A stretch of DNA of 64,000 nt from IMG/VR virus record IMGVR_UViG_3300019458_000001, one strand, 5' to 3'. Both the position numbers and the translations under genes were made by a program. Shown here in pieces: positions 1 through 64,000 of the stretch. Origin of the DNA: a virus. The notes beneath the pieces are model-generated. The model did not search any database. It saw only the letters and a list, made by a program, of their open reading frames with translations, and was not told the DNA's origin. Position 1 is the stretch's first letter; every line of letters begins with the position of its first letter.

Positions 1-2
1 CC

Positions 3-170
3 GACGGGCATAAGTACGTCGCCGTCGTCGGCAACCTGTCGGACGGCTTTGCGGCCTATGGGCCGTTCGACACGTTCGATGATGCGGCCGGGTGGGCGGA
101 CGGCATGCTAGACGCGTGGATCATGACTGTCGAGCCGCCGACGAAGCAAGACAAGAAGGAGACCACATGA
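3..170 (+). CDS. hypothetical protein, 3-prime partial (window edge)
   Basis: Open frame from the window start (..DGHKYVAVVGNLSDGFAAYGPFDTFDDAAGWADGMLDAWIMTVEPPTKQDKKETT*). The TGA overlaps the next ATG (ATGA at 167-170). Coding-like composition. Confidence 0.4.
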   Translation, partial: DGHKYVAVVGNLSDGFAAYGPFDTFDDAAGWADGMLDAWIMTVEPPTKQDKKETT

Positions 171-565
171 ACGAGATCAACCTCAAGGTCAAGAAGATCA
201 TCGACGAGATCCTCAGCCTGAAGAACCCGACCACCGCGGACTGCCGACAGCTCTACGAAGCCGTACGGGCGACCGAGCAGGTCGCTCGCGCGGACGCGAG
301 CGCCAAGGCGCTCAAGAACCTCCGGGTCGGCCTCAAGGTCGGGTTCGGCGACAAGACGAGATTCGGCCGGCGCTCCTGGAAAGAGGGCGTCATCGCCAGG
401 ATCAACCGCACCAAGGCGCTCGTCAAGGTCGGCTCGGTCGAGTGGACGGTCCCGTTCGACATGGTTGAAGTCCTCGATCAGCGCAAGAAGCTCCAGGAGC
501 CGATGGACCCCAATATCGAACGCGAGATCGAGGCCGAGGCCAGAGCCGAGGCGAGGTGCTCGTGA
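167..565 (+). CDS. hypothetical protein (132 aa)
   Basis: ATG at 167 is preceded by AAGGAG (154-159). It is the internal start of track ORF 92..565. The stop overlaps the next start. Confidence 0.6.
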   Translation: MNEINLKVKKIIDEILSLKNPTTADCRQLYEAVRATEQVARADASAKALKNLRVGLKVGFGDKTRFGRRSWKEGVIARINRTKALVKVGSVEWTVPFDMVEVLDQRKKLQEPMDPNIEREIEAEARAEARCS

Positions 566-942
566 TGGCTGCGAAGGCGGGCAAACAGGAAGGGCTCTGG
601 GAACGCGACGATATCCAGTTCTCAAGGCTCATTTCGGAGATAAACGCCGTAGGGCTCACCGAAATCCAGAAGAAACACCTCGCGGAGTCCATGGACGTGA
701 GCGCCGATGAGCTCTGGTCTCTTCTGCGTCGGGCCGAACTCCGGTTCATGGAACTCAAGGCGAGGTATCTCAACGAAGACAGGAGCCGCTGTTACAACTG
801 CTGTAAGATCTGGCTTGACGCTGACCTTTCCGTCGCGCGAGATCTGCACGAGCGGACGGAACCTGGCGGAACCATCCCGTCCGGAGAGTGCCCGAAATGC
901 GGCGCACTCACGTATCCGGTCAAGCGGAGGAGAAAGCGGTGA
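565..942 (+). CDS. hypothetical protein with CxxC..CxxC zinc-ribbon-like C-terminus
   Basis: ATG 565 overlaps the upstream TGA. Motifs CYNCC..CPKCG. Track ORF 556..942. Confidence 0.6.
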   Translation: MAAKAGKQEGLWERDDIQFSRLISEINAVGLTEIQKKHLAESMDVSADELWSLLRRAELRFMELKARYLNEDRSRCYNCCKIWLDADLSVARDLHERTEPGGTIPSGECPKCGALTYPVKRRRKR

Positions 943-1352
943 CTGACCGCATCGCCCTCGCCGATTGCAAGCATGGATTCGCGTACAAGATCACGTCTCG
1001 GAACCTCACCATCGGCGTCTTCAACGCCGATACGCGCGGCTTCGTCGGCATCCGGGAGAAGTTCGGCAGCGAGTATCTCTTCACGGAGTTCCACTTCGAC
1101 ACGGGCGCGCCGCATGGGACGGCTTCTCCGTTCCTTGAGATCGAGAAGTGCCCTATTGAGGATTTGCGCGCGGCCTTTGAGACCGTGTGCTCGGTGTGTC
1201 GGCAGCATGTCGCGTTCGTGCGGAACGTGCCAGAGGACGGCTATGGAGAGTGGCTCCACAACGGGACTCGATGCGACAATGGGTCGCCATACGCGCCGCA
1301 GAACGACGCGCTCTTCGGTTATCTCAAGAACGTTCACGAGCGCATCCGATGA
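939..1352 (+). CDS. hypothetical protein
   Basis: In-frame GTG at 939 overlaps the upstream TGA (GTGA). Track ORF 888..1352. Confidence 0.5.
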   Translation: MTDRIALADCKHGFAYKITSRNLTIGVFNADTRGFVGIREKFGSEYLFTEFHFDTGAPHGTASPFLEIEKCPIEDLRAAFETVCSVCRQHVAFVRNVPEDGYGEWLHNGTRCDNGSPYAPQNDALFGYLKNVHERIR

Positions 1353-1582
1353 AGACGTACAACGCGCGCTGGGTCGTCGTCCTTGTCGAAGGCGGGATCC
1401 CCCGAAGCGTATGGCTGAAGTCGTCGTACGACGCAGCCATTGCGAAAGCTAAGCAGATCGTGCAGAGCAGCGAGTTCGGCCGCGATGACGATTGCGTCCA
1501 GGTGTTCGAGACGTCGCTTAACCCGATCAACTCTGGAACCGCGCTCCTCTCGAACGGCACGATCGACAAATGGCTGAAGTAG
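1349..1582 (+). CDS. hypothetical protein (77 aa)
   Basis: ATG 1349 in an ATGA overlap with the upstream stop (MKTYNARW..). Ends in TAG. Confidence 0.6.
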   Translation: MKTYNARWVVVLVEGGIPRSVWLKSSYDAAIAKAKQIVQSSEFGRDDDCVQVFETSLNPINSGTALLSNGTIDKWLK

Positions 1583-1585
1583 GCC

Positions 1586-2104
1586 TTAGCCTGGCGACGG
1601 CCTCAGGGCGAGCCGCTCGGCGCGACTCCCGAACCTGGACCAGATGTCCTGTTCTGCCGGAGCCTTGAGCTTCTCGCGCGTGATGCCGGACTTCTGCGGA
1701 ACGGTCGGCTTCATCGACTCGGCGCGGTGCCGGACCATTGTCTGAAGCGGGGCGACCGGGGGAGGGGACGGCGGCTTCCCTCCCCCGAAGAACCGCTTCA
1801 GGGCGTCCATGACGCCGGCGTCCTTTTCGGCGGCGAGCTTGATCTCGTAGATGAATCCGGCCATGAACGGGTCGGATCCGAACTTGCGCTCGAGCTGGTC
1901 CACCATCTCGCGCGCTCCTTCTGCGATTGCTGTAGGCACGCCGCCCTCCGTCTTGAAAGCCAGGGTCTTCGGGGAGCGCTTCACTATCCCGAGCGTCTCC
2001 CGCGGGACCGATGGACCCGCGGGCATCCCGGCGATAACGTCGGTCCCCTGCTCGGCCGGGCCGATCACCGCGATCGCGTCCTTACGAAGGAGGTCTCGGC
2101 GCAA
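1586..2104 (-). CDS. hypothetical protein
   Basis: Track ORF of 172 aa, last gene of the minus-strand block. Start uncertain: TTG 2104, or the internal GTG or ATG. Confidence 0.5.
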   Translation of the reverse strand: MRRDLLRKDAIAVIGPAEQGTDVIAGMPAGPSVPRETLGIVKRSPKTLAFKTEGGVPTAIAEGAREMVDQLERKFGSDPFMAGFIYEIKLAAEKDAGVMDALKRFFGGGKPPSPPPVAPLQTMVRHRAESMKPTVPQKSGITREKLKAPAEQDIWSRFGSRAERLALRPSPG

Positions 2105-3065
2105 AAGCCGTCTCCTTCTCGTTCTTGAAAAAGTCTCCGCGCCCCATGGCCTGGGGCAACGCCTGGTCCGCGATCTGTTTGCCCTTCTCCTTCGGGATCT
2201 TGCCGTCGCGGACGTCTTTGGAGGCGCCCAGGATCGTCTGGATGAGTTCCGCCATCTTCTGGAGGTCCTGCATGCTCACCATCGCGGTCCCGTAGACGTA
2301 GCTGTCAAGCATGATGTTGAATTTGTAGAGCAGACCGAGCGACGACCTCTCCAGGAGCTCCGAAAGCTCGCCGCCGAAGTCGATTCCGAGCGCGTAGTAG
2401 ACGAAGTAGTCCTGGCGCCTGTAGGCGGACTCCTTTATGAGACGGTTCCGGCCCTGGAGAAGCTCGAAGTAGTATCGGGCCGAGTCCGGATCCATGACCT
2501 TCCAGTTCCAGAAGTACTCGATGAACAGGGCCACCTCGTCCTTCGTGTATTCCCGGCCGAACTTCGCCCGAATCGACTGCGCGATCTCTTCCTCGCCGCG
2601 GCTCATCATGTGGAGCGACTCGGCGAGCAGGCGAACGTCGTCGCGTTTCAGGATCTCGTAACCTCGGCCGAACGCGGCGACGAACTCGTCCAGGGTCTTC
2701 CCGCGAATCAGGTTCAGGCTCGGGTCCTGATGCGCGGACATTCTGAGGCGCTCGATGTACTCGACGGGCGCCCTCGGATAGCCGAGATCGGACAGGATCT
2801 GGTTCAGCTCGACGGCGTTCCTTGCGAAGAAGGCCGACGCCATGATGAACTTCTCGCAGGGCATCGCCAGCGCCCGATGCGCAAGCTCCGCCTTGAGCGC
2901 GATGACTTCGGCCGAGGGGACCTTGACGTGCCGGCCGGTGGTCGTGATCGGGTGGAGCTTCCCAGACTGGACGAGGGCGTAGAAATCCTTTGTCGTGATC
3001 GAGAGAAGCCGGCAGACCTTGGCCCTGGAAAGCAGGACGGCCTGGGTCGGTTCGAGCTCCTCCAT
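2082..3065 (-). CDS. DNA-binding protein with N-terminal excisionase/MerR-type HTH (possible small terminase; function uncertain)
   Basis: N-terminus LLSRAKVCRLLSITTKDFYALVQSGKLHPI resembles an HTH_17/Xis-type helix-turn-helix. 327-aa ORF within a structural operon. Confidence 0.55.
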   Translation of the reverse strand: MEELEPTQAVLLSRAKVCRLLSITTKDFYALVQSGKLHPITTTGRHVKVPSAEVIALKAELAHRALAMPCEKFIMASAFFARNAVELNQILSDLGYPRAPVEYIERLRMSAHQDPSLNLIRGKTLDEFVAAFGRGYEILKRDDVRLLAESLHMMSRGEEEIAQSIRAKFGREYTKDEVALFIEYFWNWKVMDPDSARYYFELLQGRNRLIKESAYRRQDYFVYYALGIDFGGELSELLERSSLGLLYKFNIMLDSYVYGTAMVSMQDLQKMAELIQTILGASKDVRDGKIPKEKGKQIADQALPQAMGRGDFFKNEKETAFAPRPPS

Positions 3066-3066
3066 G

Positions 3067-3300
3067 TTAGTCGCCCGTCTTCGGCGTCCTCTTGAGCGCG
3101 GTCCTGGCGGCGACTTCCTTCCAGCGGGACCCGTAGCGTTTCTTGAGGTCCGCGGCGTTGCGCTTCATGCCGTAGTAGACCTTCTCGACCTTCGTGTCTG
3201 GGCGCCGCTTGAACTCCTTGTCGCGCATGTGAACGACCTTCGCGCTCTTGGAAAGCTCGTCGGCGAGCCCGGCGATGAAGGGATTTGAGATCTGGCTCAT
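3067..3300 (-). CDS. hypothetical protein (77 aa, basic)
   Basis: Track ORF, tightly packed between neighbouring genes. Confidence 0.5.
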   Translation of the reverse strand: MSQISNPFIAGLADELSKSAKVVHMRDKEFKRRPDTKVEKVYYGMKRNAADLKKRYGSRWKEVAARTALKRTPKTGD

Positions 3301-3308
3301 GGCGTCTC

Positions 3309-5555
3309 CTACGCGACGGCTTCGGGAGCGGACTGGCTGGCGGGCATCCGGATCATGCTGGAGAGGTACTCCAGGTGCTCGTTCACTTCGTTCAGGGATT
3401 TCATCGCGGAGAGCGCAGCCTGCTCCGGAACCTGCTTCTTGAGGCCGAGCGAGCTGTAGAGATAAAGCTCCGCGAGCTTCTCCTCGACCTCGCGGAACGC
3501 GGGCAGGTTCTTCATGAACTCGACGAGGTTCGCCTCATTGACGAAGTTGAGGCTGAGCATCGCGTCGACCGCCTTCGGGTCGGTCATCGTCGAGGCCTGC
3601 TTGGTGAGGTTCCGGCGGAAGATCGCGGCCAGTTCCGCGAGCGCCCGGTCCTGGACCTGGTCCTTCTTCACGAGGTCTTTCGCGGGCCGGAGGTTCGAGA
3701 CGTTCACCTCGCCACGATCCACGGCCATGGCCGTGATGTGCGCGGCTCCATCGAGCGGGACGCCCAGGAGCGTCAGGATCCAGTGCGTCTCTGTCGGCGA
3801 GAGTTCCTGGAGCTCGGCATCGCGCCTCAGGGACTCGAGGATCGCGCCTTTCAGGACGTATGTTCCGTCGCCGGCGGAGATCACCCGGAGCGATCGGCCG
3901 TGTCCCTTTCGGGTCGTCTCGACCGAGAACGGCTCGAGCGAACGTTCCGAGAAGAAATGCTTGCGCTTCACGAGGTCCTTCGCCTCAACGGGGCTGCTGA
4001 CCAGGCGCAGGCGTTTGCCGAGCGGGATGAAGTGGAAGCTCGGAGGGACGAAGAAGACGTTTCCGGCCAGGTGCGATCCGATGGTCGAGTCCGCGATCCC
4101 GGTGGCGTTCAGGAACCGGGTGACGCCCGGCATCATGACGAACGCGAGATGCTCGCCCGCCTGGCCCACCGCCTGGACGGTGAGATAGCTCATCATCCAG
4201 CCGACGTTCGTCACCTTGAACGGCATGAGCGCGAACTGGCCCTTCTCGTCCGAGCCAACGAACGTGCCCTCCTCGCCGACATCGACGGAGCCCGCCTTGA
4301 GCCCGGAGAACACATCCCCGAGGCGCTCTCCGACGTAGTCGTCCTGGAACGCAAATGCGTTCCCCGTGATGAAGAGGCAGCCCGGCGCCGGATTCCCGGA
4401 ATAGTCCAAGACCCTGTTCCAGGCCTGACCCTCGACGAAGCTCCCGTCCTTCGTCACGACCATGTAGTGGCCGTCGTTCTTCACCTGCTCGGCGACGAGC
4501 TCGTGGTCCTCGAGGATCACGGGCTTCACATGCGTCCGGTTGCCGGATTCGATCAGGATCTCGTCCGACTCGCGCATGAGGGACGCAACCCTCGGCTCGA
4601 CATCCGAATAGCGGGCAACAACCTCGTCCGGATGAAGCTCCCGGATGACGGGCTTGTAGAAGTAGTCGTTCGCCTCCTTGCAGCGCCACCGGCCGTTCGA
4701 GAGGCGGCACAGGTACGCCGTGTGGCACGGGGCCGCCTTTTCGATAAAGTCCAGGTAGTCGTCGAAGCTCGTCGGCTTCGTCCCGAGAATCTCCCGAACG
4801 ATGTTCAGGGTCTTGTTGACCGAAAACCCGCAGAGCGCCTCGTCGGTCATGCACCTCCGGAAGCTGTCCCATTCGGAGTTCCGGATCGTGGCGGAGATCG
4901 TTCCGATGAACGTGCTGTCCTTGGAGGGATCCGCCGATCCCGAGCGCTTCTCGAGCTTCGGCTCGAACTTCTCCGCGGCGCCCTTGGCCGGGGTCCAGTT
5001 CGAGTAGTCGCCCTCGCCCCCCGAGAGCGAGTAGTTCCCGTAGAGGTTGCCCAGGTACCCCACGGTGGGCGGAATCATCTTGTCGAGGAAGAGCGGGGAC
5101 GGCTGGAAGTACGGATCCAGGCCGCTCGCCACCTGGGCCGAGCCCATCGCCTCGGAGAACCGGTTCTCCGTGAGGGCGCCCACTTTCTCCCCGTGGATGA
5201 AGACCTCGAACGGCTTCAGGAGGAACCCCTCGACAACGATGGGGACCGCGACCTTCTGGGGTTCCGATTCGAGGCGTTCCTGGGGACTGCCCAGGCCCGT
5301 CACCTGATAGGGCTTCCGGAGGATGATCGCGCCGAAGGCGCTGCCGGTCTTCTCGTCGATCTTCTCGAACTCAATTTCGGGAGCCGACGCCTGATAAGCA
5401 TACGGATGCTCGCTGGCGAACTCCTGGAGAATGACCGCCGGCCACTCGCGGACGTCCTGCGAGAGCTCGACCTCCTGGCCCGTTTTCTCGAAATCGGCGG
5501 GGCCGTATGGACGGTACTCGAGCGGCGCGTCGGGTCCTTCCTTTGGATCGGTCAC
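3309..5555 (-). CDS. large hypothetical virion-associated protein (748 aa)
   Basis: Track ORF 3309..6122, trimmed to an in-frame GTG at 5555 that is preceded by GGAGGA (4-nt spacer). The upstream part overlaps gene 5612..7051. Confidence 0.65.
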   Translation of the reverse strand: MTDPKEGPDAPLEYRPYGPADFEKTGQEVELSQDVREWPAVILQEFASEHPYAYQASAPEIEFEKIDEKTGSAFGAIILRKPYQVTGLGSPQERLESEPQKVAVPIVVEGFLLKPFEVFIHGEKVGALTENRFSEAMGSAQVASGLDPYFQPSPLFLDKMIPPTVGYLGNLYGNYSLSGGEGDYSNWTPAKGAAEKFEPKLEKRSGSADPSKDSTFIGTISATIRNSEWDSFRRCMTDEALCGFSVNKTLNIVREILGTKPTSFDDYLDFIEKAAPCHTAYLCRLSNGRWRCKEANDYFYKPVIRELHPDEVVARYSDVEPRVASLMRESDEILIESGNRTHVKPVILEDHELVAEQVKNDGHYMVVTKDGSFVEGQAWNRVLDYSGNPAPGCLFITGNAFAFQDDYVGERLGDVFSGLKAGSVDVGEEGTFVGSDEKGQFALMPFKVTNVGWMMSYLTVQAVGQAGEHLAFVMMPGVTRFLNATGIADSTIGSHLAGNVFFVPPSFHFIPLGKRLRLVSSPVEAKDLVKRKHFFSERSLEPFSVETTRKGHGRSLRVISAGDGTYVLKGAILESLRRDAELQELSPTETHWILTLLGVPLDGAAHITAMAVDRGEVNVSNLRPAKDLVKKDQVQDRALAELAAIFRRNLTKQASTMTDPKAVDAMLSLNFVNEANLVEFMKNLPAFREVEEKLAELYLYSSLGLKKQVPEQAALSAMKSLNEVNEHLEYLSSMIRMPASQSAPEAVA

Positions 5556-5611
5556 GGCGTCCTCCGGGTATTGGGGTCCAGTGTACCCGATCGAAGCCGC
5601 GACGTTCAGGG

Positions 5612-7051
5612 CTACTGGGCGCCGAGGATCGTGAGGATCTCGGTGATCCTCAGGTTGTTGTTCACGATCTGGGCGTCCATCTTGACCACGGCCTTGCTGA
5701 AATTGATCGACTCCGCCAGCGTCCCGTCGGCCAGACGCGCCCTCTGGGTGATCCAGAAGAAGCGCCTGCCCCACAGGAACGTGAGAAGCGTGGAGAGCTG
5801 TGGCCCACGGGTTACATCGATGAACCCCTCGCGTCCGGCCGGCGTCGGGCCAAGCGCCGTAAGACGCGCCGTCAAGACCGCGTTCGAGAGGGTCGTCGTG
5901 ATCGTCGTCGCGAACGTCGTCGTCGAAGCCAGGTGCGCCGACGCCGACGCCGACGCCGCGGTCGCATTCGAGATATCTGTCGCGGTAACGTGGTCGTTCG
6001 GGACTGGGTTGAGCGCCAGGAACGACGTGATCGCCGCGATCTGCGCCGTGAGTGCCGTGATCGTTGTGGACACGGCCGCCACGAGAAGCGGGTACGAAGC
6101 CGACGCGAATCTCAGCGTCCACGGAGACGTGTCCGGGCCCGCGGCGATGATGATCGGGATGTTCAACTGCTCGATGTCGATCTGCGCCCTCTCGTTGCCG
6201 GCGAACGTCCCCGCCCCTCCGAACAGATTCGCGTTCGGGGCGGGCACGGACGGATCCCCGACAGGAGGCACCGGATAGAGCGGGACTGCGTATACATCGA
6301 TGCTTGAGAAGATCGCGGCTTCCGTGACGGGCGGCGCGACGGTCGGCCCTGGGATGACGAGGTTTCTGCGCTCGGCTTCAGGACCGAGAATCGTCTTCGT
6401 CTCGATCGACTCGTGGATGTACTTGAATCCGGCGTCCTTGTCGTCCATCTCGCGCTTCGCGATCTGCGACTGGGCTTTCGCCGTTCCAAGCGACGCGTTC
6501 GCCTCGGTGAGAACGTTCACCAGACCTGTCGTGATCTGGTACTTCGCGTGAAGCTGATCCGTCCCGAGAAACGTCACCCCGGAGGACGTCAGCGTGACCG
6601 CCCCGGTCTGGTAGTTGACCGTGTAGTGCGTTCCCTCCGAGAGCAGCGCGCCCGTGATCGTCGTCTTGTGGAGCTCGAGCGTAGACGGTGTCGTGTAGGC
6701 CGCGCGCAGGGTCTCGAGACCCAGGAACGTCACGCCCGTTCCCGTAAGCGTCACGACTCCGGTCGCCAGAACGACGCTGTAGTGGGTCGGATCGACAAGC
6801 GTGGGTCCCGTGACCGACGTCTTCCGGAGCGTGAGCGAACCGCTCGTGATCGGGAAGAAGTTGATCTGGTAGCTTGTGTCGATGCCGTCCCCGAGCCCAA
6901 TCAGGTCGTCGACGAGCGTCCGCGGGCCGACTGCGGGGAAGAAGTCGAGCTGGTACGCCGTTGTGACGTTGTCGCCAGTCCCAAGAAGCTCGTCGATCGC
7001 CCCAAAGAATTCTGCGATCTGAGCGGCCGTAAGCGGAGCCACTGATGGCAT
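5612..7051 (-). CDS. structural protein with tandem ~48-aa repeats
   Basis: 479-aa ORF. Repeats LTLRKTSVTGPTLVDPTHYSVVLATGVVTLTGTGVTFLGLETLRAAY and TLELHKTTITGALLSEGTHYTVNYQTGAVTLTSSGVTFLGTDQLHAKY. Confidence 0.65.
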   Translation of the reverse strand: MPSVAPLTAAQIAEFFGAIDELLGTGDNVTTAYQLDFFPAVGPRTLVDDLIGLGDGIDTSYQINFFPITSGSLTLRKTSVTGPTLVDPTHYSVVLATGVVTLTGTGVTFLGLETLRAAYTTPSTLELHKTTITGALLSEGTHYTVNYQTGAVTLTSSGVTFLGTDQLHAKYQITTGLVNVLTEANASLGTAKAQSQIAKREMDDKDAGFKYIHESIETKTILGPEAERRNLVIPGPTVAPPVTEAAIFSSIDVYAVPLYPVPPVGDPSVPAPNANLFGGAGTFAGNERAQIDIEQLNIPIIIAAGPDTSPWTLRFASASYPLLVAAVSTTITALTAQIAAITSFLALNPVPNDHVTATDISNATAASASASAHLASTTTFATTITTTLSNAVLTARLTALGPTPAGREGFIDVTRGPQLSTLLTFLWGRRFFWITQRARLADGTLAESINFSKAVVKMDAQIVNNNLRITEILTILGAQ

Positions 7052-7053
7052 GG

Positions 7054-8235
7054 TTATCCCGCCGCCGTCACGGTCCCTGAGCCGTTCTGAACGAAGCCGC
7101 TGGCACTTCCGCTCCCTCCCATGACTCCGAAGACGATCACCCTGTCGATGATCTTCCTGGCCACGCCAAGCCCGCCGAGCGCGCCGAGGTTCGTCAGCCC
7201 GTCTTGAGTGACGACTTTCGGCGCCGAGAGGATCACCTGCGTCTGGGCGCTGACCGTGACCTTTCCGTTCGTCTCGGCGAGCACCGTCGCCAAGGGCGCC
7301 GTCCCGCTCTTCGCGGTGATGGCGATCGCCGTGGGAGCGATCGACAGCTCCGTGTGCAGCCCCGTCGGAGGACCGGCAATCAGCGCGAAGTTCCCGCCCG
7401 GAGCGAGCGAAATAGACGTCGACGTCGATCCGTCGCTCGACGTCAGGATGATCCCGTTCGGGCCGAGCGCAATCCTAGAGGTGATGTCGTCCTTGTCCTT
7501 CACCTCGAGGAAGAAGTGGTTCGCCTGCTCGCTGAAGAGCACCGTCATCCGCGCCCCTCCGCGGAGTTCTCCGGCGTCCAGGTTCTCCTTCGTGGCGGAC
7601 TTGGTGAAGAACGTGCCCGCCAGGCTCATCGAACGCTTCGACTTCTCCTGCCCCTCTGTCCAGAGGACCTGCCCGCCGGCCGTGAAAGTCTTGTGCTGTC
7701 GACACAGCGTCTCGAAGGTCGCCGACACGGCGTCGTAGAACGTGAAGAGGTCCCTCCTCGCATCAATCGCGATCGACCCTCCCGGATGCACGAGCACCCG
7801 GTTCCCGAAAGGGCTCTTGATCTCGATCGACCCGGGGATGAGCTGGCTCTCCGCGAATGTCCCCTTGAGCGACTGGCCGTTCGTGCCGGACGACGCGAGG
7901 GACGCCGACGCACGTCCCTGGTTCAGGCGGCTCGTCGGATGGTACCCGACGACATAGGCGAGGTTCCCGGCCACGAGCGCCAGCAGGCATTTGTCCCCGA
8001 CGTTCGGGATGGCGAAGATGCCGGCTCTTCCGCTCGCCGAGGCGTAGGGAAAGAGAAACGGCACCCGCGTCTTGGTTTCGTTCTTGATCGTGACGACGTC
8101 GCACGTCATCGTGACGTTGTTGGCCTCGTCGGTGTGGACTTTTACAATCGTCCCTTCGATGATGTTGGACGCCTGGTGTCCACCGAAGAACGGATTGTCG
8201 CCGCGATCCAGGTATGTCGTCTGGGGTTCGTTCAC
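7054..8235 (-). CDS. baseplate hub/spike protein, gpV/gp45 (VgrG-like OB-fold) family
   Basis: N-terminus GTIVKVHTDE..VPFLFPYASASGRAGIFAIPNVGDKCLLAL resembles the phage baseplate assembly protein V OB-fold. The C-terminus is Gly/Ser/Thr-rich and beta-helix-like. GTG start with GGAG. Confidence 0.55.
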   Translation of the reverse strand: MNEPQTTYLDRGDNPFFGGHQASNIIEGTIVKVHTDEANNVTMTCDVVTIKNETKTRVPFLFPYASASGRAGIFAIPNVGDKCLLALVAGNLAYVVGYHPTSRLNQGRASASLASSGTNGQSLKGTFAESQLIPGSIEIKSPFGNRVLVHPGGSIAIDARRDLFTFYDAVSATFETLCRQHKTFTAGGQVLWTEGQEKSKRSMSLAGTFFTKSATKENLDAGELRGGARMTVLFSEQANHFFLEVKDKDDITSRIALGPNGIILTSSDGSTSTSISLAPGGNFALIAGPPTGLHTELSIAPTAIAITAKSGTAPLATVLAETNGKVTVSAQTQVILSAPKVVTQDGLTNLGALGGLGVARKIIDRVIVFGVMGGSGSASGFVQNGSGTVTAAG

Positions 8236-8268
8236 CAGCGCTCCATCTTACCAGAGGAGGCCATTATC

Positions 8269-9216
8269 GTGCGCACCGTCTACCTCCGCCACATTCTCGA
8301 GGCCGGATTCTGCGGCCGCAACGTCGACAGCTACCCGGGGCGCGGGCGAGGCCATACGCACGTCGCGCTCGACCGGCTGATCCTCAACGGCAAGCTCGAG
8401 ACCTACGCCCTTGAGGACAGGGTCGTGCAGGCGGGGAACGCCTACGACATACCTTATGAGGAGCGTGAATACTTCGGCAAGTGCCTTGCGGCGCTCAACG
8501 CAAAGTCGTCAGCTTTCACGGGCGGCGGGCTCGTCGCCGAAGAACACGACTCGACGTTCGACGGCTGCCCGGAGGAAACGGTCATCCGCCACATCACGAT
8601 CAGGTCGGGAGACATCTACGTCGAACCGTTCTACGGATTCTACGCGCCGACCCACTTCACGCCGTTCTTCGCGCTGTGCAGCGCCTTTCTGAGCGGCCAA
8701 AGCGATTCCGTGCGCATCAAGACGGTCTCGCTCTTCGGAGACATGGCCAACGATGAGACCTACCCGATCCGGCCGGCGATCCTTCGCCGCCTTCTCACGG
8801 AGGCGCTCGACCACTCGAACACGAAGCCCGGATGGCCGTGCATGTCCTGCCCGAAGAAGGACTGCAACTTCAACGAGGAGTTCCACGCCATGGTTCACGA
8901 ATGGCTCAAGGCGAAGCAGCGCCTCGAGGAGTCCGAGCGCAAGCTCAAGGACCACCTGACCATGCACGGGCCCACGCAATCCGGCGCCCACCTCATCCAC
9001 ATGAAGGCCCACAGGCGCCGGTTTTTCAACGACGCGCAATTCGGCGCGCTCTACGCCAAGCTCGTCGAGCTCGACCCGAAAGGCTACATGAGGTTCTTCA
9101 CGCCGGACGCGGCGGAGATCTTCAAGGCGATAGAAAAGGGCGATCTTCCCCAGGAACTGAAGAACTTCTTCAAGCAGTCGCAGTACTACACGATCGAGGG
9201 GAGCCTGTCGCCATGA
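8269..9216 (+). CDS. hypothetical protein (315 aa)
   Basis: In-frame GTG 8269 preceded by GAGGAGG. The upstream part of track ORF 7204..9216 is antisense to gene 7054..8235. Confidence 0.6.
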   Translation: MRTVYLRHILEAGFCGRNVDSYPGRGRGHTHVALDRLILNGKLETYALEDRVVQAGNAYDIPYEEREYFGKCLAALNAKSSAFTGGGLVAEEHDSTFDGCPEETVIRHITIRSGDIYVEPFYGFYAPTHFTPFFALCSAFLSGQSDSVRIKTVSLFGDMANDETYPIRPAILRRLLTEALDHSNTKPGWPCMSCPKKDCNFNEEFHAMVHEWLKAKQRLEESERKLKDHLTMHGPTQSGAHLIHMKAHRRRFFNDAQFGALYAKLVELDPKGYMRFFTPDAAEIFKAIEKGDLPQELKNFFKQSQYYTIEGSLSP

Positions 9217-9488
9217 TCAAGTGCATCGTCGTCACGCTGATCGGCCCCTGCATCGTTCCGAAGAAGACGTACGATCGGATCATCGCAAAGAAGGCCGAGG
9301 ACGAACGCTGGGGGGACCAGGTCCTGTTCACGCTCAGGATCAACGATGCGGAGTCGTTCGACTTCCAGATCACAGGAGGAAACGTCCCGGCCGTGAACGG
9401 CTTCGAGGAGTTCGAGCACAGCTACATCGATATGACGCGCTGCCCGTTCTGCGGATCGTCCGCTGGAAGAAGGAACATCATCATATGA
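9213..9488 (+). CDS. hypothetical protein (91 aa)
   Basis: ATGA overlap at 9213 (MIKCIVV..). C-terminal CPFCG. Confidence 0.5.
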   Translation: MIKCIVVTLIGPCIVPKKTYDRIIAKKAEDERWGDQVLFTLRINDAESFDFQITGGNVPAVNGFEEFEHSYIDMTRCPFCGSSAGRRNIII

Positions 9489-10951
9489 AGGTCACCCTCG
9501 ACTCGATGGTGCGGGTGACGGAGCTCACCCACGACCAGGAGGCGACCATGCTCGCGCCCCTGGAAGCCATCTACAAGGAGTTCGCGGATACGCTCTCGGC
9601 GGGGGCCATCGGCGGCGTCGACTCGGGCGTCGTCACGCTCCCGCGCGGCATGGCGGAGCTTCTGGGCAGCCTGCCGCCGTGCGAGATCTCCGACGGGCGC
9701 CAGTATGGGGACGACATCCAGATCGCGGTGGACCGGTCCAAGCTCGACCCGGATAAGCTCAAGTACCAGGTTCGCGCGATCGAGCTGGCTGCGCCGCAGG
9801 GAGAGGGCGTCCTCGTTTCTCCGACAGGGACCGGCAAGACCGTCATGGAGGCGCTCCTGGTCGAGGAGCTCGGAGTGAACACGCTCATCCTCACACACAC
9901 AAGCAAGATCGCAAGCCAGATCGTCTCGACATTCAAGGAGCTCGCCGGCATCGATACGGGGTTCATCGGCGGGGGTGCCAGGAAGATCAAGCCCATCACG
10001 GTCGGACTCATCCAGTCCGTCCGGTCTTATGATCCGATCCTGAAGTCCGTGGGGCTTCTGATCATCGACGAGGCGCACCACGTCTCGGCGTCGTCCTATC
10101 TGTCGGTCCTGCGGGAGTGCACAGCCCGCTGCCGTTTCGGATTCACGGCCACGATCCGCAAAAGCGATTTCTCCGAAAAGGTCATCTACGCCGCGCTCGG
10201 CCAGAAGCTCGTGGACATTGGCGTTGGCGAGCTCCAAGACAAAGGCTTCCTAAACAGGGGTGTCGTCGAGACCGTCTATACGGGGGCCATCGCAACGCGG
10301 TTCGACTACGTACGCCAGAGGTGCTGGTACTTCAAGAGCGCCGAGAAGACCGGCGAGAAGAAATGCCCGCACCCATGCACCTATCCCAAGGACGACGATA
10401 CGGACAAGTGCGTCTACGACAAGGGGTATTACACCTGGGTCTACAAGAAGCTCGCCGATGACCAGCTCCGGAACGAGCTGCTCATCGCCAGAATCCTCGA
10501 GAAGAGGATGGAGCATCCGTGGACCATCGTCCTCACGCACCTCAAGGCCCACGCCAAACTCATCGCCGAAAAGCTCGTCGCGGCCGGGGCGGACACGGTC
10601 TACCTGGCTTACGGAAGTCCGATGTCCCAGAAGGTCCGCGATGCGTCCGTTGCGTCCTACGTGTCCTCGGGTGGCACACTCGTGTGTACAACTGGAGGGC
10701 TGGGAGAAGGATTCGATGCCCCGAAGACGTCCTGCCTGGTCCGCGCGATGCCGAGCGGTGGCAAGGTCTCCGTCCGGCAGCAGACAGGCCGCATCATGCG
10801 GCCTCAGGAACGGGAGAGCGTCATCGTTGACTTCGTGGATCCCAAGATCCCTTGGCTGAAGAAGCTCTGGATGGGACGGCTCTCCATCTACAAGGCGATC
10901 GGGTTCAGGCTCGCGTCGCAGAAAAAAGACGACTTGTTCGGCGGCGCTTGA
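9485..10951 (+). CDS. superfamily 2 DEAD/DEAH-box helicase (type III restriction Res / XPB-like)
   Basis: Motif I SPTGTGKT, motif II LLIIDEAHH, motif III FGFTAT, motifs V/VI TTGGLGEGFD..QQTGRIMR. ATGA overlap start at 9485. Confidence 0.85.
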   Translation: MKVTLDSMVRVTELTHDQEATMLAPLEAIYKEFADTLSAGAIGGVDSGVVTLPRGMAELLGSLPPCEISDGRQYGDDIQIAVDRSKLDPDKLKYQVRAIELAAPQGEGVLVSPTGTGKTVMEALLVEELGVNTLILTHTSKIASQIVSTFKELAGIDTGFIGGGARKIKPITVGLIQSVRSYDPILKSVGLLIIDEAHHVSASSYLSVLRECTARCRFGFTATIRKSDFSEKVIYAALGQKLVDIGVGELQDKGFLNRGVVETVYTGAIATRFDYVRQRCWYFKSAEKTGEKKCPHPCTYPKDDDTDKCVYDKGYYTWVYKKLADDQLRNELLIARILEKRMEHPWTIVLTHLKAHAKLIAEKLVAAGADTVYLAYGSPMSQKVRDASVASYVSSGGTLVCTTGGLGEGFDAPKTSCLVRAMPSGGKVSVRQQTGRIMRPQERESVIVDFVDPKIPWLKKLWMGRLSIYKAIGFRLASQKKDDLFGGA

Positions 10952-11178
10952 CTTGGATTCGACCGGTGCTACGATGGCCGCCGCTCAAGGGTTGAAGTGG
11001 GTCGCAGACACGCCTGTCCAGCGACCCCGGTTCGCATCGCTCTCGCATAGTCTCTGGAGACAGGAGGTGTCAGATACCCGACGACGATTCCATTTTCTCT
11101 GATGTCAAGGACGAGCCCGAAGGCTCGCAGCCAAGCGGAATCATCCGCGCGTCCTCGTCTTCCCTCGGCTCCGCCGAG

Positions 11179-12036
11179 ATGTGCCCGAAGCAGTATTACT
11201 TCGGCTACGTCCTCAAGGTGAAGCGGCCGACGAACCAGGCGCTCTACTTCGGGCGCAAGTTCGACGAGACGCTCAACTACAACTACGGCAACAAGCGCAT
11301 CACCGACCACGATCTGCCCGCCGACGACCTGAAGGACTTCTTCAGAACAGGCTGGGAAGCCGAGAAGGAGCAGGTCGAACACTGGGAGGGAGAGGACCCG
11401 GACGGGCTCAAGGAGCTCGGCACCAAGGGCGTCGACGAGTTCGCCAAGGAAGTCACGCCCGCCGTGCACATCGAGGAAGTCCAGCCGAAATTCCAGATGA
11501 CGTTCAAGCAGTCGAACGTGGTCTTGACGGGCATCCCGGACTTCGTCGAGAGGTGCGGCACGATCGGGGACAACAAGACGTCCGGCCGGTCCTACGACGA
11601 GAACAAGATCCTGCAGGCGCACCAGCCCGTGATCTACTCGCTCTCGAAGGACTGGAACTCCGACAAGCCGCGCGAGGTCCGCTATGACGTGCTGGTCAAG
11701 ACCAAGAAGCCGAAGGTCCAGCAGTTGAAGCTGCTCGTCACGAAGGAGTACCGCGACGCCGAGCTCCAGTATCTGGCGAACGTCGTCGAGTGGATCCGCT
11801 CGATGCTCGCCTCGAAGAACTTCCCTCCGACGGCCTTCCACAGGGGCGGCTGGGAATGCGGCTACTGCCCGTACAACGACATGTGCAGGAAGGTCACGGG
11901 GCTCCCGATCCCGCAGCCAAAGACAAAGCCGGAGCCACTGCCGAAGAAGTACGTCGAGATCAACGAGAAGCTCCTCCAGCAGGCCGTGCAGGAGGAGAAG
12001 CAGATCAAGGAAGTAATGAGATCGATCATCGTATGA
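11179..12036 (+). CDS. PD-(D/E)XK nuclease, Cas4/RecB-like exonuclease with Fe-S Cys cluster
   Basis: N-terminal CPKQYYF, IPDF..GDNKT (D..D-x-K), QPVIYSL (QxxxY), C-terminal CGYCPYNDMC. The N-terminus may extend upstream (see finding). Confidence 0.8.
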   Translation: MCPKQYYFGYVLKVKRPTNQALYFGRKFDETLNYNYGNKRITDHDLPADDLKDFFRTGWEAEKEQVEHWEGEDPDGLKELGTKGVDEFAKEVTPAVHIEEVQPKFQMTFKQSNVVLTGIPDFVERCGTIGDNKTSGRSYDENKILQAHQPVIYSLSKDWNSDKPREVRYDVLVKTKKPKVQQLKLLVTKEYRDAELQYLANVVEWIRSMLASKNFPPTAFHRGGWECGYCPYNDMCRKVTGLPIPQPKTKPEPLPKKYVEINEKLLQQAVQEEKQIKEVMRSIIV

Positions 12037-13451
12037 CGAAGACCCTTACACGAAGGAGAAAGCGCATGCCCGTGACGAAGGACCCGAAGGCCCCGCCCCG
12101 CCAGGCGGAGCCCGAGGTCGATCAGATCGTCGAAAAGAACCAGGCGCTGGCGGCGGCCTGGGAGCAGATGGGGATCTTCAAGAAGCTCCCCGTCACGAAG
12201 GACGTCCTCATCAAGATGGCGAACCTCGAGGGGATGCCCCTTTCGGGCGTCGACGTCATCGAGACGCAGCAGGGATTCCGGCTCTACGTGAACAATGAGG
12301 GCGCGAAATTCAATCGCGAGAAGTTTCTCTCGCAGCAGGGCCGCGAGCTCTCGGGGCGCGTCGTCGACATCATCGACAAGCTGCCGGGCGCCGTCGGAGA
12401 CGCGACGCTCGACAAGCAGCAGGGCCGTCTCTACTTCCGGATCACGACCAGGATCAAGAGCGCCGAGTACGTGAAGATCGTCGACGCCGCCTGCGCCGGC
12501 AAGATGTCGGCCGCAGACGCCAAGATCCTCCTCGATGACGACGAGAAGAGGAACACGTACCTGACGTACAGCGGGTTCTCGTACGCGTCGGAGAAGTTCC
12601 AGCAGAACCGGACGCCCGAGCACATCATCAAGAAGGGCATCACGCAGTGCCACCGGCGTGCGGATCTCGAGATCTCCAAGCAGTGCGTCCTGCCGGCAGA
12701 CGAGGAGCCGTCCGACGCCAACTTCCTCACGAACGCGGAGGAACTGCTCAAGCAGGCGGGGGCCGGCCAGCCCGCGGCGCTCGCGCCCGTCAAGTCCGAG
12801 CCCGTCCTGCCCCAGCCGAGCAAGGTGGACGCCGCGCCCGCAGCCGCGCCGTCCCAGACGCCCAGCGCGGCGCCTGGCTCTGGAGGAGAGGGGAAGACAG
12901 CGGAAGATCTGACGGCGAAGATCACGGCGCTCAACAGCGTCTTCGAGAAGGCCGGCGTCAAGAAGTTCGACCGGCAGAAGTGGATGACCGAGCACGGGTT
13001 CCCGTTCAGCAAGAAGGAGCTGACGCTGGAGCTCCTCGACAAGGCGATCAAGGTGGCGACGGAGCAGTTCACGCCGTCGGCCGCCCAGCCCGCCAAGCAG
13101 GAGCCCCCGAAGCAGGCCGAGAAGGCCGCGGAGGATCCCGAGCGCATCAAGCACCTCGCCAAGATCTTCGCCACGCGCGAGAAGGCAGGATTCGGAGACG
13201 AGGAGCTCCTCCGTGCGTGGGTCAAGGAGAACTGCGGCAAGGGGCTCTCTGAGATGTCCGCCAAAGAGATGGAGCCCGTGGTCGCGCGCGTGGTCGAGCT
13301 CACGGAGTTCCTGGGCAACCACACGAAGTGGGGGTTCAACTCGGTCGCCGAGATCGTGGCGTACATCCAGGACTCCAGCGGCAAGAGCGTCCACAGGATG
13401 ACGCCGGCCGAGCTGAAGAAGCTCGGGGACGCCTTGACGGAGATGATGTAG
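12033..13451 (+). CDS. hypothetical protein. Possible single-strand annealing/recombination partner of the nuclease, by position only.
   Basis: ATGA overlap start. 472 aa with a Pro/Ala-rich linker. Sits directly after the helicase and Cas4-like nuclease. Ends in TAG. Confidence 0.55.
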   Translation: MTKTLTRRRKRMPVTKDPKAPPRQAEPEVDQIVEKNQALAAAWEQMGIFKKLPVTKDVLIKMANLEGMPLSGVDVIETQQGFRLYVNNEGAKFNREKFLSQQGRELSGRVVDIIDKLPGAVGDATLDKQQGRLYFRITTRIKSAEYVKIVDAACAGKMSAADAKILLDDDEKRNTYLTYSGFSYASEKFQQNRTPEHIIKKGITQCHRRADLEISKQCVLPADEEPSDANFLTNAEELLKQAGAGQPAALAPVKSEPVLPQPSKVDAAPAAAPSQTPSAAPGSGGEGKTAEDLTAKITALNSVFEKAGVKKFDRQKWMTEHGFPFSKKELTLELLDKAIKVATEQFTPSAAQPAKQEPPKQAEKAAEDPERIKHLAKIFATREKAGFGDEELLRAWVKENCGKGLSEMSAKEMEPVVARVVELTEFLGNHTKWGFNSVAEIVAYIQDSSGKSVHRMTPAELKKLGDALTEMM

Positions 13452-13469
13452 CCTGGCCTTGGAGAGAAC

Positions 13470-13826
13470 ATGGCATTGAGTCTGGAACAGGTCCTGGCGC
13501 TGCCGATCCGGTCGCTCCAGCAGTCTTCCAAGGCGATCGTCTTCGTGCTCGCGGACGGGAAACGGTTCTGGCTTCTGGGCGGAAAATGCCGGCGGCCCCT
13601 GCCTCAAGGGGTCGCCGGCTTCACGCCGCGCGAGATGATCGAGATCCTCAAGTGGGATCTCCCTGAGTCTGCGCTTCGGGAGATCCTGAAGATCAAGGAG
13701 GCTATGGGAGGCGGGACCGTGGTCGAGATCATCGAACCAACGGGAAGCGACGCCGCCCCTACCCCGCCCTCTGGTAGCCCCTCGTCACCACCCACAGGCA
13801 GGAAGGAAGATGCTGGACAAGCATGA
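13470..13826 (+). CDS. hypothetical protein (118 aa)
   Basis: Track ORF. The ATG is in frame with the TAG of the upstream gene. Confidence 0.5.
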   Translation: MALSLEQVLALPIRSLQQSSKAIVFVLADGKRFWLLGGKCRRPLPQGVAGFTPREMIEILKWDLPESALREILKIKEAMGGGTVVEIIEPTGSDAAPTPPSGSPSSPPTGRKEDAGQA

Positions 13827-14019
13827 GCTTCCAGGCGTCATCGTCCGACTCCGGCGGCCTTGGGCCGGCGGTGGTCACGCCCTGACCGCAGAGCGCGCAT
13901 TCGTACGGAACTATCAAACGGACACTTCTACACCTGCGCCCAACGCAAGCCTCGGTGAACGGGCCGAGACACCTGGAACACGTTCCAGTCCACTCAGCCC
14001 AAGGCTTCACCAAGATCAT
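13759..14019 (-). CDS. small CxxC..CxxC zinc-ribbon protein (possible regulator)
   Basis: ATG 14019 preceded by AAAGGAG with a 6-nt spacer. Motifs CSRC..CALC. Divergent from the primase gene. The 3-prime end overlaps 13470..13826 convergently. Confidence 0.4.
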   Translation of the reverse strand: MILVKPWAEWTGTCSRCLGPFTEACVGRRCRSVRLIVPYECALCGQGVTTAGPRPPESDDDAWKLMLVQHLPSCLWVVTRGYQRAG

Positions 14020-14035
14020 CTTGCGCTCCTTTCAG

Positions 14036-14294
14036 ACGTCTTGCACAAGATCTGCAAGGCCTATATATGCTTAGAAAGGCCTCGTAGACGCATTATAACT
14101 CATAATCTAAGAACGTCTTGCAGATTAGCAGAGAGGTATGTAATAAATCACCGACCTACTACCACACCTTGGCGCCTCGGTTACTCACCCCAAAAGCCTC
14201 ATAGGTCTGCAAAAACGCTGCAAGCGCTGCAAGACAGCAAGGTGCTGCCACACAGTTACTTACGCGCGCGGTGCCTGCTAGATTGCACTGCAAG
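14036..14294. promoter_or_regulatory. AT-rich intergenic region with a TGCAAG/CTTGCA repeat cluster (operator, iteron or promoter candidates)
   Basis: CTTGCA at 14040 and 14117 (within the 10-nt direct repeat ACGTCTTGCA at 14036 and 14113). TGCAAG at 14053, 14219, 14228 and 14289. Tandem GCTGCAAG at 14217 and 14226. TATATAT and CATAAT-like stretches. Confidence 0.5.
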
Positions 14295-14353
14295 CGGCGA
14301 ATCTGGTTAGGCGATTCTCAAAAAGAAACTTCAACTGGAACTGGAGAGAGAAA

Positions 14354-17300
14354 ATGAACCCTCTGTGGGATGCCGTAAAGGCCCTTCCGATTCTGCAGAT
14401 TGCGGAGCTGCTCGGGATCCACGTCGTGAAGGACTGCGGGTCCTACGCGCAGGCGATCTGCATCTTCCACCAGGATCACGTCGGGGCTGGCGGCAAGCCC
14501 AACCTGAGCCTCCTGAAGACCAAGAACGGCTTCCGGTGCTTCGTGTGCGAGGCGCACGGGTCCGTGATCGACCTGTACGCCAAGGCGACCGGCATGGACG
14601 CCGCGGCGGCCGTGGCAAAGCTCGCGGAGACCTTCCACATCGTGGTCGACCAGCCGAAGCCGGCCCAGCCCGCGCCGGCGGCTCCCCAGAAGAAGAAGGA
14701 TGAGGAGTACGAGAAGTGGGACCTCGAGCGGATCCAAAAGGCTCACGCGAACCTCCTGGACCCCAAGAACGAGGTCCACCTGAACCACCTTCTCAAGCTC
14801 CGGCTCATCACCAAGGACTACGTGATCGGCAAGAAGATCGGCCTCGCCTGGGTGCCCGGGATCGAGCTCTGCTACACGGTCCCCAGCTTCACGAAGGACG
14901 GGAAGGTCCAGACGGTGCGCACGCACTCGAGGATCACCCGGAAGGACAAGCGGTTCGTCAAGGGGTTCACGTCGAAGTTCCTCTACGACCTGACGAGCTT
15001 CAACCCGGACGCCCCTGAGATGCACGTCGTGGAGGGCGAGACGAAGTCCTGGTACATGGAGTGCGTCCTCAAGAAGAACGTGATCACGGGCCTGTGCGGG
15101 TCGACCACGCTGCCCGGCGTCTTCGCGAGCGGCCTCTCGCTTCTGGGAGACCTCGCCAAGAAGGACCGGATCGTCTTCTACCCGGACAACGACTCGCCCG
15201 GCGAGCTGTGCATGCACAAGATCCGCTACTCGCTCGGGCCGCAGGCGAAGTGCTTCAAGGCGTACTGGCCCGCCGACTACATGAAGAAGGGCTCGATCGA
15301 CGACTGGTTCACGATCGCCGGCAAGAACGAGGCGGAGCTCAACGCCATCATCAAGCCCTACGGCTTCGATGAGGCGGAGGCGTTCCTCAAGACCGCCGAG
15401 GACAAGAAGAAGCTGATCGAGAAAGGGCGGAAGGTCTACGAGGACGGGAACTGCTACTTCCGCGCCAGGACCCCGAAGCCCTCCGACGACCGGTGCACCT
15501 GCGAGCACAAGAAGACCGATCACAAGCAGATCGGCCAGCACGAGAGCGGCGCCGGCTACGTCTACGGGGAGTGCTCCCGGAAGAAGAAGGGCGATCTCAA
15601 CGTCGCCTGCCCGTGCAACGCCTTCGAGATCCAGAGCGACCCCACCGCCGACGGGACGCCCGTCGAGGAGTCCGGCGTCTACGCCGACCGGATCTCGAAC
15701 TTCGTGATCCGCGGGCGGTCGCTCGTCAAGATCGAGCGCGACGTCTACACGCGCGCCGACATCATCACGTACGACGGGAAGACCGAGAAGGACGTCTTCG
15801 TGGCGCCCGACGCCTTCCACTCGAGGGCGAAGATCCTCGGCCAGCTCAAGGACCCCCGCTACGAGTTCAAGGGGACCGACAACGACGTGATGGAGATCGC
15901 GAGCTGGGTCGTGAAAACGATCAAGGACTCCGAGGTCAAGAAGGGCGTGACCTACGTCGGGTTCGTCGACGATTGCTTCGTCGGGCCGGGCTTCGCGATC
16001 GACAAGGGCGGCTATATCGAAAACCCGCCCATCGAGTACGTGAACCAGGGGACGCCCTGCGATACCCAGGTCAAGGTCCATCCGCACTCGAACCCGATGG
16101 AGGTCCTCAAGGCCTTTTGCGGGACGATCCTCAACGTGAACAAGCCGCAGGTCGTGATCCCCACGCTCGGCTGGTTCTTCGCCTGCTTCTTCAAGGACCG
16201 GATCCGCCAGCTCCTCAACTACTTCCCGATCCTCTCGTTCTTCGGGACGTCGGGGGCGGGCAAGACCCAGTTCGCCTCGACGATGATGCGCCTCTTCGGG
16301 ATCAAGAAGGGCGTCATGCTCAACAACGCGCACCAGACGACGTTCGTCAAGGACAAGCTCCTGGCGAGCTCGAACGTGGTGCCGGTCGCCGTCGACGAGT
16401 TCAAGGAGGACATCGGGAAGCTCGCGATCGACGACTGGAAGCATCGGATCCGCTCCAGCTTCTCCGGAGAGGTCGCGGCCCGCGGGCGCCAGGATCTGAC
16501 GATCCGGGAGTTCCCGTTCCGGGCGCCACTCCTGGTGATCGGCGAAATGTCCGTCGTCCGCGAGCAGGCGATCGCCGAGCGGACGATCGCGATCGAGCCC
16601 AAGAAGTCCTACATCGGCAACGCCGAGCGGGACGCCTTCAAGGTCCTCACGAAAGATATCCAGATCGAGGCGCTCTTCCTGCCGATCGTGCAGTGGGTGC
16701 TCGCGAAGGGGTACGGGGCGTTCCTGGACATCTGGGGCGCGTCGCGGAAGGAGCTGACCGAGATGAAGCTCCCGTGGCTGCCCGACCGCGTCTGGGACAA
16801 CATCACCGTGATGGCGTTCGGCGTGAACGCGATCCAGCAGTTCGCCAAGGACTCCAGCGTGGCGTTCCACGTCAAGCCGGAGGCGAAGAAGGAGGCCATC
16901 ATCGCCCTGACGAGCCGCGTCCTCGAGGTCGCCCAGCGAACGAAGATGGGCTTCGACTACCTCGTCGAGGCTCTGGCAGTCATGGCCAAGAACGGCGTCG
17001 TCCAGAAAAGCAGAGACTACGACGTGAAGGGCGAGTGGCTCTATGTCCATCTCCCGAGCTGTGTTCCCGCGTTCCGCAAGTGGGCGCGTGAATCGAACTA
17101 CACCAACGAGATGCTCGACGAGCGGGAGTACCGCAACCAGGCCGCCGAGATCGAGAGGATGCAGTTCGGGCGCTACGTCTACGACGTCTCGAAAGCGAAG
17201 CAGCTCGGCGAACACGCGCTCAGAACGGTCCAGGTCAACCTGAAGATCGCGGAGCGCTTCGGGCTCGACGTCGGAGGATTCGGATTCAGCACCGAGCAGG

Positions 17301-17461
17301 TCAACCAGTACGAACAGGATCTCCCCGCAAGCGGCAAGCCCGACGAGCAACTGCCGCCGGAGCTCACCTCGGAAGATCAGCAGCAGACGCTTTTCCAGCA
17401 GGCGCCGCCGGTCGTGCCGGCCGCCGACCAGGAGGACGACATCTTTGGAAGCGACGAATAG
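14354..17461 (+). CDS. bifunctional DNA primase-helicase (zf-CHC2 + TOPRIM DnaG-type primase fused to a P-loop NTPase)
   Basis: CIFHQDH..CFVCEAHG (CHC2 zinc finger). TOPRIM HVVEGETKS..YPDNDSPG. Walker A GTSGAGKT. Walker B VAVDEF. Acidic C-terminal tail ..QEDDIFGSDE. Confidence 0.85.
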   Translation: MNPLWDAVKALPILQIAELLGIHVVKDCGSYAQAICIFHQDHVGAGGKPNLSLLKTKNGFRCFVCEAHGSVIDLYAKATGMDAAAAVAKLAETFHIVVDQPKPAQPAPAAPQKKKDEEYEKWDLERIQKAHANLLDPKNEVHLNHLLKLRLITKDYVIGKKIGLAWVPGIELCYTVPSFTKDGKVQTVRTHSRITRKDKRFVKGFTSKFLYDLTSFNPDAPEMHVVEGETKSWYMECVLKKNVITGLCGSTTLPGVFASGLSLLGDLAKKDRIVFYPDNDSPGELCMHKIRYSLGPQAKCFKAYWPADYMKKGSIDDWFTIAGKNEAELNAIIKPYGFDEAEAFLKTAEDKKKLIEKGRKVYEDGNCYFRARTPKPSDDRCTCEHKKTDHKQIGQHESGAGYVYGECSRKKKGDLNVACPCNAFEIQSDPTADGTPVEESGVYADRISNFVIRGRSLVKIERDVYTRADIITYDGKTEKDVFVAPDAFHSRAKILGQLKDPRYEFKGTDNDVMEIASWVVKTIKDSEVKKGVTYVGFVDDCFVGPGFAIDKGGYIENPPIEYVNQGTPCDTQVKVHPHSNPMEVLKAFCGTILNVNKPQVVIPTLGWFFACFFKDRIRQLLNYFPILSFFGTSGAGKTQFASTMMRLFGIKKGVMLNNAHQTTFVKDKLLASSNVVPVAVDEFKEDIGKLAIDDWKHRIRSSFSGEVAARGRQDLTIREFPFRAPLLVIGEMSVVREQAIAERTIAIEPKKSYIGNAERDAFKVLTKDIQIEALFLPIVQWVLAKGYGAFLDIWGASRKELTEMKLPWLPDRVWDNITVMAFGVNAIQQFAKDSSVAFHVKPEAKKEAIIALTSRVLEVAQRTKMGFDYLVEALAVMAKNGVVQKSRDYDVKGEWLYVHLPSCVPAFRKWARESNYTNEMLDEREYRNQAAEIERMQFGRYVYDVSKAKQLGEHALRTVQVNLKIAERFGLDVGGFGFSTEQVNQYEQDLPASGKPDEQLPPELTSEDQQQTLFQQAPPVVPAADQEDDIFGSDE

Positions 17462-17669
17462 CGCCGAACAAAAACAGAAGAGGTTCATCCTGACCGGGGA
17501 CATCAAGCACCCGGGACGGATCGCCGTGAACGCGTCGACCCTCGAGGAGGCGCTCCGGAAGGCCGAGGACGGCGAGTTCTCGGTTTACGACGAGTCGCAC
17601 AAGATCCTCGCCTTCGAGTGGAACGGGGACCAGAACTCCGTCGAAGAGCTCAAGACCGGGGACGAGTGA
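17445..17669 (+). CDS. hypothetical protein (74 aa)
   Basis: TTG start 8 nt after GGAGGA. Overlaps the primase 3-prime end. Confidence 0.45.
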   Translation: MEATNSAEQKQKRFILTGDIKHPGRIAVNASTLEEALRKAEDGEFSVYDESHKILAFEWNGDQNSVEELKTGDE

Positions 17670-17675
17670 TTCCGG

Positions 17676-18341
17676 ATGCCTTTCACCGCGTCTCTCGGAG
17701 ACGACCGAAAGGGAAACGGCCTCGCGGCCTGCGCCGGGCTTCTCGCAAGCGGCCTCTGGGGATCCATGCCCTGGGAAGCCCGGCGTCAGCAGTGCCGGAT
17801 GTGTATGCTCCGCTTCATGAAACAGCCGTCCTGCAGTCTGGACTTCCTGACGATCGGAGACACCGGCCGGCTCAAGCTCGAGATCGCGGAGTGCCTCGCC
17901 TGGGTCGCCGAGTGCACGCCATCGTGGACGTCCTTCAACGGATGTGTCCACGAAGTCGAGCTCGTCTATGCCCGACTGGGCCACGACGCGGTTCCGCCGC
18001 CCTCCCAGGTCCTCGAGGACTTCATGAAGGTGTGCGCCGGAGCCGCCAGCGATGAGGTTCTCTGGAAGGATTGGAACATCTACGTCGAACAGTTCGAGGG
18101 GCGCCCTCAGCGCGCGGAGGTCCCGGTGGCCATGAAGCCCGCCGTCGACGGGATCGTCGACATGCTGACCTCCGCGGCGCGTCTCAACGGGAGAGCGCTC
18201 TTCTTTCTCTATGCGGCGTCCTCCGTGTTCGAGGACGCAGCGACGCATCTCGGGCTGCCGACCCTCAAGCAGACGTTCGGCCACCTGCTTGAAGCCTCGA
18301 GAAAAGCCGTGGCCGCCAACGCTTCCCTGGAGGTTTCGTAG
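17676..18341 (+). CDS. hypothetical protein (221 aa)
   Basis: Track ORF with coding-like composition. Ends in TAG. Confidence 0.55.
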   Translation: MPFTASLGDDRKGNGLAACAGLLASGLWGSMPWEARRQQCRMCMLRFMKQPSCSLDFLTIGDTGRLKLEIAECLAWVAECTPSWTSFNGCVHEVELVYARLGHDAVPPPSQVLEDFMKVCAGAASDEVLWKDWNIYVEQFEGRPQRAEVPVAMKPAVDGIVDMLTSAARLNGRALFFLYAASSVFEDAATHLGLPTLKQTFGHLLEASRKAVAANASLEVS

Positions 18342-18805
18342 TGGACAACCACCTGCAGATGGCGACCGTCGCGCAGAAGATGGTGAACATCCTCGCGCTC
18401 AACTGCCCGCCGAACTACCACTGCGGAGGACCGGCATACGCGGCGTCGTCCGCCATGGACGCGATCCTCCACCTCATGGGGATCGGTGTCACGATGCTCC
18501 AGAGCCGCAGCAACGAGGGGAACGAGGCCTTCGAGAAGAGCGTGCAGGAGCACGCCGTCTACAAGCAGTCGATCCTTGGAGGCTATATCCAGCACAAGAG
18601 CCAGATCCTCGCGGGCGCGCTCCACTCGGTTTTCTCGAACCCCAGGGAGAGAGGACTCCGAGAACCGGAGCCCATCTCGGAAGCAGCGCTCCTCAGCCTC
18701 ATCGAGTGGTACCTCTTCAAGGCTGGGATCCCCAAGGAGTCGTTCATCGAGAAGCTCAAGGCGTCCAACCATGACGAGCTCATCCAACTGGAGAAAAACC
18801 CATGA
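18341..18805 (+). CDS. hypothetical protein (154 aa)
   Basis: GTG overlapping the upstream TAG. Track ORF. Confidence 0.55.
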   Translation: MDNHLQMATVAQKMVNILALNCPPNYHCGGPAYAASSAMDAILHLMGIGVTMLQSRSNEGNEAFEKSVQEHAVYKQSILGGYIQHKSQILAGALHSVFSNPRERGLREPEPISEAALLSLIEWYLFKAGIPKESFIEKLKASNHDELIQLEKNP

Positions 18806-25155: not shown

Positions 25156-25575
25156 ATGGGCACATGGGGAGTCGGAATGAGAGCCGGCGACACCGCGTGG
25201 GACGCGATCGGCGACTGCAAGTTCAACGTGAACGGGAAGCCTCCGAAGAAGACGCTCGATGAACTCGCGAAGAAGCCCGGGCTCGTGTTGAGATACTTCA
25301 AGGACTGGATTCGCCGCGATCCAATGGCGATCCTCGCCGTCGCCGAGTACCTGTTCGACGCGGGCATCGACGTGAAGCCGGCGAGAAAGGTCATCGACGG
25401 CGCGCTGAAGCACGAGCTCTCGAACAAGAGACTCGAGCCCTGGGGCCACGCCCAGGACCAGAAGGACGCCCTCATTCGATTCAGGGACCGCCTCAACGGG
25501 AAGAAGGTCGACGAAGCGAAGCTCGCCGAGGACAACGAGGGCCTGCTGTCCAAAATGGACAGATGGATTTTGTGA
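25156..25575 (+). CDS. DUF4259-like protein
   Basis: N-terminus MGTWGVGMRAGDTAWDAIGD resembles the DUF4259 signature (MGxWGxG..D.A.D). AAGGAG lies upstream. Confidence 0.55.
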   Translation: MGTWGVGMRAGDTAWDAIGDCKFNVNGKPPKKTLDELAKKPGLVLRYFKDWIRRDPMAILAVAEYLFDAGIDVKPARKVIDGALKHELSNKRLEPWGHAQDQKDALIRFRDRLNGKKVDEAKLAEDNEGLLSKMDRWIL

Positions 25576-26348
25576 CACAGGAGGAGCTCCTTGCGAGGGG
25601 CCTCCCGAAGTGGCCTCAGATGCTCGTGACCGGCAACACGGTCACCATCCAGCAGGCGAAGGAGATCATCCGGAGGACGGACTCGTTCTTCGGGTGGTTC
25701 GGCGGAGGAAACGACCGCGCGTTCACGCGCAAGATCAAGCAGGCACTCAGGATCCCGCTCACGCGATTCGACCACGATTCCGATCCGGGCGCCCCGAAAG
25801 AAGGCGAGCTTGATGGATACATGCAAGCCGTCGACCGCTGGTGCAAGATCTGGGAATGGGTCGACACCGAGTACGTGCACAACTCCTGGATCCAGTGCGC
25901 TTACATCTACGGGCCGCACGGATGGTGCCACCCGGACGGGACGATCGGCTACACGGACAATGTCGGCAAGTGGCCGTCCTGCGAGGCGGTCTTCGCGGAC
26001 TGGAAGAAGCTCGCCGCCGCGTTTCCGTTCATCGATATCGGTGTCACGCTGTTCGACAACGAACACGGCCACGAGGGCACGATCAGCCCCGTCGTCAGCT
26101 TCCGCGTACAAGACGGCAAGGCCGACACCGCAGACCCGGCCGCATTGAACGTCCACGCGAGCCACCCTCCGGCCGAGAAGCGCGACGAGCACGCCATGAA
26201 GCTCGCCGTCTACGATCTCGTGTCCAAGCCGGCGGCCGAGCGGGAGACGGCGATCCCGTGGGCGTGGATTCTTGAGTGGGCCGACTGGTACGATCGGCAG
26301 AGCAAGGACTTCCCGGATGCGCCGGGAGAAAGGAACATCATCGTATGA
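25563..26348 (+). CDS. hypothetical protein (261 aa)
   Basis: Track ORF. Confidence 0.6.
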   Translation: MDFVTQEELLARGLPKWPQMLVTGNTVTIQQAKEIIRRTDSFFGWFGGGNDRAFTRKIKQALRIPLTRFDHDSDPGAPKEGELDGYMQAVDRWCKIWEWVDTEYVHNSWIQCAYIYGPHGWCHPDGTIGYTDNVGKWPSCEAVFADWKKLAAAFPFIDIGVTLFDNEHGHEGTISPVVSFRVQDGKADTADPAALNVHASHPPAEKRDEHAMKLAVYDLVSKPAAERETAIPWAWILEWADWYDRQSKDFPDAPGERNIIV

Positions 26349-26944
26349 GTTCGTTCGTCACCCCAAACATGATCAAGAGCCTGGAGCGCCACGCACTCAA
26401 GGCCATCCACAAGAGCGACCAGTTCCAGTGCTACCGGATGGGGCGTCCAGGCACCGGCATCTACGCGGTCTACATCACGTTCATGTGTCACGGAGCCGAC
26501 CCCGCGGGCGTCACGCCGCGCGGGAAGATGATCGTGCTCACGGGCGACATCTCGTTCTGCGATCAGACGAACGCCGTCGCCTCGCACTACGGGTACGACT
26601 TCGAGTGGTTCTCCGACCAACTCTCCGAGCGATACCTCTGCGAGAAGTTCCTCCGGAAGTGCTGGTCGAAGGAGGCCGCGATGCGCGACATCAAGGACGA
26701 GGCCCGCGAGATCAGGGAGAACAAGGAAAGCGACGCCGGCGACCTGCACAGGGCAGGCGAGCTCGAGACCCTCGCTCGCGACATCGAGGTCGGCGAAATG
26801 GGCGAAGGCGACGTCTACAACGCGTACATGGAGATCAACAGGACGGACGATTACGACATCGGGTACGACTATCCGCTTGCGGAAGCCGGCTGGCTCTGCG
26901 CCGTCCAGCAGAAGTTCAGGGAGCTTCTCCCGATGATTTCGTGA
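26345..26944 (+). CDS. hypothetical protein (199 aa)
   Basis: ATGA overlap at 26345 (MSSFVTPN..). Confidence 0.6.
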   Translation: MSSFVTPNMIKSLERHALKAIHKSDQFQCYRMGRPGTGIYAVYITFMCHGADPAGVTPRGKMIVLTGDISFCDQTNAVASHYGYDFEWFSDQLSERYLCEKFLRKCWSKEAAMRDIKDEAREIRENKESDAGDLHRAGELETLARDIEVGEMGEGDVYNAYMEINRTDDYDIGYDYPLAEAGWLCAVQQKFRELLPMIS

Positions 26945-26954
26945 AAGGAAGGCC

Positions 26955-27164
26955 ATGCAATACAAGTATGTCCGGTTCTTTGCCATCGGGACAGATGGCA
27001 AGATGGAGTGGGACTCCATCAAGGACGACAACGATCTCAGGACGCGCATCCTTTCGTCTCTCGACATAGAAGCTCAGTTCGAGGAGGCTGGCGGATTCGA
27101 CGCCCTCCAGCGTCCCGGCGACTTCGTGCGGACGAGATACATGGTCTTCGTTCGTTGCGCCTGA
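26955..27164 (+). CDS. hypothetical protein (69 aa)
   Basis: Track ORF. AAGGAAGG lies upstream. Confidence 0.5.
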   Translation: MQYKYVRFFAIGTDGKMEWDSIKDDNDLRTRILSSLDIEAQFEEAGGFDALQRPGDFVRTRYMVFVRCA

Positions 27165-27171
27165 GGCCACG

Positions 27172-27372
27172 ATGAGCACGATAACCTACACCGTAACGCT
27201 GGAAAGCGAGGCCTTCGGCGTCGCGACGTTCGAGTACGATTCGTGGCAGGACGTTCTCGAAGGCATCACCAGCCTTCAGCGGGGCTCCGAGAAGGCGTTC
27301 AAGAGGGACAAGATCGAGCGGCGCATCGTCATCCATGTCGGCGACGCCAAGTCGGAGCCGGAGCCGGCATGA
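27172..27372 (+). CDS. hypothetical protein (66 aa)
   Basis: Track ORF. Confidence 0.5.
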   Translation: MSTITYTVTLESEAFGVATFEYDSWQDVLEGITSLQRGSEKAFKRDKIERRIVIHVGDAKSEPEPA

Positions 27373-27665
27373 GCAGGAAGACGTTCGACGTCCGGCACAC
27401 GCTCGAGGACAGGGACGCCCCGTTCGGGCTGACCGCCAGGAGATGTCCGGCCTGCGGAGAGTTCCCGAGAGGGATGATCGCGATGTTCTCCGGCCGGGCC
27501 GACATCTACACCGACGACGAGGGCAAGACGTTCGAGTTCAACGGGTCGGTCATTCCGACCGGCCGTGGATCGATCGTGCGGGGCGACGAAGACACCGTCA
27601 CGCTCGTCTGCGGCGGCGGCCACCAATGGGAGTCGTCCGTGCAACCCAAGAGGAAGACCGAATGA
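27369..27665 (+). CDS. hypothetical protein (98 aa) with CPAC motif
   Basis: ATGA overlap at 27369. Confidence 0.5.
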   Translation: MSRKTFDVRHTLEDRDAPFGLTARRCPACGEFPRGMIAMFSGRADIYTDDEGKTFEFNGSVIPTGRGSIVRGDEDTVTLVCGGGHQWESSVQPKRKTE

Positions 27666-27874
27666 CTGTCTGGATCGTGGAGATCTCGAAGGGCGACGAT
27701 GCACGCATTCTCGGGATCGCCAGAACAAAAGAACGCGCAGAGCTATTCCTGAAGGACTTCGTTGAAGCGGAACGCGTGAAGCTCGGGGCGCAATGGTCCC
27801 ACTGGAATGCCTTGCACTGGAGGAGTGTTGGCGGTTTTTCGGCCAGGGCGTATGAAGAGGAGGTCCTCGAGTGA
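27662..27874 (+). CDS. hypothetical protein (70 aa)
   Basis: ATGA overlap at 27662 (MTVWIVEISKG..). Confidence 0.5.
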   Translation: MTVWIVEISKGDDARILGIARTKERAELFLKDFVEAERVKLGAQWSHWNALHWRSVGGFSARAYEEEVLE

Positions 27875-28665
27875 GCACGAAGATCTACAACGCTTATCGC
27901 GTGAAGCGGGGCGTGAAACTGTGGCCGGTTCTCTGGGACATCAAGAAGAAAGCCACGAAGAACATCCAGAAGGTGCTCATCGACATGTACAACCGCGTTC
28001 TCAGCAACGAGAGCGCCAAGAACGAGGTCCGCGGGAATCTCAAACTGGAAGCCGACTGCGAGGTGGGCCCGATCGAAGTCTCGGACAACATCAAGAAGGC
28101 TTACAGGCTTCAGCTTGGGAGTCACGCCCGAAACCCGTTCAACTTCGACGTGAAGGTGTCAGTCCGCGAGCTCGACGGCCGCTTCTACCTGATCGCCCAC
28201 TGCGACTGGGTGATGGGCGAGGTTCTTGATTTTCTCGCCAAGGACAAGCGGCTCGAGGACTTCCACTACCAGAACTCGTCCGACAAGCCGGACGAGATTC
28301 CGCAGCGAGAGTGGAACCTGAGAAGCAGGACATGGGACCGGATGGACAGAGCCGGATGGAGGAACTTCGTCCTTCTCACCATCTGCGACTGGGACACGTT
28401 CCCATACATCGATCCCGCGTGGAACTTCGGAAAGGAGAACCCTTGGCACAAGGAACTGAAGGCCCAGGCGGAACGCCAGGAAGCAAAACGCAAGGCCGCC
28501 TCTGCTGTCAATGCGGCAAGTCCTGCATCTCCTGGTGCTACTACTGCAAGCTCGACTTCTGCGGCACCGGCCCCTGCATCGAAGCCCACGACGCCAGATG
28601 CCCAGGTTACCACGAGTCCAGGGCCATCAAACCCAAGCCAGCTCCCGCCCCCGGAGACCCCGTGA
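27871..28665 (+). CDS. hypothetical protein; 3-prime end uncertain because the low-complexity tail overlaps a better-looking frame
   Basis: GTGA overlap start. Convincing coding up to about 28490. After that the tail is Ala/Ser/Pro/Thr-rich, while frame 0 encodes a Zn finger. Confidence 0.5.
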   Translation: MSTKIYNAYRVKRGVKLWPVLWDIKKKATKNIQKVLIDMYNRVLSNESAKNEVRGNLKLEADCEVGPIEVSDNIKKAYRLQLGSHARNPFNFDVKVSVRELDGRFYLIAHCDWVMGEVLDFLAKDKRLEDFHYQNSSDKPDEIPQREWNLRSRTWDRMDRAGWRNFVLLTICDWDTFPYIDPAWNFGKENPWHKELKAQAERQEAKRKAASAVNAASPASPGATTASSTSAAPAPASKPTTPDAQVTTSPGPSNPSQLPPPETP

Positions 28666-28760
28666 AAACGGCTGGAGATCTCTTCGGACAGGAGGTACCA
28701 TCCCAGCCCCCGAAGGCGCCTCGAAAGAAGCGGAAGCACAAGAGAAAGGATTCCAAGTAG
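28443..28760 (+). CDS. MYND-type zinc-finger protein (own TTG start, or -1 frameshift extension of 27871 gene)
   Basis: CCQCGKSCISWCYYCKLDFCGTGPCIEAHDARC fits C-x2-C-x7-C-x2-C-x4-C-x4-C-x3-H-x3-C. AAGGAG (28432-28437), 5 nt, TTG 28443. Basic C-terminal tail. Confidence 0.45.
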   Translation: MAQGTEGPGGTPGSKTQGRLCCQCGKSCISWCYYCKLDFCGTGPCIEAHDARCPGYHESRAIKPKPAPAPGDPVKTAGDLFGQEVPSQPPKAPRKKRKHKRKDSK

Positions 28761-28761
28761 A

Positions 28762-28959
28762 ATGATCTCCGAAGTGACCGACTGTCAGATCACGGAGCTC
28801 GTCGTCAACGCGCACGGCTCCGAGGCAATACAGCCAGTGCCGGAGGATCAAGCGGAGCTTGCGTTCCGCCACCTCATGCGCTGCGGGACGTGCCGCGCGA
28901 CGTTGCCCTACGAGAACCGCGGAAGATTCGTGACCTCGTACGTCCTCACGCTGGATTAG
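28762..28959 (+). CDS. hypothetical protein (65 aa)
   Basis: Track ORF. Confidence 0.45.
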   Translation: MISEVTDCQITELVVNAHGSEAIQPVPEDQAELAFRHLMRCGTCRATLPYENRGRFVTSYVLTLD

Positions 28960-28960
28960 C

Positions 28961-29236
28961 GTGTTCACCCTCATCCTGCCCATCGGCGGGATAAGGCTCT
29001 TCGGGACAGGTGCGCTCCGGAAGATCGAGTCGCAGCTCCACGAGTATTGCGACGGCGGCACGGAAGACAGGGATCCGGATTGCTGCGAGCAGCACCGGTC
29101 GTTCAACGCCGCCATCGACGGCGTCGAGAGCTTGATTCTCGCTCACTCTTTTAGTGGAATCGACGTCTCCTCCGAGGAGTACGTCGACGGGATCCAGACC
29201 GCGCTGGATGCGGTCGCGCATCACCTCAGCGACTAG
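28961..29236 (+). CDS. hypothetical protein (91 aa)
   Basis: GTG start. Track ORF. Ends in TAG. Confidence 0.45.
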   Translation: MFTLILPIGGIRLFGTGALRKIESQLHEYCDGGTEDRDPDCCEQHRSFNAAIDGVESLILAHSFSGIDVSSEEYVDGIQTALDAVAHHLSD

Positions 29237-29245
29237 GAGGCGCGC

Positions 29246-29884
29246 ATGAAAGTTCACGTCAGAGACGGGGCTGCCTGCAAGACCGTCAAAACCCTCGACA
29301 TTCCCGGACAGAAGCCCATCGTCATCAAGGTCTCGACGTCCGACGGGACGTTCTTCGCCAACGTCGGGTTTCGTCCTTTTCGGGAGGAAACCCTCCGCGC
29401 CCTCGAAGAGAAAATCAACGCGGCGATCGAGGAGTTCAAGAGGCCGTCGGTCGATACATGGGAGCCCCTCATCGTCATCTACTTCGGCCACGTCCGATAC
29501 CCGCACTATGCGGAGAGGTTCCAAATCCGCAGGTTCTTCGTCCTGCGCGACGCGAATGGCAAGATCGAGTGGTTCTGCACATTCGCGCAACATCCCGTAG
29601 ACCACCCCGGCCTTCCTGATTTGGAAAAAGCCGAACGAACCCGCGGCACTTTCGAGGCTCCCAACATCACGGTCATCCCGTACACGCCGATCAACTGGGA
29701 TCTCCTGAACCGCGCCATCAACGCGATGGCGTTCATGCAGTCTATCATCGTCAAGACCGTCAACGAAGCCGCCCAGGACGGATCGCTCGTTCAGCGGACG
29801 GAAAGCGTCCTTGAGGACGCCGCCCGCGCCGCCCTGATCTCATTGAAAAGCCCAATTCCGGAGGAGGTAGCCAATGGCCAGTAA
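29246..29884 (+). CDS. hypothetical protein (212 aa)
   Basis: Track ORF. TAGGAGG lies upstream. Confidence 0.6.
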   Translation: MKVHVRDGAACKTVKTLDIPGQKPIVIKVSTSDGTFFANVGFRPFREETLRALEEKINAAIEEFKRPSVDTWEPLIVIYFGHVRYPHYAERFQIRRFFVLRDANGKIEWFCTFAQHPVDHPGLPDLEKAERTRGTFEAPNITVIPYTPINWDLLNRAINAMAFMQSIIVKTVNEAAQDGSLVQRTESVLEDAARAALISLKSPIPEEVANGQ

Positions 29885-30440
29885 CGACTACATCACCAAG
29901 TGCAAGGTCGAGGAGATCATCAAGGTCAAGGCCGACACGCTCTACAAGACGATCGACGCCGCGAAGAAGTTCAGGCTCGATCAGATCTCTTGCGATGCCT
30001 TTGACAACGACCCCGAACTCAAGAAGCTGAAGGGCGAGCTCGAGAAGCTCTCCGAGGAGAACCGGAAGCTCGCCGAGAAGCACAACAAGGAGAAGGCCGT
30101 CTTCGACGCCAAGCAGCGCGAGGAAACCGACAAGCAGAAGGCGAAGACAGACGAGATCAACCGGAAGATGCACGAACGAGTCCAGCTCATCAAGCAGAAG
30201 ATCTCGGCGGACATCTCCAAGACCGAGATGTCCGCGGCCGAGCTCCGGACCCGCGTCCAGGAGAAGATGACGAAGGCCCACGAGACGCTGTGGGTCGCCG
30301 GCGCGGGCCAGGAACTGAAGGACGTCCTGAGCCAGGTGCCGACGATCGACGAGCTCAGGAACGACGGCCTGCGCGCCCTCATCCCGGCGGACCAGATGCA
30401 GAAGCTCCTCTTGGGGATGGCCTCGCAGCCCCAGCGCTAA
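29874..30440 (+). CDS. coiled-coil protein (188 aa)
   Basis: Lys/Glu-rich, heptad-like sequence. Track ORF. Confidence 0.55.
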   Translation: MASNDYITKCKVEEIIKVKADTLYKTIDAAKKFRLDQISCDAFDNDPELKKLKGELEKLSEENRKLAEKHNKEKAVFDAKQREETDKQKAKTDEINRKMHERVQLIKQKISADISKTEMSAAELRTRVQEKMTKAHETLWVAGAGQELKDVLSQVPTIDELRNDGLRALIPADQMQKLLLGMASQPQR

Positions 30441-30904
30441 TGGACGCGGTTGCCGCGCAGCTCAGGATCCGGGACCTGACCCGGGACGGAATTCAACGCA
30501 AGGACCTCCCGGAACTGTTGAGTCTCGCCAAGAGGCTCTACCACGAATCCGCGATGGCGGATCTCATTGTGCCGCTGTTCGCCGCGCTCGCGAAGGCGCC
30601 GAACGTCGAGATCGACCCCGCCAAGAACGACGGGACGAACAAGGGCATCTACGAGAAGTACATCGTTCTCCGGTCGAACGGATCGAGCGGCCCCGGGGGG
30701 AAGCACGAGAAGTGCCGGTACTTCGTCCTGGACCTCATCCACGATGAGTTCTCAAGGCCGGCGATCGATGCGTACAAGGCCTCCTGTCGGGAGAAGTTCC
30801 CAGAGCTGGCCGACGATCTCGGGCACATCTTCTGCACCGGATCGCCGCACTTCGACGGGCACTCGCACCCTCCGGGCGAATCCCCGAGGGGACTTGTCAC
30901 GTAG
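30440..30904 (+). CDS. hypothetical protein (154 aa)
   Basis: ATG 30440 overlaps the upstream TAA by 1 nt (MDAVAAQL..). Confidence 0.55.
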   Translation: MDAVAAQLRIRDLTRDGIQRKDLPELLSLAKRLYHESAMADLIVPLFAALAKAPNVEIDPAKNDGTNKGIYEKYIVLRSNGSSGPGGKHEKCRYFVLDLIHDEFSRPAIDAYKASCREKFPELADDLGHIFCTGSPHFDGHSHPPGESPRGLVT

Positions 30905-30915
30905 TGAACGCGCGC

Positions 30916-30947
30916 GGGGAGGGACACTCGTGTCCCTCCCCTTTTTT
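30916..30947 (+). terminator. rho-independent terminator
   Basis: GGGGAGGGACA-CTCG-TGTCCCTCCCC (11-bp stem) followed by TTTTTT. Confidence 0.75.
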
Positions 30948-30971
30948 GCCCGCGCGTGATAGCATGGCGCC

Positions 30972-31418
30972 ATGCCCATTCCCGAGGAGCGCCTCAAGAT
31001 CCGGCTCGGGATCCGGAAAGACCAGGCCGCGGCTAAGGACGTCATCATGGCGAAGCTCCGCGACAAGATCCAGAAGGGCTACCTCCCGAAGGACGGCAGG
31101 GAGCTCGCGGACGTCCTGAAGCTGGTCCACGACTACGGAAAGTCGGTCGGTCACGTCGAGGAATGCCAGGAAATCCTGGAGAAACTGTCGGAGGGAACGC
31201 CCATGACGATGGAGAAGTTCGGCGTCGAGTGCAAAGGGGACCACAAGCCCACGCTGCCCCACATGGAGAAGAAGGCATCCGGCGACATCGTCTGCAGGCA
31301 CTGCGGGGCGAAGTTCGCCGACCTCAACATCGCTGAGAAGGTCTCCGTGAAGGACGAAGTCAAGCAGGGCAAGAAGGACGCCAAGGACTCGATCGAAAAG
31401 ATGCTCAACATCGACTAG
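30972..31418 (+). CDS. hypothetical protein (148 aa)
   Basis: Track ORF downstream of the terminator. Confidence 0.55.
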   Translation: MPIPEERLKIRLGIRKDQAAAKDVIMAKLRDKIQKGYLPKDGRELADVLKLVHDYGKSVGHVEECQEILEKLSEGTPMTMEKFGVECKGDHKPTLPHMEKKASGDIVCRHCGAKFADLNIAEKVSVKDEVKQGKKDAKDSIEKMLNID

Positions 31419-31426
31419 GAGGCGCC

Positions 31427-31693
31427 GTGCCCGAAACCAAGACCGACGTCCTCGATGAATTCATCATCAAGAACAAGGTGCCAGACGCAGGCACCGACCA
31501 GCCGAACCGGAAGCTCCTCGGCCTCTTCGTCGAGTTCCTGAAGGAGCGCGGCCAGTACGTAGAAAAAGGCGACCTCAAGAAGGAGCTCACGGAGAAGTTC
31601 TCGATCAAGGACCGGAACAAGGTTCCGATCGAGGTGACGAAGTGCCTGGTGTGCGGGCACCAGGAGTACGAAGTGAAGGAGTCCGAGGGCTAA
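31427..31693 (+). CDS. hypothetical protein (88 aa)
   Basis: Track ORF. CLVCGH motif. Confidence 0.5.
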   Translation: MPETKTDVLDEFIIKNKVPDAGTDQPNRKLLGLFVEFLKERGQYVEKGDLKKELTEKFSIKDRNKVPIEVTKCLVCGHQEYEVKESEG

Positions 31694-32067
31694 GCTCTCG
31701 CCAGCTCCTCTGCGTTCAGGACCTGCTTCCCGAGGGCGCGCTTGAGCTTCCGCATCGCGGTGTACTCGATCTGGGCGACCCGCGTTTTCGAGTAGCCGGT
31801 CCCGCGCGAGACGGCGTCCATCGAGAACGGCGGCTGCGAGACGAGCCCGCAGATCGCGTTGTGGAAGCTCTCGCCGTCCCCGTCCTCGCCCACCTTGATC
31901 TTGAATGGGCAGTCCGCGCACCGATTCCAGGACTTCTTGATCTCCATCGCCATCATCAGGTTCTTGAAGTCCTGCTTCTCCTCCATCGCCGAGAGAAGCG
32001 TCTCCGGGGACTTGAAGAACGGGCACTTCGCCTTCCCCGTGCACGGCGTGATGAGCTTGATCGTCAT
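31690..32067 (-). CDS. Cys-rich N-terminal domain fused to a sigma-70 region 4-like HTH (candidate RNAP specificity factor)
   Basis: ATG 32067 after GAGGAGG. N-terminus CTGKAKC..CADC. C-terminus FSMDAVSRGTGYSKTRVAQIEYTAMRKLKRAL aligns by eye with sigma70 region 4.2 (..TRERIRQIEAKALRKLR). Confidence 0.6.
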   Translation of the reverse strand: MTIKLITPCTGKAKCPFFKSPETLLSAMEEKQDFKNLMMAMEIKKSWNRCADCPFKIKVGEDGDGESFHNAICGLVSQPPFSMDAVSRGTGYSKTRVAQIEYTAMRKLKRALGKQVLNAEELARA

Positions 32068-32077
32068 GCGAACCTCC

Positions 32078-35000
32078 TCATGACGCAGCCGGAGCGGCGA
32101 CCGGTTCAGCGATCGTCGCCCCGTACGCGATTCCAGGGATCGGATTCCATCCTTTGACATCGCTCTTCCACCCCTCTGCCACGGCCTTCTGAAGCGTGTC
32201 CCGCAGGCGCCGGAACGAGAGCGCCGCCATCCAATCCTTCCGGCCCATCGGAACGACGTCCACACCCTTGAGAACGGGCCGGAAGCGGACCGGATTCGGA
32301 TTGGCGATGACGTTCGCCCGCCCCATCGCGCGAAGCCGCGAGATGTCGTCGTCCGTCAGGATCTTCTCGACGCCGCCGAGCTCGTCGATCTCCTCCATGA
32401 GCATCGCGTTTCTGGCCAGTTCGAGCGGAACCGGGGCGGCCTGTCTGCGGTTCTCCATGCGGACGACATTGAGCGGGACGACATCGCCTTCTACGAGGTC
32501 TGTCCTCGCCCCACTGTCGGTCACGAGCGCCGTGTCGGTCGCGGACCGGACCACCGTCTCGATGTGCTTCTTGCGGACGGCCCCCCGGAAGATGTCATAG
32601 ATCTGATCGACCATGTACCGGCGCGTGAAGTCGACGCCCTTGGTATCGAGGAGGTCTCGCGGATCGACCAGACCCTCCGACATCGGGTCGCCAGGATTCA
32701 CGACCTTGCCAGGCTTCACCGTCGGCTCGAACGGCGTGAAGTAGGCCTTCCCTGAGACCCGCACGTCGTAGCCGCCCGGCGCCTTCCCGACGCTCTCGAC
32801 GACGCCGTGTTCGGGCGCGACAAGCGCCTTCTGCTTCATGTCGTGCGGCATCTCGAGGAGCGTCTTCAACTTCTCGAAGCCCGTCATCTGGCCGGCGCCG
32901 CGCCCGGTGATGCCCTGGACGTGCTTCGACCCGAGGATAAGCTGGGTCATCGGCTCGCCAATCGCCTGCGCCGCGGTGATCCCGATGAAGGCTCCTGGCT
33001 TCGGAACGCGTCCGCGCTCGTCGAGCCCGTACGAAAGCGAGTACGTTCCGTAGGGGTGACTCGAAGTAAGCGGGCTTCCAAGTTCGACTGACTTCTTCCC
33101 TGCCGCCCGGAACCGCTCACGCATCTGCGCATCGAAGAGGTCGCCCCTCTTGGCGATCGCCCCGTAATCCCGCATCACGTACCGCCCGACCGACTCCCGG
33201 TCGTCGACCGAGAACTCGAGTCCCCGCTCGTCGTCCGGGGTCGCCCCAGGAACGATCCTGTTCTCGATCGACGTCTGCACCATGGACTTCGTGAGCGCTC
33301 CGGGTTCCGCCGTCGAGATCTTCGTCTCGACGCTTCCGCGCCTGGATCCGAGGACCGACACCCAGTAGTCGGCGGGCGTCATGCCTTGTGCGTAGCCCGT
33401 GCGTACTGGATGCGTGTGGATCCTTCCGCGGATGTCTTCCACCAGAACAGGCGCCGCGATCATCTGCGTCGCCTGAGCGATGTCGCCTCGGCCGCCCGAG
33501 GCGATCATCTGCCCGAGCGAACTCCCGCGCTCCCTCATCGTATTCTCGGACAGGCTCTTCAGCTCGTCGTACGCCTTCGAGTAAATTTCGACGATCTTCT
33601 GGTCCAGGCGCTTCTTGTCCGAGATGGACTTCACGGCCTCTGCCGCCTGTGCGTCGTACTTTTTCATCACGGCGGAGACCTCGCCCTTTGGCAGCTTGAG
33701 GTCGTCGAGACGAACCGAGAGGCCGGACAGATATGCGTACTCGTTCCCGATGTCCTTGAGCGCGTCCGCGACTGGCGCCAGAACCCTCGGGTTCTCGCGC
33801 GCCACGGACTCCAGAATCTTGGTCATCGCCCCTTTGTCGAGAATGAGATCCGGCCGGCGCAGCTTCTCCGGCAGCGCCCTGTTCACAAGAAGCCGGCCCA
33901 CGGTCGTCTCGGCTCCGGCAATTCGGATGAGATCTGTTTCCGTGATCTTCCCGTCGTAGAAGTCCTCGAGCGCTTCGAGGTCGGACGGATATGCCTTCCC
34001 TGTCTTCCTGCCCACGCTCGTGAGGCGGAAGAGCCCGACCTGGGACTCATGGCGCGGCGTAACGAGAATCTTCTCGGACGTCGACATCGGGTTCGCCGAC
34101 GGCATCATCTCGAAGGACTCCCGGACCGCCTCCGGGGTCACGGGGACGTGGACCCCGACCGTGTCCCCGTCGAAATCAGCGCCGAGCCCGACCGTGACGA
34201 GTTGGTTCAGGTGGATCGACTTCCCGGGGAAGAGCTTCGGCTTGAGGCCGATGATCCCGTGCTTGTGGAGGGTCGGCGCGCGATTCAGGATCACGGGCCT
34301 CTCGCTCATCGCCCGCGCCAGAGCGCCCCTGGCGTTCTCGGACCGCATCTTGATCAGCTCCTCAGCCTCGAGCGGAGGGACCCCCTGTTCGGCGAGTTTC
34401 TGGACGATGAACGGCTTGAAGACGATCCAGGCCATGTCCTCCGGGATCCCAACCTCGTCCATGCCAAGCGTCGGATTCCCGACGATCGCGGCGCGGCCTG
34501 AGAGTTCCTGCTGCTTCCGGAGAACGCGGGACTGGAAGTAGCTTCCCTTCGGGTGCTCGCCCGTCACGACATCGACGATGCCGCGGTAGTGCTCGGAGGA
34601 GATTGGGTCGCCAACGCCGGCCACCGCCTTCACCGCCTGGTAGAGATCGGCTCGCTGCTCGCGGAGCGACTCATCCGGGATCTGGCCCGACAGATCCTTG
34701 ATCTGGTTCTTGAGGGCCACGAGGTCGCGATAGAGATAGTTCACGTCGGAGACGTTCAGCGTTCCGTCCGGAAGCGGGTAGACGGGGCGGTAGATCGGGG
34801 GGAGAACCGGGATCTTGCTCACGAAGAGGTCTTCCGGGCGGATCGCGTTGTCCTTCATGTTGATCAGGAACCTGAGGGCCCGGTTGATCGCGTTGAGATC
34901 GCTTCCCTTCGAGCGCTTCGCCTGGTCCTTTAGGAGGCGGATCGCCCTCGGGACGTCCACCGACTCGAGCATCCGGCGTACCGCGGCGGGGCCCGTCATA

Positions 35001-38000
35001 CCGCCCTTTGAGGCGTCGAGCTTCTTCCCGAAAGCGTCGACGTGCGTCCGCTCCTCGACGATGTCGTCGTACTCCCGCTGGGAGAGGTCGAGCACGCCCC
35101 TGATCGCCGGCTCGAAGATCGGGTTCGGGACCTCGTACGGGAGGTCGATGTGCGTCCACTTCCGGCCGAGGAGTCCGCCCGTGAGCTTCTCGTCGAAGAG
35201 GCCGCCGTCCTCCGGCTTGAGATTCTTCCCAAGAAGCATCCTGGAGTTCGAGACCGCGCCTGCGCTCATCGCCTCTGTCTGGTCGTCCGTGAGGGGCTTG
35301 AGCTGGAACTGCGTCCCGCGTCGCTCGACGTTGATGCCGGCGCCCTTGAGGAGCGTCACGAACTTGTCGAAAGCGAACGTCGGCTGCGGCGGAGGGAGCG
35401 GCTCGTTCATCTGCAGGGCACGCCAGAACTCGTCGCTTTTCCCCGCCTTCACGGTCGCCATATCACGGATGTTGTGGAGCGCCCCGTGGGAAAGAAGCGC
35501 CGAGATCTCCATGTGCCCGATCGTCTGGGCGCCCTCGCCGGACTTCGCAGGCCGGAGATCCGCCGTGTAGGAGCCGCTCGGATCCCGTGCGTTGAACTTC
35601 TCCTTCGCGGCGTGCTCGAGCTTCATGATGAACTGGCGGCCCGTCGTGACCTTCCCGAGAGACCGTCCGCTCACGGGGTCGACCAATTCCTCGGCATCCT
35701 CGAGACCGTGCTTCTTCAGGTCCTGCTCGATCCTGTCCCTGAGGTCACCGGGCTCGAAGTTGTCCACGACGTAGGGCTTGCCCGTCTTCTTCGCGATCTT
35801 CCCGGCGAGCGCCTCGTAGATCTGAGACGGGTTCATGCGCGTGGGCAGTCCAAGGGGGTTGAGGAGGATCTCGACGGACTCCCCGTCCTTGGTGTGCGGC
35901 ATCTCGTGGTCTGGAATGATTCTCGTCACCAGACCCTTCGCGGCATATCGGCTGACCACCTTGTCCCCGACCTGAAGCGGCTCGGAGGTCTTCAGGAAGA
36001 TCTTCGCGCTCCCGTCCGGGAACTTCTGGACGTGCGTCACCTCTCCGTCGAACGGCTCCTCCCACACGAGCGCGGCGTCGGAGTATGGCCGGACGAGATT
36101 CCTGGAGATTTTCCCGAGGACGACATCCTCCGGCGTGATGTTCTTCTTGGAGAGATGCACCGATACGGGGTCGCCCGTCTTCAGCCTCTGCCCGCGCTGA
36201 ACGACGCCGTCCTCGTCGAGTTTTCCGAGCTGCGCCGCAGTAAAGCGGTTCGGAAGATACGCCGCGTACTTCTCCCGGCCAGCCAGCCCGTCCTTCGACG
36301 GACGATGGTCGATTTTGTACATGTGCTCGGAGGTCAGCTTCTTCGCCGCGCCCTCCGAGAGCACGATCCCGTCCTCGTAGTTCCATCCGCGCGCGGGGAG
36401 CCACGCAACTTTCAGGTTCTTTCCGATGGAGAGGACTCCGTCACGCGTGAAGTTCGAGTCGGCCAGGAGGTCGCCCTTCTTCACCCTGTCGCCCGCGGTC
36501 ACTTTCGGGACGCTGGTGACGAAGCTGCGGGCGTTGAGCGGAAAGTCCTTGTAGATCTGGACCGTGTGGACCTTGCCGTCATCCCCGCGGATCTCGACCG
36601 TCCTTTCCTTCACGCCCTCGACGATGCCGTCCACGGGCGACGTCACACCGGCCAGGTGCCCGAGGAGCTTCTCGAACGTCTTCTCCGGCAGCTTCTCGGG
36701 GGTGGCCGCGGACTGCACCAGCGGGGCCTCGGGCTCCCTGACGGCGACGGCCTGATCGTACATCTTCGCCGCCATGAGCCCGCGCCCGCCGTGCATGGCG
36801 TTGATGAACGGCACCAGGTTCGTCGAGAAGTCGAAGAGGTCACTCGCGCGTTCTACGACAAGATCGACCTCGGAAGGCCCGACGGTGCGGACCTTCCCGC
36901 GGTGCATGATGCGGATTGAGGCGTCCACGGGCACGAGCCTCCCCGAGGCGTCCTTGTGGTATTCGTTCGGGAACGCCACGCGCTTGTCGTAGATCTCGGG
37001 ATGAGCAAGCTCGATGCGCGTCTGGGCCTTCGGGTCGAAGAAGGGGACGAGGATCACCCCTTCCCCATTTTTTGCCCCAACGGAGACGTGCATGACCGCG
37101 CCGATGTCTCCGCCCTCCGGGGTGTGCATCGGGTCGATCGCCCCGAACATCGACGGATCAACGTCGCGATCCTCCTTCGTGACGGCGCGCTTGTTCCCGA
37201 TCGACCCCTCGCCGAAGACCGTGGTCTTCGTGAATCCCGTCACGAAGCTGATCGGATTCGACTGCGTTGGGTAGTTCGAGAGGGCCGACCGGTTGAAGAA
37301 GCTCGTCACGATGTCGGAGAGCTTGTCGGGCTGGACGATTTCCCGGACAGTCGACTTGTCGCGCATCCGCGCCTTGATCCGGTTCTGGATCGCGCGGGAG
37401 CTCTTCTCGATCCTTTCCGTCAGGATCTCGTCGAAGGTCCGGAACTCCTTGAAGCGGGAACTGTCGATGTCGGGCTCCTCGTCGCCGGACAGGACGCGTC
37501 CCATGTTCCTGAGCGCATCGACCACGAGACCCTTGTCGAAGGTCTTGTACTCCTTGCCGTACTTCTGCCGGACGACGTCGGAGGCCATAGGAAGCGCGCC
37601 GAGTATCTCGCGGACGCGCGCCGAATTCTCTCCAAGGTTCTGCGGGTTGGCCTTCTCGGAAGTCACGATCGTCCGGAGCTTCGCCGTATCGCGCTTCAGA
37701 TCGGCGTCGGCCTTGATCCGGTCGAGGCCGTCAAGGCCGATCGCGTCGACGATTTCGTCGTCCGAGACGTCCATCGCCTTCAGGTACGAGTAGAGCGGGA
37801 TGGTCTTGCCATCGAGCGAGACCGTCCAGCGGCGCTCCGCAGGCGCATAGTCGATGGAATGGTTCCACTTCGAGAACCCGATCGGCAGCTTGAAGTGGGC
37901 TGAGGTCTCCTCTGGGCGGCTCTTCACGTAGACGCCAGGCTTCAGGCGAAGCTGGTTGGCGACCTGGAATTCCTCGCCGCCGACGATGAACGAGAGCCTG

Positions 38001-38281
38001 GGCGTCAATTTCGGGATCTCCATGACGCGGAGCTTCTTCGCCCGGTCGATCTCCTTGCCTTGGGCGTCGATCAGGGAGATGTCCGCGTACACAGGAACAG
38101 CCCAGCTCCGCCCGTTGAGCTTGGCGTCGAGCTGGCTTCCGAGATCGTTCGGATCAAGCGCGTCTTCCGTCCAGACGCGGTTGACGTTCAGGACCTTCGG
38201 CCCAGAGACCGTGAGCGCGGAGGAGACCGTGCCGGACAGCCTCTCCTTCAGTTTTTCGTAGAGCTCGCCATGGTCGATCAT
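32078..38281 (-). CDS. single-polypeptide multisubunit-type RNA polymerase (RpoB-like N-terminal half fused to RpoC-like C-terminal half)
   Basis: Beta motifs: DVDPSMFGAIDPMHTPEGGDIG, NAMHGGRGLMAAKMYDQAV, GWNYEDGIVLSE, GDKVVSRYAAKGLV..LNPLGLPTRMNPSQ, IMKLEHAAKEKFNAR..GHMEISAL. Beta-prime motifs: IPVLPPIYRP, SDVNYLYRDL, LSGRAAIV, ILNRAPTLHKHGI, GADFDGD (34163-34180). One uninterrupted 2067-aa ORF. Confidence 0.9.
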   Translation of the reverse strand: MIDHGELYEKLKERLSGTVSSALTVSGPKVLNVNRVWTEDALDPNDLGSQLDAKLNGRSWAVPVYADISLIDAQGKEIDRAKKLRVMEIPKLTPRLSFIVGGEEFQVANQLRLKPGVYVKSRPEETSAHFKLPIGFSKWNHSIDYAPAERRWTVSLDGKTIPLYSYLKAMDVSDDEIVDAIGLDGLDRIKADADLKRDTAKLRTIVTSEKANPQNLGENSARVREILGALPMASDVVRQKYGKEYKTFDKGLVVDALRNMGRVLSGDEEPDIDSSRFKEFRTFDEILTERIEKSSRAIQNRIKARMRDKSTVREIVQPDKLSDIVTSFFNRSALSNYPTQSNPISFVTGFTKTTVFGEGSIGNKRAVTKEDRDVDPSMFGAIDPMHTPEGGDIGAVMHVSVGAKNGEGVILVPFFDPKAQTRIELAHPEIYDKRVAFPNEYHKDASGRLVPVDASIRIMHRGKVRTVGPSEVDLVVERASDLFDFSTNLVPFINAMHGGRGLMAAKMYDQAVAVREPEAPLVQSAATPEKLPEKTFEKLLGHLAGVTSPVDGIVEGVKERTVEIRGDDGKVHTVQIYKDFPLNARSFVTSVPKVTAGDRVKKGDLLADSNFTRDGVLSIGKNLKVAWLPARGWNYEDGIVLSEGAAKKLTSEHMYKIDHRPSKDGLAGREKYAAYLPNRFTAAQLGKLDEDGVVQRGQRLKTGDPVSVHLSKKNITPEDVVLGKISRNLVRPYSDAALVWEEPFDGEVTHVQKFPDGSAKIFLKTSEPLQVGDKVVSRYAAKGLVTRIIPDHEMPHTKDGESVEILLNPLGLPTRMNPSQIYEALAGKIAKKTGKPYVVDNFEPGDLRDRIEQDLKKHGLEDAEELVDPVSGRSLGKVTTGRQFIMKLEHAAKEKFNARDPSGSYTADLRPAKSGEGAQTIGHMEISALLSHGALHNIRDMATVKAGKSDEFWRALQMNEPLPPPQPTFAFDKFVTLLKGAGINVERRGTQFQLKPLTDDQTEAMSAGAVSNSRMLLGKNLKPEDGGLFDEKLTGGLLGRKWTHIDLPYEVPNPIFEPAIRGVLDLSQREYDDIVEERTHVDAFGKKLDASKGGMTGPAAVRRMLESVDVPRAIRLLKDQAKRSKGSDLNAINRALRFLINMKDNAIRPEDLFVSKIPVLPPIYRPVYPLPDGTLNVSDVNYLYRDLVALKNQIKDLSGQIPDESLREQRADLYQAVKAVAGVGDPISSEHYRGIVDVVTGEHPKGSYFQSRVLRKQQELSGRAAIVGNPTLGMDEVGIPEDMAWIVFKPFIVQKLAEQGVPPLEAEELIKMRSENARGALARAMSERPVILNRAPTLHKHGIIGLKPKLFPGKSIHLNQLVTVGLGADFDGDTVGVHVPVTPEAVRESFEMMPSANPMSTSEKILVTPRHESQVGLFRLTSVGRKTGKAYPSDLEALEDFYDGKITETDLIRIAGAETTVGRLLVNRALPEKLRRPDLILDKGAMTKILESVARENPRVLAPVADALKDIGNEYAYLSGLSVRLDDLKLPKGEVSAVMKKYDAQAAEAVKSISDKKRLDQKIVEIYSKAYDELKSLSENTMRERGSSLGQMIASGGRGDIAQATQMIAAPVLVEDIRGRIHTHPVRTGYAQGMTPADYWVSVLGSRRGSVETKISTAEPGALTKSMVQTSIENRIVPGATPDDERGLEFSVDDRESVGRYVMRDYGAIAKRGDLFDAQMRERFRAAGKKSVELGSPLTSSHPYGTYSLSYGLDERGRVPKPGAFIGITAAQAIGEPMTQLILGSKHVQGITGRGAGQMTGFEKLKTLLEMPHDMKQKALVAPEHGVVESVGKAPGGYDVRVSGKAYFTPFEPTVKPGKVVNPGDPMSEGLVDPRDLLDTKGVDFTRRYMVDQIYDIFRGAVRKKHIETVVRSATDTALVTDSGARTDLVEGDVVPLNVVRMENRRQAAPVPLELARNAMLMEEIDELGGVEKILTDDDISRLRAMGRANVIANPNPVRFRPVLKGVDVVPMGRKDWMAALSFRRLRDTLQKAVAEGWKSDVKGWNPIPGIAYGATIAEPVAAPAAS

Positions 38282-41004
38282 CGCACTGAGCTTGGGGTGG
38301 GGGCCTTGCCTGCGTTCCGGTTAGGCGGCTTCTGCTGCGGATTCGGCCTCGAATCGACGCCCTGCTGCTCCATCCACTTCGACATCACGATCGAGTGGAG
38401 CTGCGGGTTCTCGAGCTGAAGCCTCATGAGCGCCGAGTCCCGATCCGCGGGCTGCATCTGGGAAAGCGTCGCCATGAACTGGCCGGCCCATGCGTCCGGG
38501 TTTGACATCTGCTTGCCGTCGGTGCCGGGCTTGTTCGGCTCGTTCTTGAGCACCCCTCCGGGCGTCGACTGGCCTCCGCCGGGCTTCTGCTGGGCGAGCG
38601 AGTTCATCAGGGCCTGGGCCTCCGCGGGCGTGAAACCCATCGCGGTGTACTCGGTCATGATGTCGCGCTGCATCTTGGCCATCTCGACCTGGGCCTTGGC
38701 CTGGTACTTCGCCTGGATCATCATCGCCTCTCCCTCGGCCTCCGCCTGGGCCTTCATCTGGGCGACAGTGATCTTCGCGCGCTTGTCGACCTCGCCCTGG
38801 ATCTGCTCGAACTCCTTGGCCATCGAGTGGCCGAGCTCGCTGACGAACGTCTCGTCGGAGACCTTTCCGTTCATGTTCGCCTGCATGAGCAGGCTCTTCT
38901 GCTGGACATCGTCGACCCATTTGAGGCGGGTCATCGAAACGTCAACGGGCTTGAGCTTCGTGGCCTTCGAGACCTTGTCGATCACGAACCGCAGAAGCTG
39001 CTTGAGCCCGCGGATGTGGTTCAGGAAGAAGTTCTCGACCATCCGGAACGTGACGGAGGACCCGCTCCAGGACATCCCGCCCATGAGGAATTCGCGCGGG
39101 ACCTGGAGGCCGATGATCATCGTCTCCTGGAGGAACCGGATCTCGTCCATCATCGTCAGGGCGCGCGCGTCGCCGCCGATCTGCTGGAACCCTGTCGGGA
39201 TCGGGAAGACGGCGATGTGGTTCGGGTCCCGGCGCCACCGGCGGACCGCGTTCTCGATCTCCTGGCGCCACTTGGCGAGGTTCAGATGGCTTGCCGGGTC
39301 GAGATTCGCCTGCGGGAGCGGGTAGAGCATCCACATCGGGACGATGTGCTGTTGAGCGATGACCTCGCGGCTCTTGAGGAAGATCTGGTAGATGTAACGG
39401 CTCTTGAGCAGCGGGACGATGAGCGGGATCCCCCATCCGTTGTCGAAATAGCTCATCGACGGCCGCTTGATGTGGATGATGTTCGTCGGCTCGAGCTCGA
39501 CGCGGGCGCCCTCCTTCGCGGCCATGATGAAGCTCATCGGCGTCTCTTCGAGGACGCGCCGGCGCCCCGCCCAGATCTGGCGTTTGAGCTGGTTTGGAAG
39601 GTTGTAGTAGTAGGTCGAGTTCCCAGAAATCGGATTGTGTTCGATGTCGATCTGCGCCGGGTCCCATCGGATGATGTTCATGCCCGCGGTGGTCTTCGTC
39701 ATCGGCTTGTCGACGACGACCATCGGGAGGGGCTCGTCCGGAGCGCACGTCGCGCACTTCATGTAGAACTTGAAATCCTTGGGGTTGAACTGGAACTTCG
39801 AGCTCTTGATGGGCTTCTGCTTACGACAGTGCGGACAGACAAGCATCCGGATGAACGGAACGTAGAAGCTGCCTATGTAGTTCCCGTAGCAGTTTCCGGT
39901 AAGGACGCCGTTTTCGATGACGAACGTGTGCGTCTGTTCCTCGACGCAACAGAAGGCTTCGTCAACGATGCCCGTCTCGCGGACATCGACAACGCGAACC
40001 TTCTGCCCGTAGTTCGTCTCCTTGAAGTGCTCCTCGAACCGCTCGCGGTGATGATCGAGGAGGAAGTCTTCAGGCCTTAGATATTGCCTATAGAGCGACA
40101 GGAAGCACTGAGAAGACCCCGACACGTAAGACGAACGTCCGGAGGGATGCTCGCGAACAACACCAGCGATCATGCCGATGCGTGGAAGCTGGACTTCGAT
40201 CGCCCTGAGCGTCGCTTCGGATTTTTGGGTCAGGACGGCATATCCGGCAACGTCAACGCTTCCGTCGGCAGCCAGGAATCCGCAGACGAACCCGTACCAG
40301 TAGCTCGCGCTGCGTTCGTTTTCCGGCAGATTCTTGTAATGCGGCGGCAGGCCGTGCTGGTAGATGACGCCAAGCCTGGCTTCGTACGGCTTCGACCCGA
40401 CGCCCTCGAAGTATTTCAGCATCCCCTTGTCTTTGGCGCCGCAGAAGATCGCCCTGGCCTGCTTGCCATCGTTATATAGCGTGCCATCACCGAACACGAA
40501 GCCGTGGCGAACGCCTTCGTAGAACTCGTCGTTCTGTTCTGGGCGCGCAGCGACGCTCCTGAGAAGCGTGAGGCCAGCGATGTCTTCCGTCGGCCTCTTG
40601 ACGACATTCCCGCTCGACGTGATGATCGGCCATATATGATCCTTGGTGGCGAGAATGGTTCGGCCGTCGCTCAGCTCCACCTCCATGAACTCCTGGCGAC
40701 CATAACACTTGAACGTGGCCGGGCGGTAGACGCCATCCTGGGAGAGAACTTCGACGGTCTTCCCGGACAGGTCCCGAAGCCTGAAGACACCGTTCTTGGT
40801 AACCGCCCGCACATCGCCATGCAGGCAGTTGTAGTCTAGGCCGGCCTCCTCGAGCTTCGTCCGGATCGCCAGATCCTCCTCGAGGACCTTCTTCCAGCGA
40901 GACTTCAGGTCGTCGTCCTTGTCCTCGTAAACAAGGTCTGTGATGGGAAACTGGGCCAGCTTGTAAAGCGTCGCGGAGATGATCTCGTCCGAGAACGCGT
41001 ACAT
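38278..41004 (-). CDS. portal-like protein interrupted by an intein
   Basis: 908-aa ORF, or 596 aa after intein removal. Gln/Ala/Lys/Glu-rich C-terminal helix typical of portal barrels. Located in the structural block. ATGA-coupled to the RNAP gene. The portal assignment is by resemblance only. Confidence 0.55.
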   Translation of the reverse strand: MYAFSDEIISATLYKLAQFPITDLVYEDKDDDLKSRWKKVLEEDLAIRTKLEEAGLDYNCLHGDVRAVTKNGVFRLRDLSGKTVEVLSQDGVYRPATFKCYGRQEFMEVELSDGRTILATKDHIWPIITSSGNVVKRPTEDIAGLTLLRSVAARPEQNDEFYEGVRHGFVFGDGTLYNDGKQARAIFCGAKDKGMLKYFEGVGSKPYEARLGVIYQHGLPPHYKNLPENERSASYWYGFVCGFLAADGSVDVAGYAVLTQKSEATLRAIEVQLPRIGMIAGVVREHPSGRSSYVSGSSQCFLSLYRQYLRPEDFLLDHHRERFEEHFKETNYGQKVRVVDVRETGIVDEAFCCVEEQTHTFVIENGVLTGNCYGNYIGSFYVPFIRMLVCPHCRKQKPIKSSKFQFNPKDFKFYMKCATCAPDEPLPMVVVDKPMTKTTAGMNIIRWDPAQIDIEHNPISGNSTYYYNLPNQLKRQIWAGRRRVLEETPMSFIMAAKEGARVELEPTNIIHIKRPSMSYFDNGWGIPLIVPLLKSRYIYQIFLKSREVIAQQHIVPMWMLYPLPQANLDPASHLNLAKWRQEIENAVRRWRRDPNHIAVFPIPTGFQQIGGDARALTMMDEIRFLQETMIIGLQVPREFLMGGMSWSGSSVTFRMVENFFLNHIRGLKQLLRFVIDKVSKATKLKPVDVSMTRLKWVDDVQQKSLLMQANMNGKVSDETFVSELGHSMAKEFEQIQGEVDKRAKITVAQMKAQAEAEGEAMMIQAKYQAKAQVEMAKMQRDIMTEYTAMGFTPAEAQALMNSLAQQKPGGGQSTPGGVLKNEPNKPGTDGKQMSNPDAWAGQFMATLSQMQPADRDSALMRLQLENPQLHSIVMSKWMEQQGVDSRPNPQQKPPNRNAGKAPTPSSVR
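39892..40827 (-). mobile_element. intein with LAGLIDADG homing-endonuclease domain (312 aa) in the portal-like gene
   Basis: Block A CLHGDVRAV (Cys at residue 60). Block B TKDH. LAGLIDADG motifs GFVFGDGT and GFLAADGSV. C-terminal ..THTFVIENGVLTGN followed by the +1 Cys (residue 372). Confidence 0.8.
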
Positions 41005-41084
41005 CTGGCAGTACTTGAAGAGATCCTTGATCCTCGGCGGGAGGAAGAGAGATGCCAGATCGAAGAACGGTTATCTCTTGCCGC

Positions 41085-41114
41085 GCAGCCCTCTCTCGTT
41101 AAAGAGAGGGCTGC
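41085..41114. other. perfect 12-bp stem / 6-nt loop hairpin between the HNH gene and the portal-like gene
   Basis: GCAGCCCTCTCT-CGTTAA-AGAGAGGGCTGC. No U-tract on either strand. Confidence 0.5.
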
Positions 41115-41247
41115 GTACTCGGCGATGGATAGCGCAGCCCGACCTTGAAGCCGGTATCAGCGGCTCGCGGATCAGCAAGTGAGTCAGCCACAGGCTAATC
41201 CTCGCGGTCGAGCTGGCTGTCCATCGCTTGGCTTGACCTCGTCTTCT

Positions 41248-42078
41248 TCATGCGATGTACACCCGCCCGTTGACGATCCGCCAGATCGTGGATTGCGTTA
41301 CGCCGTACTTCCTCGCGAGCTCATTCTGACTGGCGTTCCCAGATGAGTAGCGACGTCGGATGCCGGCGACTTGCCTGAGTGTGAACTTCGCTTTAGGGTT
41401 CTCCTCGCCGCGCAAGCTGCGGCCAGTAAACTGGATAAAAGTCGAACGGCCTTTCGCGATCATATCATTCGTATTGTCGCGCATCGTCCCGAGTTTCAGG
41501 TGACTCGGACGCACACACGCCGGAGCGTCGCACATGTGCAGAATGCACATCCCGTTCGGAATCTCGCCGGATGTAAGCGCGAACGCGACGCGGTGGGCGA
41601 GCAGCAACTTTCTCTTCGGCATACGCACCGTGAACTGCCCGTAGCCAACGTTGTTCTTAGCTCCGGACCAAAGCCAACAACCGTCGCCCTTAACAACCTT
41701 CGCCCAAAACCTATAGCTCCAGTCTGCTGACGCCGCAATCCGGTGTCCAGATGTGCGCCATGTTGTTTTTGCTGGCGGCGATTTCTTCTGGTCAGACCAC
41801 CAGTGCTTGAGATTGTCTGACTGCGTTCCTAGGAAAAGATGTTCTCGCCGAACGCATGATTTGTTGCCGCAGCGATGGAGAACATTCAGGTTCGGCGGAA
41901 TGCTTCCACGGAATAGCATCCAGGAGGCTCTATGCGCGCCGATCAATCGTCCCTTCATGGAGAAGGAGCCGTATCCGCCGCCTTGCTTGGCTCCAATCCA
42001 CAGCCAGCATCCGTCGGTCTTCTGGACGTGTGACCAGAATCGCTTGATGTGTTTGTCGTCAGCAAGCGAGTCGGCCAT
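41248..42078 (-). CDS. free-standing HNH homing endonuclease with two tandem HNH_3-type modules and a C-terminal HTH
   Basis: Two copies of CWLW.GA...GYG....AHR....G.IP....H.C....C..P.HL..GT...N. C-terminus LRQVAGIRRRY..NELARKYGVTQSTIWRIVNGR. ATG 42078 after GAGGGGAA. Confidence 0.8.
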   Translation of the reverse strand: MADSLADDKHIKRFWSHVQKTDGCWLWIGAKQGGGYGSFSMKGRLIGAHRASWMLFRGSIPPNLNVLHRCGNKSCVRREHLFLGTQSDNLKHWWSDQKKSPPAKTTWRTSGHRIAASADWSYRFWAKVVKGDGCWLWSGAKNNVGYGQFTVRMPKRKLLLAHRVAFALTSGEIPNGMCILHMCDAPACVRPSHLKLGTMRDNTNDMIAKGRSTFIQFTGRSLRGEENPKAKFTLRQVAGIRRRYSSGNASQNELARKYGVTQSTIWRIVNGRVYIA

Positions 42079-42160
42079 CGTTCCCCTCAACCGGATAGAG
42101 TTCGACCGTGGACGCTACGAGGGTGGTTTCCGCCCTCTCCGACGGTCCGACCTGTCTTAC

Positions 42161-42670
42161 TTACTGCTTCGAGCTCCTGTTGAGCAGGAGCCACCGGCCC
42201 TTCCCGAGGTTACTGCCAGTAACGATAGTATATCGCTCCCCCGCTTCGGTTGAGAAGTCTATTTTGCCCTCGGTCGCCTGCAGGATTTTTACCTTCCTGC
42301 GGTCTGCGATGTCGACATCCCCGGCCCCGTATCCCTGTTCAATCTTTCCGGACCAGTCCATGTATGGGATGCTGTGGGTGCTCTGGATGACCGCGAGCCG
42401 CTTCTCGCCCGGCATGGGCCAGTTCCTGAGCGCCCAGGAATGCGCGTGGCCGGTATGCGGGTCCCCGATCCTCAGATCGAAGTGACGGCCCGCTTTCTTC
42501 GCCCTGTGGTCGTGGACGGCGAACTCCCAATCCTCAGGACGCGCGATCCTGCGAATGGGGTGAATGAGCCCCTTCTTCGGGATGCCGATGATCTCCTCGC
42601 CCTTCGGCGCGTAGGACGCCCCGGAAACGGGGTGCTCCTCGCAGAGCTTGAGGAGATCGTCCAGACCCAC
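42161..42670 (-). CDS. LigD 3-prime-phosphoesterase (PE) domain-like protein
   Basis: FAVHDHRAKKAGRHFDLRI..HSWALRNWPMPGEKRLAVIQSTHSIPYMDWSGKIEQGYGAGDVDI matches the LigD_N/PE signature (H.H.A...H.DLRLE..SWAVPKG..RLA..V.DHP..Y..FEG.I..G.YGAG.V). Confidence 0.75.
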   Translation of the reverse strand: MGLDDLLKLCEEHPVSGASYAPKGEEIIGIPKKGLIHPIRRIARPEDWEFAVHDHRAKKAGRHFDLRIGDPHTGHAHSWALRNWPMPGEKRLAVIQSTHSIPYMDWSGKIEQGYGAGDVDIADRRKVKILQATEGKIDFSTEAGERYTIVTGSNLGKGRWLLLNRSSKQ

Positions 42671-42678
42671 GGGCCCTC

Positions 42679-42855
42679 CTATCGCACTGGGCCCGCCGGC
42701 TGCCTGAGGCTCACCGTTCCCTTGAGGGGGACCGCGTGTCGGATCCCGCGGACGACCTTCGCAGCCTCCGAAGCCGGGCTCAGCGCCTTCTTGAGAAGCG
42801 GACTCGACGCCGACTTCCCCAGCTCGAAGATGAGGCCCTGGAAGAACTTACGCAC
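42679..42855 (-). CDS. small hypothetical ORF (58 aa), absent from the track
   Basis: GTG 42855 lies 6 nt after GGAGG. VRKFFQGLIFELGKSASSPLLKKALSPASEAAKVV.. fills an otherwise 177-nt gap. Confidence 0.3.
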   Translation of the reverse strand: MRKFFQGLIFELGKSASSPLLKKALSPASEAAKVVRGIRHAVPLKGTVSLRQPAGPVR

Positions 42856-43249
42856 TCCCGGCCTCCGCGGTCTCCTTCTCCGGCGCGGGCTCCCCGTTCC
42901 CGTTCTTCTTGGCTTCCTCGGGCTTCTTCTCGTCGTCCTTCTCCAGCTTCGCCGGCTTCACCGGAATCTGGCGCGTGATGAGAAGCGTGCCGTCGTCGTT
43001 GAGCTGGAGCGCCTCGCCGCGCTTGATCCCGAGCTCCTTGAAGAAGACGTTCGCGTCCGCCTCGTGGATCTGCTTCTTCAGGTTGACGATCTCCTCCTTC
43101 ATGGCGCCCACCTGCTGGATCGTCCCGGCGAGCTCACGTTCGAGCTGGATGATCCGGTCGTTCAGATGGACATTGAGGAGGCGGTACTTCTGCGCGTCGG
43201 TGAGCTTCTTCTCCTCGACCTTGACCTGCGGCTTTTTGGCGTCGGCCAT
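42848..43249 (-). CDS. coiled-coil protein (133 aa; scaffold-like, function unknown)
   Basis: Track ORF. Heptad-rich with a Lys/Glu tail. Confidence 0.55.
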   Translation of the reverse strand: MADAKKPQVKVEEKKLTDAQKYRLLNVHLNDRIIQLERELAGTIQQVGAMKEEIVNLKKQIHEADANVFFKELGIKRGEALQLNDDGTLLITRQIPVKPAKLEKDDEKKPEEAKKNGNGEPAPEKETAEAGSA

Positions 43250-43264
43250 GAATGACTCTCCTGT

Positions 43265-43570
43265 CTATTTGGATTCCTGGCGCTTCTTCATAGCATACGC
43301 GCCGAGAGCCGCTCCGCCAAGTCCCGCAAGCAGAAGATGCTTGCCCTTCAGGCCGCCGCCCGCAGGCGGCGCGGGCGGCGCGGGCCGGTGGGTCCCCGGG
43401 ACGCCGAGGCGCCTTGCGAGCGCCACGCCCCCCATCCCAAGAGCCGCGCCTCCGGCGGCTACCGATCCCGCCACGACTGGATCGGACATGAGCTGGAGCG
43501 CCTCGCCGGCGATCCCCTCCTTCTTGAGCTCGAAGAAGAGGCCGCTCCAGAACGGGTGCAGTTCGATCAT
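43265..43570 (-). CDS. small Gly/Ala-rich membrane protein
   Basis: Two hydrophobic Gly/Ala-rich segments. ATGA-type overlap with the upstream gene. Confidence 0.5.
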   Translation of the reverse strand: MIELHPFWSGLFFELKKEGIAGEALQLMSDPVVAGSVAAGGAALGMGGVALARRLGVPGTHRPAPPAPPAGGGLKGKHLLLAGLGGAALGAYAMKKRQESK

Positions 43571-46500
43571 GCGATGAGCGTGCCGGGTTCAGGCTGGAAG
43601 ATCGCCTCCACGAACGGGTTCGTCACGGTCACGTAGGCCGACGCGTCCTTGATGATGCCGACCTTCTTGATGACGCTTCCGGAAGACGTCGGGGCGGTCG
43701 TGGTCGCGCGGCCGGGCGTGGCGTCCGACAGGAAGATCTCGTCGTTTGCCGCCGGCGAGAGGCCGTTGACGAGCCTTGCATTCTCGATGAGCCCGCCGAA
43801 CCCGGTGGTGATGAGGCCGGATGACCCCGATCCGATGGCCATCTCGGCGTTTCCGAATACCCGCGCCGCCGCTTCGGACGTGGCGATCGCCATCTGGCAG
43901 TTGTCGTTCGAGGTGACTCGCACGAACGTTCCGGAGTCAATCGCGGCGGAAGCCGTGAAAGTCACGCTCCCGGCGTTTGTCGCCGCAGAGTCGAGCTGCT
44001 CGATCGCGTCCTGGACGTTCGTTGCGGTGACGACCAGAAGGCCAGTCGGATCGAAGCCCACCGCTTCCGCGCCGGACGAGCTCGCCGTGCTCGCGTTCAG
44101 GTTGACCGTCTCGTCGTCGGCGACGTTCCTGAGCCAGATCTCGCTCCATCCGATGCTGGACGTACCGAGGGTCGTCGTGTCGTTGGTGGCCGCCCGGAGC
44201 ACGCTGCTCTGGATGATGACGGGCGGATTGCCGACGGCGTTTCCGAGGTTGACCGCACCGATGTTGATGCCTGAGTTCACGCCAATGTTGATCGCCGCGA
44301 CTCCCGGCACAAAACTTGCCCCGATGTCCAGGGTCAGGTCCCCTGCCGCGCTTGCCGTGCTTGCTCCCGTCGTGACGGTGACGGCTCCGCCTCTTCCGCC
44401 GCCAGCGACCGTCTGTGCGCCGCCCGTGATGACCGCGGCACCGCCGACGGCGCCAACCGAGGCGAAACTTGAAGCCCCGCCGGTCAGGTTCATGGCGCCT
44501 GCGGTTCCGGTTGGGGACGCTCCGCCGATGACGGACATCGCGACACCCGCTCCCGCCACCACCGCATTCGGGCGGATCGTCTTGAGCGCCGCGTTCGCCG
44601 CGAAGGCGATCGTGTCGCCCGTAAGCGCGAACGTCGATGCGGCGGCACCCACCGTGACTGTAGCGGCGGCGCCACCGAGGTTGATGGCTGTGATCGTGGT
44701 GTTGAAGATGCTCCCGGTTCCAGCGCTCGTGCTGGAGATCGACGGGCTGGCCCCGTTCAGGTTGAGGGCCGTGGCGTTCGTGGCGGTGATGGTTACGTTT
44801 CCGATGGTGAGTGTACCCGTGCTCGCGCCCACGTTGAGCGAGGTCGCGGCGCCGCCGACGTTGAGCGTGGTGACTGTGGTGTTGAAAACGTTTGCCGTCG
44901 TCGACGTTGTGCCGATCGACGGGCTCGCGCCATTGAGGTTGAGTGCCGTCGCGCCGCTGCCCGTGATCGTCGGATTCGCGATCGTAAACGTACCGGTCGC
45001 CGCGCCCACGTTGAAACTCGTGGCCGCTGCTCCCATGTTCAGGGTCGTGACGGTCGAGTTGAAGACGCTCGCCGTCGTGGAAGTCGTCGCGATGGATGGG
45101 CTGGCGCCGTTCAAGTTCAGGGCCGTGGCGTTCGTGGCGGTGATGGTGGCGTTGCCGATCGTAAGCGTGCCCGTTGAGGCGCCCATGCTAAGCGACGTCG
45201 CCGCCCCGCCGAGATTGAGCGTCGTGACGGTCGCGTTCAGCAGGTTGAACGTAGTCGCGGTGGACGTCAGATCGCCGCCGTTGATCGCGGCGTCCCCCGT
45301 GATCGTGACGTTGCCGGCGCTGTTGATCCGGAAGATGTCCGCCGCCGCGCTGTCGATGATCTCGAGGTAGTCGCCGGTCTGGGCCGCGGCGCCGACGAGC
45401 CGCAGGACGTCGTGCGCCGCGGTCGTTCCCGTGACTCGCTCCTTGGCGTCTGTGACACCGGTGTTTCCGATGTCCACACGATCGGTCGATGTCGTGAGAC
45501 GAACCACGGTTCCGTCGTCCGTCCAGCCGCCGGCCGCGGCGCTCGTCGCAAGGGAAACCCAGGCCGTTCCGGTGTACGTGTCGACGGTGTCCGTTGTGGT
45601 GTTCCACACAACCATGCCGTCCGATGTTCCCGTGACGTCGAGGGCGTCCCGCTCTGCCGTGGTCATGAGCGGGAAGGCGAAGGCGATCGACGTGTCCACC
45701 CCGACCTGGGTGGCGTCGACGTCGCTCCGGCGGAAGAAGTTCGGCGTCCCGCCGTAACGGATCGAACTCGACGTCGAGCTGAAGTTCAGGTTCAGGCTCG
45801 TGAAGGTGACCGTCGTCAGGCTGCTCGCCGAGAACGCCACGTCGGTCGAGGATCCGCCGACCGCGGCGGAGAACGTTTTGTCAGTGCTGGTGTTCCGTCC
45901 GAAGATCGAGAGCGTGTTCGTGTAGGACGCGGTCACGTTCGCCGTGTTGCCCACAGTCACGGTGCTGTTGACGTCCGTGTCCGTGCCGTCGGTCTCGTAG
46001 AAGAACAGCGACGCGGCCGTCACCTTGGCGACGCCGCGCCTCACGGTTGTCGCCCCCGCTCCGCCAACCACAAGAGTGCCTGTCGATGGCGTGCCGGCGG
46101 TGGCGTTCGAGTTGACGTTCAGACGGTCGCTCGTGAAGCTGGACGCCGAGTCAGACCCGCTTTGCGTGAACGTCCCCGTGACGGTCGTGGCCCCGTTCAG
46201 GCTGACCGCGCCCGTGCCGGTCGAGAAGGTGCTCGAGCCGGACTGGGTGAAGCTCCCGCTAACGGTCGTGAGGCCCGTGCCCGTCGTGAATGTGTTTGAG
46301 CCCGAGATCGTCGTGTTGCCGTTCAGGGTGACCGTACCGGTGCCCGTCGAGAACGTCGTCGATCCCGTCTGGGAGAAATTCGATCCCGTAGTGACACCGC
46401 TCGACCCTGTAAGGGTTAGCGCGCCGGCGCTCGCCACAACCGAGATGGTCGTGGATCCCGTGATCGTGTTCGTGGTGCCGTTCACGGTGATCGTTGATCC

Positions 46501-48672
46501 AGAGACGAGGTTGCCCGCCGCGGTGACATCGCCCGAGAACCATCCGTCCTTGAAGCGCGTACCCGTCACGCCGAGATCCGTCTCCGCCGTCGTGCCGGGG
46601 CGGATCGAGGCGAGGGTGCCGGCGCCCGTGTTGTCGAAGGTCAGGATCCTGGCGGACGCGGAGTTGTAGCCGATCGTGTGATCGGCGTTCTCGAAGAAGA
46701 CGTTTCCGGCGGCGGAAACAGAGAGCAGCGTCGTTCCGGCCGAGTTCTGGATCTGGAGCGCGTCCGCCGTCTGGGACGCCACTTCGCGCACGAGGAGCGT
46801 CGGGTCCCCGACCGTGTCGCCGACGATCTGAACCTTCGCGCCCAGGTCGGTCGCGGTTCCGATGGCCACGACATCCGTGGCTGTCGTAAGACGGACCACC
46901 GTTCCGTCGTCGGTCCAGCCCGAAGCCGCCGAGGTCGACAGGTCGCTGAAGCTGACGGGGGTCGTCGCGCCGGCACCGGTTTCCCAGACGCCGTCCGTTC
47001 CAGCGCGCATGACCGACACGGTGACGCGCGTGATCGTGCCAGCGACGGTCGCGTCCGTCGTGAACTGATTCTGGGTGAAGTCCTCGACGGTCGCGGTCGT
47101 GCCGACGCCGCGGATCGTGAGCGTCGTGCCGGAGTGCGTGAGCACCTCGAAGAGACCGTTGTTGTTGGAGTTGCTCGCGCCGGAGACCTGGATGAACTGC
47201 CCGGCAGAGAACGTCCCGGAACCCGTCGTGATGACGGTCGGGTTCGAGGTCGCCGCGACGCCTGCGGTGAACCCGCCGGCGGCGACCGTCGTGCTCGTGG
47301 CGATGGGCAGATAGTTCACGACAAGCCCGCCCGTCTCGCCGGAGGCGGTCGTGTAGGCGTTGTTGAGGTAGAGATGATTGTCGTCGAGGAGAACCTGGGT
47401 CGAGTTCACCGTCGTCGTGGTGCCCTCGACGATGAGATTCCCGAGGACCCTGGCGTTGTTCCGGATCCGGCTCTCTCCGGTCGTCGCGCCCATGACGAGC
47501 GAGGTGGCCGCCTGGGCGAAATTGACCGTCGTCGCCGTCGCGTTGACGAGGTTGAACGTCGTCGCCGTGGTCGTGATGTCGCCGCCATTGACGGCGACGT
47601 CGCCCGGGAACGTCACCGTGCCGGCGGAGTTCCCGATGCTCATGGCGGTCGCGGCGCCGCCCACGTTGAGGGTCGTCGTCGTCGTGTTGAAGAGAGCGAC
47701 GGTTCCCTGGCTCGAAGTCACCGCGCTGAAGCCGGTGGCGAACGTCGATGCGGCGGCGCCCGCATTGAGCGTTGTGACCGCTCCGCCCAGATTGAGAGTG
47801 GTCACGGTCGCGTTCAGCAGGTTGAACGTCGTCGCGGTGGACGTCAGATCGCCGCCGTTCACGGCGAGGTCGTCGGACATCGTCACGGCATCCGCCAGCG
47901 TCGTCGTTCCGGCCGAATCGATCGTGATGCCGCCGGACGATGTCGAAAGCGTCATCGCGCCGGTGGCGGAGATCGTGTTCGTCGTTCCGTTCACCGTGAT
48001 GGATGCCCCGGAGACGAGATTCCCTGCGGTCGTCACGTCGCCCTGGAACCAGCCCTGCTTCCAGCGCGAACCGGTCAGACCGAAATCGGTCTGGTTCGTG
48101 GTCCCCGGGACGACGGCCGAAAGCGCGCCAGTGCCCGCGTTGTCGAGCGTAAGCGTCCGGTTGCTCGCGGAGCTCCAGCCGATCGTCCGGTCGGCATCCG
48201 TGAAGAGGAGGTCACTTCCCCAGCGCGCGTTCTGGGTCACCGTATCAGCCGATCCGTCGCCCAGCGTGACGTTCCCGTCCACGGCGAGCGAGTTGTTCAC
48301 CGACGTCGTACCGGTTGACGCCCCGATGTCGACCGCGGTGGCGGCGCCGGCGATGTTCACGGTGGTCGCCGTCGCGTTCACGAAATTGAAGGTCGCGGAC
48401 GTGGTCGTCAGGTCGCCGCCATTGACGGCGACGTCCCCGGAAAACGTGCCGTCGGTGAACCCGGTGATGTTCGCGGCGCCGGATCCGGTGAGGCCGACAC
48501 CCGAGGACAGGGTCAGGGCCGATGACCCGAGGACGGCGGTCTGGCCGCCTGAATTCTCGAGGGTGACGGAAGCGGCGCCGGACAGAAGGCCGATGACCCT
48601 GGCCCGATCCGCGCTCGGCGAGAGCTCGTTGACGTTCGCGCCTGAGCGGAAGAGGATTTTCCTGTCAGCCAT
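43567..48672 (-). CDS. giant repeat-containing fibre/adhesin-like virion protein (1701 aa)
   Basis: At least 10 copies of the module ..NGGDLT(S/T)TATTFNL(L/V)NATVTTLNLGGAAT... Duplicated GWTDDGTVVRLTT modules. TNVQDAIEQLD motif. GAGGTGAT RBS. Confidence 0.8.
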   Translation of the reverse strand: MADRKILFRSGANVNELSPSADRARVIGLLSGAASVTLENSGGQTAVLGSSALTLSSGVGLTGSGAANITGFTDGTFSGDVAVNGGDLTTTSATFNFVNATATTVNIAGAATAVDIGASTGTTSVNNSLAVDGNVTLGDGSADTVTQNARWGSDLLFTDADRTIGWSSASNRTLTLDNAGTGALSAVVPGTTNQTDFGLTGSRWKQGWFQGDVTTAGNLVSGASITVNGTTNTISATGAMTLSTSSGGITIDSAGTTTLADAVTMSDDLAVNGGDLTSTATTFNLLNATVTTLNLGGAVTTLNAGAAASTFATGFSAVTSSQGTVALFNTTTTTLNVGGAATAMSIGNSAGTVTFPGDVAVNGGDITTTATTFNLVNATATTVNFAQAATSLVMGATTGESRIRNNARVLGNLIVEGTTTTVNSTQVLLDDNHLYLNNAYTTASGETGGLVVNYLPIATSTTVAAGGFTAGVAATSNPTVITTGSGTFSAGQFIQVSGASNSNNNGLFEVLTHSGTTLTIRGVGTTATVEDFTQNQFTTDATVAGTITRVTVSVMRAGTDGVWETGAGATTPVSFSDLSTSAASGWTDDGTVVRLTTATDVVAIGTATDLGAKVQIVGDTVGDPTLLVREVASQTADALQIQNSAGTTLLSVSAAGNVFFENADHTIGYNSASARILTFDNTGAGTLASIRPGTTAETDLGVTGTRFKDGWFSGDVTAAGNLVSGSTITVNGTTNTITGSTTISVVASAGALTLTGSSGVTTGSNFSQTGSTTFSTGTGTVTLNGNTTISGSNTFTTGTGLTTVSGSFTQSGSSTFSTGTGAVSLNGATTVTGTFTQSGSDSASSFTSDRLNVNSNATAGTPSTGTLVVGGAGATTVRRGVAKVTAASLFFYETDGTDTDVNSTVTVGNTANVTASYTNTLSIFGRNTSTDKTFSAAVGGSSTDVAFSASSLTTVTFTSLNLNFSSTSSSIRYGGTPNFFRRSDVDATQVGVDTSIAFAFPLMTTAERDALDVTGTSDGMVVWNTTTDTVDTYTGTAWVSLATSAAAGGWTDDGTVVRLTTSTDRVDIGNTGVTDAKERVTGTTAAHDVLRLVGAAAQTGDYLEIIDSAAADIFRINSAGNVTITGDAAINGGDLTSTATTFNLLNATVTTLNLGGAATSLSMGASTGTLTIGNATITATNATALNLNGASPSIATTSTTASVFNSTVTTLNMGAAATSFNVGAATGTFTIANPTITGSGATALNLNGASPSIGTTSTTANVFNTTVTTLNVGGAATSLNVGASTGTLTIGNVTITATNATALNLNGASPSISSTSAGTGSIFNTTITAINLGGAAATVTVGAAASTFALTGDTIAFAANAALKTIRPNAVVAGAGVAMSVIGGASPTGTAGAMNLTGGASSFASVGAVGGAAVITGGAQTVAGGGRGGAVTVTTGASTASAAGDLTLDIGASFVPGVAAINIGVNSGINIGAVNLGNAVGNPPVIIQSSVLRAATNDTTTLGTSSIGWSEIWLRNVADDETVNLNASTASSSGAEAVGFDPTGLLVVTATNVQDAIEQLDSAATNAGSVTFTASAAIDSGTFVRVTSNDNCQMAIATSEAAARVFGNAEMAIGSGSSGLITTGFGGLIENARLVNGLSPAANDEIFLSDATPGRATTTAPTSSGSVIKKVGIIKDASAYVTVTNPFVEAIFQPEPGTLIA

Positions 48673-48759
48673 CGATCACCTCGCTGGACGCCGTGGAGCG
48701 TCGGCTGCCGGCAGACGTCCGGCGTGCCGATGACTGACTATTGTGACTGGTTGGCCGGA

Positions 48760-49482
48760 TCAGAGCGCCTCGACGCACTCCCGGATGGCGCGCATCTTGG
48801 CGAGCTGGACTCCGGTCACGGTCTCAGTATACAGCCCATCCGGCTTTCCGTTCAGCTCTGTCCATCGACGGTGCAGGTCTTCACGAATTTGACGCCCAAC
48901 GATTGGGCTCGTCATTTCATCGAGGCTTTCCTGGGCGATGTCGAGCGGCTCGGGAAGCACGATGAGCCCGTCGTCGAAGCAGATCGCCGCGATGTACCGG
49001 AGCACCTCGTCGGAGAACTCCGCCTTCCGGATGCGGAACGCCTCCTTGAGCGCGCAGGCGATCATCGCCGGGCTTGGGTGCTGGTATTGGTCGAAGACCG
49101 GGACGCGGCCGTTGAGGGAGACGACGACCTTCTCGAAGGCGAGGTGGTCCCTCCAAAATGCCTGGGTCGTCAGAAGAGTCTTCAGCGCCTGAACCTTGCT
49201 CTTGAGAACCTCGTTCGGAGTCTCCCCGAAGGCGCGCTTCATCTCGGACCAGACCGTCTCCGGCTCCCAAAGAACCCACTCTTTTCCAAGCGCGGACGTC
49301 AGGAGGCGTAGAAGATCGACAGCGCCTGCGGATTTCGCCCGCGGAGCCTCCTGGGCAGTCTTGTCGTCCGTGGAAGTGACGATGTCCGCGACGGCTTCGG
49401 TGAACCCCAGGTCACTCAGCCTTTGCCGGGGCGTTGTCTCTGGCATGCTCCATCCTGGCCGCCACGAACTCGCGGCTGGCAT
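48760..49482 (-). CDS. hypothetical protein
   Basis: Track ORF. The start could be ATG 49482 or ATG 49446. Confidence 0.55.
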   Translation of the reverse strand: MPAASSWRPGWSMPETTPRQRLSDLGFTEAVADIVTSTDDKTAQEAPRAKSAGAVDLLRLLTSALGKEWVLWEPETVWSEMKRAFGETPNEVLKSKVQALKTLLTTQAFWRDHLAFEKVVVSLNGRVPVFDQYQHPSPAMIACALKEAFRIRKAEFSDEVLRYIAAICFDDGLIVLPEPLDIAQESLDEMTSPIVGRQIREDLHRRWTELNGKPDGLYTETVTGVQLAKMRAIRECVEAL

Positions 49483-50431
49483 TCGGCAGGCACCAGATCT
49501 CCTTCGGGTCGCGCTTCACCTTGTCGGCCAGCTCCTTCCCGAACATCTTCTCGATGAGCTCCGCGTTCGACGCGACGAACGACTTGAGCTCGTCTTCGTT
49601 GAAGCTGTGCCCTATTCCGCGGATCGGGATCTGGTGGGTCGCCTGTTTCTCCATCAGGATGGTATTCGGCTCGAGGCCTCGCGTCCAGTACTGATCGAGC
49701 TTGAACTGCCGGTCGAACGTCTCCAGGAGCTTCACCGTCTCTGCGGGCTCGAAGCCCGCGTGCTTCTCGAGGAATTCGTCCATGAGAAGGGCCGCCTCAG
49801 GCTGCTCCGGCGTCAGGCGCTTCCTGGCGGCGCACTGGGCGAAAAGCGCCTCCTTGTCGATGGACGGATTCTCGATCGCGAATGGCTTGAGATCCTCAGG
49901 CAACGTGACACCGGCCGACTTCATCGCCAGGGCGAGTTCCCGCTTGTCCTCGCGGCCGTACTTGTCCCGGTTCTCCTCGTACGCGTCCCGAAGCTGCCCG
50001 AGAATGTCCACGGACGCTGCATTGGCAACCATGATCCGCTCGAGCCGGACGTAGTTCGTTCCCTCGGAGGAGACGTCGGCAGCGCACTTCTCGACGCTCG
50101 CAAGCGGCCTCACTCCGAACTGCACGCTCGCGTTCTTGATCTGGGTCGCCGCGGCGACTTTCGCCTCCGGCGGGAGCTTCCCGTAGGTCAGGTCGAAGTA
50201 GACGTTCGCCAAGACCGTGTGCGCGTAATCGTGGATGGGGTACTTCCGGATCGCCTCGCCCTTCTTCGTCAGGAAGACGACGCCGAACTGCCTGTCCTCG
50301 AGATCGGCGAGCTTCGCGGGATCCCCGATAGGGAGCGATGCGACTTTCTCGAAGTATGGCGACCCGGCGAGCGTGCTGAGTCCTGGGTCGTCGTAGAGGT
50401 CGAGGATCTTGCCGCCGGTCGACCAGTTCAT
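49412..50431 (-). CDS. hypothetical protein (339 aa), first gene of the minus-strand block
   Basis: Track ORF with a divergent intergenic region upstream. Confidence 0.6.
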   Translation of the reverse strand: MNWSTGGKILDLYDDPGLSTLAGSPYFEKVASLPIGDPAKLADLEDRQFGVVFLTKKGEAIRKYPIHDYAHTVLANVYFDLTYGKLPPEAKVAAATQIKNASVQFGVRPLASVEKCAADVSSEGTNYVRLERIMVANAASVDILGQLRDAYEENRDKYGREDKRELALAMKSAGVTLPEDLKPFAIENPSIDKEALFAQCAARKRLTPEQPEAALLMDEFLEKHAGFEPAETVKLLETFDRQFKLDQYWTRGLEPNTILMEKQATHQIPIRGIGHSFNEDELKSFVASNAELIEKMFGKELADKVKRDPKEIWCLPNASREFVAARMEHARDNAPAKAE

Positions 50432-50722
50432 GGGCCCATTCTACTCCCGGACCCGGCAGGCGTTCAGCCCATTTGGGGGGGGCTCAATCGGCTGGTTTTT
50501 TGGAATAAGAGTCATGTAAGGAGAGATGCGGTTTTTCATCGACCACCCGGACGCTTCGAGGCTCGCCGATCGGGCGCCCGGAACACACCATCAGGCGAAG
50601 AGAGGAGAAACAGCACGTTCATCGACGTTTGGGACCTCTACAGGTCCTGGCTGGGTCGATAGCGAACCGCCTCCCGATCGCGTCATGTGTTGATTCATGA
50701 ATCGACGAAAGGAAGGCCAGTC

Positions 50723-51646
50723 ATGTCGCAGAACATCCCGTGGCTCGCGCAGGCGCTCATGTGCGTCGTCTGCAAGGTCGTCCTCAAGCTGGAGACTTCG
50801 GCGGAGGCGGCCAGGCGGTCGATGATGTGCAACCACTGCAGGAACAACGCGTGGGCCGCCCTCAAGCAGTACGCAATGGGCAATGCCGGCATCGGCCACC
50901 TCAAGACCGTGAAGGTGGCCAAGGGCTACATGTTCTCGGAGGAGGTAGTAAATCTCTTCGCGGTGAACATGGGCCGCCTGTCCGACTTCGTGGCGTTCAC
51001 CAAGTGGTGGACGTCGAACACGGTCGGCCAGGAGCTGGATCCGAAGTACCCGTCGCTCCAGGCGTTCGTGGACCGCGTTACCGGAGCCTACAACGCGAAG
51101 GCAATCGAGCGCCATGCCAAGGAGGTCGCCGACGAGGCGAAACGCCCCGAAGCCGTCGAGATCGAAACCGAGACCGTGCCGGCCGAGACCGGCGCTGTCG
51201 AGGCGCAGGCCGCTCCGGTCCAGGTCAACGCCAGGACGGCCGCGCGCGAGGCGCTGATCAAGGCCATCAAGAAGGGGAAGCTCAACCTCTTCGCCTCCAA
51301 AGAGGCGATCGAGACGTTCGCGGCCGAGCTCGAGGCCGCGGGCGAGATCACGCACGAGCAGATCGCTGAGATGGCGGACGCCTTCATCTCCAAGGTCCTC
51401 GGGTCTCTGACGCCCGAGCAGAAGGTGACCGCTACGGCGCCGAAGGGCAAGACCAAGAAGGGCAGGAAGGCCGCCAAGGCCGAAGAGCGCGACGGCGCCA
51501 AGAAGAAGGACGCGCCGGACCAGCCCGAGGCCGCGACGGAGCAGCACACGGCGGACACCGTGATCCAACACCCGGATCCGACCAAGACCGAGGGGCAGAA
51601 GCCGGAACACGACGTCGTCATCGACGGGAAGACCGGCGGGCAGTAA
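50723..51646 (+). CDS. hypothetical protein with N-terminal CxxC..CxxC and a Lys-rich C-terminal tail
   Basis: ATG 50723 after AAGGAAGG. CVVC..CNHC. Followed by a terminator. Confidence 0.55.
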   Translation: MSQNIPWLAQALMCVVCKVVLKLETSAEAARRSMMCNHCRNNAWAALKQYAMGNAGIGHLKTVKVAKGYMFSEEVVNLFAVNMGRLSDFVAFTKWWTSNTVGQELDPKYPSLQAFVDRVTGAYNAKAIERHAKEVADEAKRPEAVEIETETVPAETGAVEAQAAPVQVNARTAAREALIKAIKKGKLNLFASKEAIETFAAELEAAGEITHEQIAEMADAFISKVLGSLTPEQKVTATAPKGKTKKGRKAAKAEERDGAKKKDAPDQPEAATEQHTADTVIQHPDPTKTEGQKPEHDVVIDGKTGGQ

Positions 51647-51652
51647 CCGTCA

Positions 51653-51689
51653 GGGGAAGGGCGCAGGAATGCGCTCTTCCCCTTTTTTG
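51653..51689. terminator. rho-independent terminator between convergent genes
   Basis: GGGGAAGGGCGC-AGGAAT-GCGCTCTTCCCC (one bulge), then TTTTTTG. Confidence 0.7.
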
Positions 51690-51702
51690 CCTCCACGGAG
51701 GG

Positions 51703-52470
51703 TCAGGCCTTGCCGAGGACCTTCTCGATGGTGGCATCCTCTTTCTTGAAGCTCTCGAGATGGGTGATCGGCAACGCCACAAGCCCGGTCTTTCGATTGA
51801 TGGAGTACTCGGCACGGAGCGACCCCTTGTCGTGGAGAGTCGACACGTCGAGGCGAACCTGGGACGGCCCTGGGACCCCGAGCGTCACCGCCGGGAAGTC
51901 CTCCGTAATCGGCGAGAGAGACTTTTTCAGGCGCTCGCGCGCCTTGTTCACGTCAATGGGGGAATCCAGTTTCGCCTTCACGTAGAGTCCGCGCCCTCCC
52001 GAATAGACGAAGCGCGTCCCCTTGACATCGGGTTCCCTTCGGAGAACGTGCGCGACCGCGCTGGCGATCGCCTTCGTCTTCTCCCACGGCACGTTTCCCT
52101 TCGGATCGATGTCTACGAAGAGGTGGTCGACCTCTTCGCCGTGGACCGGGTGGAACTCGACTGTGTGCTGGTTCACCCAGTTCATGTAATCCGACGGATC
52201 GCCGGGGCCCTTCGCTCCCTCCTCGATCATGATCTCGCGCCCTTCCGGGGTCTTTCTCCGAACCACAGGCTCCTTGTGCTGCTGGACGAGCATGACGGGG
52301 CGGCCCGCGAGCTGAGGGATGATCTTCGAGCGGATCTTCGGGTGGAGATAGTAGTCCGTCACCTGGGACTTCGTGAGACGGGCGTGCTCGCCCTCAACGA
52401 GAACGTCGTCACGCCCGTCGTCGGCGGCCTTGACGAGTTCCGCCAGGAAGCCGGCGACGAACTCGTGCAT
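51703..52470 (-). CDS. archaeo-eukaryotic primase (AEP) superfamily primase-polymerase, LigD Pol-domain-like
   Basis: VEFHP..LFVDIDPKG..W..AIASAVAHVL..FVYSGGRGLYVKAKL..VRLDVS...KGSLRAEYSINRKTGLVALPI follows the AEP motif I (DxD), II (SGxGxH/Y) and III order. Confidence 0.7.
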   Translation of the reverse strand: MHEFVAGFLAELVKAADDGRDDVLVEGEHARLTKSQVTDYYLHPKIRSKIIPQLAGRPVMLVQQHKEPVVRRKTPEGREIMIEEGAKGPGDPSDYMNWVNQHTVEFHPVHGEEVDHLFVDIDPKGNVPWEKTKAIASAVAHVLRREPDVKGTRFVYSGGRGLYVKAKLDSPIDVNKARERLKKSLSPITEDFPAVTLGVPGPSQVRLDVSTLHDKGSLRAEYSINRKTGLVALPITHLESFKKEDATIEKVLGKA

Positions 52471-52472
52471 GG

Positions 52473-54560
52473 CTAGAGCACCGAATCAAGAATGTCGAAG
52501 ACGAACGCGGGCGAGACGAGCGTTCCCACCCCGGGCAGGATGACGACGATCTGCCCGGCGAGGCGCTGGGCCGTCGCGGTGTCCGTCATGGTTAGCTTGG
52601 CCCGCGCCTGCCCCGTCGGCCCGTCGATGATTTCCGCCAGGCGGTCGATCACGAGCACCGGGCTCGCCAGGTTGACCTTCGCCTTGAAGAAGACCTGAGC
52701 CCCGGAGATGTCGAGCGGGAAACGCCTCTCCTCGTCGTAGATCGTGATGTCGATCGACGGAGTCGAGCCTTTTGCGACGGACTGACGCGACACATCGACG
52801 ACGATCGATTCGACGACGACGTTCCTTGTCCCGATGATGCTCGCGTTGATCCGGCGCACGGTCTTCTGGATGTCGATCAGGCGCTCGAACATGAACCCGC
52901 CGATCGTGGTCGGATCCGTGAAGCTCGCCGCCGGAGCCCCGAAGGCGATGTCGACCTTCGCGTTGAGCTCGTCGACGGTCGCCTTCACTGCGTCGAGTGT
53001 CTCCTTGTCGGCGATCACCGGCATCAGGATGAGCGACGTCGTGAACGGCGGGCTGTCCTTGATGATGAACGTGAGCGTTTCTGCGGATGTCACGGTCGGC
53101 AGCGTCACGTCAGCGAACCAGAAGTCTCCGTCGATATCGTAGGACGGCTGAATGTAGTCCCCGTTGTCCGGCACGAAGATGTTCGTGTTGAACCACTTCG
53201 AGTCGGAGTCGCGCTTCAGGCGGAACATCGGAGACACGCCTGGGGCCGGGCTTACGAACGGGCCTCCGATCCCGTCGGTGATCTTCGCCTTGAGCCGGTA
53301 GGAGACGCCCCCGAGGATGAACCCGGAGGTCTGGAAGTCGACCTCGAACGTGGCGGGGATGTTTCTCGGAGCAGACGTGATCGAGACCGTAACGACCGAA
53401 AGCCCGTTGATGAACTTGATTGTGCAGGCTTCTCCGGCCGGGATCGCCACTCCGACTCCGCTCGTCACGGAGAAGCTGCCGTCGGAGTTCGGGACGACGG
53501 TCCCGACCGGCGTGAGCGGCACCGCGTTCCTGATGCACTCAACCGAGAGCGCGTCGATAACGGCCCCGGGCAGGCCGGTGAACGTGATCACCCCGTTCGA
53601 TTTGACGAAGACGTACAGCTTCGAGGAGTCGACCACGGGAACGATCGGCGCCGGAGGGACGTTGATCCGCGTGCACTTGATGTGATGGTAGCCGAGCGGA
53701 TCTCCCTGCGTCGTTCCTACGTTCGTGCTCGTGACGGTCGAAACGGCGTCTCCGTTGGCGGGGTCGATGATCCGGGTCTTCGAGCCCAGAAACGCGAACG
53801 TTCCATCGTCGATGAGGACGGGCTGCGCCGTGTTCGTGAAAGTGACGATGTTGATGACGCCGCCGGGCGACGGCGGTTCGTACATCGCGTCGAATGCCTG
53901 CTGCGCCTCGTCGAAGCGGAAGACGCTTCCGTGAAGCGTCGTCGCGTAGATGAAGGCGTCGCAGTCGGACGAGACAGCCACGATCGGGACGTCGATCCCC
54001 GTCATCGGGTAGCAGGTGAACTCACCGACCCCGCTCGGGTCGAGCCGGACGAGCGCGGCGGTCTTCGCCTCGCCTACCGGACCAACGAGGGCTCCGAACC
54101 AGATGCGATTCGTGTCCGAGGCCCCGATCTGGGTCTGGAAGATTCCGTCCGTGTAGTTCGGAATCGACACCGAGAGGTCGAAGCTCCGGACAAGGACCTT
54201 CGTCGTCCGGTTCATCTCGTATAGGACTCCGCGCGAGGTCGAGAGCGCGAACATCTTGTCGCCGCCCGCCTGCGAGACGATGACGTTGGCGGCCGTTCCC
54301 AGAACCTCCGCGGTCTGCAGGCCGGTGGCGCCGAGACGGACCGTGACGTTCAAGGTGTCGCTGAACGTCAGCCAGACGTTATTGTCGAGGTCGAGCGAGA
54401 TCGCGTTCGCGAAGACGAACGTGCCGACGGTCGGCTCCTGCTTCGTCTGCTGGCTCCAGAGAAGAAAGTTCGTCGAATCCCTCTTCTCGAGGATCCCGTC
54501 GTCCTTCAGGAGATAGAAGTTCCCAAGCTCGTCGAGGGCCTGAGAGATGATGCGGGTCAT
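52473..54560 (-). CDS. large structural protein (695 aa; beta-rich, baseplate/receptor-binding-like)
   Basis: Track ORF in the tail-gene neighbourhood. No specific motif recognised. Confidence 0.6.
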   Translation of the reverse strand: MTRIISQALDELGNFYLLKDDGILEKRDSTNFLLWSQQTKQEPTVGTFVFANAISLDLDNNVWLTFSDTLNVTVRLGATGLQTAEVLGTAANVIVSQAGGDKMFALSTSRGVLYEMNRTTKVLVRSFDLSVSIPNYTDGIFQTQIGASDTNRIWFGALVGPVGEAKTAALVRLDPSGVGEFTCYPMTGIDVPIVAVSSDCDAFIYATTLHGSVFRFDEAQQAFDAMYEPPSPGGVINIVTFTNTAQPVLIDDGTFAFLGSKTRIIDPANGDAVSTVTSTNVGTTQGDPLGYHHIKCTRINVPPAPIVPVVDSSKLYVFVKSNGVITFTGLPGAVIDALSVECIRNAVPLTPVGTVVPNSDGSFSVTSGVGVAIPAGEACTIKFINGLSVVTVSITSAPRNIPATFEVDFQTSGFILGGVSYRLKAKITDGIGGPFVSPAPGVSPMFRLKRDSDSKWFNTNIFVPDNGDYIQPSYDIDGDFWFADVTLPTVTSAETLTFIIKDSPPFTTSLILMPVIADKETLDAVKATVDELNAKVDIAFGAPAASFTDPTTIGGFMFERLIDIQKTVRRINASIIGTRNVVVESIVVDVSRQSVAKGSTPSIDITIYDEERRFPLDISGAQVFFKAKVNLASPVLVIDRLAEIIDGPTGQARAKLTMTDTATAQRLAGQIVVILPGVGTLVSPAFVFDILDSVL

Positions 54561-54563
54561 GTC

Positions 54564-54770
54564 TTATCCGATCGTCTGGATCAGCACCGGGCTCGCCGGG
54601 TTCGTCACATCGTACACCTTGAGCGTCGAACCGTTCGCAACCGTCATCGTCCGGACGTTCTGCTTGTCGTGCTGTTGCTGCGGCGTCAGGATTGTCGTTG
54701 GGTCGAGCGTCAGGCTGTCCTTCACGTAGTGCGCCTTCGGATCGACCACTACCTGATTGAAATCGGCCAT
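54564..54770 (-). CDS. hypothetical protein (68 aa)
   Basis: ATG 54770 overlaps the upstream TGA by 1 nt (MADFNQVVVDPK..). Confidence 0.5.
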   Translation of the reverse strand: MADFNQVVVDPKAHYVKDSLTLDPTTILTPQQQHDKQNVRTMTVANGSTLKVYDVTNPASPVLIQTIG

Positions 54771-55426
54771 CACGCGCTCCTTCCAAGAACCGTGAGCGGC
54801 TCCACGGTGGAGAAGGTGCTCGGAGGAGCGAAGAAGTCCGCGTGCACGAGCAGGATCCGGTTCGGCGGAAGGGATACGTTCGGAAAGACGTGCCGGTGGA
54901 TCCCCGTGGTGCTGACGGTGCTCCCCGCAAACAGCGTCTGCCCGAGCTCGTCCTTCACGGTGAAGGTCGCCGATGTTGACAGAATGAGGCCGCTTTCCGC
55001 GTTCTTGATGCCGCCGACTACGGTAAGCGTCCTGTTGGTCGCGTCGAAGACCGCCTGGACGAAGCTGTTGATGATCGACGCCGTGCTCGATCCGGCCGTC
55101 TGAAAGCTCACAGGATCGTCCGCTATGAAGGCATTCGTGCCCGTCGCCTCGTAGAGCACGATGGTCTCGGCGTCCGCGACAATCGAGGACGTGTTCCAGA
55201 GGCCGAAATAGACGCCGCCTGGCGTGAGCGCCTCCGTGAGCGTCAATTCCGGCGTCACCACCAGGCCGATCAGCTTGAAGGTGTCGTCGCTGAAGTCGAA
55301 GCCGAGGCCGAGCCACGGAACGATGATCCGTGCCTTGACGGTCTCGCCCGTCACCGGGCCCCCGTTGTTGAGGGTCACGATGAGGGGGACGGATGTCGTT
55401 CCGACGGGGTACGTTCTCTGGCTCAC
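54770..55426 (-). CDS. hypothetical structural protein (218 aa)
   Basis: Track ORF. Confidence 0.6.
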   Translation of the reverse strand: MSQRTYPVGTTSVPLIVTLNNGGPVTGETVKARIIVPWLGLGFDFSDDTFKLIGLVVTPELTLTEALTPGGVYFGLWNTSSIVADAETIVLYEATGTNAFIADDPVSFQTAGSSTASIINSFVQAVFDATNRTLTVVGGIKNAESGLILSTSATFTVKDELGQTLFAGSTVSTTGIHRHVFPNVSLPPNRILLVHADFFAPPSTFSTVEPLTVLGRSA

Positions 55427-55818
55427 GCGTTCACCGTTGAATCACTGTCGATCCGGACCAGAAGATCGGTCGAAGTCACCGCGATACCGACCTCCTGCAC
55501 GACATGGCCGCTCGTCGATGGAGGAACGGACGTGATCGAACCGGGCGCGATCCCGAGAAACATGGGGGCCGGCGGGACAAGCCCGCCGAAACCCGTGAGG
55601 ATTTTCTCCATCCGAACCTTCACCTGGGATACGGAGACGACCTGGGATACGAAGCCGATCGCCGGAGTCGTCGACACCGACGAGGCGCTTGCCTTGAGGA
55701 CGAGGTTGGGGACCGCGGACATATAGACTGCGTCCCGCGGAGCGAGCGACCCGTCCTGGTTGAACGTCGGGTCTACGTCCCCGCCGCTGCCTCCACCGCC
55801 GAAGTTCACGGTCACCAT
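55423..55818 (-). CDS. hypothetical protein (131 aa)
   Basis: Track ORF with an overlap-coupled start. Confidence 0.55.
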   Translation of the reverse strand: MVTVNFGGGGSGGDVDPTFNQDGSLAPRDAVYMSAVPNLVLKASASSVSTTPAIGFVSQVVSVSQVKVRMEKILTGFGGLVPPAPMFLGIAPGSITSVPPSTSGHVVQEVGIAVTSTDLLVRIDSDSTVNA

Positions 55819-56091
55819 TTACGTTCTCGCCTTCGTCGAGCGTTCTAGGTTCGGGTCGAAGAGCAGGCTTTTGATCTGCTGAAAGCTCCAGAGCAGCTTC
55901 GACGCCGAGATCATGTCATCGTGGTTGTAGAACGCGAGGGACATCCGCTGCGACGAGCCGTCCTCGTTCGTGAAGACAAAGACCGTCTTGTTCGCCTCGT
56001 TCTTCCGCACGTCGACGATCTTGACGTCATTCGCGTGCAGATACGCGGCGAGCTCGATGTCCTTCGTGACGAACGTCCCGTTGTTGCTCAT
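55819..56091 (-). CDS. hypothetical protein (90 aa)
   Basis: ATGA overlap at 56091 (MSNNGTFVTKD..). Confidence 0.5.
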   Translation of the reverse strand: MSNNGTFVTKDIELAAYLHANDVKIVDVRKNEANKTVFVFTNEDGSSQRMSLAFYNHDDMISASKLLWSFQQIKSLLFDPNLERSTKART

Positions 56092-56579
56092 GTGTATGTG
56101 TAGCCTTGGAACGCGGGCTTCAAGGTGTCGTTGAAGACGACCACCGTCTCCTGTCCCGGCGCGAGGCCGGTCGCAATCTTCACCTGGCCGGCCCCCAGCA
56201 CGAGCGAGGTCGTCAGGACGTCGAAAAACGCGCGTCGCAGCGCCGCGTTGAACGATCCGTCCGGCTCTCTGGCGGAGATCAGGACGGACTCGCTGTCCGT
56301 CACATCGTCCATCAATTCCTCGGTCTCTCCGTTTCTCTTCGTGAAGACGGCCGTCTGTACGGTTGCGATCGGAACCGTCGTCGCACTGTCGACGCGCAGG
56401 AAGTCCTTGTCGACAAGTTCCAGCGTGTCCGGCCGTATCCTCTTTCCGAAGACCTCGGTGAAATTCGCGACATTCTTGACCACGATCGCGTGACCCGACG
56501 GAATCGGGCTCTGCGCGTTCAGGTTCGCCGAGAGGATCCTCCCGCTTGTCGTGTCGTAGAGGAGATTCACGTTCGGCAT
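56088..56579 (-). CDS. hypothetical protein (163 aa)
   Basis: Track ORF. Confidence 0.55.
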   Translation of the reverse strand: MPNVNLLYDTTSGRILSANLNAQSPIPSGHAIVVKNVANFTEVFGKRIRPDTLELVDKDFLRVDSATTVPIATVQTAVFTKRNGETEELMDDVTDSESVLISAREPDGSFNAALRRAFFDVLTTSLVLGAGQVKIATGLAPGQETVVVFNDTLKPAFQGYTYT

Positions 56580-56581
56580 GG

Positions 56582-57415
56582 CTATCCCTTCGGCCCAAGG
56601 GCCTCGATGGTTTTCTTTCGGGCCAGCTCGATCAGGCGCTTTTTCTCATCGCGCGAGATCGAGAAGTCGAGCGTCCCGACGTATGCGTCATCATACGACA
56701 CGGTCACCGGTTTGCGCGAGGAGCGCTCGATCGCATCCTGAACATTGTTGTCCGTCGACTGGTCGACGTAGTCCGTCAGCACGCCGACAAGACCAGGCCT
56801 CGTGTCGACCGGCTTCGTCGATTCGTGCGATATCTCGCCGAGCAGCCACCCGTAGAACGGGCGGTCCGACACAGGCACCATGTCCACGGGGTAATGCCTG
56901 CGAACGCCGCCGTCGTACCAGAGACAGTTCTCGAAGGCGATCGGCTTGAAGGCGCCCGGGAGGCATGATGTGATCCGCATAGCGAGCCAGAGCGGCATCT
57001 CCGGGCGCGTCCCGCGATGAAGCTCGTCGGCCTTGTAGCGCGTATAGTTCGAGCCCGCCAGGCGAAGGTCGAACGCCGCGTCACGAAAGAGCTTCTCTCC
57101 GGTCGCCTTCTTGAGCAGGGTCTCGAGCTCCTTGCCGTCCGCAAGCCACCCGCGCCGGAACCACCTGATAATCGCAGGAACGTTCCACCATGCGGGAACG
57201 TTTGCGTAATCGGAGAAGTCCTCATCCATGATGAGGCTTTCGATCGCCGAAGGCGTCATGCCTGAAGCGTGACAGCCGAGGACGACGCCTCCGGCCGAGT
57301 TGCCCGCGGCCGAAACGATCTCGTGCTTGAGGTCATCGACGACGGCACGAAGAAATCCCGTCGCGGTGCAGATGCCCTCGACCGAACCCCCGGAAATAAC
57401 AACGTCTACCTGCAC
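56582..57415 (-). CDS. patatin-like phospholipase
   Basis: Oxyanion loop ISGGSVEG. Nucleophile elbow GNSAG (GxSxG). Catalytic Asp motif YDGGV. GTG 57415 after AGGAGAG. Confidence 0.8.
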   Translation of the reverse strand: MQVDVVISGGSVEGICTATGFLRAVVDDLKHEIVSAAGNSAGGVVLGCHASGMTPSAIESLIMDEDFSDYANVPAWWNVPAIIRWFRRGWLADGKELETLLKKATGEKLFRDAAFDLRLAGSNYTRYKADELHRGTRPEMPLWLAMRITSCLPGAFKPIAFENCLWYDGGVRRHYPVDMVPVSDRPFYGWLLGEISHESTKPVDTRPGLVGVLTDYVDQSTDNNVQDAIERSSRKPVTVSYDDAYVGTLDFSISRDEKKRLIELARKKTIEALGPKG

Positions 57416-57423
57416 GGACTCTC

Positions 57424-58125
57424 CTAGCTGTGGAAATACGTCAGGTTGAATCCGAGATCCATGACCGACGAATCCTCGTTGAGGACGATGACCCTCAGCT
57501 TCACGTTCTTCGGCACGCCGCTCGATCCGAAGGTCTCGTCCCCGACGCGGATGTACTGGCCCGGCGATATGTAGGATCCGTCCTCCCAGCGCATCGTCAG
57601 GTACACTTTGTCGCCGGAAGACGCGGTCAGGCCGAATGCGGCACCGTCCGGCGCCTTGAGCTTCGAGTTCGTCGAGTCCCAGGTCGCTTTTTTCAGGGCC
57701 GTGAAATCGCATACGTCCGACGGAACGCTTGTCAGCCGGAAGTAGACTTCTTCGGTCTGCCTGCTGCCGTCCGCCGTGAGGAACGCGTCGATCGCGCCCT
57801 TGGCCTGCGCGTTCACGGCGACTTCGGCGTCCGTCGACACGACGGCGGCGGAGATCGCGGCGCCGCCGACCAGCGCGGCCATATCCGTGTTCGGGGCGAT
57901 CTCCACCCAGAGCCTGCTCTTCGGGTTCGCCGTCGACGGAAGATAGTAGTCCCCCGAGAGGAGATCGACTGCATATGGGAACGACACGTCCAGGAAGCTC
58001 TTGACGTTCGGGCCCGCGTCGAAGCTCTTGAAGAAGCCGGCGCGCGTGCGAAAGCCGGTCGACTTGTCGACCTGCCGGATGTCGACCTTGCTGACAAGAG
58101 AGATTCCCGGGGTTTCTTCAGCCAT
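57424..58125 (-). CDS. hypothetical structural protein (233 aa)
   Basis: Track ORF. Confidence 0.6.
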   Translation of the reverse strand: MAEETPGISLVSKVDIRQVDKSTGFRTRAGFFKSFDAGPNVKSFLDVSFPYAVDLLSGDYYLPSTANPKSRLWVEIAPNTDMAALVGGAAISAAVVSTDAEVAVNAQAKGAIDAFLTADGSRQTEEVYFRLTSVPSDVCDFTALKKATWDSTNSKLKAPDGAAFGLTASSGDKVYLTMRWEDGSYISPGQYIRVGDETFGSSGVPKNVKLRVIVLNEDSSVMDLGFNLTYFHS

Positions 58126-58127
58126 CT

Positions 58128-58508
58128 TCAGCTCTGTTTCTCAATGAGTTCGCCGGTCTTGGAGGTGTAGTACGTGTACGTGACAGTCGTGCACACCGTG
58201 CCGTCCGCGTAATAGCACGTAACGACCTTCTTCGACAGCACGCCAAGCCGGTCGTATGTGTAAGTGACGGCCTTCGCCACCTTGGAATAGGTCCCGTCCC
58301 CGTTGTCGACCATGTAGTGCGTATCCGTGCTCGGAAGCGTTGTTCCAGAGACGAGGGCGGTCACCTTGAACATGCCAACGGCCGCGTCCTCGATGGTCCG
58401 GCTCTCCACGACGGCGTCCGCCGACGGCGCGGCGCTCGTTTCCGGCAAAGACACGTACTGGTAGTTCGGCGCCGTGCCGTATCTCCAGTAGTTGATCGTT
58501 CTGGCCAT
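58128..58508 (-). CDS. hypothetical protein (126 aa)
   Basis: Track ORF. Confidence 0.55.
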   Translation of the reverse strand: MARTINYWRYGTAPNYQYVSLPETSAAPSADAVVESRTIEDAAVGMFKVTALVSGTTLPSTDTHYMVDNGDGTYSKVAKAVTYTYDRLGVLSKKVVTCYYADGTVCTTVTYTYYTSKTGELIEKQS

Positions 58509-58515
58509 CTGTTTC

Positions 58516-59013
58516 CTACGTAGTCAGGATGAAGTCGCAGGACGCCGAGACGATGACGAAGTTCCCGGGCCCCGTCGGCCTGCGCATCTGCACCTCGACG
58601 ATTTTCGTGCCGGACGTCGGAAGGCTTGCGAGCACGACTTCTTTTGTCGTGTCGACCGTCTCGGTGTAATTGATGACGCCAAGCTCGACGCCGTCGGTCA
58701 CGTTGTAGAGCCGGATGTCCGAGCTCGTGCTCGGAGTGCGGCCGTTCGCATACAGCTTTCCGCTCAGCGTGGTTCCGCTCAGATTCAGGCGGGCGAAGTT
58801 GAACAGAAAGCGCGCCTTGGCGGCATATGAGGTCCCGCCCTCGGTGGCATTGGATGGCGAACCGGACGATGCCGGTTGCGGCAGAAGGTGAAACCACACT
58901 ATGCTCTGGACGCCGCCGCTCTGGCTGCCGGTGTACGGGAAGCCGTTGATGTTGGTGACATTCGAGATGTCCCCGCCACCCGCGTCGAACCCGTCAAGAC
59001 TCTTCTGCGGCAT
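58516..59013 (-). CDS. hypothetical protein (165 aa)
   Basis: Track ORF immediately downstream of the tail fibre gene. Confidence 0.55.
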   Translation of the reverse strand: MPQKSLDGFDAGGGDISNVTNINGFPYTGSQSGGVQSIVWFHLLPQPASSGSPSNATEGGTSYAAKARFLFNFARLNLSGTTLSGKLYANGRTPSTSSDIRLYNVTDGVELGVINYTETVDTTKEVVLASLPTSGTKIVEVQMRRPTGPGNFVIVSASCDFILTT

Positions 59014-59016
59014 CCA

Positions 59017-61641
59017 TTACACCGGCGAATAGAGCACGGTACCCCTGATCTCGCTGCTTCCGGCGCCAACCGCTTTCCTGTGCTGGAGGATCAGCTCCGA
59101 CACGATGACCGGCATCGAAAACGTCGCGCTTTGCAGGCCCGTCGTCGTAATCGTCGCCGTGAACAGGGCGACCGCGCTCGTGTTGTCAAAGATCCGAACC
59201 TCGGCGCTCGTCGCTGGCACCGAAACCTGATTCCAGCGGGCGGTCCATACCCCCGCGGACACCGAAGGGGGATCGACGACCAGATACGCCGCGTCTTGGA
59301 ACGTCCCAGATGACGTGAAATGCGTTCCGTCCTGCATCTTGATGGTTTCGGATTTCAAGTAGGTCGCCGTGTTGACGATCTGCGCCATGGTCGGCTGCGC
59401 TACCGTAAGCACGGCGCCGGTACCCGACTGCTGGACGAAGTTGTTCGCGCCGCCCGTCACCGAGAAATCGGCCCCCGTCGACACGCCCCTGAAAACGAGC
59501 GGCGTCACGCCGAAGACGATCGGCGGCAGCGTCACGTGCTGCCAGACCCACCCTGTAAACCGGATTCCGTTTTCCACCGTGATGAGAAGCCCCGTTACGG
59601 CATCCGCGCCGGAATCGAACTCAACATCGCGAGTCCAAGGTCCGGCCGCGACGATGTAGATCCCGTTTGCTGCCCCGTTTGCCGTGACGAGGACCCTGTC
59701 ACCGATGGCGAGCGCGATCCCGTCCACCAAGCCGAGGCCCGCAAGGGCGCTCGGGAAGATCTCGACCAGGCGCACCGGCGTCTTCAGGATCTTGGAGTTC
59801 CCGGTGACGCTTCCGCCCGACACGGCCACGTAATCGCCATTCGCGAACGTGCCGACAGGGAACGACGTCGCCGCGAGATCGGTGACAGCTATTACCTTCG
59901 GCCCGGGATAGGTTCCGGAGAGATCCCCGCTCGCGGCGCCCGACGGGGCCGCGCCTGTCTGCCCGATGATCGACCCGCCGGAACGAACGAGAATTGCGCC
60001 CGTCGCGATCGCTCCGATCGTGAGGCTGGTCGGTCCGCCGGTCTCCTGTATCCCCGTGACCGTCGGCGCCGCCGCGGTGCCTCCAAGGTGATTGGCGAGC
60101 TGGATTACGCCAGGCGCAGCCGCCGTGGCGCTGGATACCGCGAGCGTCCGGTTCGCCGACAGATCAGCCGACCCGACGCCGTCGATCGTGAGCGGCGCCG
60201 TAGTGATCAACGTCCTAGTCTGCGGAACCTTCGCGTCAAGCTGCGTCTGGATGTTCGACGTGACCCCGTCGAGTCGGTCGAATTCTGCGTTGTCGACGAG
60301 GCCCGACGAAATCTTGATCGCGGAGATGCCACTCGGAATGTCCCCGGCAGGGATCGTTCCGACGGTGAACGCGACGCCCACCCCGGACTGCTTGACGTAC
60401 TGGCCAGCGCCGCCGGTCGCGCTCAGGTTGGCGCCGGTTCCTCCGTTGGCCAGAGCGACGATTCCGCTCAGGTCAGCCGCAAGGATGCCGCTCCATGCAG
60501 GGTCCAGACCCGTCGAACGAAGATAGGTCCCAACGACCCCAATCGGGAAGCGCGCCCAGAGTGGCGCCGCCGTTCCAACGATGATGTCGCCCCGCACGGG
60601 CGCGGCAGCCGACGTATCGGTATGCGTCGCCGACAGAAGAGCGTGCGGAGCGCCACCGCCGCCTGTCGTGGTGCCGACGATCCACCCCGTCGTGCCGGAG
60701 TCCGGCAGGAAGATCGATACTGACGCGACGCCGGCCAGCCCGATGCTGGCCGCGCCTTCGATCGTCCATCCGCCGGTGATGTCGATCGTAAGCGTGTTTG
60801 CGGCCGCGATCTTCGTGATTGTGACGACGCCACCCCCGGTGAACCTCGTCGAGTAGCTGGAGTTTATGCTCAGCGTGAAACCGCCGCCCGTCGTGTCGCA
60901 TAGCGCGTTCGTATCTGGAGGCGAGACGGTGTGCGGGCCAGGGAAGACAAACGTCGTGGTCTCCGTGGCGTCGACAACGTCGTTTAGCACGGCATTCCGC
61001 ATCGTGACGACGCCCGGGACGTCGAAGAACGGAAGCCCCGTCGAAGCGCTTGCATCGAAGCCGAGTCCGCCCTTGTCCGTCGGGACGATCGGGAGGACTG
61101 GCGCGGGGATATCTCCGAACGCCAGCGTCGAGACCGTGAACGGAGCGCCAATGCCGGACTGCCGCACGAACTGGTTGGCGCCCCCCGTTGCGGAGAGATC
61201 CGCCGCCGTCCCTCCTCGGGCGAGTGCGATTTGCCCCGTCACGATGGCCGACGCGTCGTGGGTATGGTTGCCCTGTGCGACCATATTCGGGCCGGTGCCG
61301 TACGGTACGAACTCGAACATCGACCCGGGAGCGTTCACCTTGAGAAAGCGATCAGCGAGAGGAGTCGGAACGTCGAGGCCCTCGATCCTGTCGACCATAG
61401 GTCCTGGGTAGAATCCGGCGAGGTCCCCTGCCGCAGCACCGGAAGGCGGGCCTCCCGCAGGTGCCTGCCATTCGGCGCTGTGTGAGCCGGTGTTCAGCCC
61501 CGTGATCGTCAAGACCTCTCCGACTGCGGTCGGGTTCGTTTCAATGACAACCTGGTCGGTGGAGACGGCTGTCGTGTTCTTCTTGACGATCGCCGACACC
61601 GACTCGACCTGGTCCGGGCTGAGCTTCTTGTTGTTGGGCAT
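59017..61641 (-). CDS. tail fibre protein (874 aa)
   Basis: Three copies of GGT(A/G)A(D/N)LSATGGA.Q(F/Y)V.QSG.G..FTV. Gly/Thr/Ala-rich. Confidence 0.7.
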   Translation of the reverse strand: MPNNKKLSPDQVESVSAIVKKNTTAVSTDQVVIETNPTAVGEVLTITGLNTGSHSAEWQAPAGGPPSGAAAGDLAGFYPGPMVDRIEGLDVPTPLADRFLKVNAPGSMFEFVPYGTGPNMVAQGNHTHDASAIVTGQIALARGGTAADLSATGGANQFVRQSGIGAPFTVSTLAFGDIPAPVLPIVPTDKGGLGFDASASTGLPFFDVPGVVTMRNAVLNDVVDATETTTFVFPGPHTVSPPDTNALCDTTGGGFTLSINSSYSTRFTGGGVVTITKIAAANTLTIDITGGWTIEGAASIGLAGVASVSIFLPDSGTTGWIVGTTTGGGGAPHALLSATHTDTSAAAPVRGDIIVGTAAPLWARFPIGVVGTYLRSTGLDPAWSGILAADLSGIVALANGGTGANLSATGGAGQYVKQSGVGVAFTVGTIPAGDIPSGISAIKISSGLVDNAEFDRLDGVTSNIQTQLDAKVPQTRTLITTAPLTIDGVGSADLSANRTLAVSSATAAAPGVIQLANHLGGTAAAPTVTGIQETGGPTSLTIGAIATGAILVRSGGSIIGQTGAAPSGAASGDLSGTYPGPKVIAVTDLAATSFPVGTFANGDYVAVSGGSVTGNSKILKTPVRLVEIFPSALAGLGLVDGIALAIGDRVLVTANGAANGIYIVAAGPWTRDVEFDSGADAVTGLLITVENGIRFTGWVWQHVTLPPIVFGVTPLVFRGVSTGADFSVTGGANNFVQQSGTGAVLTVAQPTMAQIVNTATYLKSETIKMQDGTHFTSSGTFQDAAYLVVDPPSVSAGVWTARWNQVSVPATSAEVRIFDNTSAVALFTATITTTGLQSATFSMPVIVSELILQHRKAVGAGSSEIRGTVLYSPV

Positions 61642-61644
61642 GAA

Positions 61645-62103
61645 TTACTCGAGCTTGTATCCCGTTCCGCTGCCCGAAGCGACGACGTTGACCGGGTAGT
61701 AGAGCTTGTTCACGGGGTCGTATCCGACCAGGATCGACGGACGGAGATCCTGCTCCAGGAGCTGACCAAGCGTCCAGCCGAGGACCTCCGTCGGAACGAC
61801 CGTAAGCGCAGGATTCGCGGCGCTGATCAGGTCCACTTCCTGCGCGCCCTTCTTCGCGGTGACCCGCAGGTAGAACGTCCGCGTGGGCGTGTTGAGGAAG
61901 AGCCTCGGATAGGTCAGCGGGCCGAGCGTGACCGTGCCCACGCCGGGGTTCGCGTACTCTTTCACGCGGCGATAGGCGGCCAGAGTGTCTGCGTTCTGGG
62001 AACAGTAGAGGACGTAAGACGTGATTCCAGTGGAGAGCGCGTCCGCAGGGATCGTGCCGTCCCACACAGCATTCAGATTCGCGGTTTGCGTGATGGTCGC
62101 CAC
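61645..62103 (-). CDS. hypothetical protein (152 aa)
   Basis: Track ORF. Confidence 0.55.
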   Translation of the reverse strand: MATITQTANLNAVWDGTIPADALSTGITSYVLYCSQNADTLAAYRRVKEYANPGVGTVTLGPLTYPRLFLNTPTRTFYLRVTAKKGAQEVDLISAANPALTVVPTEVLGWTLGQLLEQDLRPSILVGYDPVNKLYYPVNVVASGSGTGYKLE

Positions 62104-62104
62104 G

Positions 62105-62413
62105 TCACTCTCCCTTCACCGTCACCTTGTAGGCGCGAAACACGAAGTTCGCCCAGAGCCCGTACATCACGGTGCACTTGGCGACGGCGCCGAGTCCCTT
62201 CCAGTCGAACGGCATCCCGGACGTCAGGAAGCAGAGGATGAATGCGCACAGGAACGGGATGATCGGGTAGAAGCGGGCGAACTTGTCGTCCCACGTCCAC
62301 TCCTCGAGCCGCTCCTTGACGTAGTTCATCATCTCGTTCACGGCGCCGACCATCGCGGCGTCCATGCCGAGCGAAGCGGGATCCATCGTTCCCATGAGCG
62401 TCGACATGTCCAT
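62105..62413 (-). CDS. holin-like membrane protein (tentative)
   Basis: Two hydrophobic segments (FYPIIPFLCAFILCFLTS, GAVAKCTVMYGLWANFVF). 102 aa. Confidence 0.4.
   Translation of the reverse strand: MDMSTLMGTMDPASLGMDAAMVGAVNEMMNYVKERLEEWTWDDKFARFYPIIPFLCAFILCFLTSGMPFDWKGLGAVAKCTVMYGLWANFVFRAYKVTVKGE

Positions 62414-64000: not shown

What the first reader, a model, noticed from the sequence alone, without database searches (positions are those of the whole stretch)
31690..32067. Zn-ribbon plus sigma region 4-only protein immediately downstream of the fused RNAP
Seen: a 125-aa ORF with a strong GAGGAGG RBS starts 11 nt after the RNAP stop codon. Its C-terminal 35 residues (SMDAVSRGTGYSKTRVAQIEYTAMRKLKRAL) align by eye with sigma70 region 4.2, the -35-binding HTH. 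Its N-terminus has two Cys pairs (CTGKAKC..CADC). No region 2 (-10 recognition) segment is visible. Established: jumbo-phage msRNAPs use non-canonical specificity subunits, and T4 uses small region-4-directed factors such as AsiA and MotA. Inference: it is either a dedicated promoter-specificity subunit for the single-chain RNAP, or a sigma appropriator/decoy that acts on the host beta flap.
Basis: partly seen in the sequence, partly recalled or inferred. Interest (0 to 1): 0.7.

Follow-up and report, generated by a model that had tools for sequence, protein, structure and literature searches.

The report
Sigma-region-4-like partner of phage RNA polymerase
A small conserved phage gene right after a fused bacterial-type RNA polymerase gene encodes only the upstream-promoter (-35) reading helix-turn-helix of a sigma factor plus four invariant cysteines; it is probably an accessory subunit of that polymerase, but this has not been tested.

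Summary
The ORF is real: 31690..32067 (-), 125 aa, GAGGAGG RBS, 10 nt between the RNAP stop codon and its ATG. It has 22 metagenomic homologues (52-100% identity). In all nine related loci examined it is the last gene after the fused beta-beta' RNAP.

Residues 70-115 are homologous to sigma70 region 4 (end of 4.1 plus the 4.2 HTH). The family profile's nearest outside hits among 1.84 billion proteins are Pfam-verified Sigma70_r4 proteins. hhalign gives 98% against those and 84% against canonical sigma4. NCBIfam hits are all sigma factors. No single direct match to a curated sigma model reaches that model's own cutoff. There is no region 2.

"Zn-ribbon" is not supported. The invariant cysteines are C9, C15, C53 and C73; C50 of "CADC" varies.

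New observations: the RNAP keeps an invariant flap-tip-like segment, which is the sigma4 docking site in bacteria. It has lost the beta' zinc-binding domain. It lies at the end of the structural-gene block.

Best reading (about 0.45): a flap-docked subunit that contacts upstream DNA. Rivals are a free HTH regulator or a sigma4 mimic acting on host RNAP. No sigma2-like partner was found in about 84 kb. All function is inferred.

The parts
31690..32067 (-). p125: 125-aa ORF, last gene of the minus-strand block
   Evidence: 22 homologues at 52-100% identity. Same position in L001-L009.
32073..32079 (-). Shine-Dalgarno GAGGAGG, overlapping the RNAP stop codon and 5 nt before the ATG
   Evidence: A GGAGG-like or purine-rich SD and a 10-17 nt gap after the RNAP stop are seen in all 9 loci.
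31834..32067 (-). N-terminal region (residues 1-78) with invariant C9, C15, C53, C73. Presumed metal site (Zn or Fe-S); not a canonical zinc ribbon.
   Evidence: Alignment A1. No Pfam, PHROG or NCBIfam match. AF2 predicts helices at 21-27 and 34-49 at low confidence.
31723..31860 (-). Sigma70 region-4-like domain (residues 70-115): last helix of 4.1 plus the 4.2 HTH
   Evidence: hhalign 98.2%, E 6e-14 against Pfam-verified sigma4 proteins. hhalign 83.7%, P 8e-6 against canonical sigma4. NCBIfam hits are sigma factors only, 21 of 22 members. Profile reaches P0027 at E 1.2e-6, and P0027 is Sigma70_r4 at 2.5e-26.
31738..31791 (-). Putative recognition helix SKTRVAQIEYTAMRKLKR (residues 93-110). 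Residues 93-102 are invariant in the family.
   Evidence: Aligned to TRERIRQIEAKALRKLRH of RpoD in PDB chain 4g6d_A.
32078..38281 (-). Single-chain beta-beta' RNA polymerase (2067 aa)
   Evidence: Pfam Rpb2_3/6 and Rpb1_1/2/4/5. PDB beta' at E 1e-89 and beta at 3e-81.
36077..36136 (-). Flap-tip-like segment TPEDVVLGKISRNLVRPYSD (RNAP residues 716-735); candidate docking site for a sigma4 domain
   Evidence: Aligned to Thermus beta TPEERLLRSIFGEKARDVKD. Nearly invariant in 6 RNAPs that are about 71% identical overall.
35132..35224 (-). Site where the beta' zinc-binding domain is missing (around RNAP residues 1036/1037)
   Evidence: B. subtilis beta' 17-54 and 152-233 align to RNAP 999-1036 and 1074-1159. 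No cysteine in residues 960-1160 of any of 6 RNAPs. Pairwise alignment.
31427..31693 (+). Convergent 88-aa gene whose stop codon overlaps the p125 stop by 4 nt; no intergenic terminator
   Evidence: The same tail-to-tail overlap occurs in all loci.

Best explanation
p125 is a stand-alone derivative of the sigma70 region 4 domain with a cysteine-stapled N-terminal extension. It is made together with the phage's single-chain beta-beta' RNA polymerase.

Proposed mechanism (inferred, not shown): the sigma4-like domain docks on the conserved flap-tip-like helix of the phage RNAP, as sigma region 4 does on bacterial beta. Its invariant recognition helix (SKTRVAQIEY) contacts duplex DNA upstream of the start site. 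This would anchor or direct the phage enzyme to its promoters. The Cys4 N-terminal module holds the small domain together. It may also occupy the space left by the deleted beta' zinc-binding domain.

-10 recognition and DNA melting must come from something else, either host sigma domains 2-3 or an unidentified phage protein.

Shown here: homology to sigma4, absence of sigma2, strict gene linkage, presence of the flap-tip-like segment, loss of the ZBD. Inferred: binding to the RNAP, DNA binding, metal binding.
For: 1. Sigma4 homology.
- The A1 profile's only non-family hits with a recognisable domain among 1.84e9 proteins are P0027, P0029 and P0030 (E 1.2e-6 to 1.6e-4).
- Pfam scores those three as Sigma70_r4 at 2.5e-26, 5e-11 and 1.4e-12.
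- hhalign gives 98.2% and 83.7%.
- All 9 NCBIfam families hit are sigma factors, always at region 4.2, for 21 of 22 members.
- The reverse search is specific.

2. Linkage to the RNAP.
- In all 9 related loci the gene follows the RNAP stop by 10-17 nt with its own SD. It is single-copy and is the last gene.

3. Conservation pattern.
- 21 of 35 positions are invariant in residues 79-113, against 12 of 78 in the N-terminal part.
- Surface positions of both HTH helices are included, which suggests more than one interface.

4. Features of the RNAP.
- It retains a flap-tip-like helix that is nearly invariant in the clade.
- The beta' clamp region aligns from about E. coli residue 140-150 onward.
- It lacks the beta' ZBD.

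5. No other sigma-like ORF was found in the 64-kb window, the next 9 kb, a related left-flank contig (about 11 kb beyond the window's left end, with precomputed Pfam and local HMMs only) or +/-10 kb in relatives.
Against: - No direct test of any interaction was possible.
- The AF2 model of p125 is poor (pLDDT 57). Foldseek hits to sigma chains are not significant (E about 1).
- Direct Pfam Sigma70_r4 scores are below threshold (11.9 bits against 24.1). Region 4.1 helices, which help form the flap-binding pocket in real sigmas, are only partly detectable.
- A sigma4 domain alone cannot melt DNA, and no sigma2-like partner was found.
- No phage-specific promoter motif with a conserved -35-like element was found. 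The promoters seen look like ordinary sigma70/sigmaA types or extended -10 leaderless types.
- Small stand-alone sigma4-like HTH proteins also occur where no phage RNAP is evident, for example P0029, the L012 64-aa ORF and phrog_11306. So the fold alone does not imply RNAP binding.
- A distant phage with a partly fused RNAP (L010) has no homologue nearby.
Confidence: 0.45

Rival explanations
1. p125 is a free-standing HTH transcription regulator, a repressor or activator of phage genes. It uses a sigma4-type HTH but does not bind RNAP. It sits next to the polymerase gene only because both are expressed late.
For: - Small sigma4-like HTH proteins without an adjacent RNAP exist: P0029 (53 aa), the L012 64-aa ORF with the same SKTRVAQIE motif, and phrog_11306 of unknown function.
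- The invariant recognition helix fits a conserved DNA operator.
- No RNAP contact has been shown.
Against: - The position immediately after the RNAP stop is conserved in every locus.
- Almost the whole HTH is invariant, not just the DNA-facing side.
- No repeated operator-like palindrome or motif was found in the intergenic regions inspected.
Confidence: 0.25
2. p125 is a sigma4 mimic that acts on the host RNAP. It occupies the host beta flap or competes with host sigma region 4. This would switch off -35-dependent host and phage-early promoters while leaving extended -10 promoters active. The logic resembles T4 gp33 and AsiA.
For: - Two promoter classes are visible.
  - Three TTGAC-N17-20-TANNNT promoters, all in front of plus-strand early-like genes.
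  - -35-less, extended -10, leaderless promoters at 30950 and about 50445, and in L001-L003.
- The gene lies in the late structural block, so timing would fit an early-to-late switch.
Against: - A decoy needs no conserved DNA-recognition helix, yet SKTRVAQIEY is invariant.
- The obligate linkage is to the phage RNAP, whose own flap-tip-like segment is conserved and differs from the bacterial one.
- The promoter dichotomy rests on very few sites.
- The host is unknown.
Confidence: 0.15
3. The ORF is not a functional gene, and its similarity to sigma is chance.
For: Individual HMM hits to curated sigma models are weak (E 7e-4 to 0.17).
Against: - 22 homologues of conserved length, with 4 invariant cysteines and an invariant 29-residue block.
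- Codon-position GC typical of genes in this genome.
- Conserved SD and synteny.
- Specific reciprocal profile results.
Confidence: 0.01

Closest known systems
Region 4 (4.2 HTH) of sigma70-family sigma factors (RpoD/RpoS/RpoH; Pfam PF04545)
   Same: - Homologous HTH. The SKTRVAQIEYTAMRKLKR helix aligns with TRERIRQIEAKALRKLRH.
- The Q-I-E core and the R-K-L basic tail are retained.
- In bacteria this domain docks on the beta flap-tip helix and reads the -35 element (established knowledge). The phage RNAP keeps a flap-tip-like segment.
   Different: - No regions 1.2, 2 or 3, and only 125 aa.
- It has a Cys4 N-terminal extension.
- Two of the four -35 base-contacting positions recalled for E. 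coli sigma70 differ (E585->T95, R588->A98; numbering from memory). A different DNA specificity is therefore expected.
- It scores below the Pfam gathering cutoff.
Split or two-part sigma systems: T4 gp55 (sigma2-like) + gp33 (flap-binding coactivator), and B. subtilis SigO-RsoA two-subunit sigma
   Same: - They show that the sigma2 and sigma4 functions can reside on separate small polypeptides.
- gp33 binds the beta flap in place of sigma4 (Twist et al. 2011, cited in PMC9429907).
- SigO-RsoA is listed as a two-subunit sigma in PMC10141391.
   Different: - gp33 is not a sigma4 homologue and has no -35-reading HTH; p125 has one.
- No gp55- or RsoA-like sigma2 partner was found here.
- Those systems serve the host core enzyme, not a phage-encoded polymerase.
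Sigma-like fifth subunits of jumbo-phage non-virion RNAPs (phiKZ gp68, AR9 gp226)
   Same: - They are phage-encoded promoter-specificity subunits for phage multisubunit-type RNAPs.
- Their C-terminal domains sit where sigma4 sits and touch upstream DNA (PMC7618050, PMC9209446).
   Different: - They are about 460-520 aa, with a sigma2-like domain and a finger.
- AR9 gp226 is reported to have no HTH and to contact DNA without sequence specificity.
- They show no sequence-detectable sigma similarity.
- Their RNAPs are split into four beta/beta' pieces.
- p125 is the reverse case: it has a sequence-detectable sigma4 HTH, no sigma2, and a fused bacterial-like RNAP.
- tblastn of p125 against 50,697 phage records found nothing.
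Small stand-alone Sigma70_r4 proteins of phages and mobile elements (phrog_11306; P0029; the L012 64-aa ORF; tandem-sigma4 proteins P0027 and P0030)
   Same: These are the closest sequence relatives of the HTH, sharing the S(K/R)TRVAQIE motif.
   Different: - They lack the Cys4 N-terminal domain.
- As far as seen, they are not linked to an RNAP gene.
- Their function is unknown.
RNAP-encoding Caudovirales ('mReC', Weinheimer & Aylward 2020, PMC7481178)
   Same: These are uncultured tailed phages that encode bacterial-like beta and beta' subunits. The paper's text does not mention any sigma-like partner.
   Different: - Membership of this window's phage in that clade was not established.
- None of the IMG identifiers of the related loci occur in the held, truncated supplements.

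Membership tests
Sigma70-family sigma factor | Region 4.2 helix-turn-helix | tested here: met
   - hhalign 83.7% against canonical sigma4.
- hhalign 98.2% against Pfam-verified sigma4 proteins.
- NCBIfam hits are sigma factors only, at region 4.2.
- Transitive link via P0027.
Sigma70-family sigma factor | Region 2 (core binding, -10 recognition, melting) | tested here: not met
   hhalign against a sigma2 alignment gives probability 0.2%. There is no Sigma70_r2 hit. The protein has only 125 aa.
Sigma70-family sigma factor | Score above the curated Pfam Sigma70_r4 gathering threshold | tested here: not met
   11.9 bits against 24.1 for this protein. The best family member has E 0.027. The distant member P0024 scores 19 bits.
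Sigma70-family sigma factor | Binds core RNAP (flap tip) and directs promoter-specific initiation | not testable with these tools
Only the presence of a flap-tip-like segment in the phage RNAP could be shown.
Zinc ribbon | Two conserved CxxC-type knuckles | tested here: not met
   The invariant cysteines are C9, C15, C53 and C73, and C50 of CADC varies. No zinc-ribbon family matches.
Two-subunit (split) sigma, e.g. SigO-RsoA or T4 gp55+gp33 | A separate sigma2-like partner polypeptide encoded by the same genome | tested here: inconclusive
   None was found in the 64-kb window (local HMM), in the next 9 kb, in a related left-flank contig or in relatives' flanks. About 108 kb of the 181-kb contig could not be read, and divergent sigma2 domains escape HMMs.
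phiKZ gp68 / AR9 gp226 sigma-like subunits | Two-domain protein of about 460-520 aa with a sigma2-like NTD, a finger linker and a CTD at the sigma4 position (HTH-less in AR9 gp226) | tested here: not met
   p125 has 125 aa, an HTH and no sigma2. No tblastn match was found in 50,697 phage records. Architecture taken from PMC9209446 and PMC7618050.
LuxR/GerE or ECF-type (Sigma70_r4_2) HTH | Profile match to PF00196 or PF08281 | tested here: not met
   Neither family appears among hits up to E = 1-10 for any of the 22 members.
WhiB-like Fe-S proteins | C-Xn-C-X2-C-X5-C motif and a Whib profile match | tested here: not met
   The cysteine spacing is C-X5-C-X37-C-X19-C. No Whib hit was found. The motif itself is recalled from memory.
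phrog_11306 (small phage sigma4-like proteins, function unknown) | Profile match | tested here: inconclusive
   E 0.16 for p125, residues 84-111. P0029 matches at 1.9e-8.

The most novel reading that the evidence does not exclude
p125 is a minimal, metal-stapled sigma4 module and the only dedicated initiation subunit of a single-chain bacterial-type phage RNAP. Its Cys4 N-terminal domain would replace, in trans, the beta' zinc-binding domain that the fused polymerase has lost. The module would sit between the flap tip and the RNA-exit region. Because both genes close the structural-gene block, the pair may be packaged in the virion and injected to start early transcription.
Probability: 0.12. 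Interest if true: 0.85.

Novelty: new variant of a known kind. Interest (0 to 1): 0.6.

Why it matters
Phage-encoded bacterial-type RNA polymerases are known only from metagenomes, and nothing is known about how they find promoters.

This family is a concrete, small and expressible candidate partner. It has a recognisable sigma4 HTH but no sigma2. It is always paired with a fused beta-beta' enzyme that keeps the flap tip but has lost the beta' zinc-binding domain.

- If it is a subunit, it would show how far the sigma architecture can be reduced or split.
- It would also give a compact, two-polypeptide bacterial-type transcription system to study or engineer.
- If it is a sigma4 mimic acting on host RNAP, it would be a new class of host-takeover factor built from the sigma fold itself.

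Tried and rejected
- tblastn of p125 and megablast of 14 kb against 50,697 phage records found no match.
- AF2 with the 22-sequence alignment gave pLDDT 57.
  - Foldseek against PDB: 8 of 12 hits were sigma chains, but at E >= 1.
  - Foldseek against BFVD gave nothing interpretable.
- Genome-wide k-mer counts gave only coding repeats and no phage-specific promoter.
- A recurrent 'TATACT' upstream of the 644/908-aa gene looked like a promoter. It lies inside the C-terminal coding sequence of the preceding gene (Y-S/T codons), so it was rejected.
- 'TTTTTGCCTCC' after terminators occurs once per locus. It is a terminator tail, not a promoter motif.
- The identity of the upstream 908-aa protein could not be established. 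I guessed portal, but Pfam, PHROGs and PDB gave no support.
- The RNAP C-terminus was used to reach distant relatives.
  - L010 is a phage with a beta+beta'N fusion and no p125 nearby.
  - L011 is cellular.
- Walking along the contig was limited to +9 kb.
- The hairpin of the 52-nt insert was searched in IMG/VR (first with a mistyped pattern) and in metagenomes. Only unrelated hairpins were found.

Full report
**1. The object**

- On the minus strand an ORF runs from ATG 32067 to TAG 31690-31692 and encodes 125 aa (here called p125).
- The stop codon of the preceding 2067-aa ORF (32078..38281) is TGA at 32078-32080.
- GAGGAGG (32073-32079) overlaps that stop codon and lies 5 nt before the ATG.
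- Codon-position GC in this frame (GC3 0.85) matches real genes of this 62.5% GC sequence.
- The upstream ORF carries Pfam domains of both beta (Rpb2_3, Rpb2_6) and beta' (Rpb1_1, _2, _4, _5).
- It matches bacterial beta' and beta chains in the PDB at E about 1e-89 and 3e-81.
- It is therefore a bacterial-type beta-beta' fusion, not a phiKZ-like split enzyme.

**2. A conserved, narrowly distributed family**

- A search of 5.8 billion proteins returned 22 clusters. All are 120-140 aa, 52-100% identical and from metagenomes only.
- An exhaustive profile search of 1.84 billion representatives added only a few members, including a distant 147-aa one (P0024).
- The alignment (A1) shows four invariant cysteines: C9, C15, C53 and C73.
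The 'two Cys pairs / Zn-ribbon' description therefore does not hold at family level.
- No zinc-ribbon or other family matches the N-terminal 70 residues.
- Residues 79-113 are strikingly constrained: 21 of 35 positions are invariant, against 12 of 78 before them.

**3. Is the C-terminus sigma region 4? Yes, as a homologous domain**

No single direct hit to a curated sigma model reaches that model's own cutoff.

- Pfam Sigma70_r4: E 0.17 and 11.9 bits, against a cutoff of 24.1.
- Family profile against the PDB: RpoS, RpoD and SigA sigma4 chains at E about 1.
- NCBIfam sigma-32: E 7e-4.

Taken together, the evidence agrees.

- All nine NCBIfam families hit by any member are sigma factors, always at their region 4.2. 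21 of 22 members hit sigma-32.
- Among the non-family hits of the A1 profile in the 1.84-billion library, P0027 (E 1.2e-6), P0029 and P0030 (1.6e-4) are the ones with a recognisable domain. Pfam calls them Sigma70_r4 at 2.5e-26, 5e-11 and 1.4e-12. The fourth, P0028, is a long repeat protein and looks spurious.
- P0024 hits Sigma70_r4 at 9.8e-4 and a PHROG sigma factor family.
- hhalign of A1 against a small canonical sigma4 alignment gives 83.7% (P 8e-6) over residues 82-114.
- hhalign against the Pfam-verified stand-alone sigma4 proteins gives 98.2% (E 6e-14) over residues 70-115. This set was itself picked out by the A1 profile, so the test is partly circular.
- In the reverse direction, the canonical sigma4 HMM was searched against all 1708 six-frame ORFs of the window and 11 loci. 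It found the genuine sigma and then exactly the ten copies of this gene (the window's and nine in related loci), and nothing else.
- Sigma region 2 is absent (hhalign probability 0.2%).
- GerE/LuxR and ECF-type region 4 models are not hit.

In the alignment to RpoD, S93-K-T-R-V-A-Q-I-E-Y corresponds to T-R-E-R-I-R-Q-I-E-A. By my recollection of E. coli numbering, two of the four -35-contacting residues are changed (E585->T, R588->A) and two are kept or conservatively replaced (R584->K, Q589). A DNA specificity different from TTGACA is therefore likely.

**4. Genomic context**

- In L001 and L002 (Logan), L003-L005 (NCBI metagenome assemblies) and L006-L009 (IMG/VR) the gene always follows the RNAP stop by 10-17 nt.
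- It has its own GGAGG-like or purine-rich SD and is single-copy.
- It is the last gene of its strand block.
- Its TAG stop overlaps the stop of a convergent small gene by 4 nt.
- The window is the first 64 kb of a 181,021-bp contig.
- The minus-strand block that ends with RNAP and p125 contains a 1701-aa virion structural protein, a tail-fibre protein and, just beyond the window, a baseplate J protein.
- The two genes therefore belong, positionally, to the late/structural module. This raises the possibility, by inference only, that the polymerase is a virion enzyme.

**5. Features of the polymerase that bear on a sigma4 partner**

- RNAP residues 716-735 (TPEDVVLGKISRNLVRPYSD) align with the Thermus beta segment TPEERLLRSIFGEKARDVKD. 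From established knowledge, that segment is the flap-tip helix on which sigma region 4 docks.
- The phage segment is nearly invariant in six RNAPs that are only about 71% identical overall.
- B. subtilis beta' residues 17-54 and 152-233 align to RNAP 999-1036 and 1074-1159. Only 37 phage residues therefore stand where bacteria have 97.
- There is no cysteine in residues 960-1160 of any of the six RNAPs.
- So the beta' zinc-binding domain, which lies near sigma4 and the RNA exit channel in bacterial holoenzyme, has been lost in this clade. Meanwhile the small partner carries four invariant cysteines. This coincidence is suggestive, not evidence.

**6. Search for a sigma2-like partner and for promoters**

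- No Sigma70_r2 or other sigma domain appeared among 68 window ORFs scanned against Pfam.
- None appeared with local sigma2 and sigma4 HMMs on all ORFs of the window and loci.
- None appeared in the 9 kb to the right of the window or in a related left-flank contig.
- About 108 kb of the contig could not be read.
- Recognisable promoters are of ordinary bacterial type.
  - Three TTGAC-N17-20-TANNNT sites are all intergenic and all in front of plus-strand genes (10948, 19312, 23986, with about 1 expected by chance).
  - -35-less extended -10 promoters lie 6 nt before an ATG (leaderless) at about 30950 and about 50445. They occur at the orthologous site of L001-L003.
- No phage-specific motif with a conserved -35-like element emerged.

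**7. Interpretation**

- The most economical reading is that p125 is a sigma4-derived accessory subunit made with the phage polymerase. It would dock on the polymerase's flap tip and touch upstream DNA (confidence about 0.45).
- The main weakness is that a sigma4 domain cannot open DNA and no sigma2-like function has been identified. The enzyme may borrow host sigma domains or use an unrecognised protein.
- Rival 1 (0.25): a free HTH regulator. Small sigma4-like HTH proteins with the same SKTRVAQIE motif exist without any RNAP next to them.
- Rival 2 (0.15): a sigma4 mimic acting on the host beta flap. This would fit a switch from -35-dependent to -35-independent promoters. It does not explain the invariant recognition helix or the obligate linkage to the phage RNAP.
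- The remaining probability, about 0.15, is left unassigned for roles I have not thought of.

**8. Comparison with known systems**

- p125 is not a complete sigma, because region 2 was tested and is absent.
- It is not a zinc ribbon.
- It is not related to phiKZ gp68 or AR9 gp226. Those are large proteins with a sigma2-like domain, and AR9 gp226 is reported to lack an HTH (PMC9209446, PMC7618050).
- Functionally the nearest precedents are split sigma systems. These are T4 gp55+gp33, where gp33 binds the flap (Twist et al. 2011, cited in PMC9429907), and SigO-RsoA (PMC10141391).
- The phage clade may be related to the RNAP-encoding Caudovirales of Weinheimer & Aylward (PMC7481178). That paper does not mention a sigma-like partner, and membership could not be verified.

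**9. Verdict**

- I rate it a new variant of a known kind, with interest 0.6.

Noticed in passing
window 41071-41122 (-), with 41248-42078 (-): The gene upstream of the RNAP really begins near 41195 (VADSLADPRAADTGFKVGLRYPSP...), as its orthologues in L001, L003, L007 and L008 do. In the window its frame is broken by a 52-nt insert that the relatives lack. The insert has a perfect 14-bp hairpin (z = -3.1) and an in-frame TAA, and is flanked by matching CCG codons (take-off and landing?). Both flanking coding parts remain conserved. Directly upstream is an HNH endonuclease gene absent from relatives; its ORF starts with a copy of the target gene's first 7 codons (MADSLAD). From memory, this resembles the T4 gene 60 50-nt translational bypass plus mobA cassette. 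Alternatives are a split gene or reinitiation at ATG 41004. No related copy of the insert was found elsewhere.
   Followed up: partly
window 35132-35224 (-), RNAP residues about 1030-1045: The fused RNAP lacks the beta' zinc-binding domain. There is no cysteine within 200 residues of the beta/beta' junction in any of 6 related RNAPs.
   Followed up: yes
window about 39898-40713 (-): An intein with a LAGLIDADG domain lies in the 908-aa ORF upstream of the RNAP (Pfam Intein_splicing and LAGLIDADG_3, both below the Pfam cutoffs). The L001 orthologue has 644 aa and no intein. The host protein's function is unknown.
   Followed up: partly
window 23902-23975 (+) and 24962-25041 (+): The first is a tRNA with anticodon CUA, an amber-suppressor type that ARAGORN calls tRNA-Pyl. 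The second is a tRNA with an apparent 4-base anticodon/8-nt loop. Both pass the Rfam tRNA threshold. TAG is still used as the stop of about 30% of crudely called genes, including p125 in every locus.
   Followed up: partly
window 10948-10975, 19312-19341, 23986-24014 (+): Three sigma70/sigmaA-type promoters (TTGAC-N17-20-TANNNT), all intergenic and all upstream of plus-strand genes.
   Followed up: partly
window 19345-19425 (+); L002 about 12265-12360 (-); L003 about 17880-17975 (-): A conserved GC-rich long hairpin (GCGGCCAGGGGAGG...CCTCCCCTGGCCGC) immediately follows a sigma70-like promoter in three phages. It has no Rfam family.
   Followed up: partly
window 30916-30974 (+); also 51660-51700 (+); L001 about 10909-10999, L002 about 9794-9856, L003 about 9550-9600: A strong intrinsic terminator with a conserved tail (TTTTTTGCCTCCACGG in relatives and at 51684) is followed by an extended -10 (TGnTATACT or TAGCAT) 6 nt before the ATG of a conserved 148-aa Cys-containing protein. 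This implies a leaderless mRNA. A similar leaderless promoter lies at about 50445 (-).
   Followed up: partly
window 31690-31693: The stop codons of p125 and of the convergent 88-aa gene overlap by 4 nt (TTAG/CTAA) in every locus. No terminator separates the two converging transcription units.
   Followed up: partly
window 14036-14294 (+): An AT-rich region with repeated TGCAAG/CTTGCA motifs lies upstream of the 1035-aa primase-like gene (PHROG primase hits). It may be an origin or iteron region.
   Followed up: no
P0027, P0030, P0029; L012 9825-10019 (+): These are uncharacterised proteins made of one or two stand-alone Sigma70_r4 domains. They include a 64-aa ORF in a gammaproteobacterial MAG with the same SKTRVAQIE helix.
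   Followed up: partly
L003-L005 (NCBI GCA_0129749xx contigs): The RNAP orthologue is called as several fragments in these assemblies (for example 1180 aa, or 1621 + 267 aa). The cause could be inteins, frameshifts or assembly errors.
   Followed up: no
L010 (ENA 204-kb contig): A distant phage has a beta + beta'-N fusion (1463 aa) and a separate beta'-C (616 aa), with five small ORFs between them. No p125 homologue is nearby.
   Followed up: no

Follow-up and report, generated by a model that had tools for sequence, protein, structure and literature searches.

The polymerase gene and its neighbours

In the window, the whole 64,000-nucleotide stretch that was analysed, an uncultured phage of roughly 181 kb encodes the beta and beta' subunits of an RNA polymerase as a single protein (Table 1). 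The uninterrupted 2067-aa ORF of the original prediction was recovered together with its translation, and every beta and beta' motif quoted there is present, in the order stated. The GC3 of the ORF is 0.87, a strong coding signature, and both GC content and GC3 match those of the neighbouring genes. The profile search proposed with that prediction found Pfam domains of both subunits, Rpb2_3 and Rpb2_6 (E=9e-47) in residues 340-900 for beta and Rpb1_1, Rpb1_2 (E=2e-24), Rpb1_4 and Rpb1_5 in residues 1137-1818 for beta'. These domains and the AlphaFold models, which match full-length bacterial subunits, bear out the identification as a beta/beta' fusion.

The gene is the second-to-last in a block of morphogenesis genes that spans at least 42 kb. 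Portal, tail-fibre-like and virion-structural-like genes lie upstream in the same orientation, with Baseplate_J just past the window edge, which agrees with the placement inside a virion gene block proposed earlier. The flanks of the polymerase gene are phage genes (portal, HNH endonuclease and tail-fibre-like). The upstream gene had been called portal-like, and its residues 374-832 do match the portal protein gp204 of Salmonella phage Arash (phmmer E=1e-64); weak hits to Portal_T4, Intein_splicing and LAGLIDADG_3 were also found, and the orthologue in the relative L010 is intein-less and 658 aa long. The predicted ATGA overlap of the portal stop and the polymerase start was confirmed at 38278-38281, with translational coupling of the two genes. 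A portal gene is found no more than 10 kb upstream of the polymerase in about 60 of 80 relatives, and the two genes are several kb apart or unlinked in more distant relatives. The few intergenic regions yielded no promoter motif common to them.

The gene directly downstream encodes a 125-aa protein and is also found 3' of the polymerase in the close relatives L010 and L012. The helix-turn-helix is invariant among its 22 homologues, and the sequence 'S-K-T-R-V-A-Q-I-E-x-x-A-x-R-K-L' resembles 'S-R-E-R-V-R-Q-I-E-x-x-A-L-R-K-L' of sigma70 region 4.2. The Pfam match to Sigma70_r4 stays below threshold (best E=0.027), sigma-4 domains account for five of the six PDB profile hits, and hhalign gave a probability of 81.5 % against a hand-entered set of sigma-4 sequences. 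The protein is small and phage-encoded, like the 'minimal' phage sigma factors with a single helix-turn-helix and T4 gp33. However, unlike sigma70 it lacks regions 2 and 3 and has four invariant Cys in its N-terminal part, and unlike sigma70 region 4 it is confined to one subclade, with matches below the curated thresholds. It is regarded only tentatively as a candidate accessory or specificity factor of the polymerase. As originally stated, the 64-kb window contains no alpha- or omega-like ORF detectable with Pfam. A canonical sigma factor was not found in the window or in the 10 kb beyond it.

Table 1. Features of the polymerase locus (positions in the 64-kb window)
Feature	Position	Strand	Basis or remark
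Fused beta-beta' RNA polymerase, Cys-free	32078..38281	-	One ORF, 2067 aa, ATG to TGA; stop codon 32078-80
Beta module, residues 1-989	35315..38281	-	Complete relative to smallest bacterial beta subunits
Beta' module, residues 990-2067	32081..35314	-	phmmer, AlphaFold2, Foldseek
Direct beta C-terminus/beta' N-terminus join, residues 967-1010, no linker	35252..35383	-	Family and B. subtilis alignment
Rifampicin-binding cluster I equivalent, strongly diverged	37199..37288	-	Alignment
Flap-tip-like helix, 'TPEDVVLGKISRNL'	36095..36136	-	Aligns with bacterial 'TPEEKLLRAIFGDKA'; model helix at residues 717-725
GDKVVSRYAAKG, beta double-psi beta-barrel, active-site lysines	35933..35968	-	Alignment
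Beta' N-terminal Cys4 zinc-ribbon deletion site, 'GGLLGRKW'	35156..35179	-	Family alignment
Beta' clamp helices, helical hairpin at about residues 1178-1220	34622..34750	-	Alignment and model
Catalytic GADFDGD, residues 1367-1373, beta' double-psi beta-barrel	34163..34183	-	Alignment
Second beta' zinc-site region, all four Cys replaced ('PGATPDDERG' ... 'SPLTSSHPYGTYSLSYG')	33026..33250	-	Alignment
Polymerase TGA stop, then GAGGAGG Shine-Dalgarno 5 nt before ATG of 125-aa ORF	32068..32080	-	Read from sequence
125-aa protein, four invariant Cys, sigma-region-4.2-like helix-turn-helix	31690..32067	-	Homologues, profiles
Portal gene, 908 aa, with intein of about 310 aa (roughly residues 60-371)	38278..41004	-	Homology, Pfam

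Architecture of the fused polymerase

It is practically certain that a complete beta module is joined, linker-free, to a complete beta' module in one chain. In phmmer searches of the PDB, residues 53-991 align with residues 68-1062 of a cyanobacterial beta subunit and residues 1066-1949 with residues 167-1106 of a 1188-aa beta'. The AlphaFold2 models have pLDDT values of 87.7 (beta) and 86.5 (beta'). In the proposed structure comparison, Foldseek placed both models closest to bacterial core enzymes at TM 0.7-0.8, namely 0.72/0.75 against full-length cyanobacterial, Thermus and Mycobacterium beta, and about 0.8 (query-normalised) against Bacillus, Staphylococcus, Clostridium and E. coli beta'. 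No phiKZ or AR9 chain was among the top 50 for either model, and against a phiKZ-like beta' fragment the query-normalised TM reaches only 0.26. The protein had been described as minimal and three-quarters the size of E. coli beta plus beta'. The size is correct (2067/2749 = 0.75), but 'minimal' is apt only in comparison with E. coli. Set against the smallest bacterial beta and beta', each module is complete, with a full-length bacterial-type fold that lacks lineage-specific insertions and zinc sites.

The junction is direct, as predicted, but it lies between residues 989 and 990, at about nt 35314/35315; the span of 35160-35310 given earlier has the join at one end and the zinc-ribbon deletion site at the other. 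Residues 999-1036 align with residues 17-54 of B. subtilis beta', and the join is kept across the phage family and predicted to be ordered (pLDDT 77-95). It lies where the beta and beta' termini are neighbours in bacterial enzymes, and the covalent tether probably substitutes for the alpha-dimer assembly platform.

None of the catalytic elements has been lost: the lysines of beta GDK...KG and the DFDGD triad of beta' are there, as are bridge helix and trigger loop. D773, K774 and K782 of the beta barrel are invariant across a 50-sequence alignment, and the three Asp of GADFDGD across 61 sequences; the coordinates first given for this motif, 34163-34180, span only ADFDGD. The trigger loop has diverged ('QLILGSKHVQG' versus 'QLTMRTFHTGG'). 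In relatives, inteins are inserted exactly at the polymerase catalytic motifs, and intein insertion at such sites is typical of essential active sites. At the equivalents of E. coli D516, H526 and S531 in rifampicin cluster I, the phage polymerase has T, G and T in the alignment. Judged from its sequence, the protein would be an active, rifampicin-insensitive polymerase that contains no zinc.

The sigma-docking elements also appear to be retained. In bacteria, the clamp helices are the docking site of sigma region 2 and the flap tip that of sigma region 4. In the phage protein, 'SDVNYLYRDL' of the clamp helices aligns with bacterial 'SDLNDLYRRV' and helices are modelled at fragment residues 220-238 and 244-262; the flap-tip-like helix is listed in Table 1.

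The family alignment confirmed that the beta' N-terminal Cys4 ribbon is missing. It is cleanly deleted throughout the phage family; the roughly 32 residues that carry CxC...CxxC in bacterial beta' are missing between 'LFDEKLTGG' and 'THIDLPYEVPNPIF'. The second zinc site (DC.T ... C-x6-C-x2-C) is kept in most family members and in bacteria but absent from the subclade studied here, and it was lost independently in two clades. Not one of the 2067 residues of the polymerase is Cys, compared with a background of 1.23 % in the window (P about 8e-12), and Cys content is 0.63 % in the morphogenesis block versus 2.0 % in the replication block.

Relatives and known polymerases

Homologues at 100 % coverage and 68-81 % identity were found in independent metagenome assemblies, and there are at least 156 relatives in IMG/VR, on contigs of up to about 210 kb. 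The fully fused polymerase, as a single stop-free ORF, is present in about 60 of the 80 relatives' loci examined. No close relative was found among 185,579 representative genomes, and identity to bacterial beta and beta' is about 27 % (best matches 25-30 %). The clade is a large, essentially undescribed phage group. The cultured representatives, Salmonella phage Arash and the Vibrio phages D69, D148 and D181, have the enzyme split in two. The existence of this family, the complete lack of Cys, the downstream partner gene and the portal intein went unmentioned in the original prediction.

Arash Gp206 and Gp216 (OQ632216; PMC10585845) and their homologues in the Vibrio phages belong to the same protein family, with identities for Arash of 32 % over residues 52-1459 and 26.5 % over residues 1460-2048. 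As here, beta is fused through its C-terminus to the N-terminus of beta', though this is not noted in the Arash paper (PMC10585845), the portal gene is just upstream, the zinc ribbon is missing and the genome is about 180 kb; detection in virions is for Arash only. However, the Arash/D69-type enzyme consists of two polypeptides (1525 and 606 aa), the break coming after the position that corresponds to residue about 1460, and a stretch of 0.6-4.8 kb with small ORFs or homing endonucleases separates the two genes. These phages also keep the four-Cys second zinc site, have DYDGD as catalytic motif, carry an ORF of roughly 95 aa between the portal and polymerase genes and have canonical sigma genes (gp10 and gp196 in Arash; also D69). 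Almost no other gene is shared with the 64-kb window at the BLAST level.

The polymerase resembles the bacterial core (beta, beta', alpha2, omega) in having both double-psi beta-barrels, flap, clamp helices, bridge helix and trigger loop, with full-length folds that match at about 27 % identity. It differs in lacking the zinc ribbon, the second zinc site, Cys and lineage-specific insertions, in having no alpha or omega genes nearby and a diverged rifampicin pocket, and in its location in a phage morphogenesis block. As in the rpoBC fusions of Helicobacter and Wolbachia (KEGG K13797), beta is followed by beta' in one ORF with the natural termini joined. Phages phiKZ and AR9 also encode beta/beta' homologues, and one of their two sets is packaged and ejected for early genes. 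However, their enzymes are made up of four or five polypeptides in two paralogous sets and are far more diverged from bacteria than the single chain here, and these phages lack sigma homologues. In tblastn, the present polymerase matches the phiKZ/AR9 type at E about 1e-17 and bacterial genes at about 1e-69. Giant single chains encoded among late or structural genes are also known from N4 (gp50), crAss-like phages (gp66) and P23-45 (a tape-measure-fused polymerase), and are packaged and ejected to begin infection. N4 gp50 has the T7-like single-subunit fold, unlike beta/beta'. The enzymes of crAss-like phages and P23-45 do have two barrels, but they are extremely diverged and a full beta/beta' architecture cannot be recognised in them.

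Probable virion carriage and alternative explanations

The findings are best explained by a phage-owned, single-polypeptide catalytic core that is carried in the virion and given its specificity in trans (probability about 0.62). Taken by itself, carriage in the virion is somewhat favoured. The penultimate position in a late morphogenesis block and the coupling to the portal gene suggest that the polymerase is expressed late, enters the capsid and is ejected along with the DNA, and it would then transcribe the early genes without host polymerase. Arash has a single polymerase set, so the same core probably performs later transcription too. In Arash virions, Gp206 (beta plus N-terminal beta') ranks top by mass spectrometry with 3516 spectra, exceeding the major capsid protein; Gp216 has 1210 and the sigma factor Gp10 467 (PMC10585845). 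The preparation lists 116 proteins, ribonucleotide reductases included, and its authors allow for carry-over of abundant infected-cell proteins (PMC10585845). Packaging in the phage studied here is indirectly suggested by the Arash virions, by the family-wide portal linkage and by likeness to the N4 virion polymerase, which has no Cys in 3500 residues and is co-ejected with gp51 and gp52, also Cys-free. In phiKZ, Cys content is 0.61 % in the virion set and 1.16 % in the non-virion set, but the virion polymerase is not Cys-free and the absence of Cys is thus no general rule for packaged polymerases. Without both beta' zinc sites and all Cys, unfolding, tail passage and refolding could proceed free of metal or redox problems.

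Alternatively, the enzyme may act only inside the cell, on middle and late genes, with host polymerase reading the early genes and the portal adjacency incidental. The possible contamination conceded for Arash, the loose or absent portal linkage in distant relatives and the fact that host polymerase is the usual target redirected by phage sigma factors are in keeping with this. We consider it the less probable reading, as a polymerase expressed with the portal at the end of the late block would come too late for use unless packaged, the homologue outranks all other Arash virion proteins, only one polymerase set is present in Arash, and the Cys-free composition fits both the ejected N4 enzyme and the Cys-poor structural block. 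It is rather unlikely that only the large subunits were replaced and that host alpha2, omega and/or sigma are needed. Both modules are complete bacterial-type folds nearest to cellular enzymes, sigma docking appears intact, and alpha, omega and canonical sigma genes are absent from the window. However, at only about 27 % identity, conservation of the alpha and omega interfaces is doubtful, and covalent fusion is a known bypass of assembly. Tethered E. coli beta-beta' was reportedly described by Severinov in 1997. The relatives have their own sigma factors, and the phiKZ and AR9 cores function without alpha or omega (PMC7598289). 

As to the preferred reading, the original description as self-contained is not supported: Arash and D69 encode sigma70-family factors, one of them found in Arash virions, sigma-docking elements look retained and a sigma-region-4-like protein is encoded directly 3'. 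Promoter specificity probably comes in trans rather than from the core, and candidates are phage sigma70-family factors, perhaps within the 117 kb of the contig outside the window; the 125-aa protein is a more tentative one.

A host rpoB-rpoC captured by misassembly or recent horizontal transfer would account for the beta-then-beta' order, as in bacterial operons and the Helicobacter and Wolbachia fusions, and for the KEGG label K13797 on one marine homologue. It can be ruled out because identity to bacterial subunits is so low; the flanks are phage genes, the gene and its synteny recur in independent metagenomes and cultured phages, no close relative was found among the representative genomes searched, and GC content and GC3 match the neighbours. 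That the protein descends from a polymerase but is catalytically dead, with a structural or ejection role, is very improbable, even if the abundance of the homologue in Arash virions, the loss of both zinc sites and the diverged trigger loop might suggest it. The Asp triad, beta lysines and bridge helix are invariant or retained family-wide, the inteins of relatives target exactly these catalytic motifs, and the whole fold is kept at high model confidence.

Sequence and predicted fold of the polymerase

The window encodes a complete, single-chain, bacterial-type catalytic core that is phage-encoded, coupled to the portal gene and devoid of zinc sites and of cysteine. The window itself corresponds to positions 1-64000 of a 181,021 bp metagenomic contig (ENA ERZ27251176 k141_208565) and has a G+C content of 62 %. 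The polymerase gene is uninterrupted over 2067 codons, from ATG to TGA, with a third-position GC of 0.87 that is typical of real genes in the window. Residues 340-900 match the Pfam domains Rpb2_3 and Rpb2_6 (E=9e-47 for Rpb2_6), and residues 1137-1818 match Rpb1_1, Rpb1_2 (E=2e-24), Rpb1_4 and Rpb1_5. The motifs quoted in the original prediction are all present and in the order stated there, including the catalytic GADFDGD, though the coordinates of this motif required correction to 34163-34183. It occupies residues 1367-1373, in the beta' double-psi beta-barrel, and its three Asp residues are invariant among 61 sequences. The lysine motif of the beta double-psi beta-barrel is GDKVVSRYAAKG, in which D773, K774 and K782 are invariant.

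When the protein was searched against the sequences of solved structures, residues 53-991 aligned with residues 68-1062 of a 1104 aa cyanobacterial beta subunit and residues 1066-1949 with residues 167-1106 of an 1188 aa beta' subunit. At the level of alignment, this shows that both halves are essentially complete relative to the solved bacterial structures. The two halves had been described as directly joined and there is indeed no linker, but the join was misplaced and lies between residues 989 and 990, at approximately nt 35314/35315. Before it, 'PTFAFDKFVTLLKGAGINVERRG' is the counterpart of the very C-terminal end of bacterial beta, and after it 'TQFQLKPLTDDQTEAMSAGAV...NLKPEDGGLFDEKLTGG' aligns with residues 17-54 of Bacillus subtilis beta'. 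The bridge helix and the trigger loop are retained, the latter in a diverged form, as are both elements on which sigma docks in bacterial enzymes, namely the clamp helices and a flap-tip-like helix. At the equivalents of D516, H526 and S531 (E. coli numbering), the principal sites of rifampicin resistance, the polymerase has T, G and T. It can reasonably be inferred to be insensitive to rifampicin.

AlphaFold2 models were obtained for residues 1-1100 (pLDDT 87.7, pTM 0.76) and 960-2067 (pLDDT 86.5, pTM 0.76). Foldseek searches of the PDB matched the first model to full-length cyanobacterial, Thermus and mycobacterial beta subunits (TM 0.72/0.75, approximately 1087 columns), and the second to the beta' subunits of Bacillus, Staphylococcus, Clostridium and E. 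coli (query-normalised TM approximately 0.8). Full-length folds, with lobes, flap, clamp, bridge helix and trigger loop, were thus recovered at TM 0.72-0.82 over approximately 1090-1240 columns of bacterial chains. Bacterial chains fill the top 50 PDB matches of both models, and no phiKZ or AR9 chain is among them. A search of predicted viral structures ranked separate beta' proteins of other phages highest (TM 0.74, 19 % identity) and gave a phiKZ-like fragment as a partial match only. Hence, the designation of the polymerase as minimal is correct relative to E. coli alone (2067/2749 = 0.75) and not otherwise, as a full bacterial-type beta and beta' are present, without lineage-specific insertions and without zinc sites.

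The beta' N-terminal Cys4 zinc ribbon, which had been suspected to be missing, is deleted in the polymerase and in every family member aligned. Between 'LTGG' and 'THIDLPYEVPNPIF', the six residues 'LLGRKW' replace approximately 32 at the spot where bacterial beta' has CxC...CxxC. At the second beta' zinc site, all four positions equivalent to E. coli C814, C888, C895 and C898 are substituted, and the corresponding stretches read 'PGATPDDERG' and 'SPLTSSHPYGTYSLSYG'. There is no cysteine at all among the 2067 residues. The other 74 predicted proteins of the window contain 1.23 % cysteine, and at this rate the chance of finding none in 2067 residues is approximately 8e-12; at the rate of the morphogenesis block (0.63 %) it is approximately 2e-6. 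Relatives that are 68-81 % identical are likewise free of cysteine, and in most other family members the cysteines number exactly four, namely those of the second beta' zinc site. As P0017, the nearest homologous polymerase with the four cysteines, is closer to the polymerase (50 % identity) than is a second cysteine-free clade (approximately 33 % identity), the second zinc site was lost at least twice in the family.

The Arash-like family and its relation to other polymerases

The polymerase is a member of a real family of phage polymerases, referred to here as the Arash-like family after Salmonella phage Arash (GenBank accession number OQ632216), which is already represented in public databases and includes one characterised phage. 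Full-length fused proteins (2000-2170 aa, on contigs of up to 205 kb) recovered in a protein search fall into more than 60 clusters, and at least 156 relatives were found in a scan of IMG/VR, on contigs of up to 210 kb, many of them 166-193 kb. In approximately 60 of the 80 IMG/VR loci examined, a single reading frame without stops covers both beta and beta', with the join conserved, and approximately 15 have a two-gene form, in which one protein (approximately 1450 aa) comprises beta and the N-terminal part of beta' and the other (approximately 600 aa) the remaining, C-terminal part. Arash has the two-gene form (gp206, 1525 aa, and gp216, 606 aa), as do the Vibrio phages D69, D148 and D181. 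The assignment of the polymerase to this family is based on the signature 'GGLFD...TGG..G..W.HI.L.E..PNP.FE', which includes the zinc-ribbon deletion, on the beta-beta' fusion and on the linkage to the portal gene; the ribbon is absent from all members. A literature search found no published description of a family of fused phage beta-beta' polymerases, and the Arash paper labels gp206 simply as 'beta subunit' with the fusion unmentioned (PMC10585845). What appears to be new is the complete fusion, together with a zinc ribbon lost throughout the family, a second zinc site lost more than once, the lack of any cysteine and the sigma-4-like partner described below.

As the rpoBC gene of Helicobacter and Wolbachia (K13797) also encodes beta followed by beta' in one reading frame, joined at the natural termini, an origin of the polymerase gene as a cellular orthologue, or through host capture or misassembly, was considered. 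The natural fusion is, however, a cellular housekeeping gene, whereas the polymerase gene has phage flanks and its product is only about 27 % identical to bacterial sequences (25-30 % across bacterial genes). Close relatives were not found among 185,579 representative genomes (the GTDB representatives), and the same arrangement recurs in independent assemblies. Together, these findings exclude capture and misassembly, and the low identity, the flanks and the GTDB result also show that the gene is not an orthologue of cellular rpoBC. A place within the phiKZ/AR9 clade is ruled out by sequence and by the ranking of folds, in which phiKZ-like matches are weak. In phiKZ and AR9, beta and beta' each consist of at least two polypeptides and there are two paralogous sets, one virion and one non-virion, whereas the polymerase is a single chain; the complete Arash genome has one set. 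The inferred role resembles that of the virion polymerases of phiKZ and N4, but the polymerase belongs to neither family.

Several homologous polymerases (P0013, P0019, P0022, P0026, P0037, P0071 and others) contain one to three inteins, located exactly in catalytic motifs, namely after DFDGD (approximately residue 1373), near DPxHTPEG (approximately 390), at GDK (approximately 776) and in the trigger loop (approximately 1783), and these proteins reach 3258-3596 aa. The Arash-type split (at approximately 1460) does not coincide with any intein site, as inteins were found at approximately 390, 428, 638, 776, 844, 1373 and 1783. Two further proteins, P0074 and P0075 (2277-2283 aa, contigs of 224-353 kb), represent a separate fused beta-beta' lineage with 16 cysteines, a retained zinc ribbon and all of the bacterial Pfam domains.

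Gene context, candidate partner protein and probable packaging

The polymerase gene had been placed inside a virion gene block, and the co-oriented genes do include those for the portal, a tail-fibre-like protein, a protein resembling virion structural proteins and Baseplate_J. Within this co-oriented morphogenesis block, which spans at least 42 kb, the polymerase gene is the last but one, and the block meets a convergent replication block on the plus strand (helicase, nuclease, primase and RusA). Residues 374-832 of the portal protein match the Arash gp204 portal (E=1e-64). The reported ATGA overlap is present, with the portal stop codon sharing bases with the polymerase start codon. This overlap, and the lack of a separate Shine-Dalgarno sequence at the polymerase start, implies that translation of the two genes would be coupled. 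A portal homologue is found within 10 kb upstream of the polymerase gene in approximately 60 of 80 relatives, and is directly adjacent in the closest ones. The small open reading frame gp205 of Arash shows no similarity to the C-terminus of the portal protein, where it might have been fused.

On the other side, the polymerase stop codon leads directly into GAGGAGG, and five bases further on is the start of the reading frame for a 125 aa protein. This protein has 22 homologues (52-100 % identity) with four invariant cysteines (C9, C15, C53 and C73) and an invariant helix-turn-helix, 'PPFSMDAVSRGTGYSKTRVAQIEYTAxRKxKR', which is similar to region 4.2 of sigma70, although at a level below threshold. 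The Pfam Sigma70_r4 profile matched 5 of the 22 homologues below the cutoff (best E=0.027), five of the six PDB profile matches are isolated sigma-4 domains covering the same stretch (E approximately 1), and hhalign gave 81.5 % probability against a small sigma-4 alignment assembled by hand. Sigma region 2, which binds the core and recognises the -10 element, was not matched in the protein, and the N-terminal 75 residues form a Cys4 module without a family match. A WhiB-like identity was rejected, as the cysteine spacing is different and the Pfam Whib profile did not match. The gene follows the polymerase gene in two close relatives, L010 and L012, and is restricted to the subclade of the polymerase. 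The protein is a candidate accessory or specificity factor of the polymerase.

Consistent with the original prediction, no gene for an alpha- or omega-like subunit (RNA_pol_A_bac, RNA_pol_L or Rpb6) was detected in the window or in the 10 kb beyond it. Over the same region, Pfam, hmmscan and phmmer searches, the last with Arash gp10 and gp196, found no canonical sigma gene; sigma70-family genes are present in Arash, which has two, and in D69, with at least one. A k-mer search of the intergenic regions (one mismatch allowed, compared with shuffled sequences) found only the ribosome-binding site above the null and no shared promoter motif, and matches to the sigma70 consensus were at chance level.

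In the mass spectrometry of Arash virions, Gp206 had the most spectra (3516, compared with 1333 for the major capsid protein), and Gp216 and the sigma factor Gp10 had 1210 and 467, respectively (PMC10585845). Two points count against packaging, namely that 116 proteins were listed for this preparation and that its authors allow carry-over from infected cells. By analogy, packaging of the polymerase in the virion is reasonably probable. From the gene arrangement, we infer that the polymerase is co-expressed with the late, structural module, and late co-expression with the portal, at the end of the block, would make the enzyme useful mainly to the next infection. In phage N4 (EF056009, 34523-47523), the virion RNA polymerase has no cysteine in 3500 residues, and gp51 and gp52, which are ejected with it, also have none. 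The virion polymerase set of phiKZ contains 0.61 % cysteine compared with 1.16 % in the non-virion set. A rule that absence of cysteine marks an ejected protein is therefore upheld in part, with N4 conforming and phiKZ merely cysteine-poor.

The mechanism that we propose is that the polymerase would be packaged and then ejected, with specificity supplied by factors acting in trans, and that a composition free of zinc and cysteine would ease unfolding and refolding during ejection. A tethered E. coli beta-beta' is functional, and here the tether between beta and beta' may substitute for the alpha platform. The cores of phiKZ and AR9 are likewise without alpha and omega (PMC7598289). In full, this reading describes a bacterial-type single-chain core, free of zinc and cysteine and independent of alpha and omega, that travels inside the capsid, passes through the tail unfolded, refolds in the host and is programmed there by a minimal sigma-4-only zinc-finger protein or by phage sigma factors. 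Transcription would then be fully host-independent and distinct from the phiKZ and N4 types, in a family that is common among environmental phages and goes against the reported rule that a phage has either its own polymerase or sigma factors, never both. We consider this combination tentative, with a probability of about one in four.

The multisubunit polymerases of phiKZ and AR9 are fragmented and lack sigma, and the packaged single-chain polymerases of N4, crAss and P23-45 are not of the bacterial type. The Arash-like family falls in between, with a complete bacterial-type core in one polypeptide, no alpha or omega and, in cultured members, sigma factors as well, and would represent a third strategy for host-independent transcription. 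Reviews hold that a jumbo phage with a polymerase of its own has no sigma factors, and that one with sigma factors has no polymerase (PMC7598289, PMC7824862). The cultured Arash-like members have both and contradict this dichotomy. A natural multisubunit-type polymerase without zinc or cysteine tests the purpose of universally conserved zinc sites, as well as the ability of a covalent tether to stand in for the alpha platform. A single-gene, sigma-programmable and probably rifampicin-insensitive polymerase could also serve as an orthogonal expression tool. The cultured members, Arash on Salmonella and D69 on Vibrio, make these questions open to direct experiment.

Other features of the gene neighbourhood

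Features in and next to the window
Feature	Position	Strand	Remarks
Fused beta-beta' polymerase, 2067 aa	32078-38281	-	
125 aa protein	31690-32067	-	Directly downstream of polymerase gene
Portal protein, 908 aa	38278-41004	-	
HNH homing endonuclease, C-terminal helix-turn-helix	41248-42078	-	PHROG E=1e-55; just upstream of portal gene
LigD_N (3'-phosphoesterase) and LigD primase-polymerase domain, stand-alone	42161-42670 and 51703-52470	-	
1701 aa protein resembling virion structural proteins	43567-48672	-	Upstream of portal gene
Tail-fibre-like protein, 874 aa		-	Upstream of portal gene
Patatin-like phospholipase	56582-57415	-	Inside structural block
Baseplate_J gene	Just beyond window		Co-oriented with polymerase gene
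Strong intrinsic-terminator-like hairpin	30916-30941	+	11 bp stem, 8 G-C pairs, then TTTTTT; 3' of gene 30440-30904
tRNA genes, two	23902-23975 and 24962-25041	+	Both also found by Rfam

The portal protein contains an intein of approximately 310 aa (approximately residues 60-371) with a LAGLIDADG homing endonuclease (Pfam Intein_splicing E=5e-4, LAGLIDADG_3 E=1e-3). The L010 orthologue is 658 aa without the insert, the end of which reads '...GN|C'. The 243 nt gap preceding the portal gene includes a hairpin with a 12 bp stem (GCAGCCCTCTCT...AGAGAGGGCTGC). In the 1701 aa protein, residues approximately 64-153 match 'virion structural protein' and 'short tail fiber' PHROGs, the remainder is without a match, and the second-position GC of the gene (0.60) is unusually high. 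The LigD-type proteins are end-joining repair modules within the morphogenesis block and are kept in L010. The patatin-like phospholipase may be a lipase associated with the virion.

There is a threefold difference in cysteine content between the replication block (2.0 %; 8-32 kb, plus strand) and the morphogenesis block (0.63 %; 32-64 kb, minus strand), and the putative virion proteins of 1701 aa and 874 aa have one cysteine each. The major coat protein and gp57 of N4 (L093) are also without cysteine.

The last genes on the plus and minus strands converge with a 4 nt overlap (31690-31693), which leaves no room for a terminator between the blocks. The first tRNA has the anticodon CUA and is amber-suppressor-like, and the second has, according to ARAGORN, an odd four-base anticodon loop. 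The window shows no sign of the TAG recoding hinted at by the CUA tRNA, as 19 of its 75 genes end in TAG and long open reading frames are intact in the standard code.
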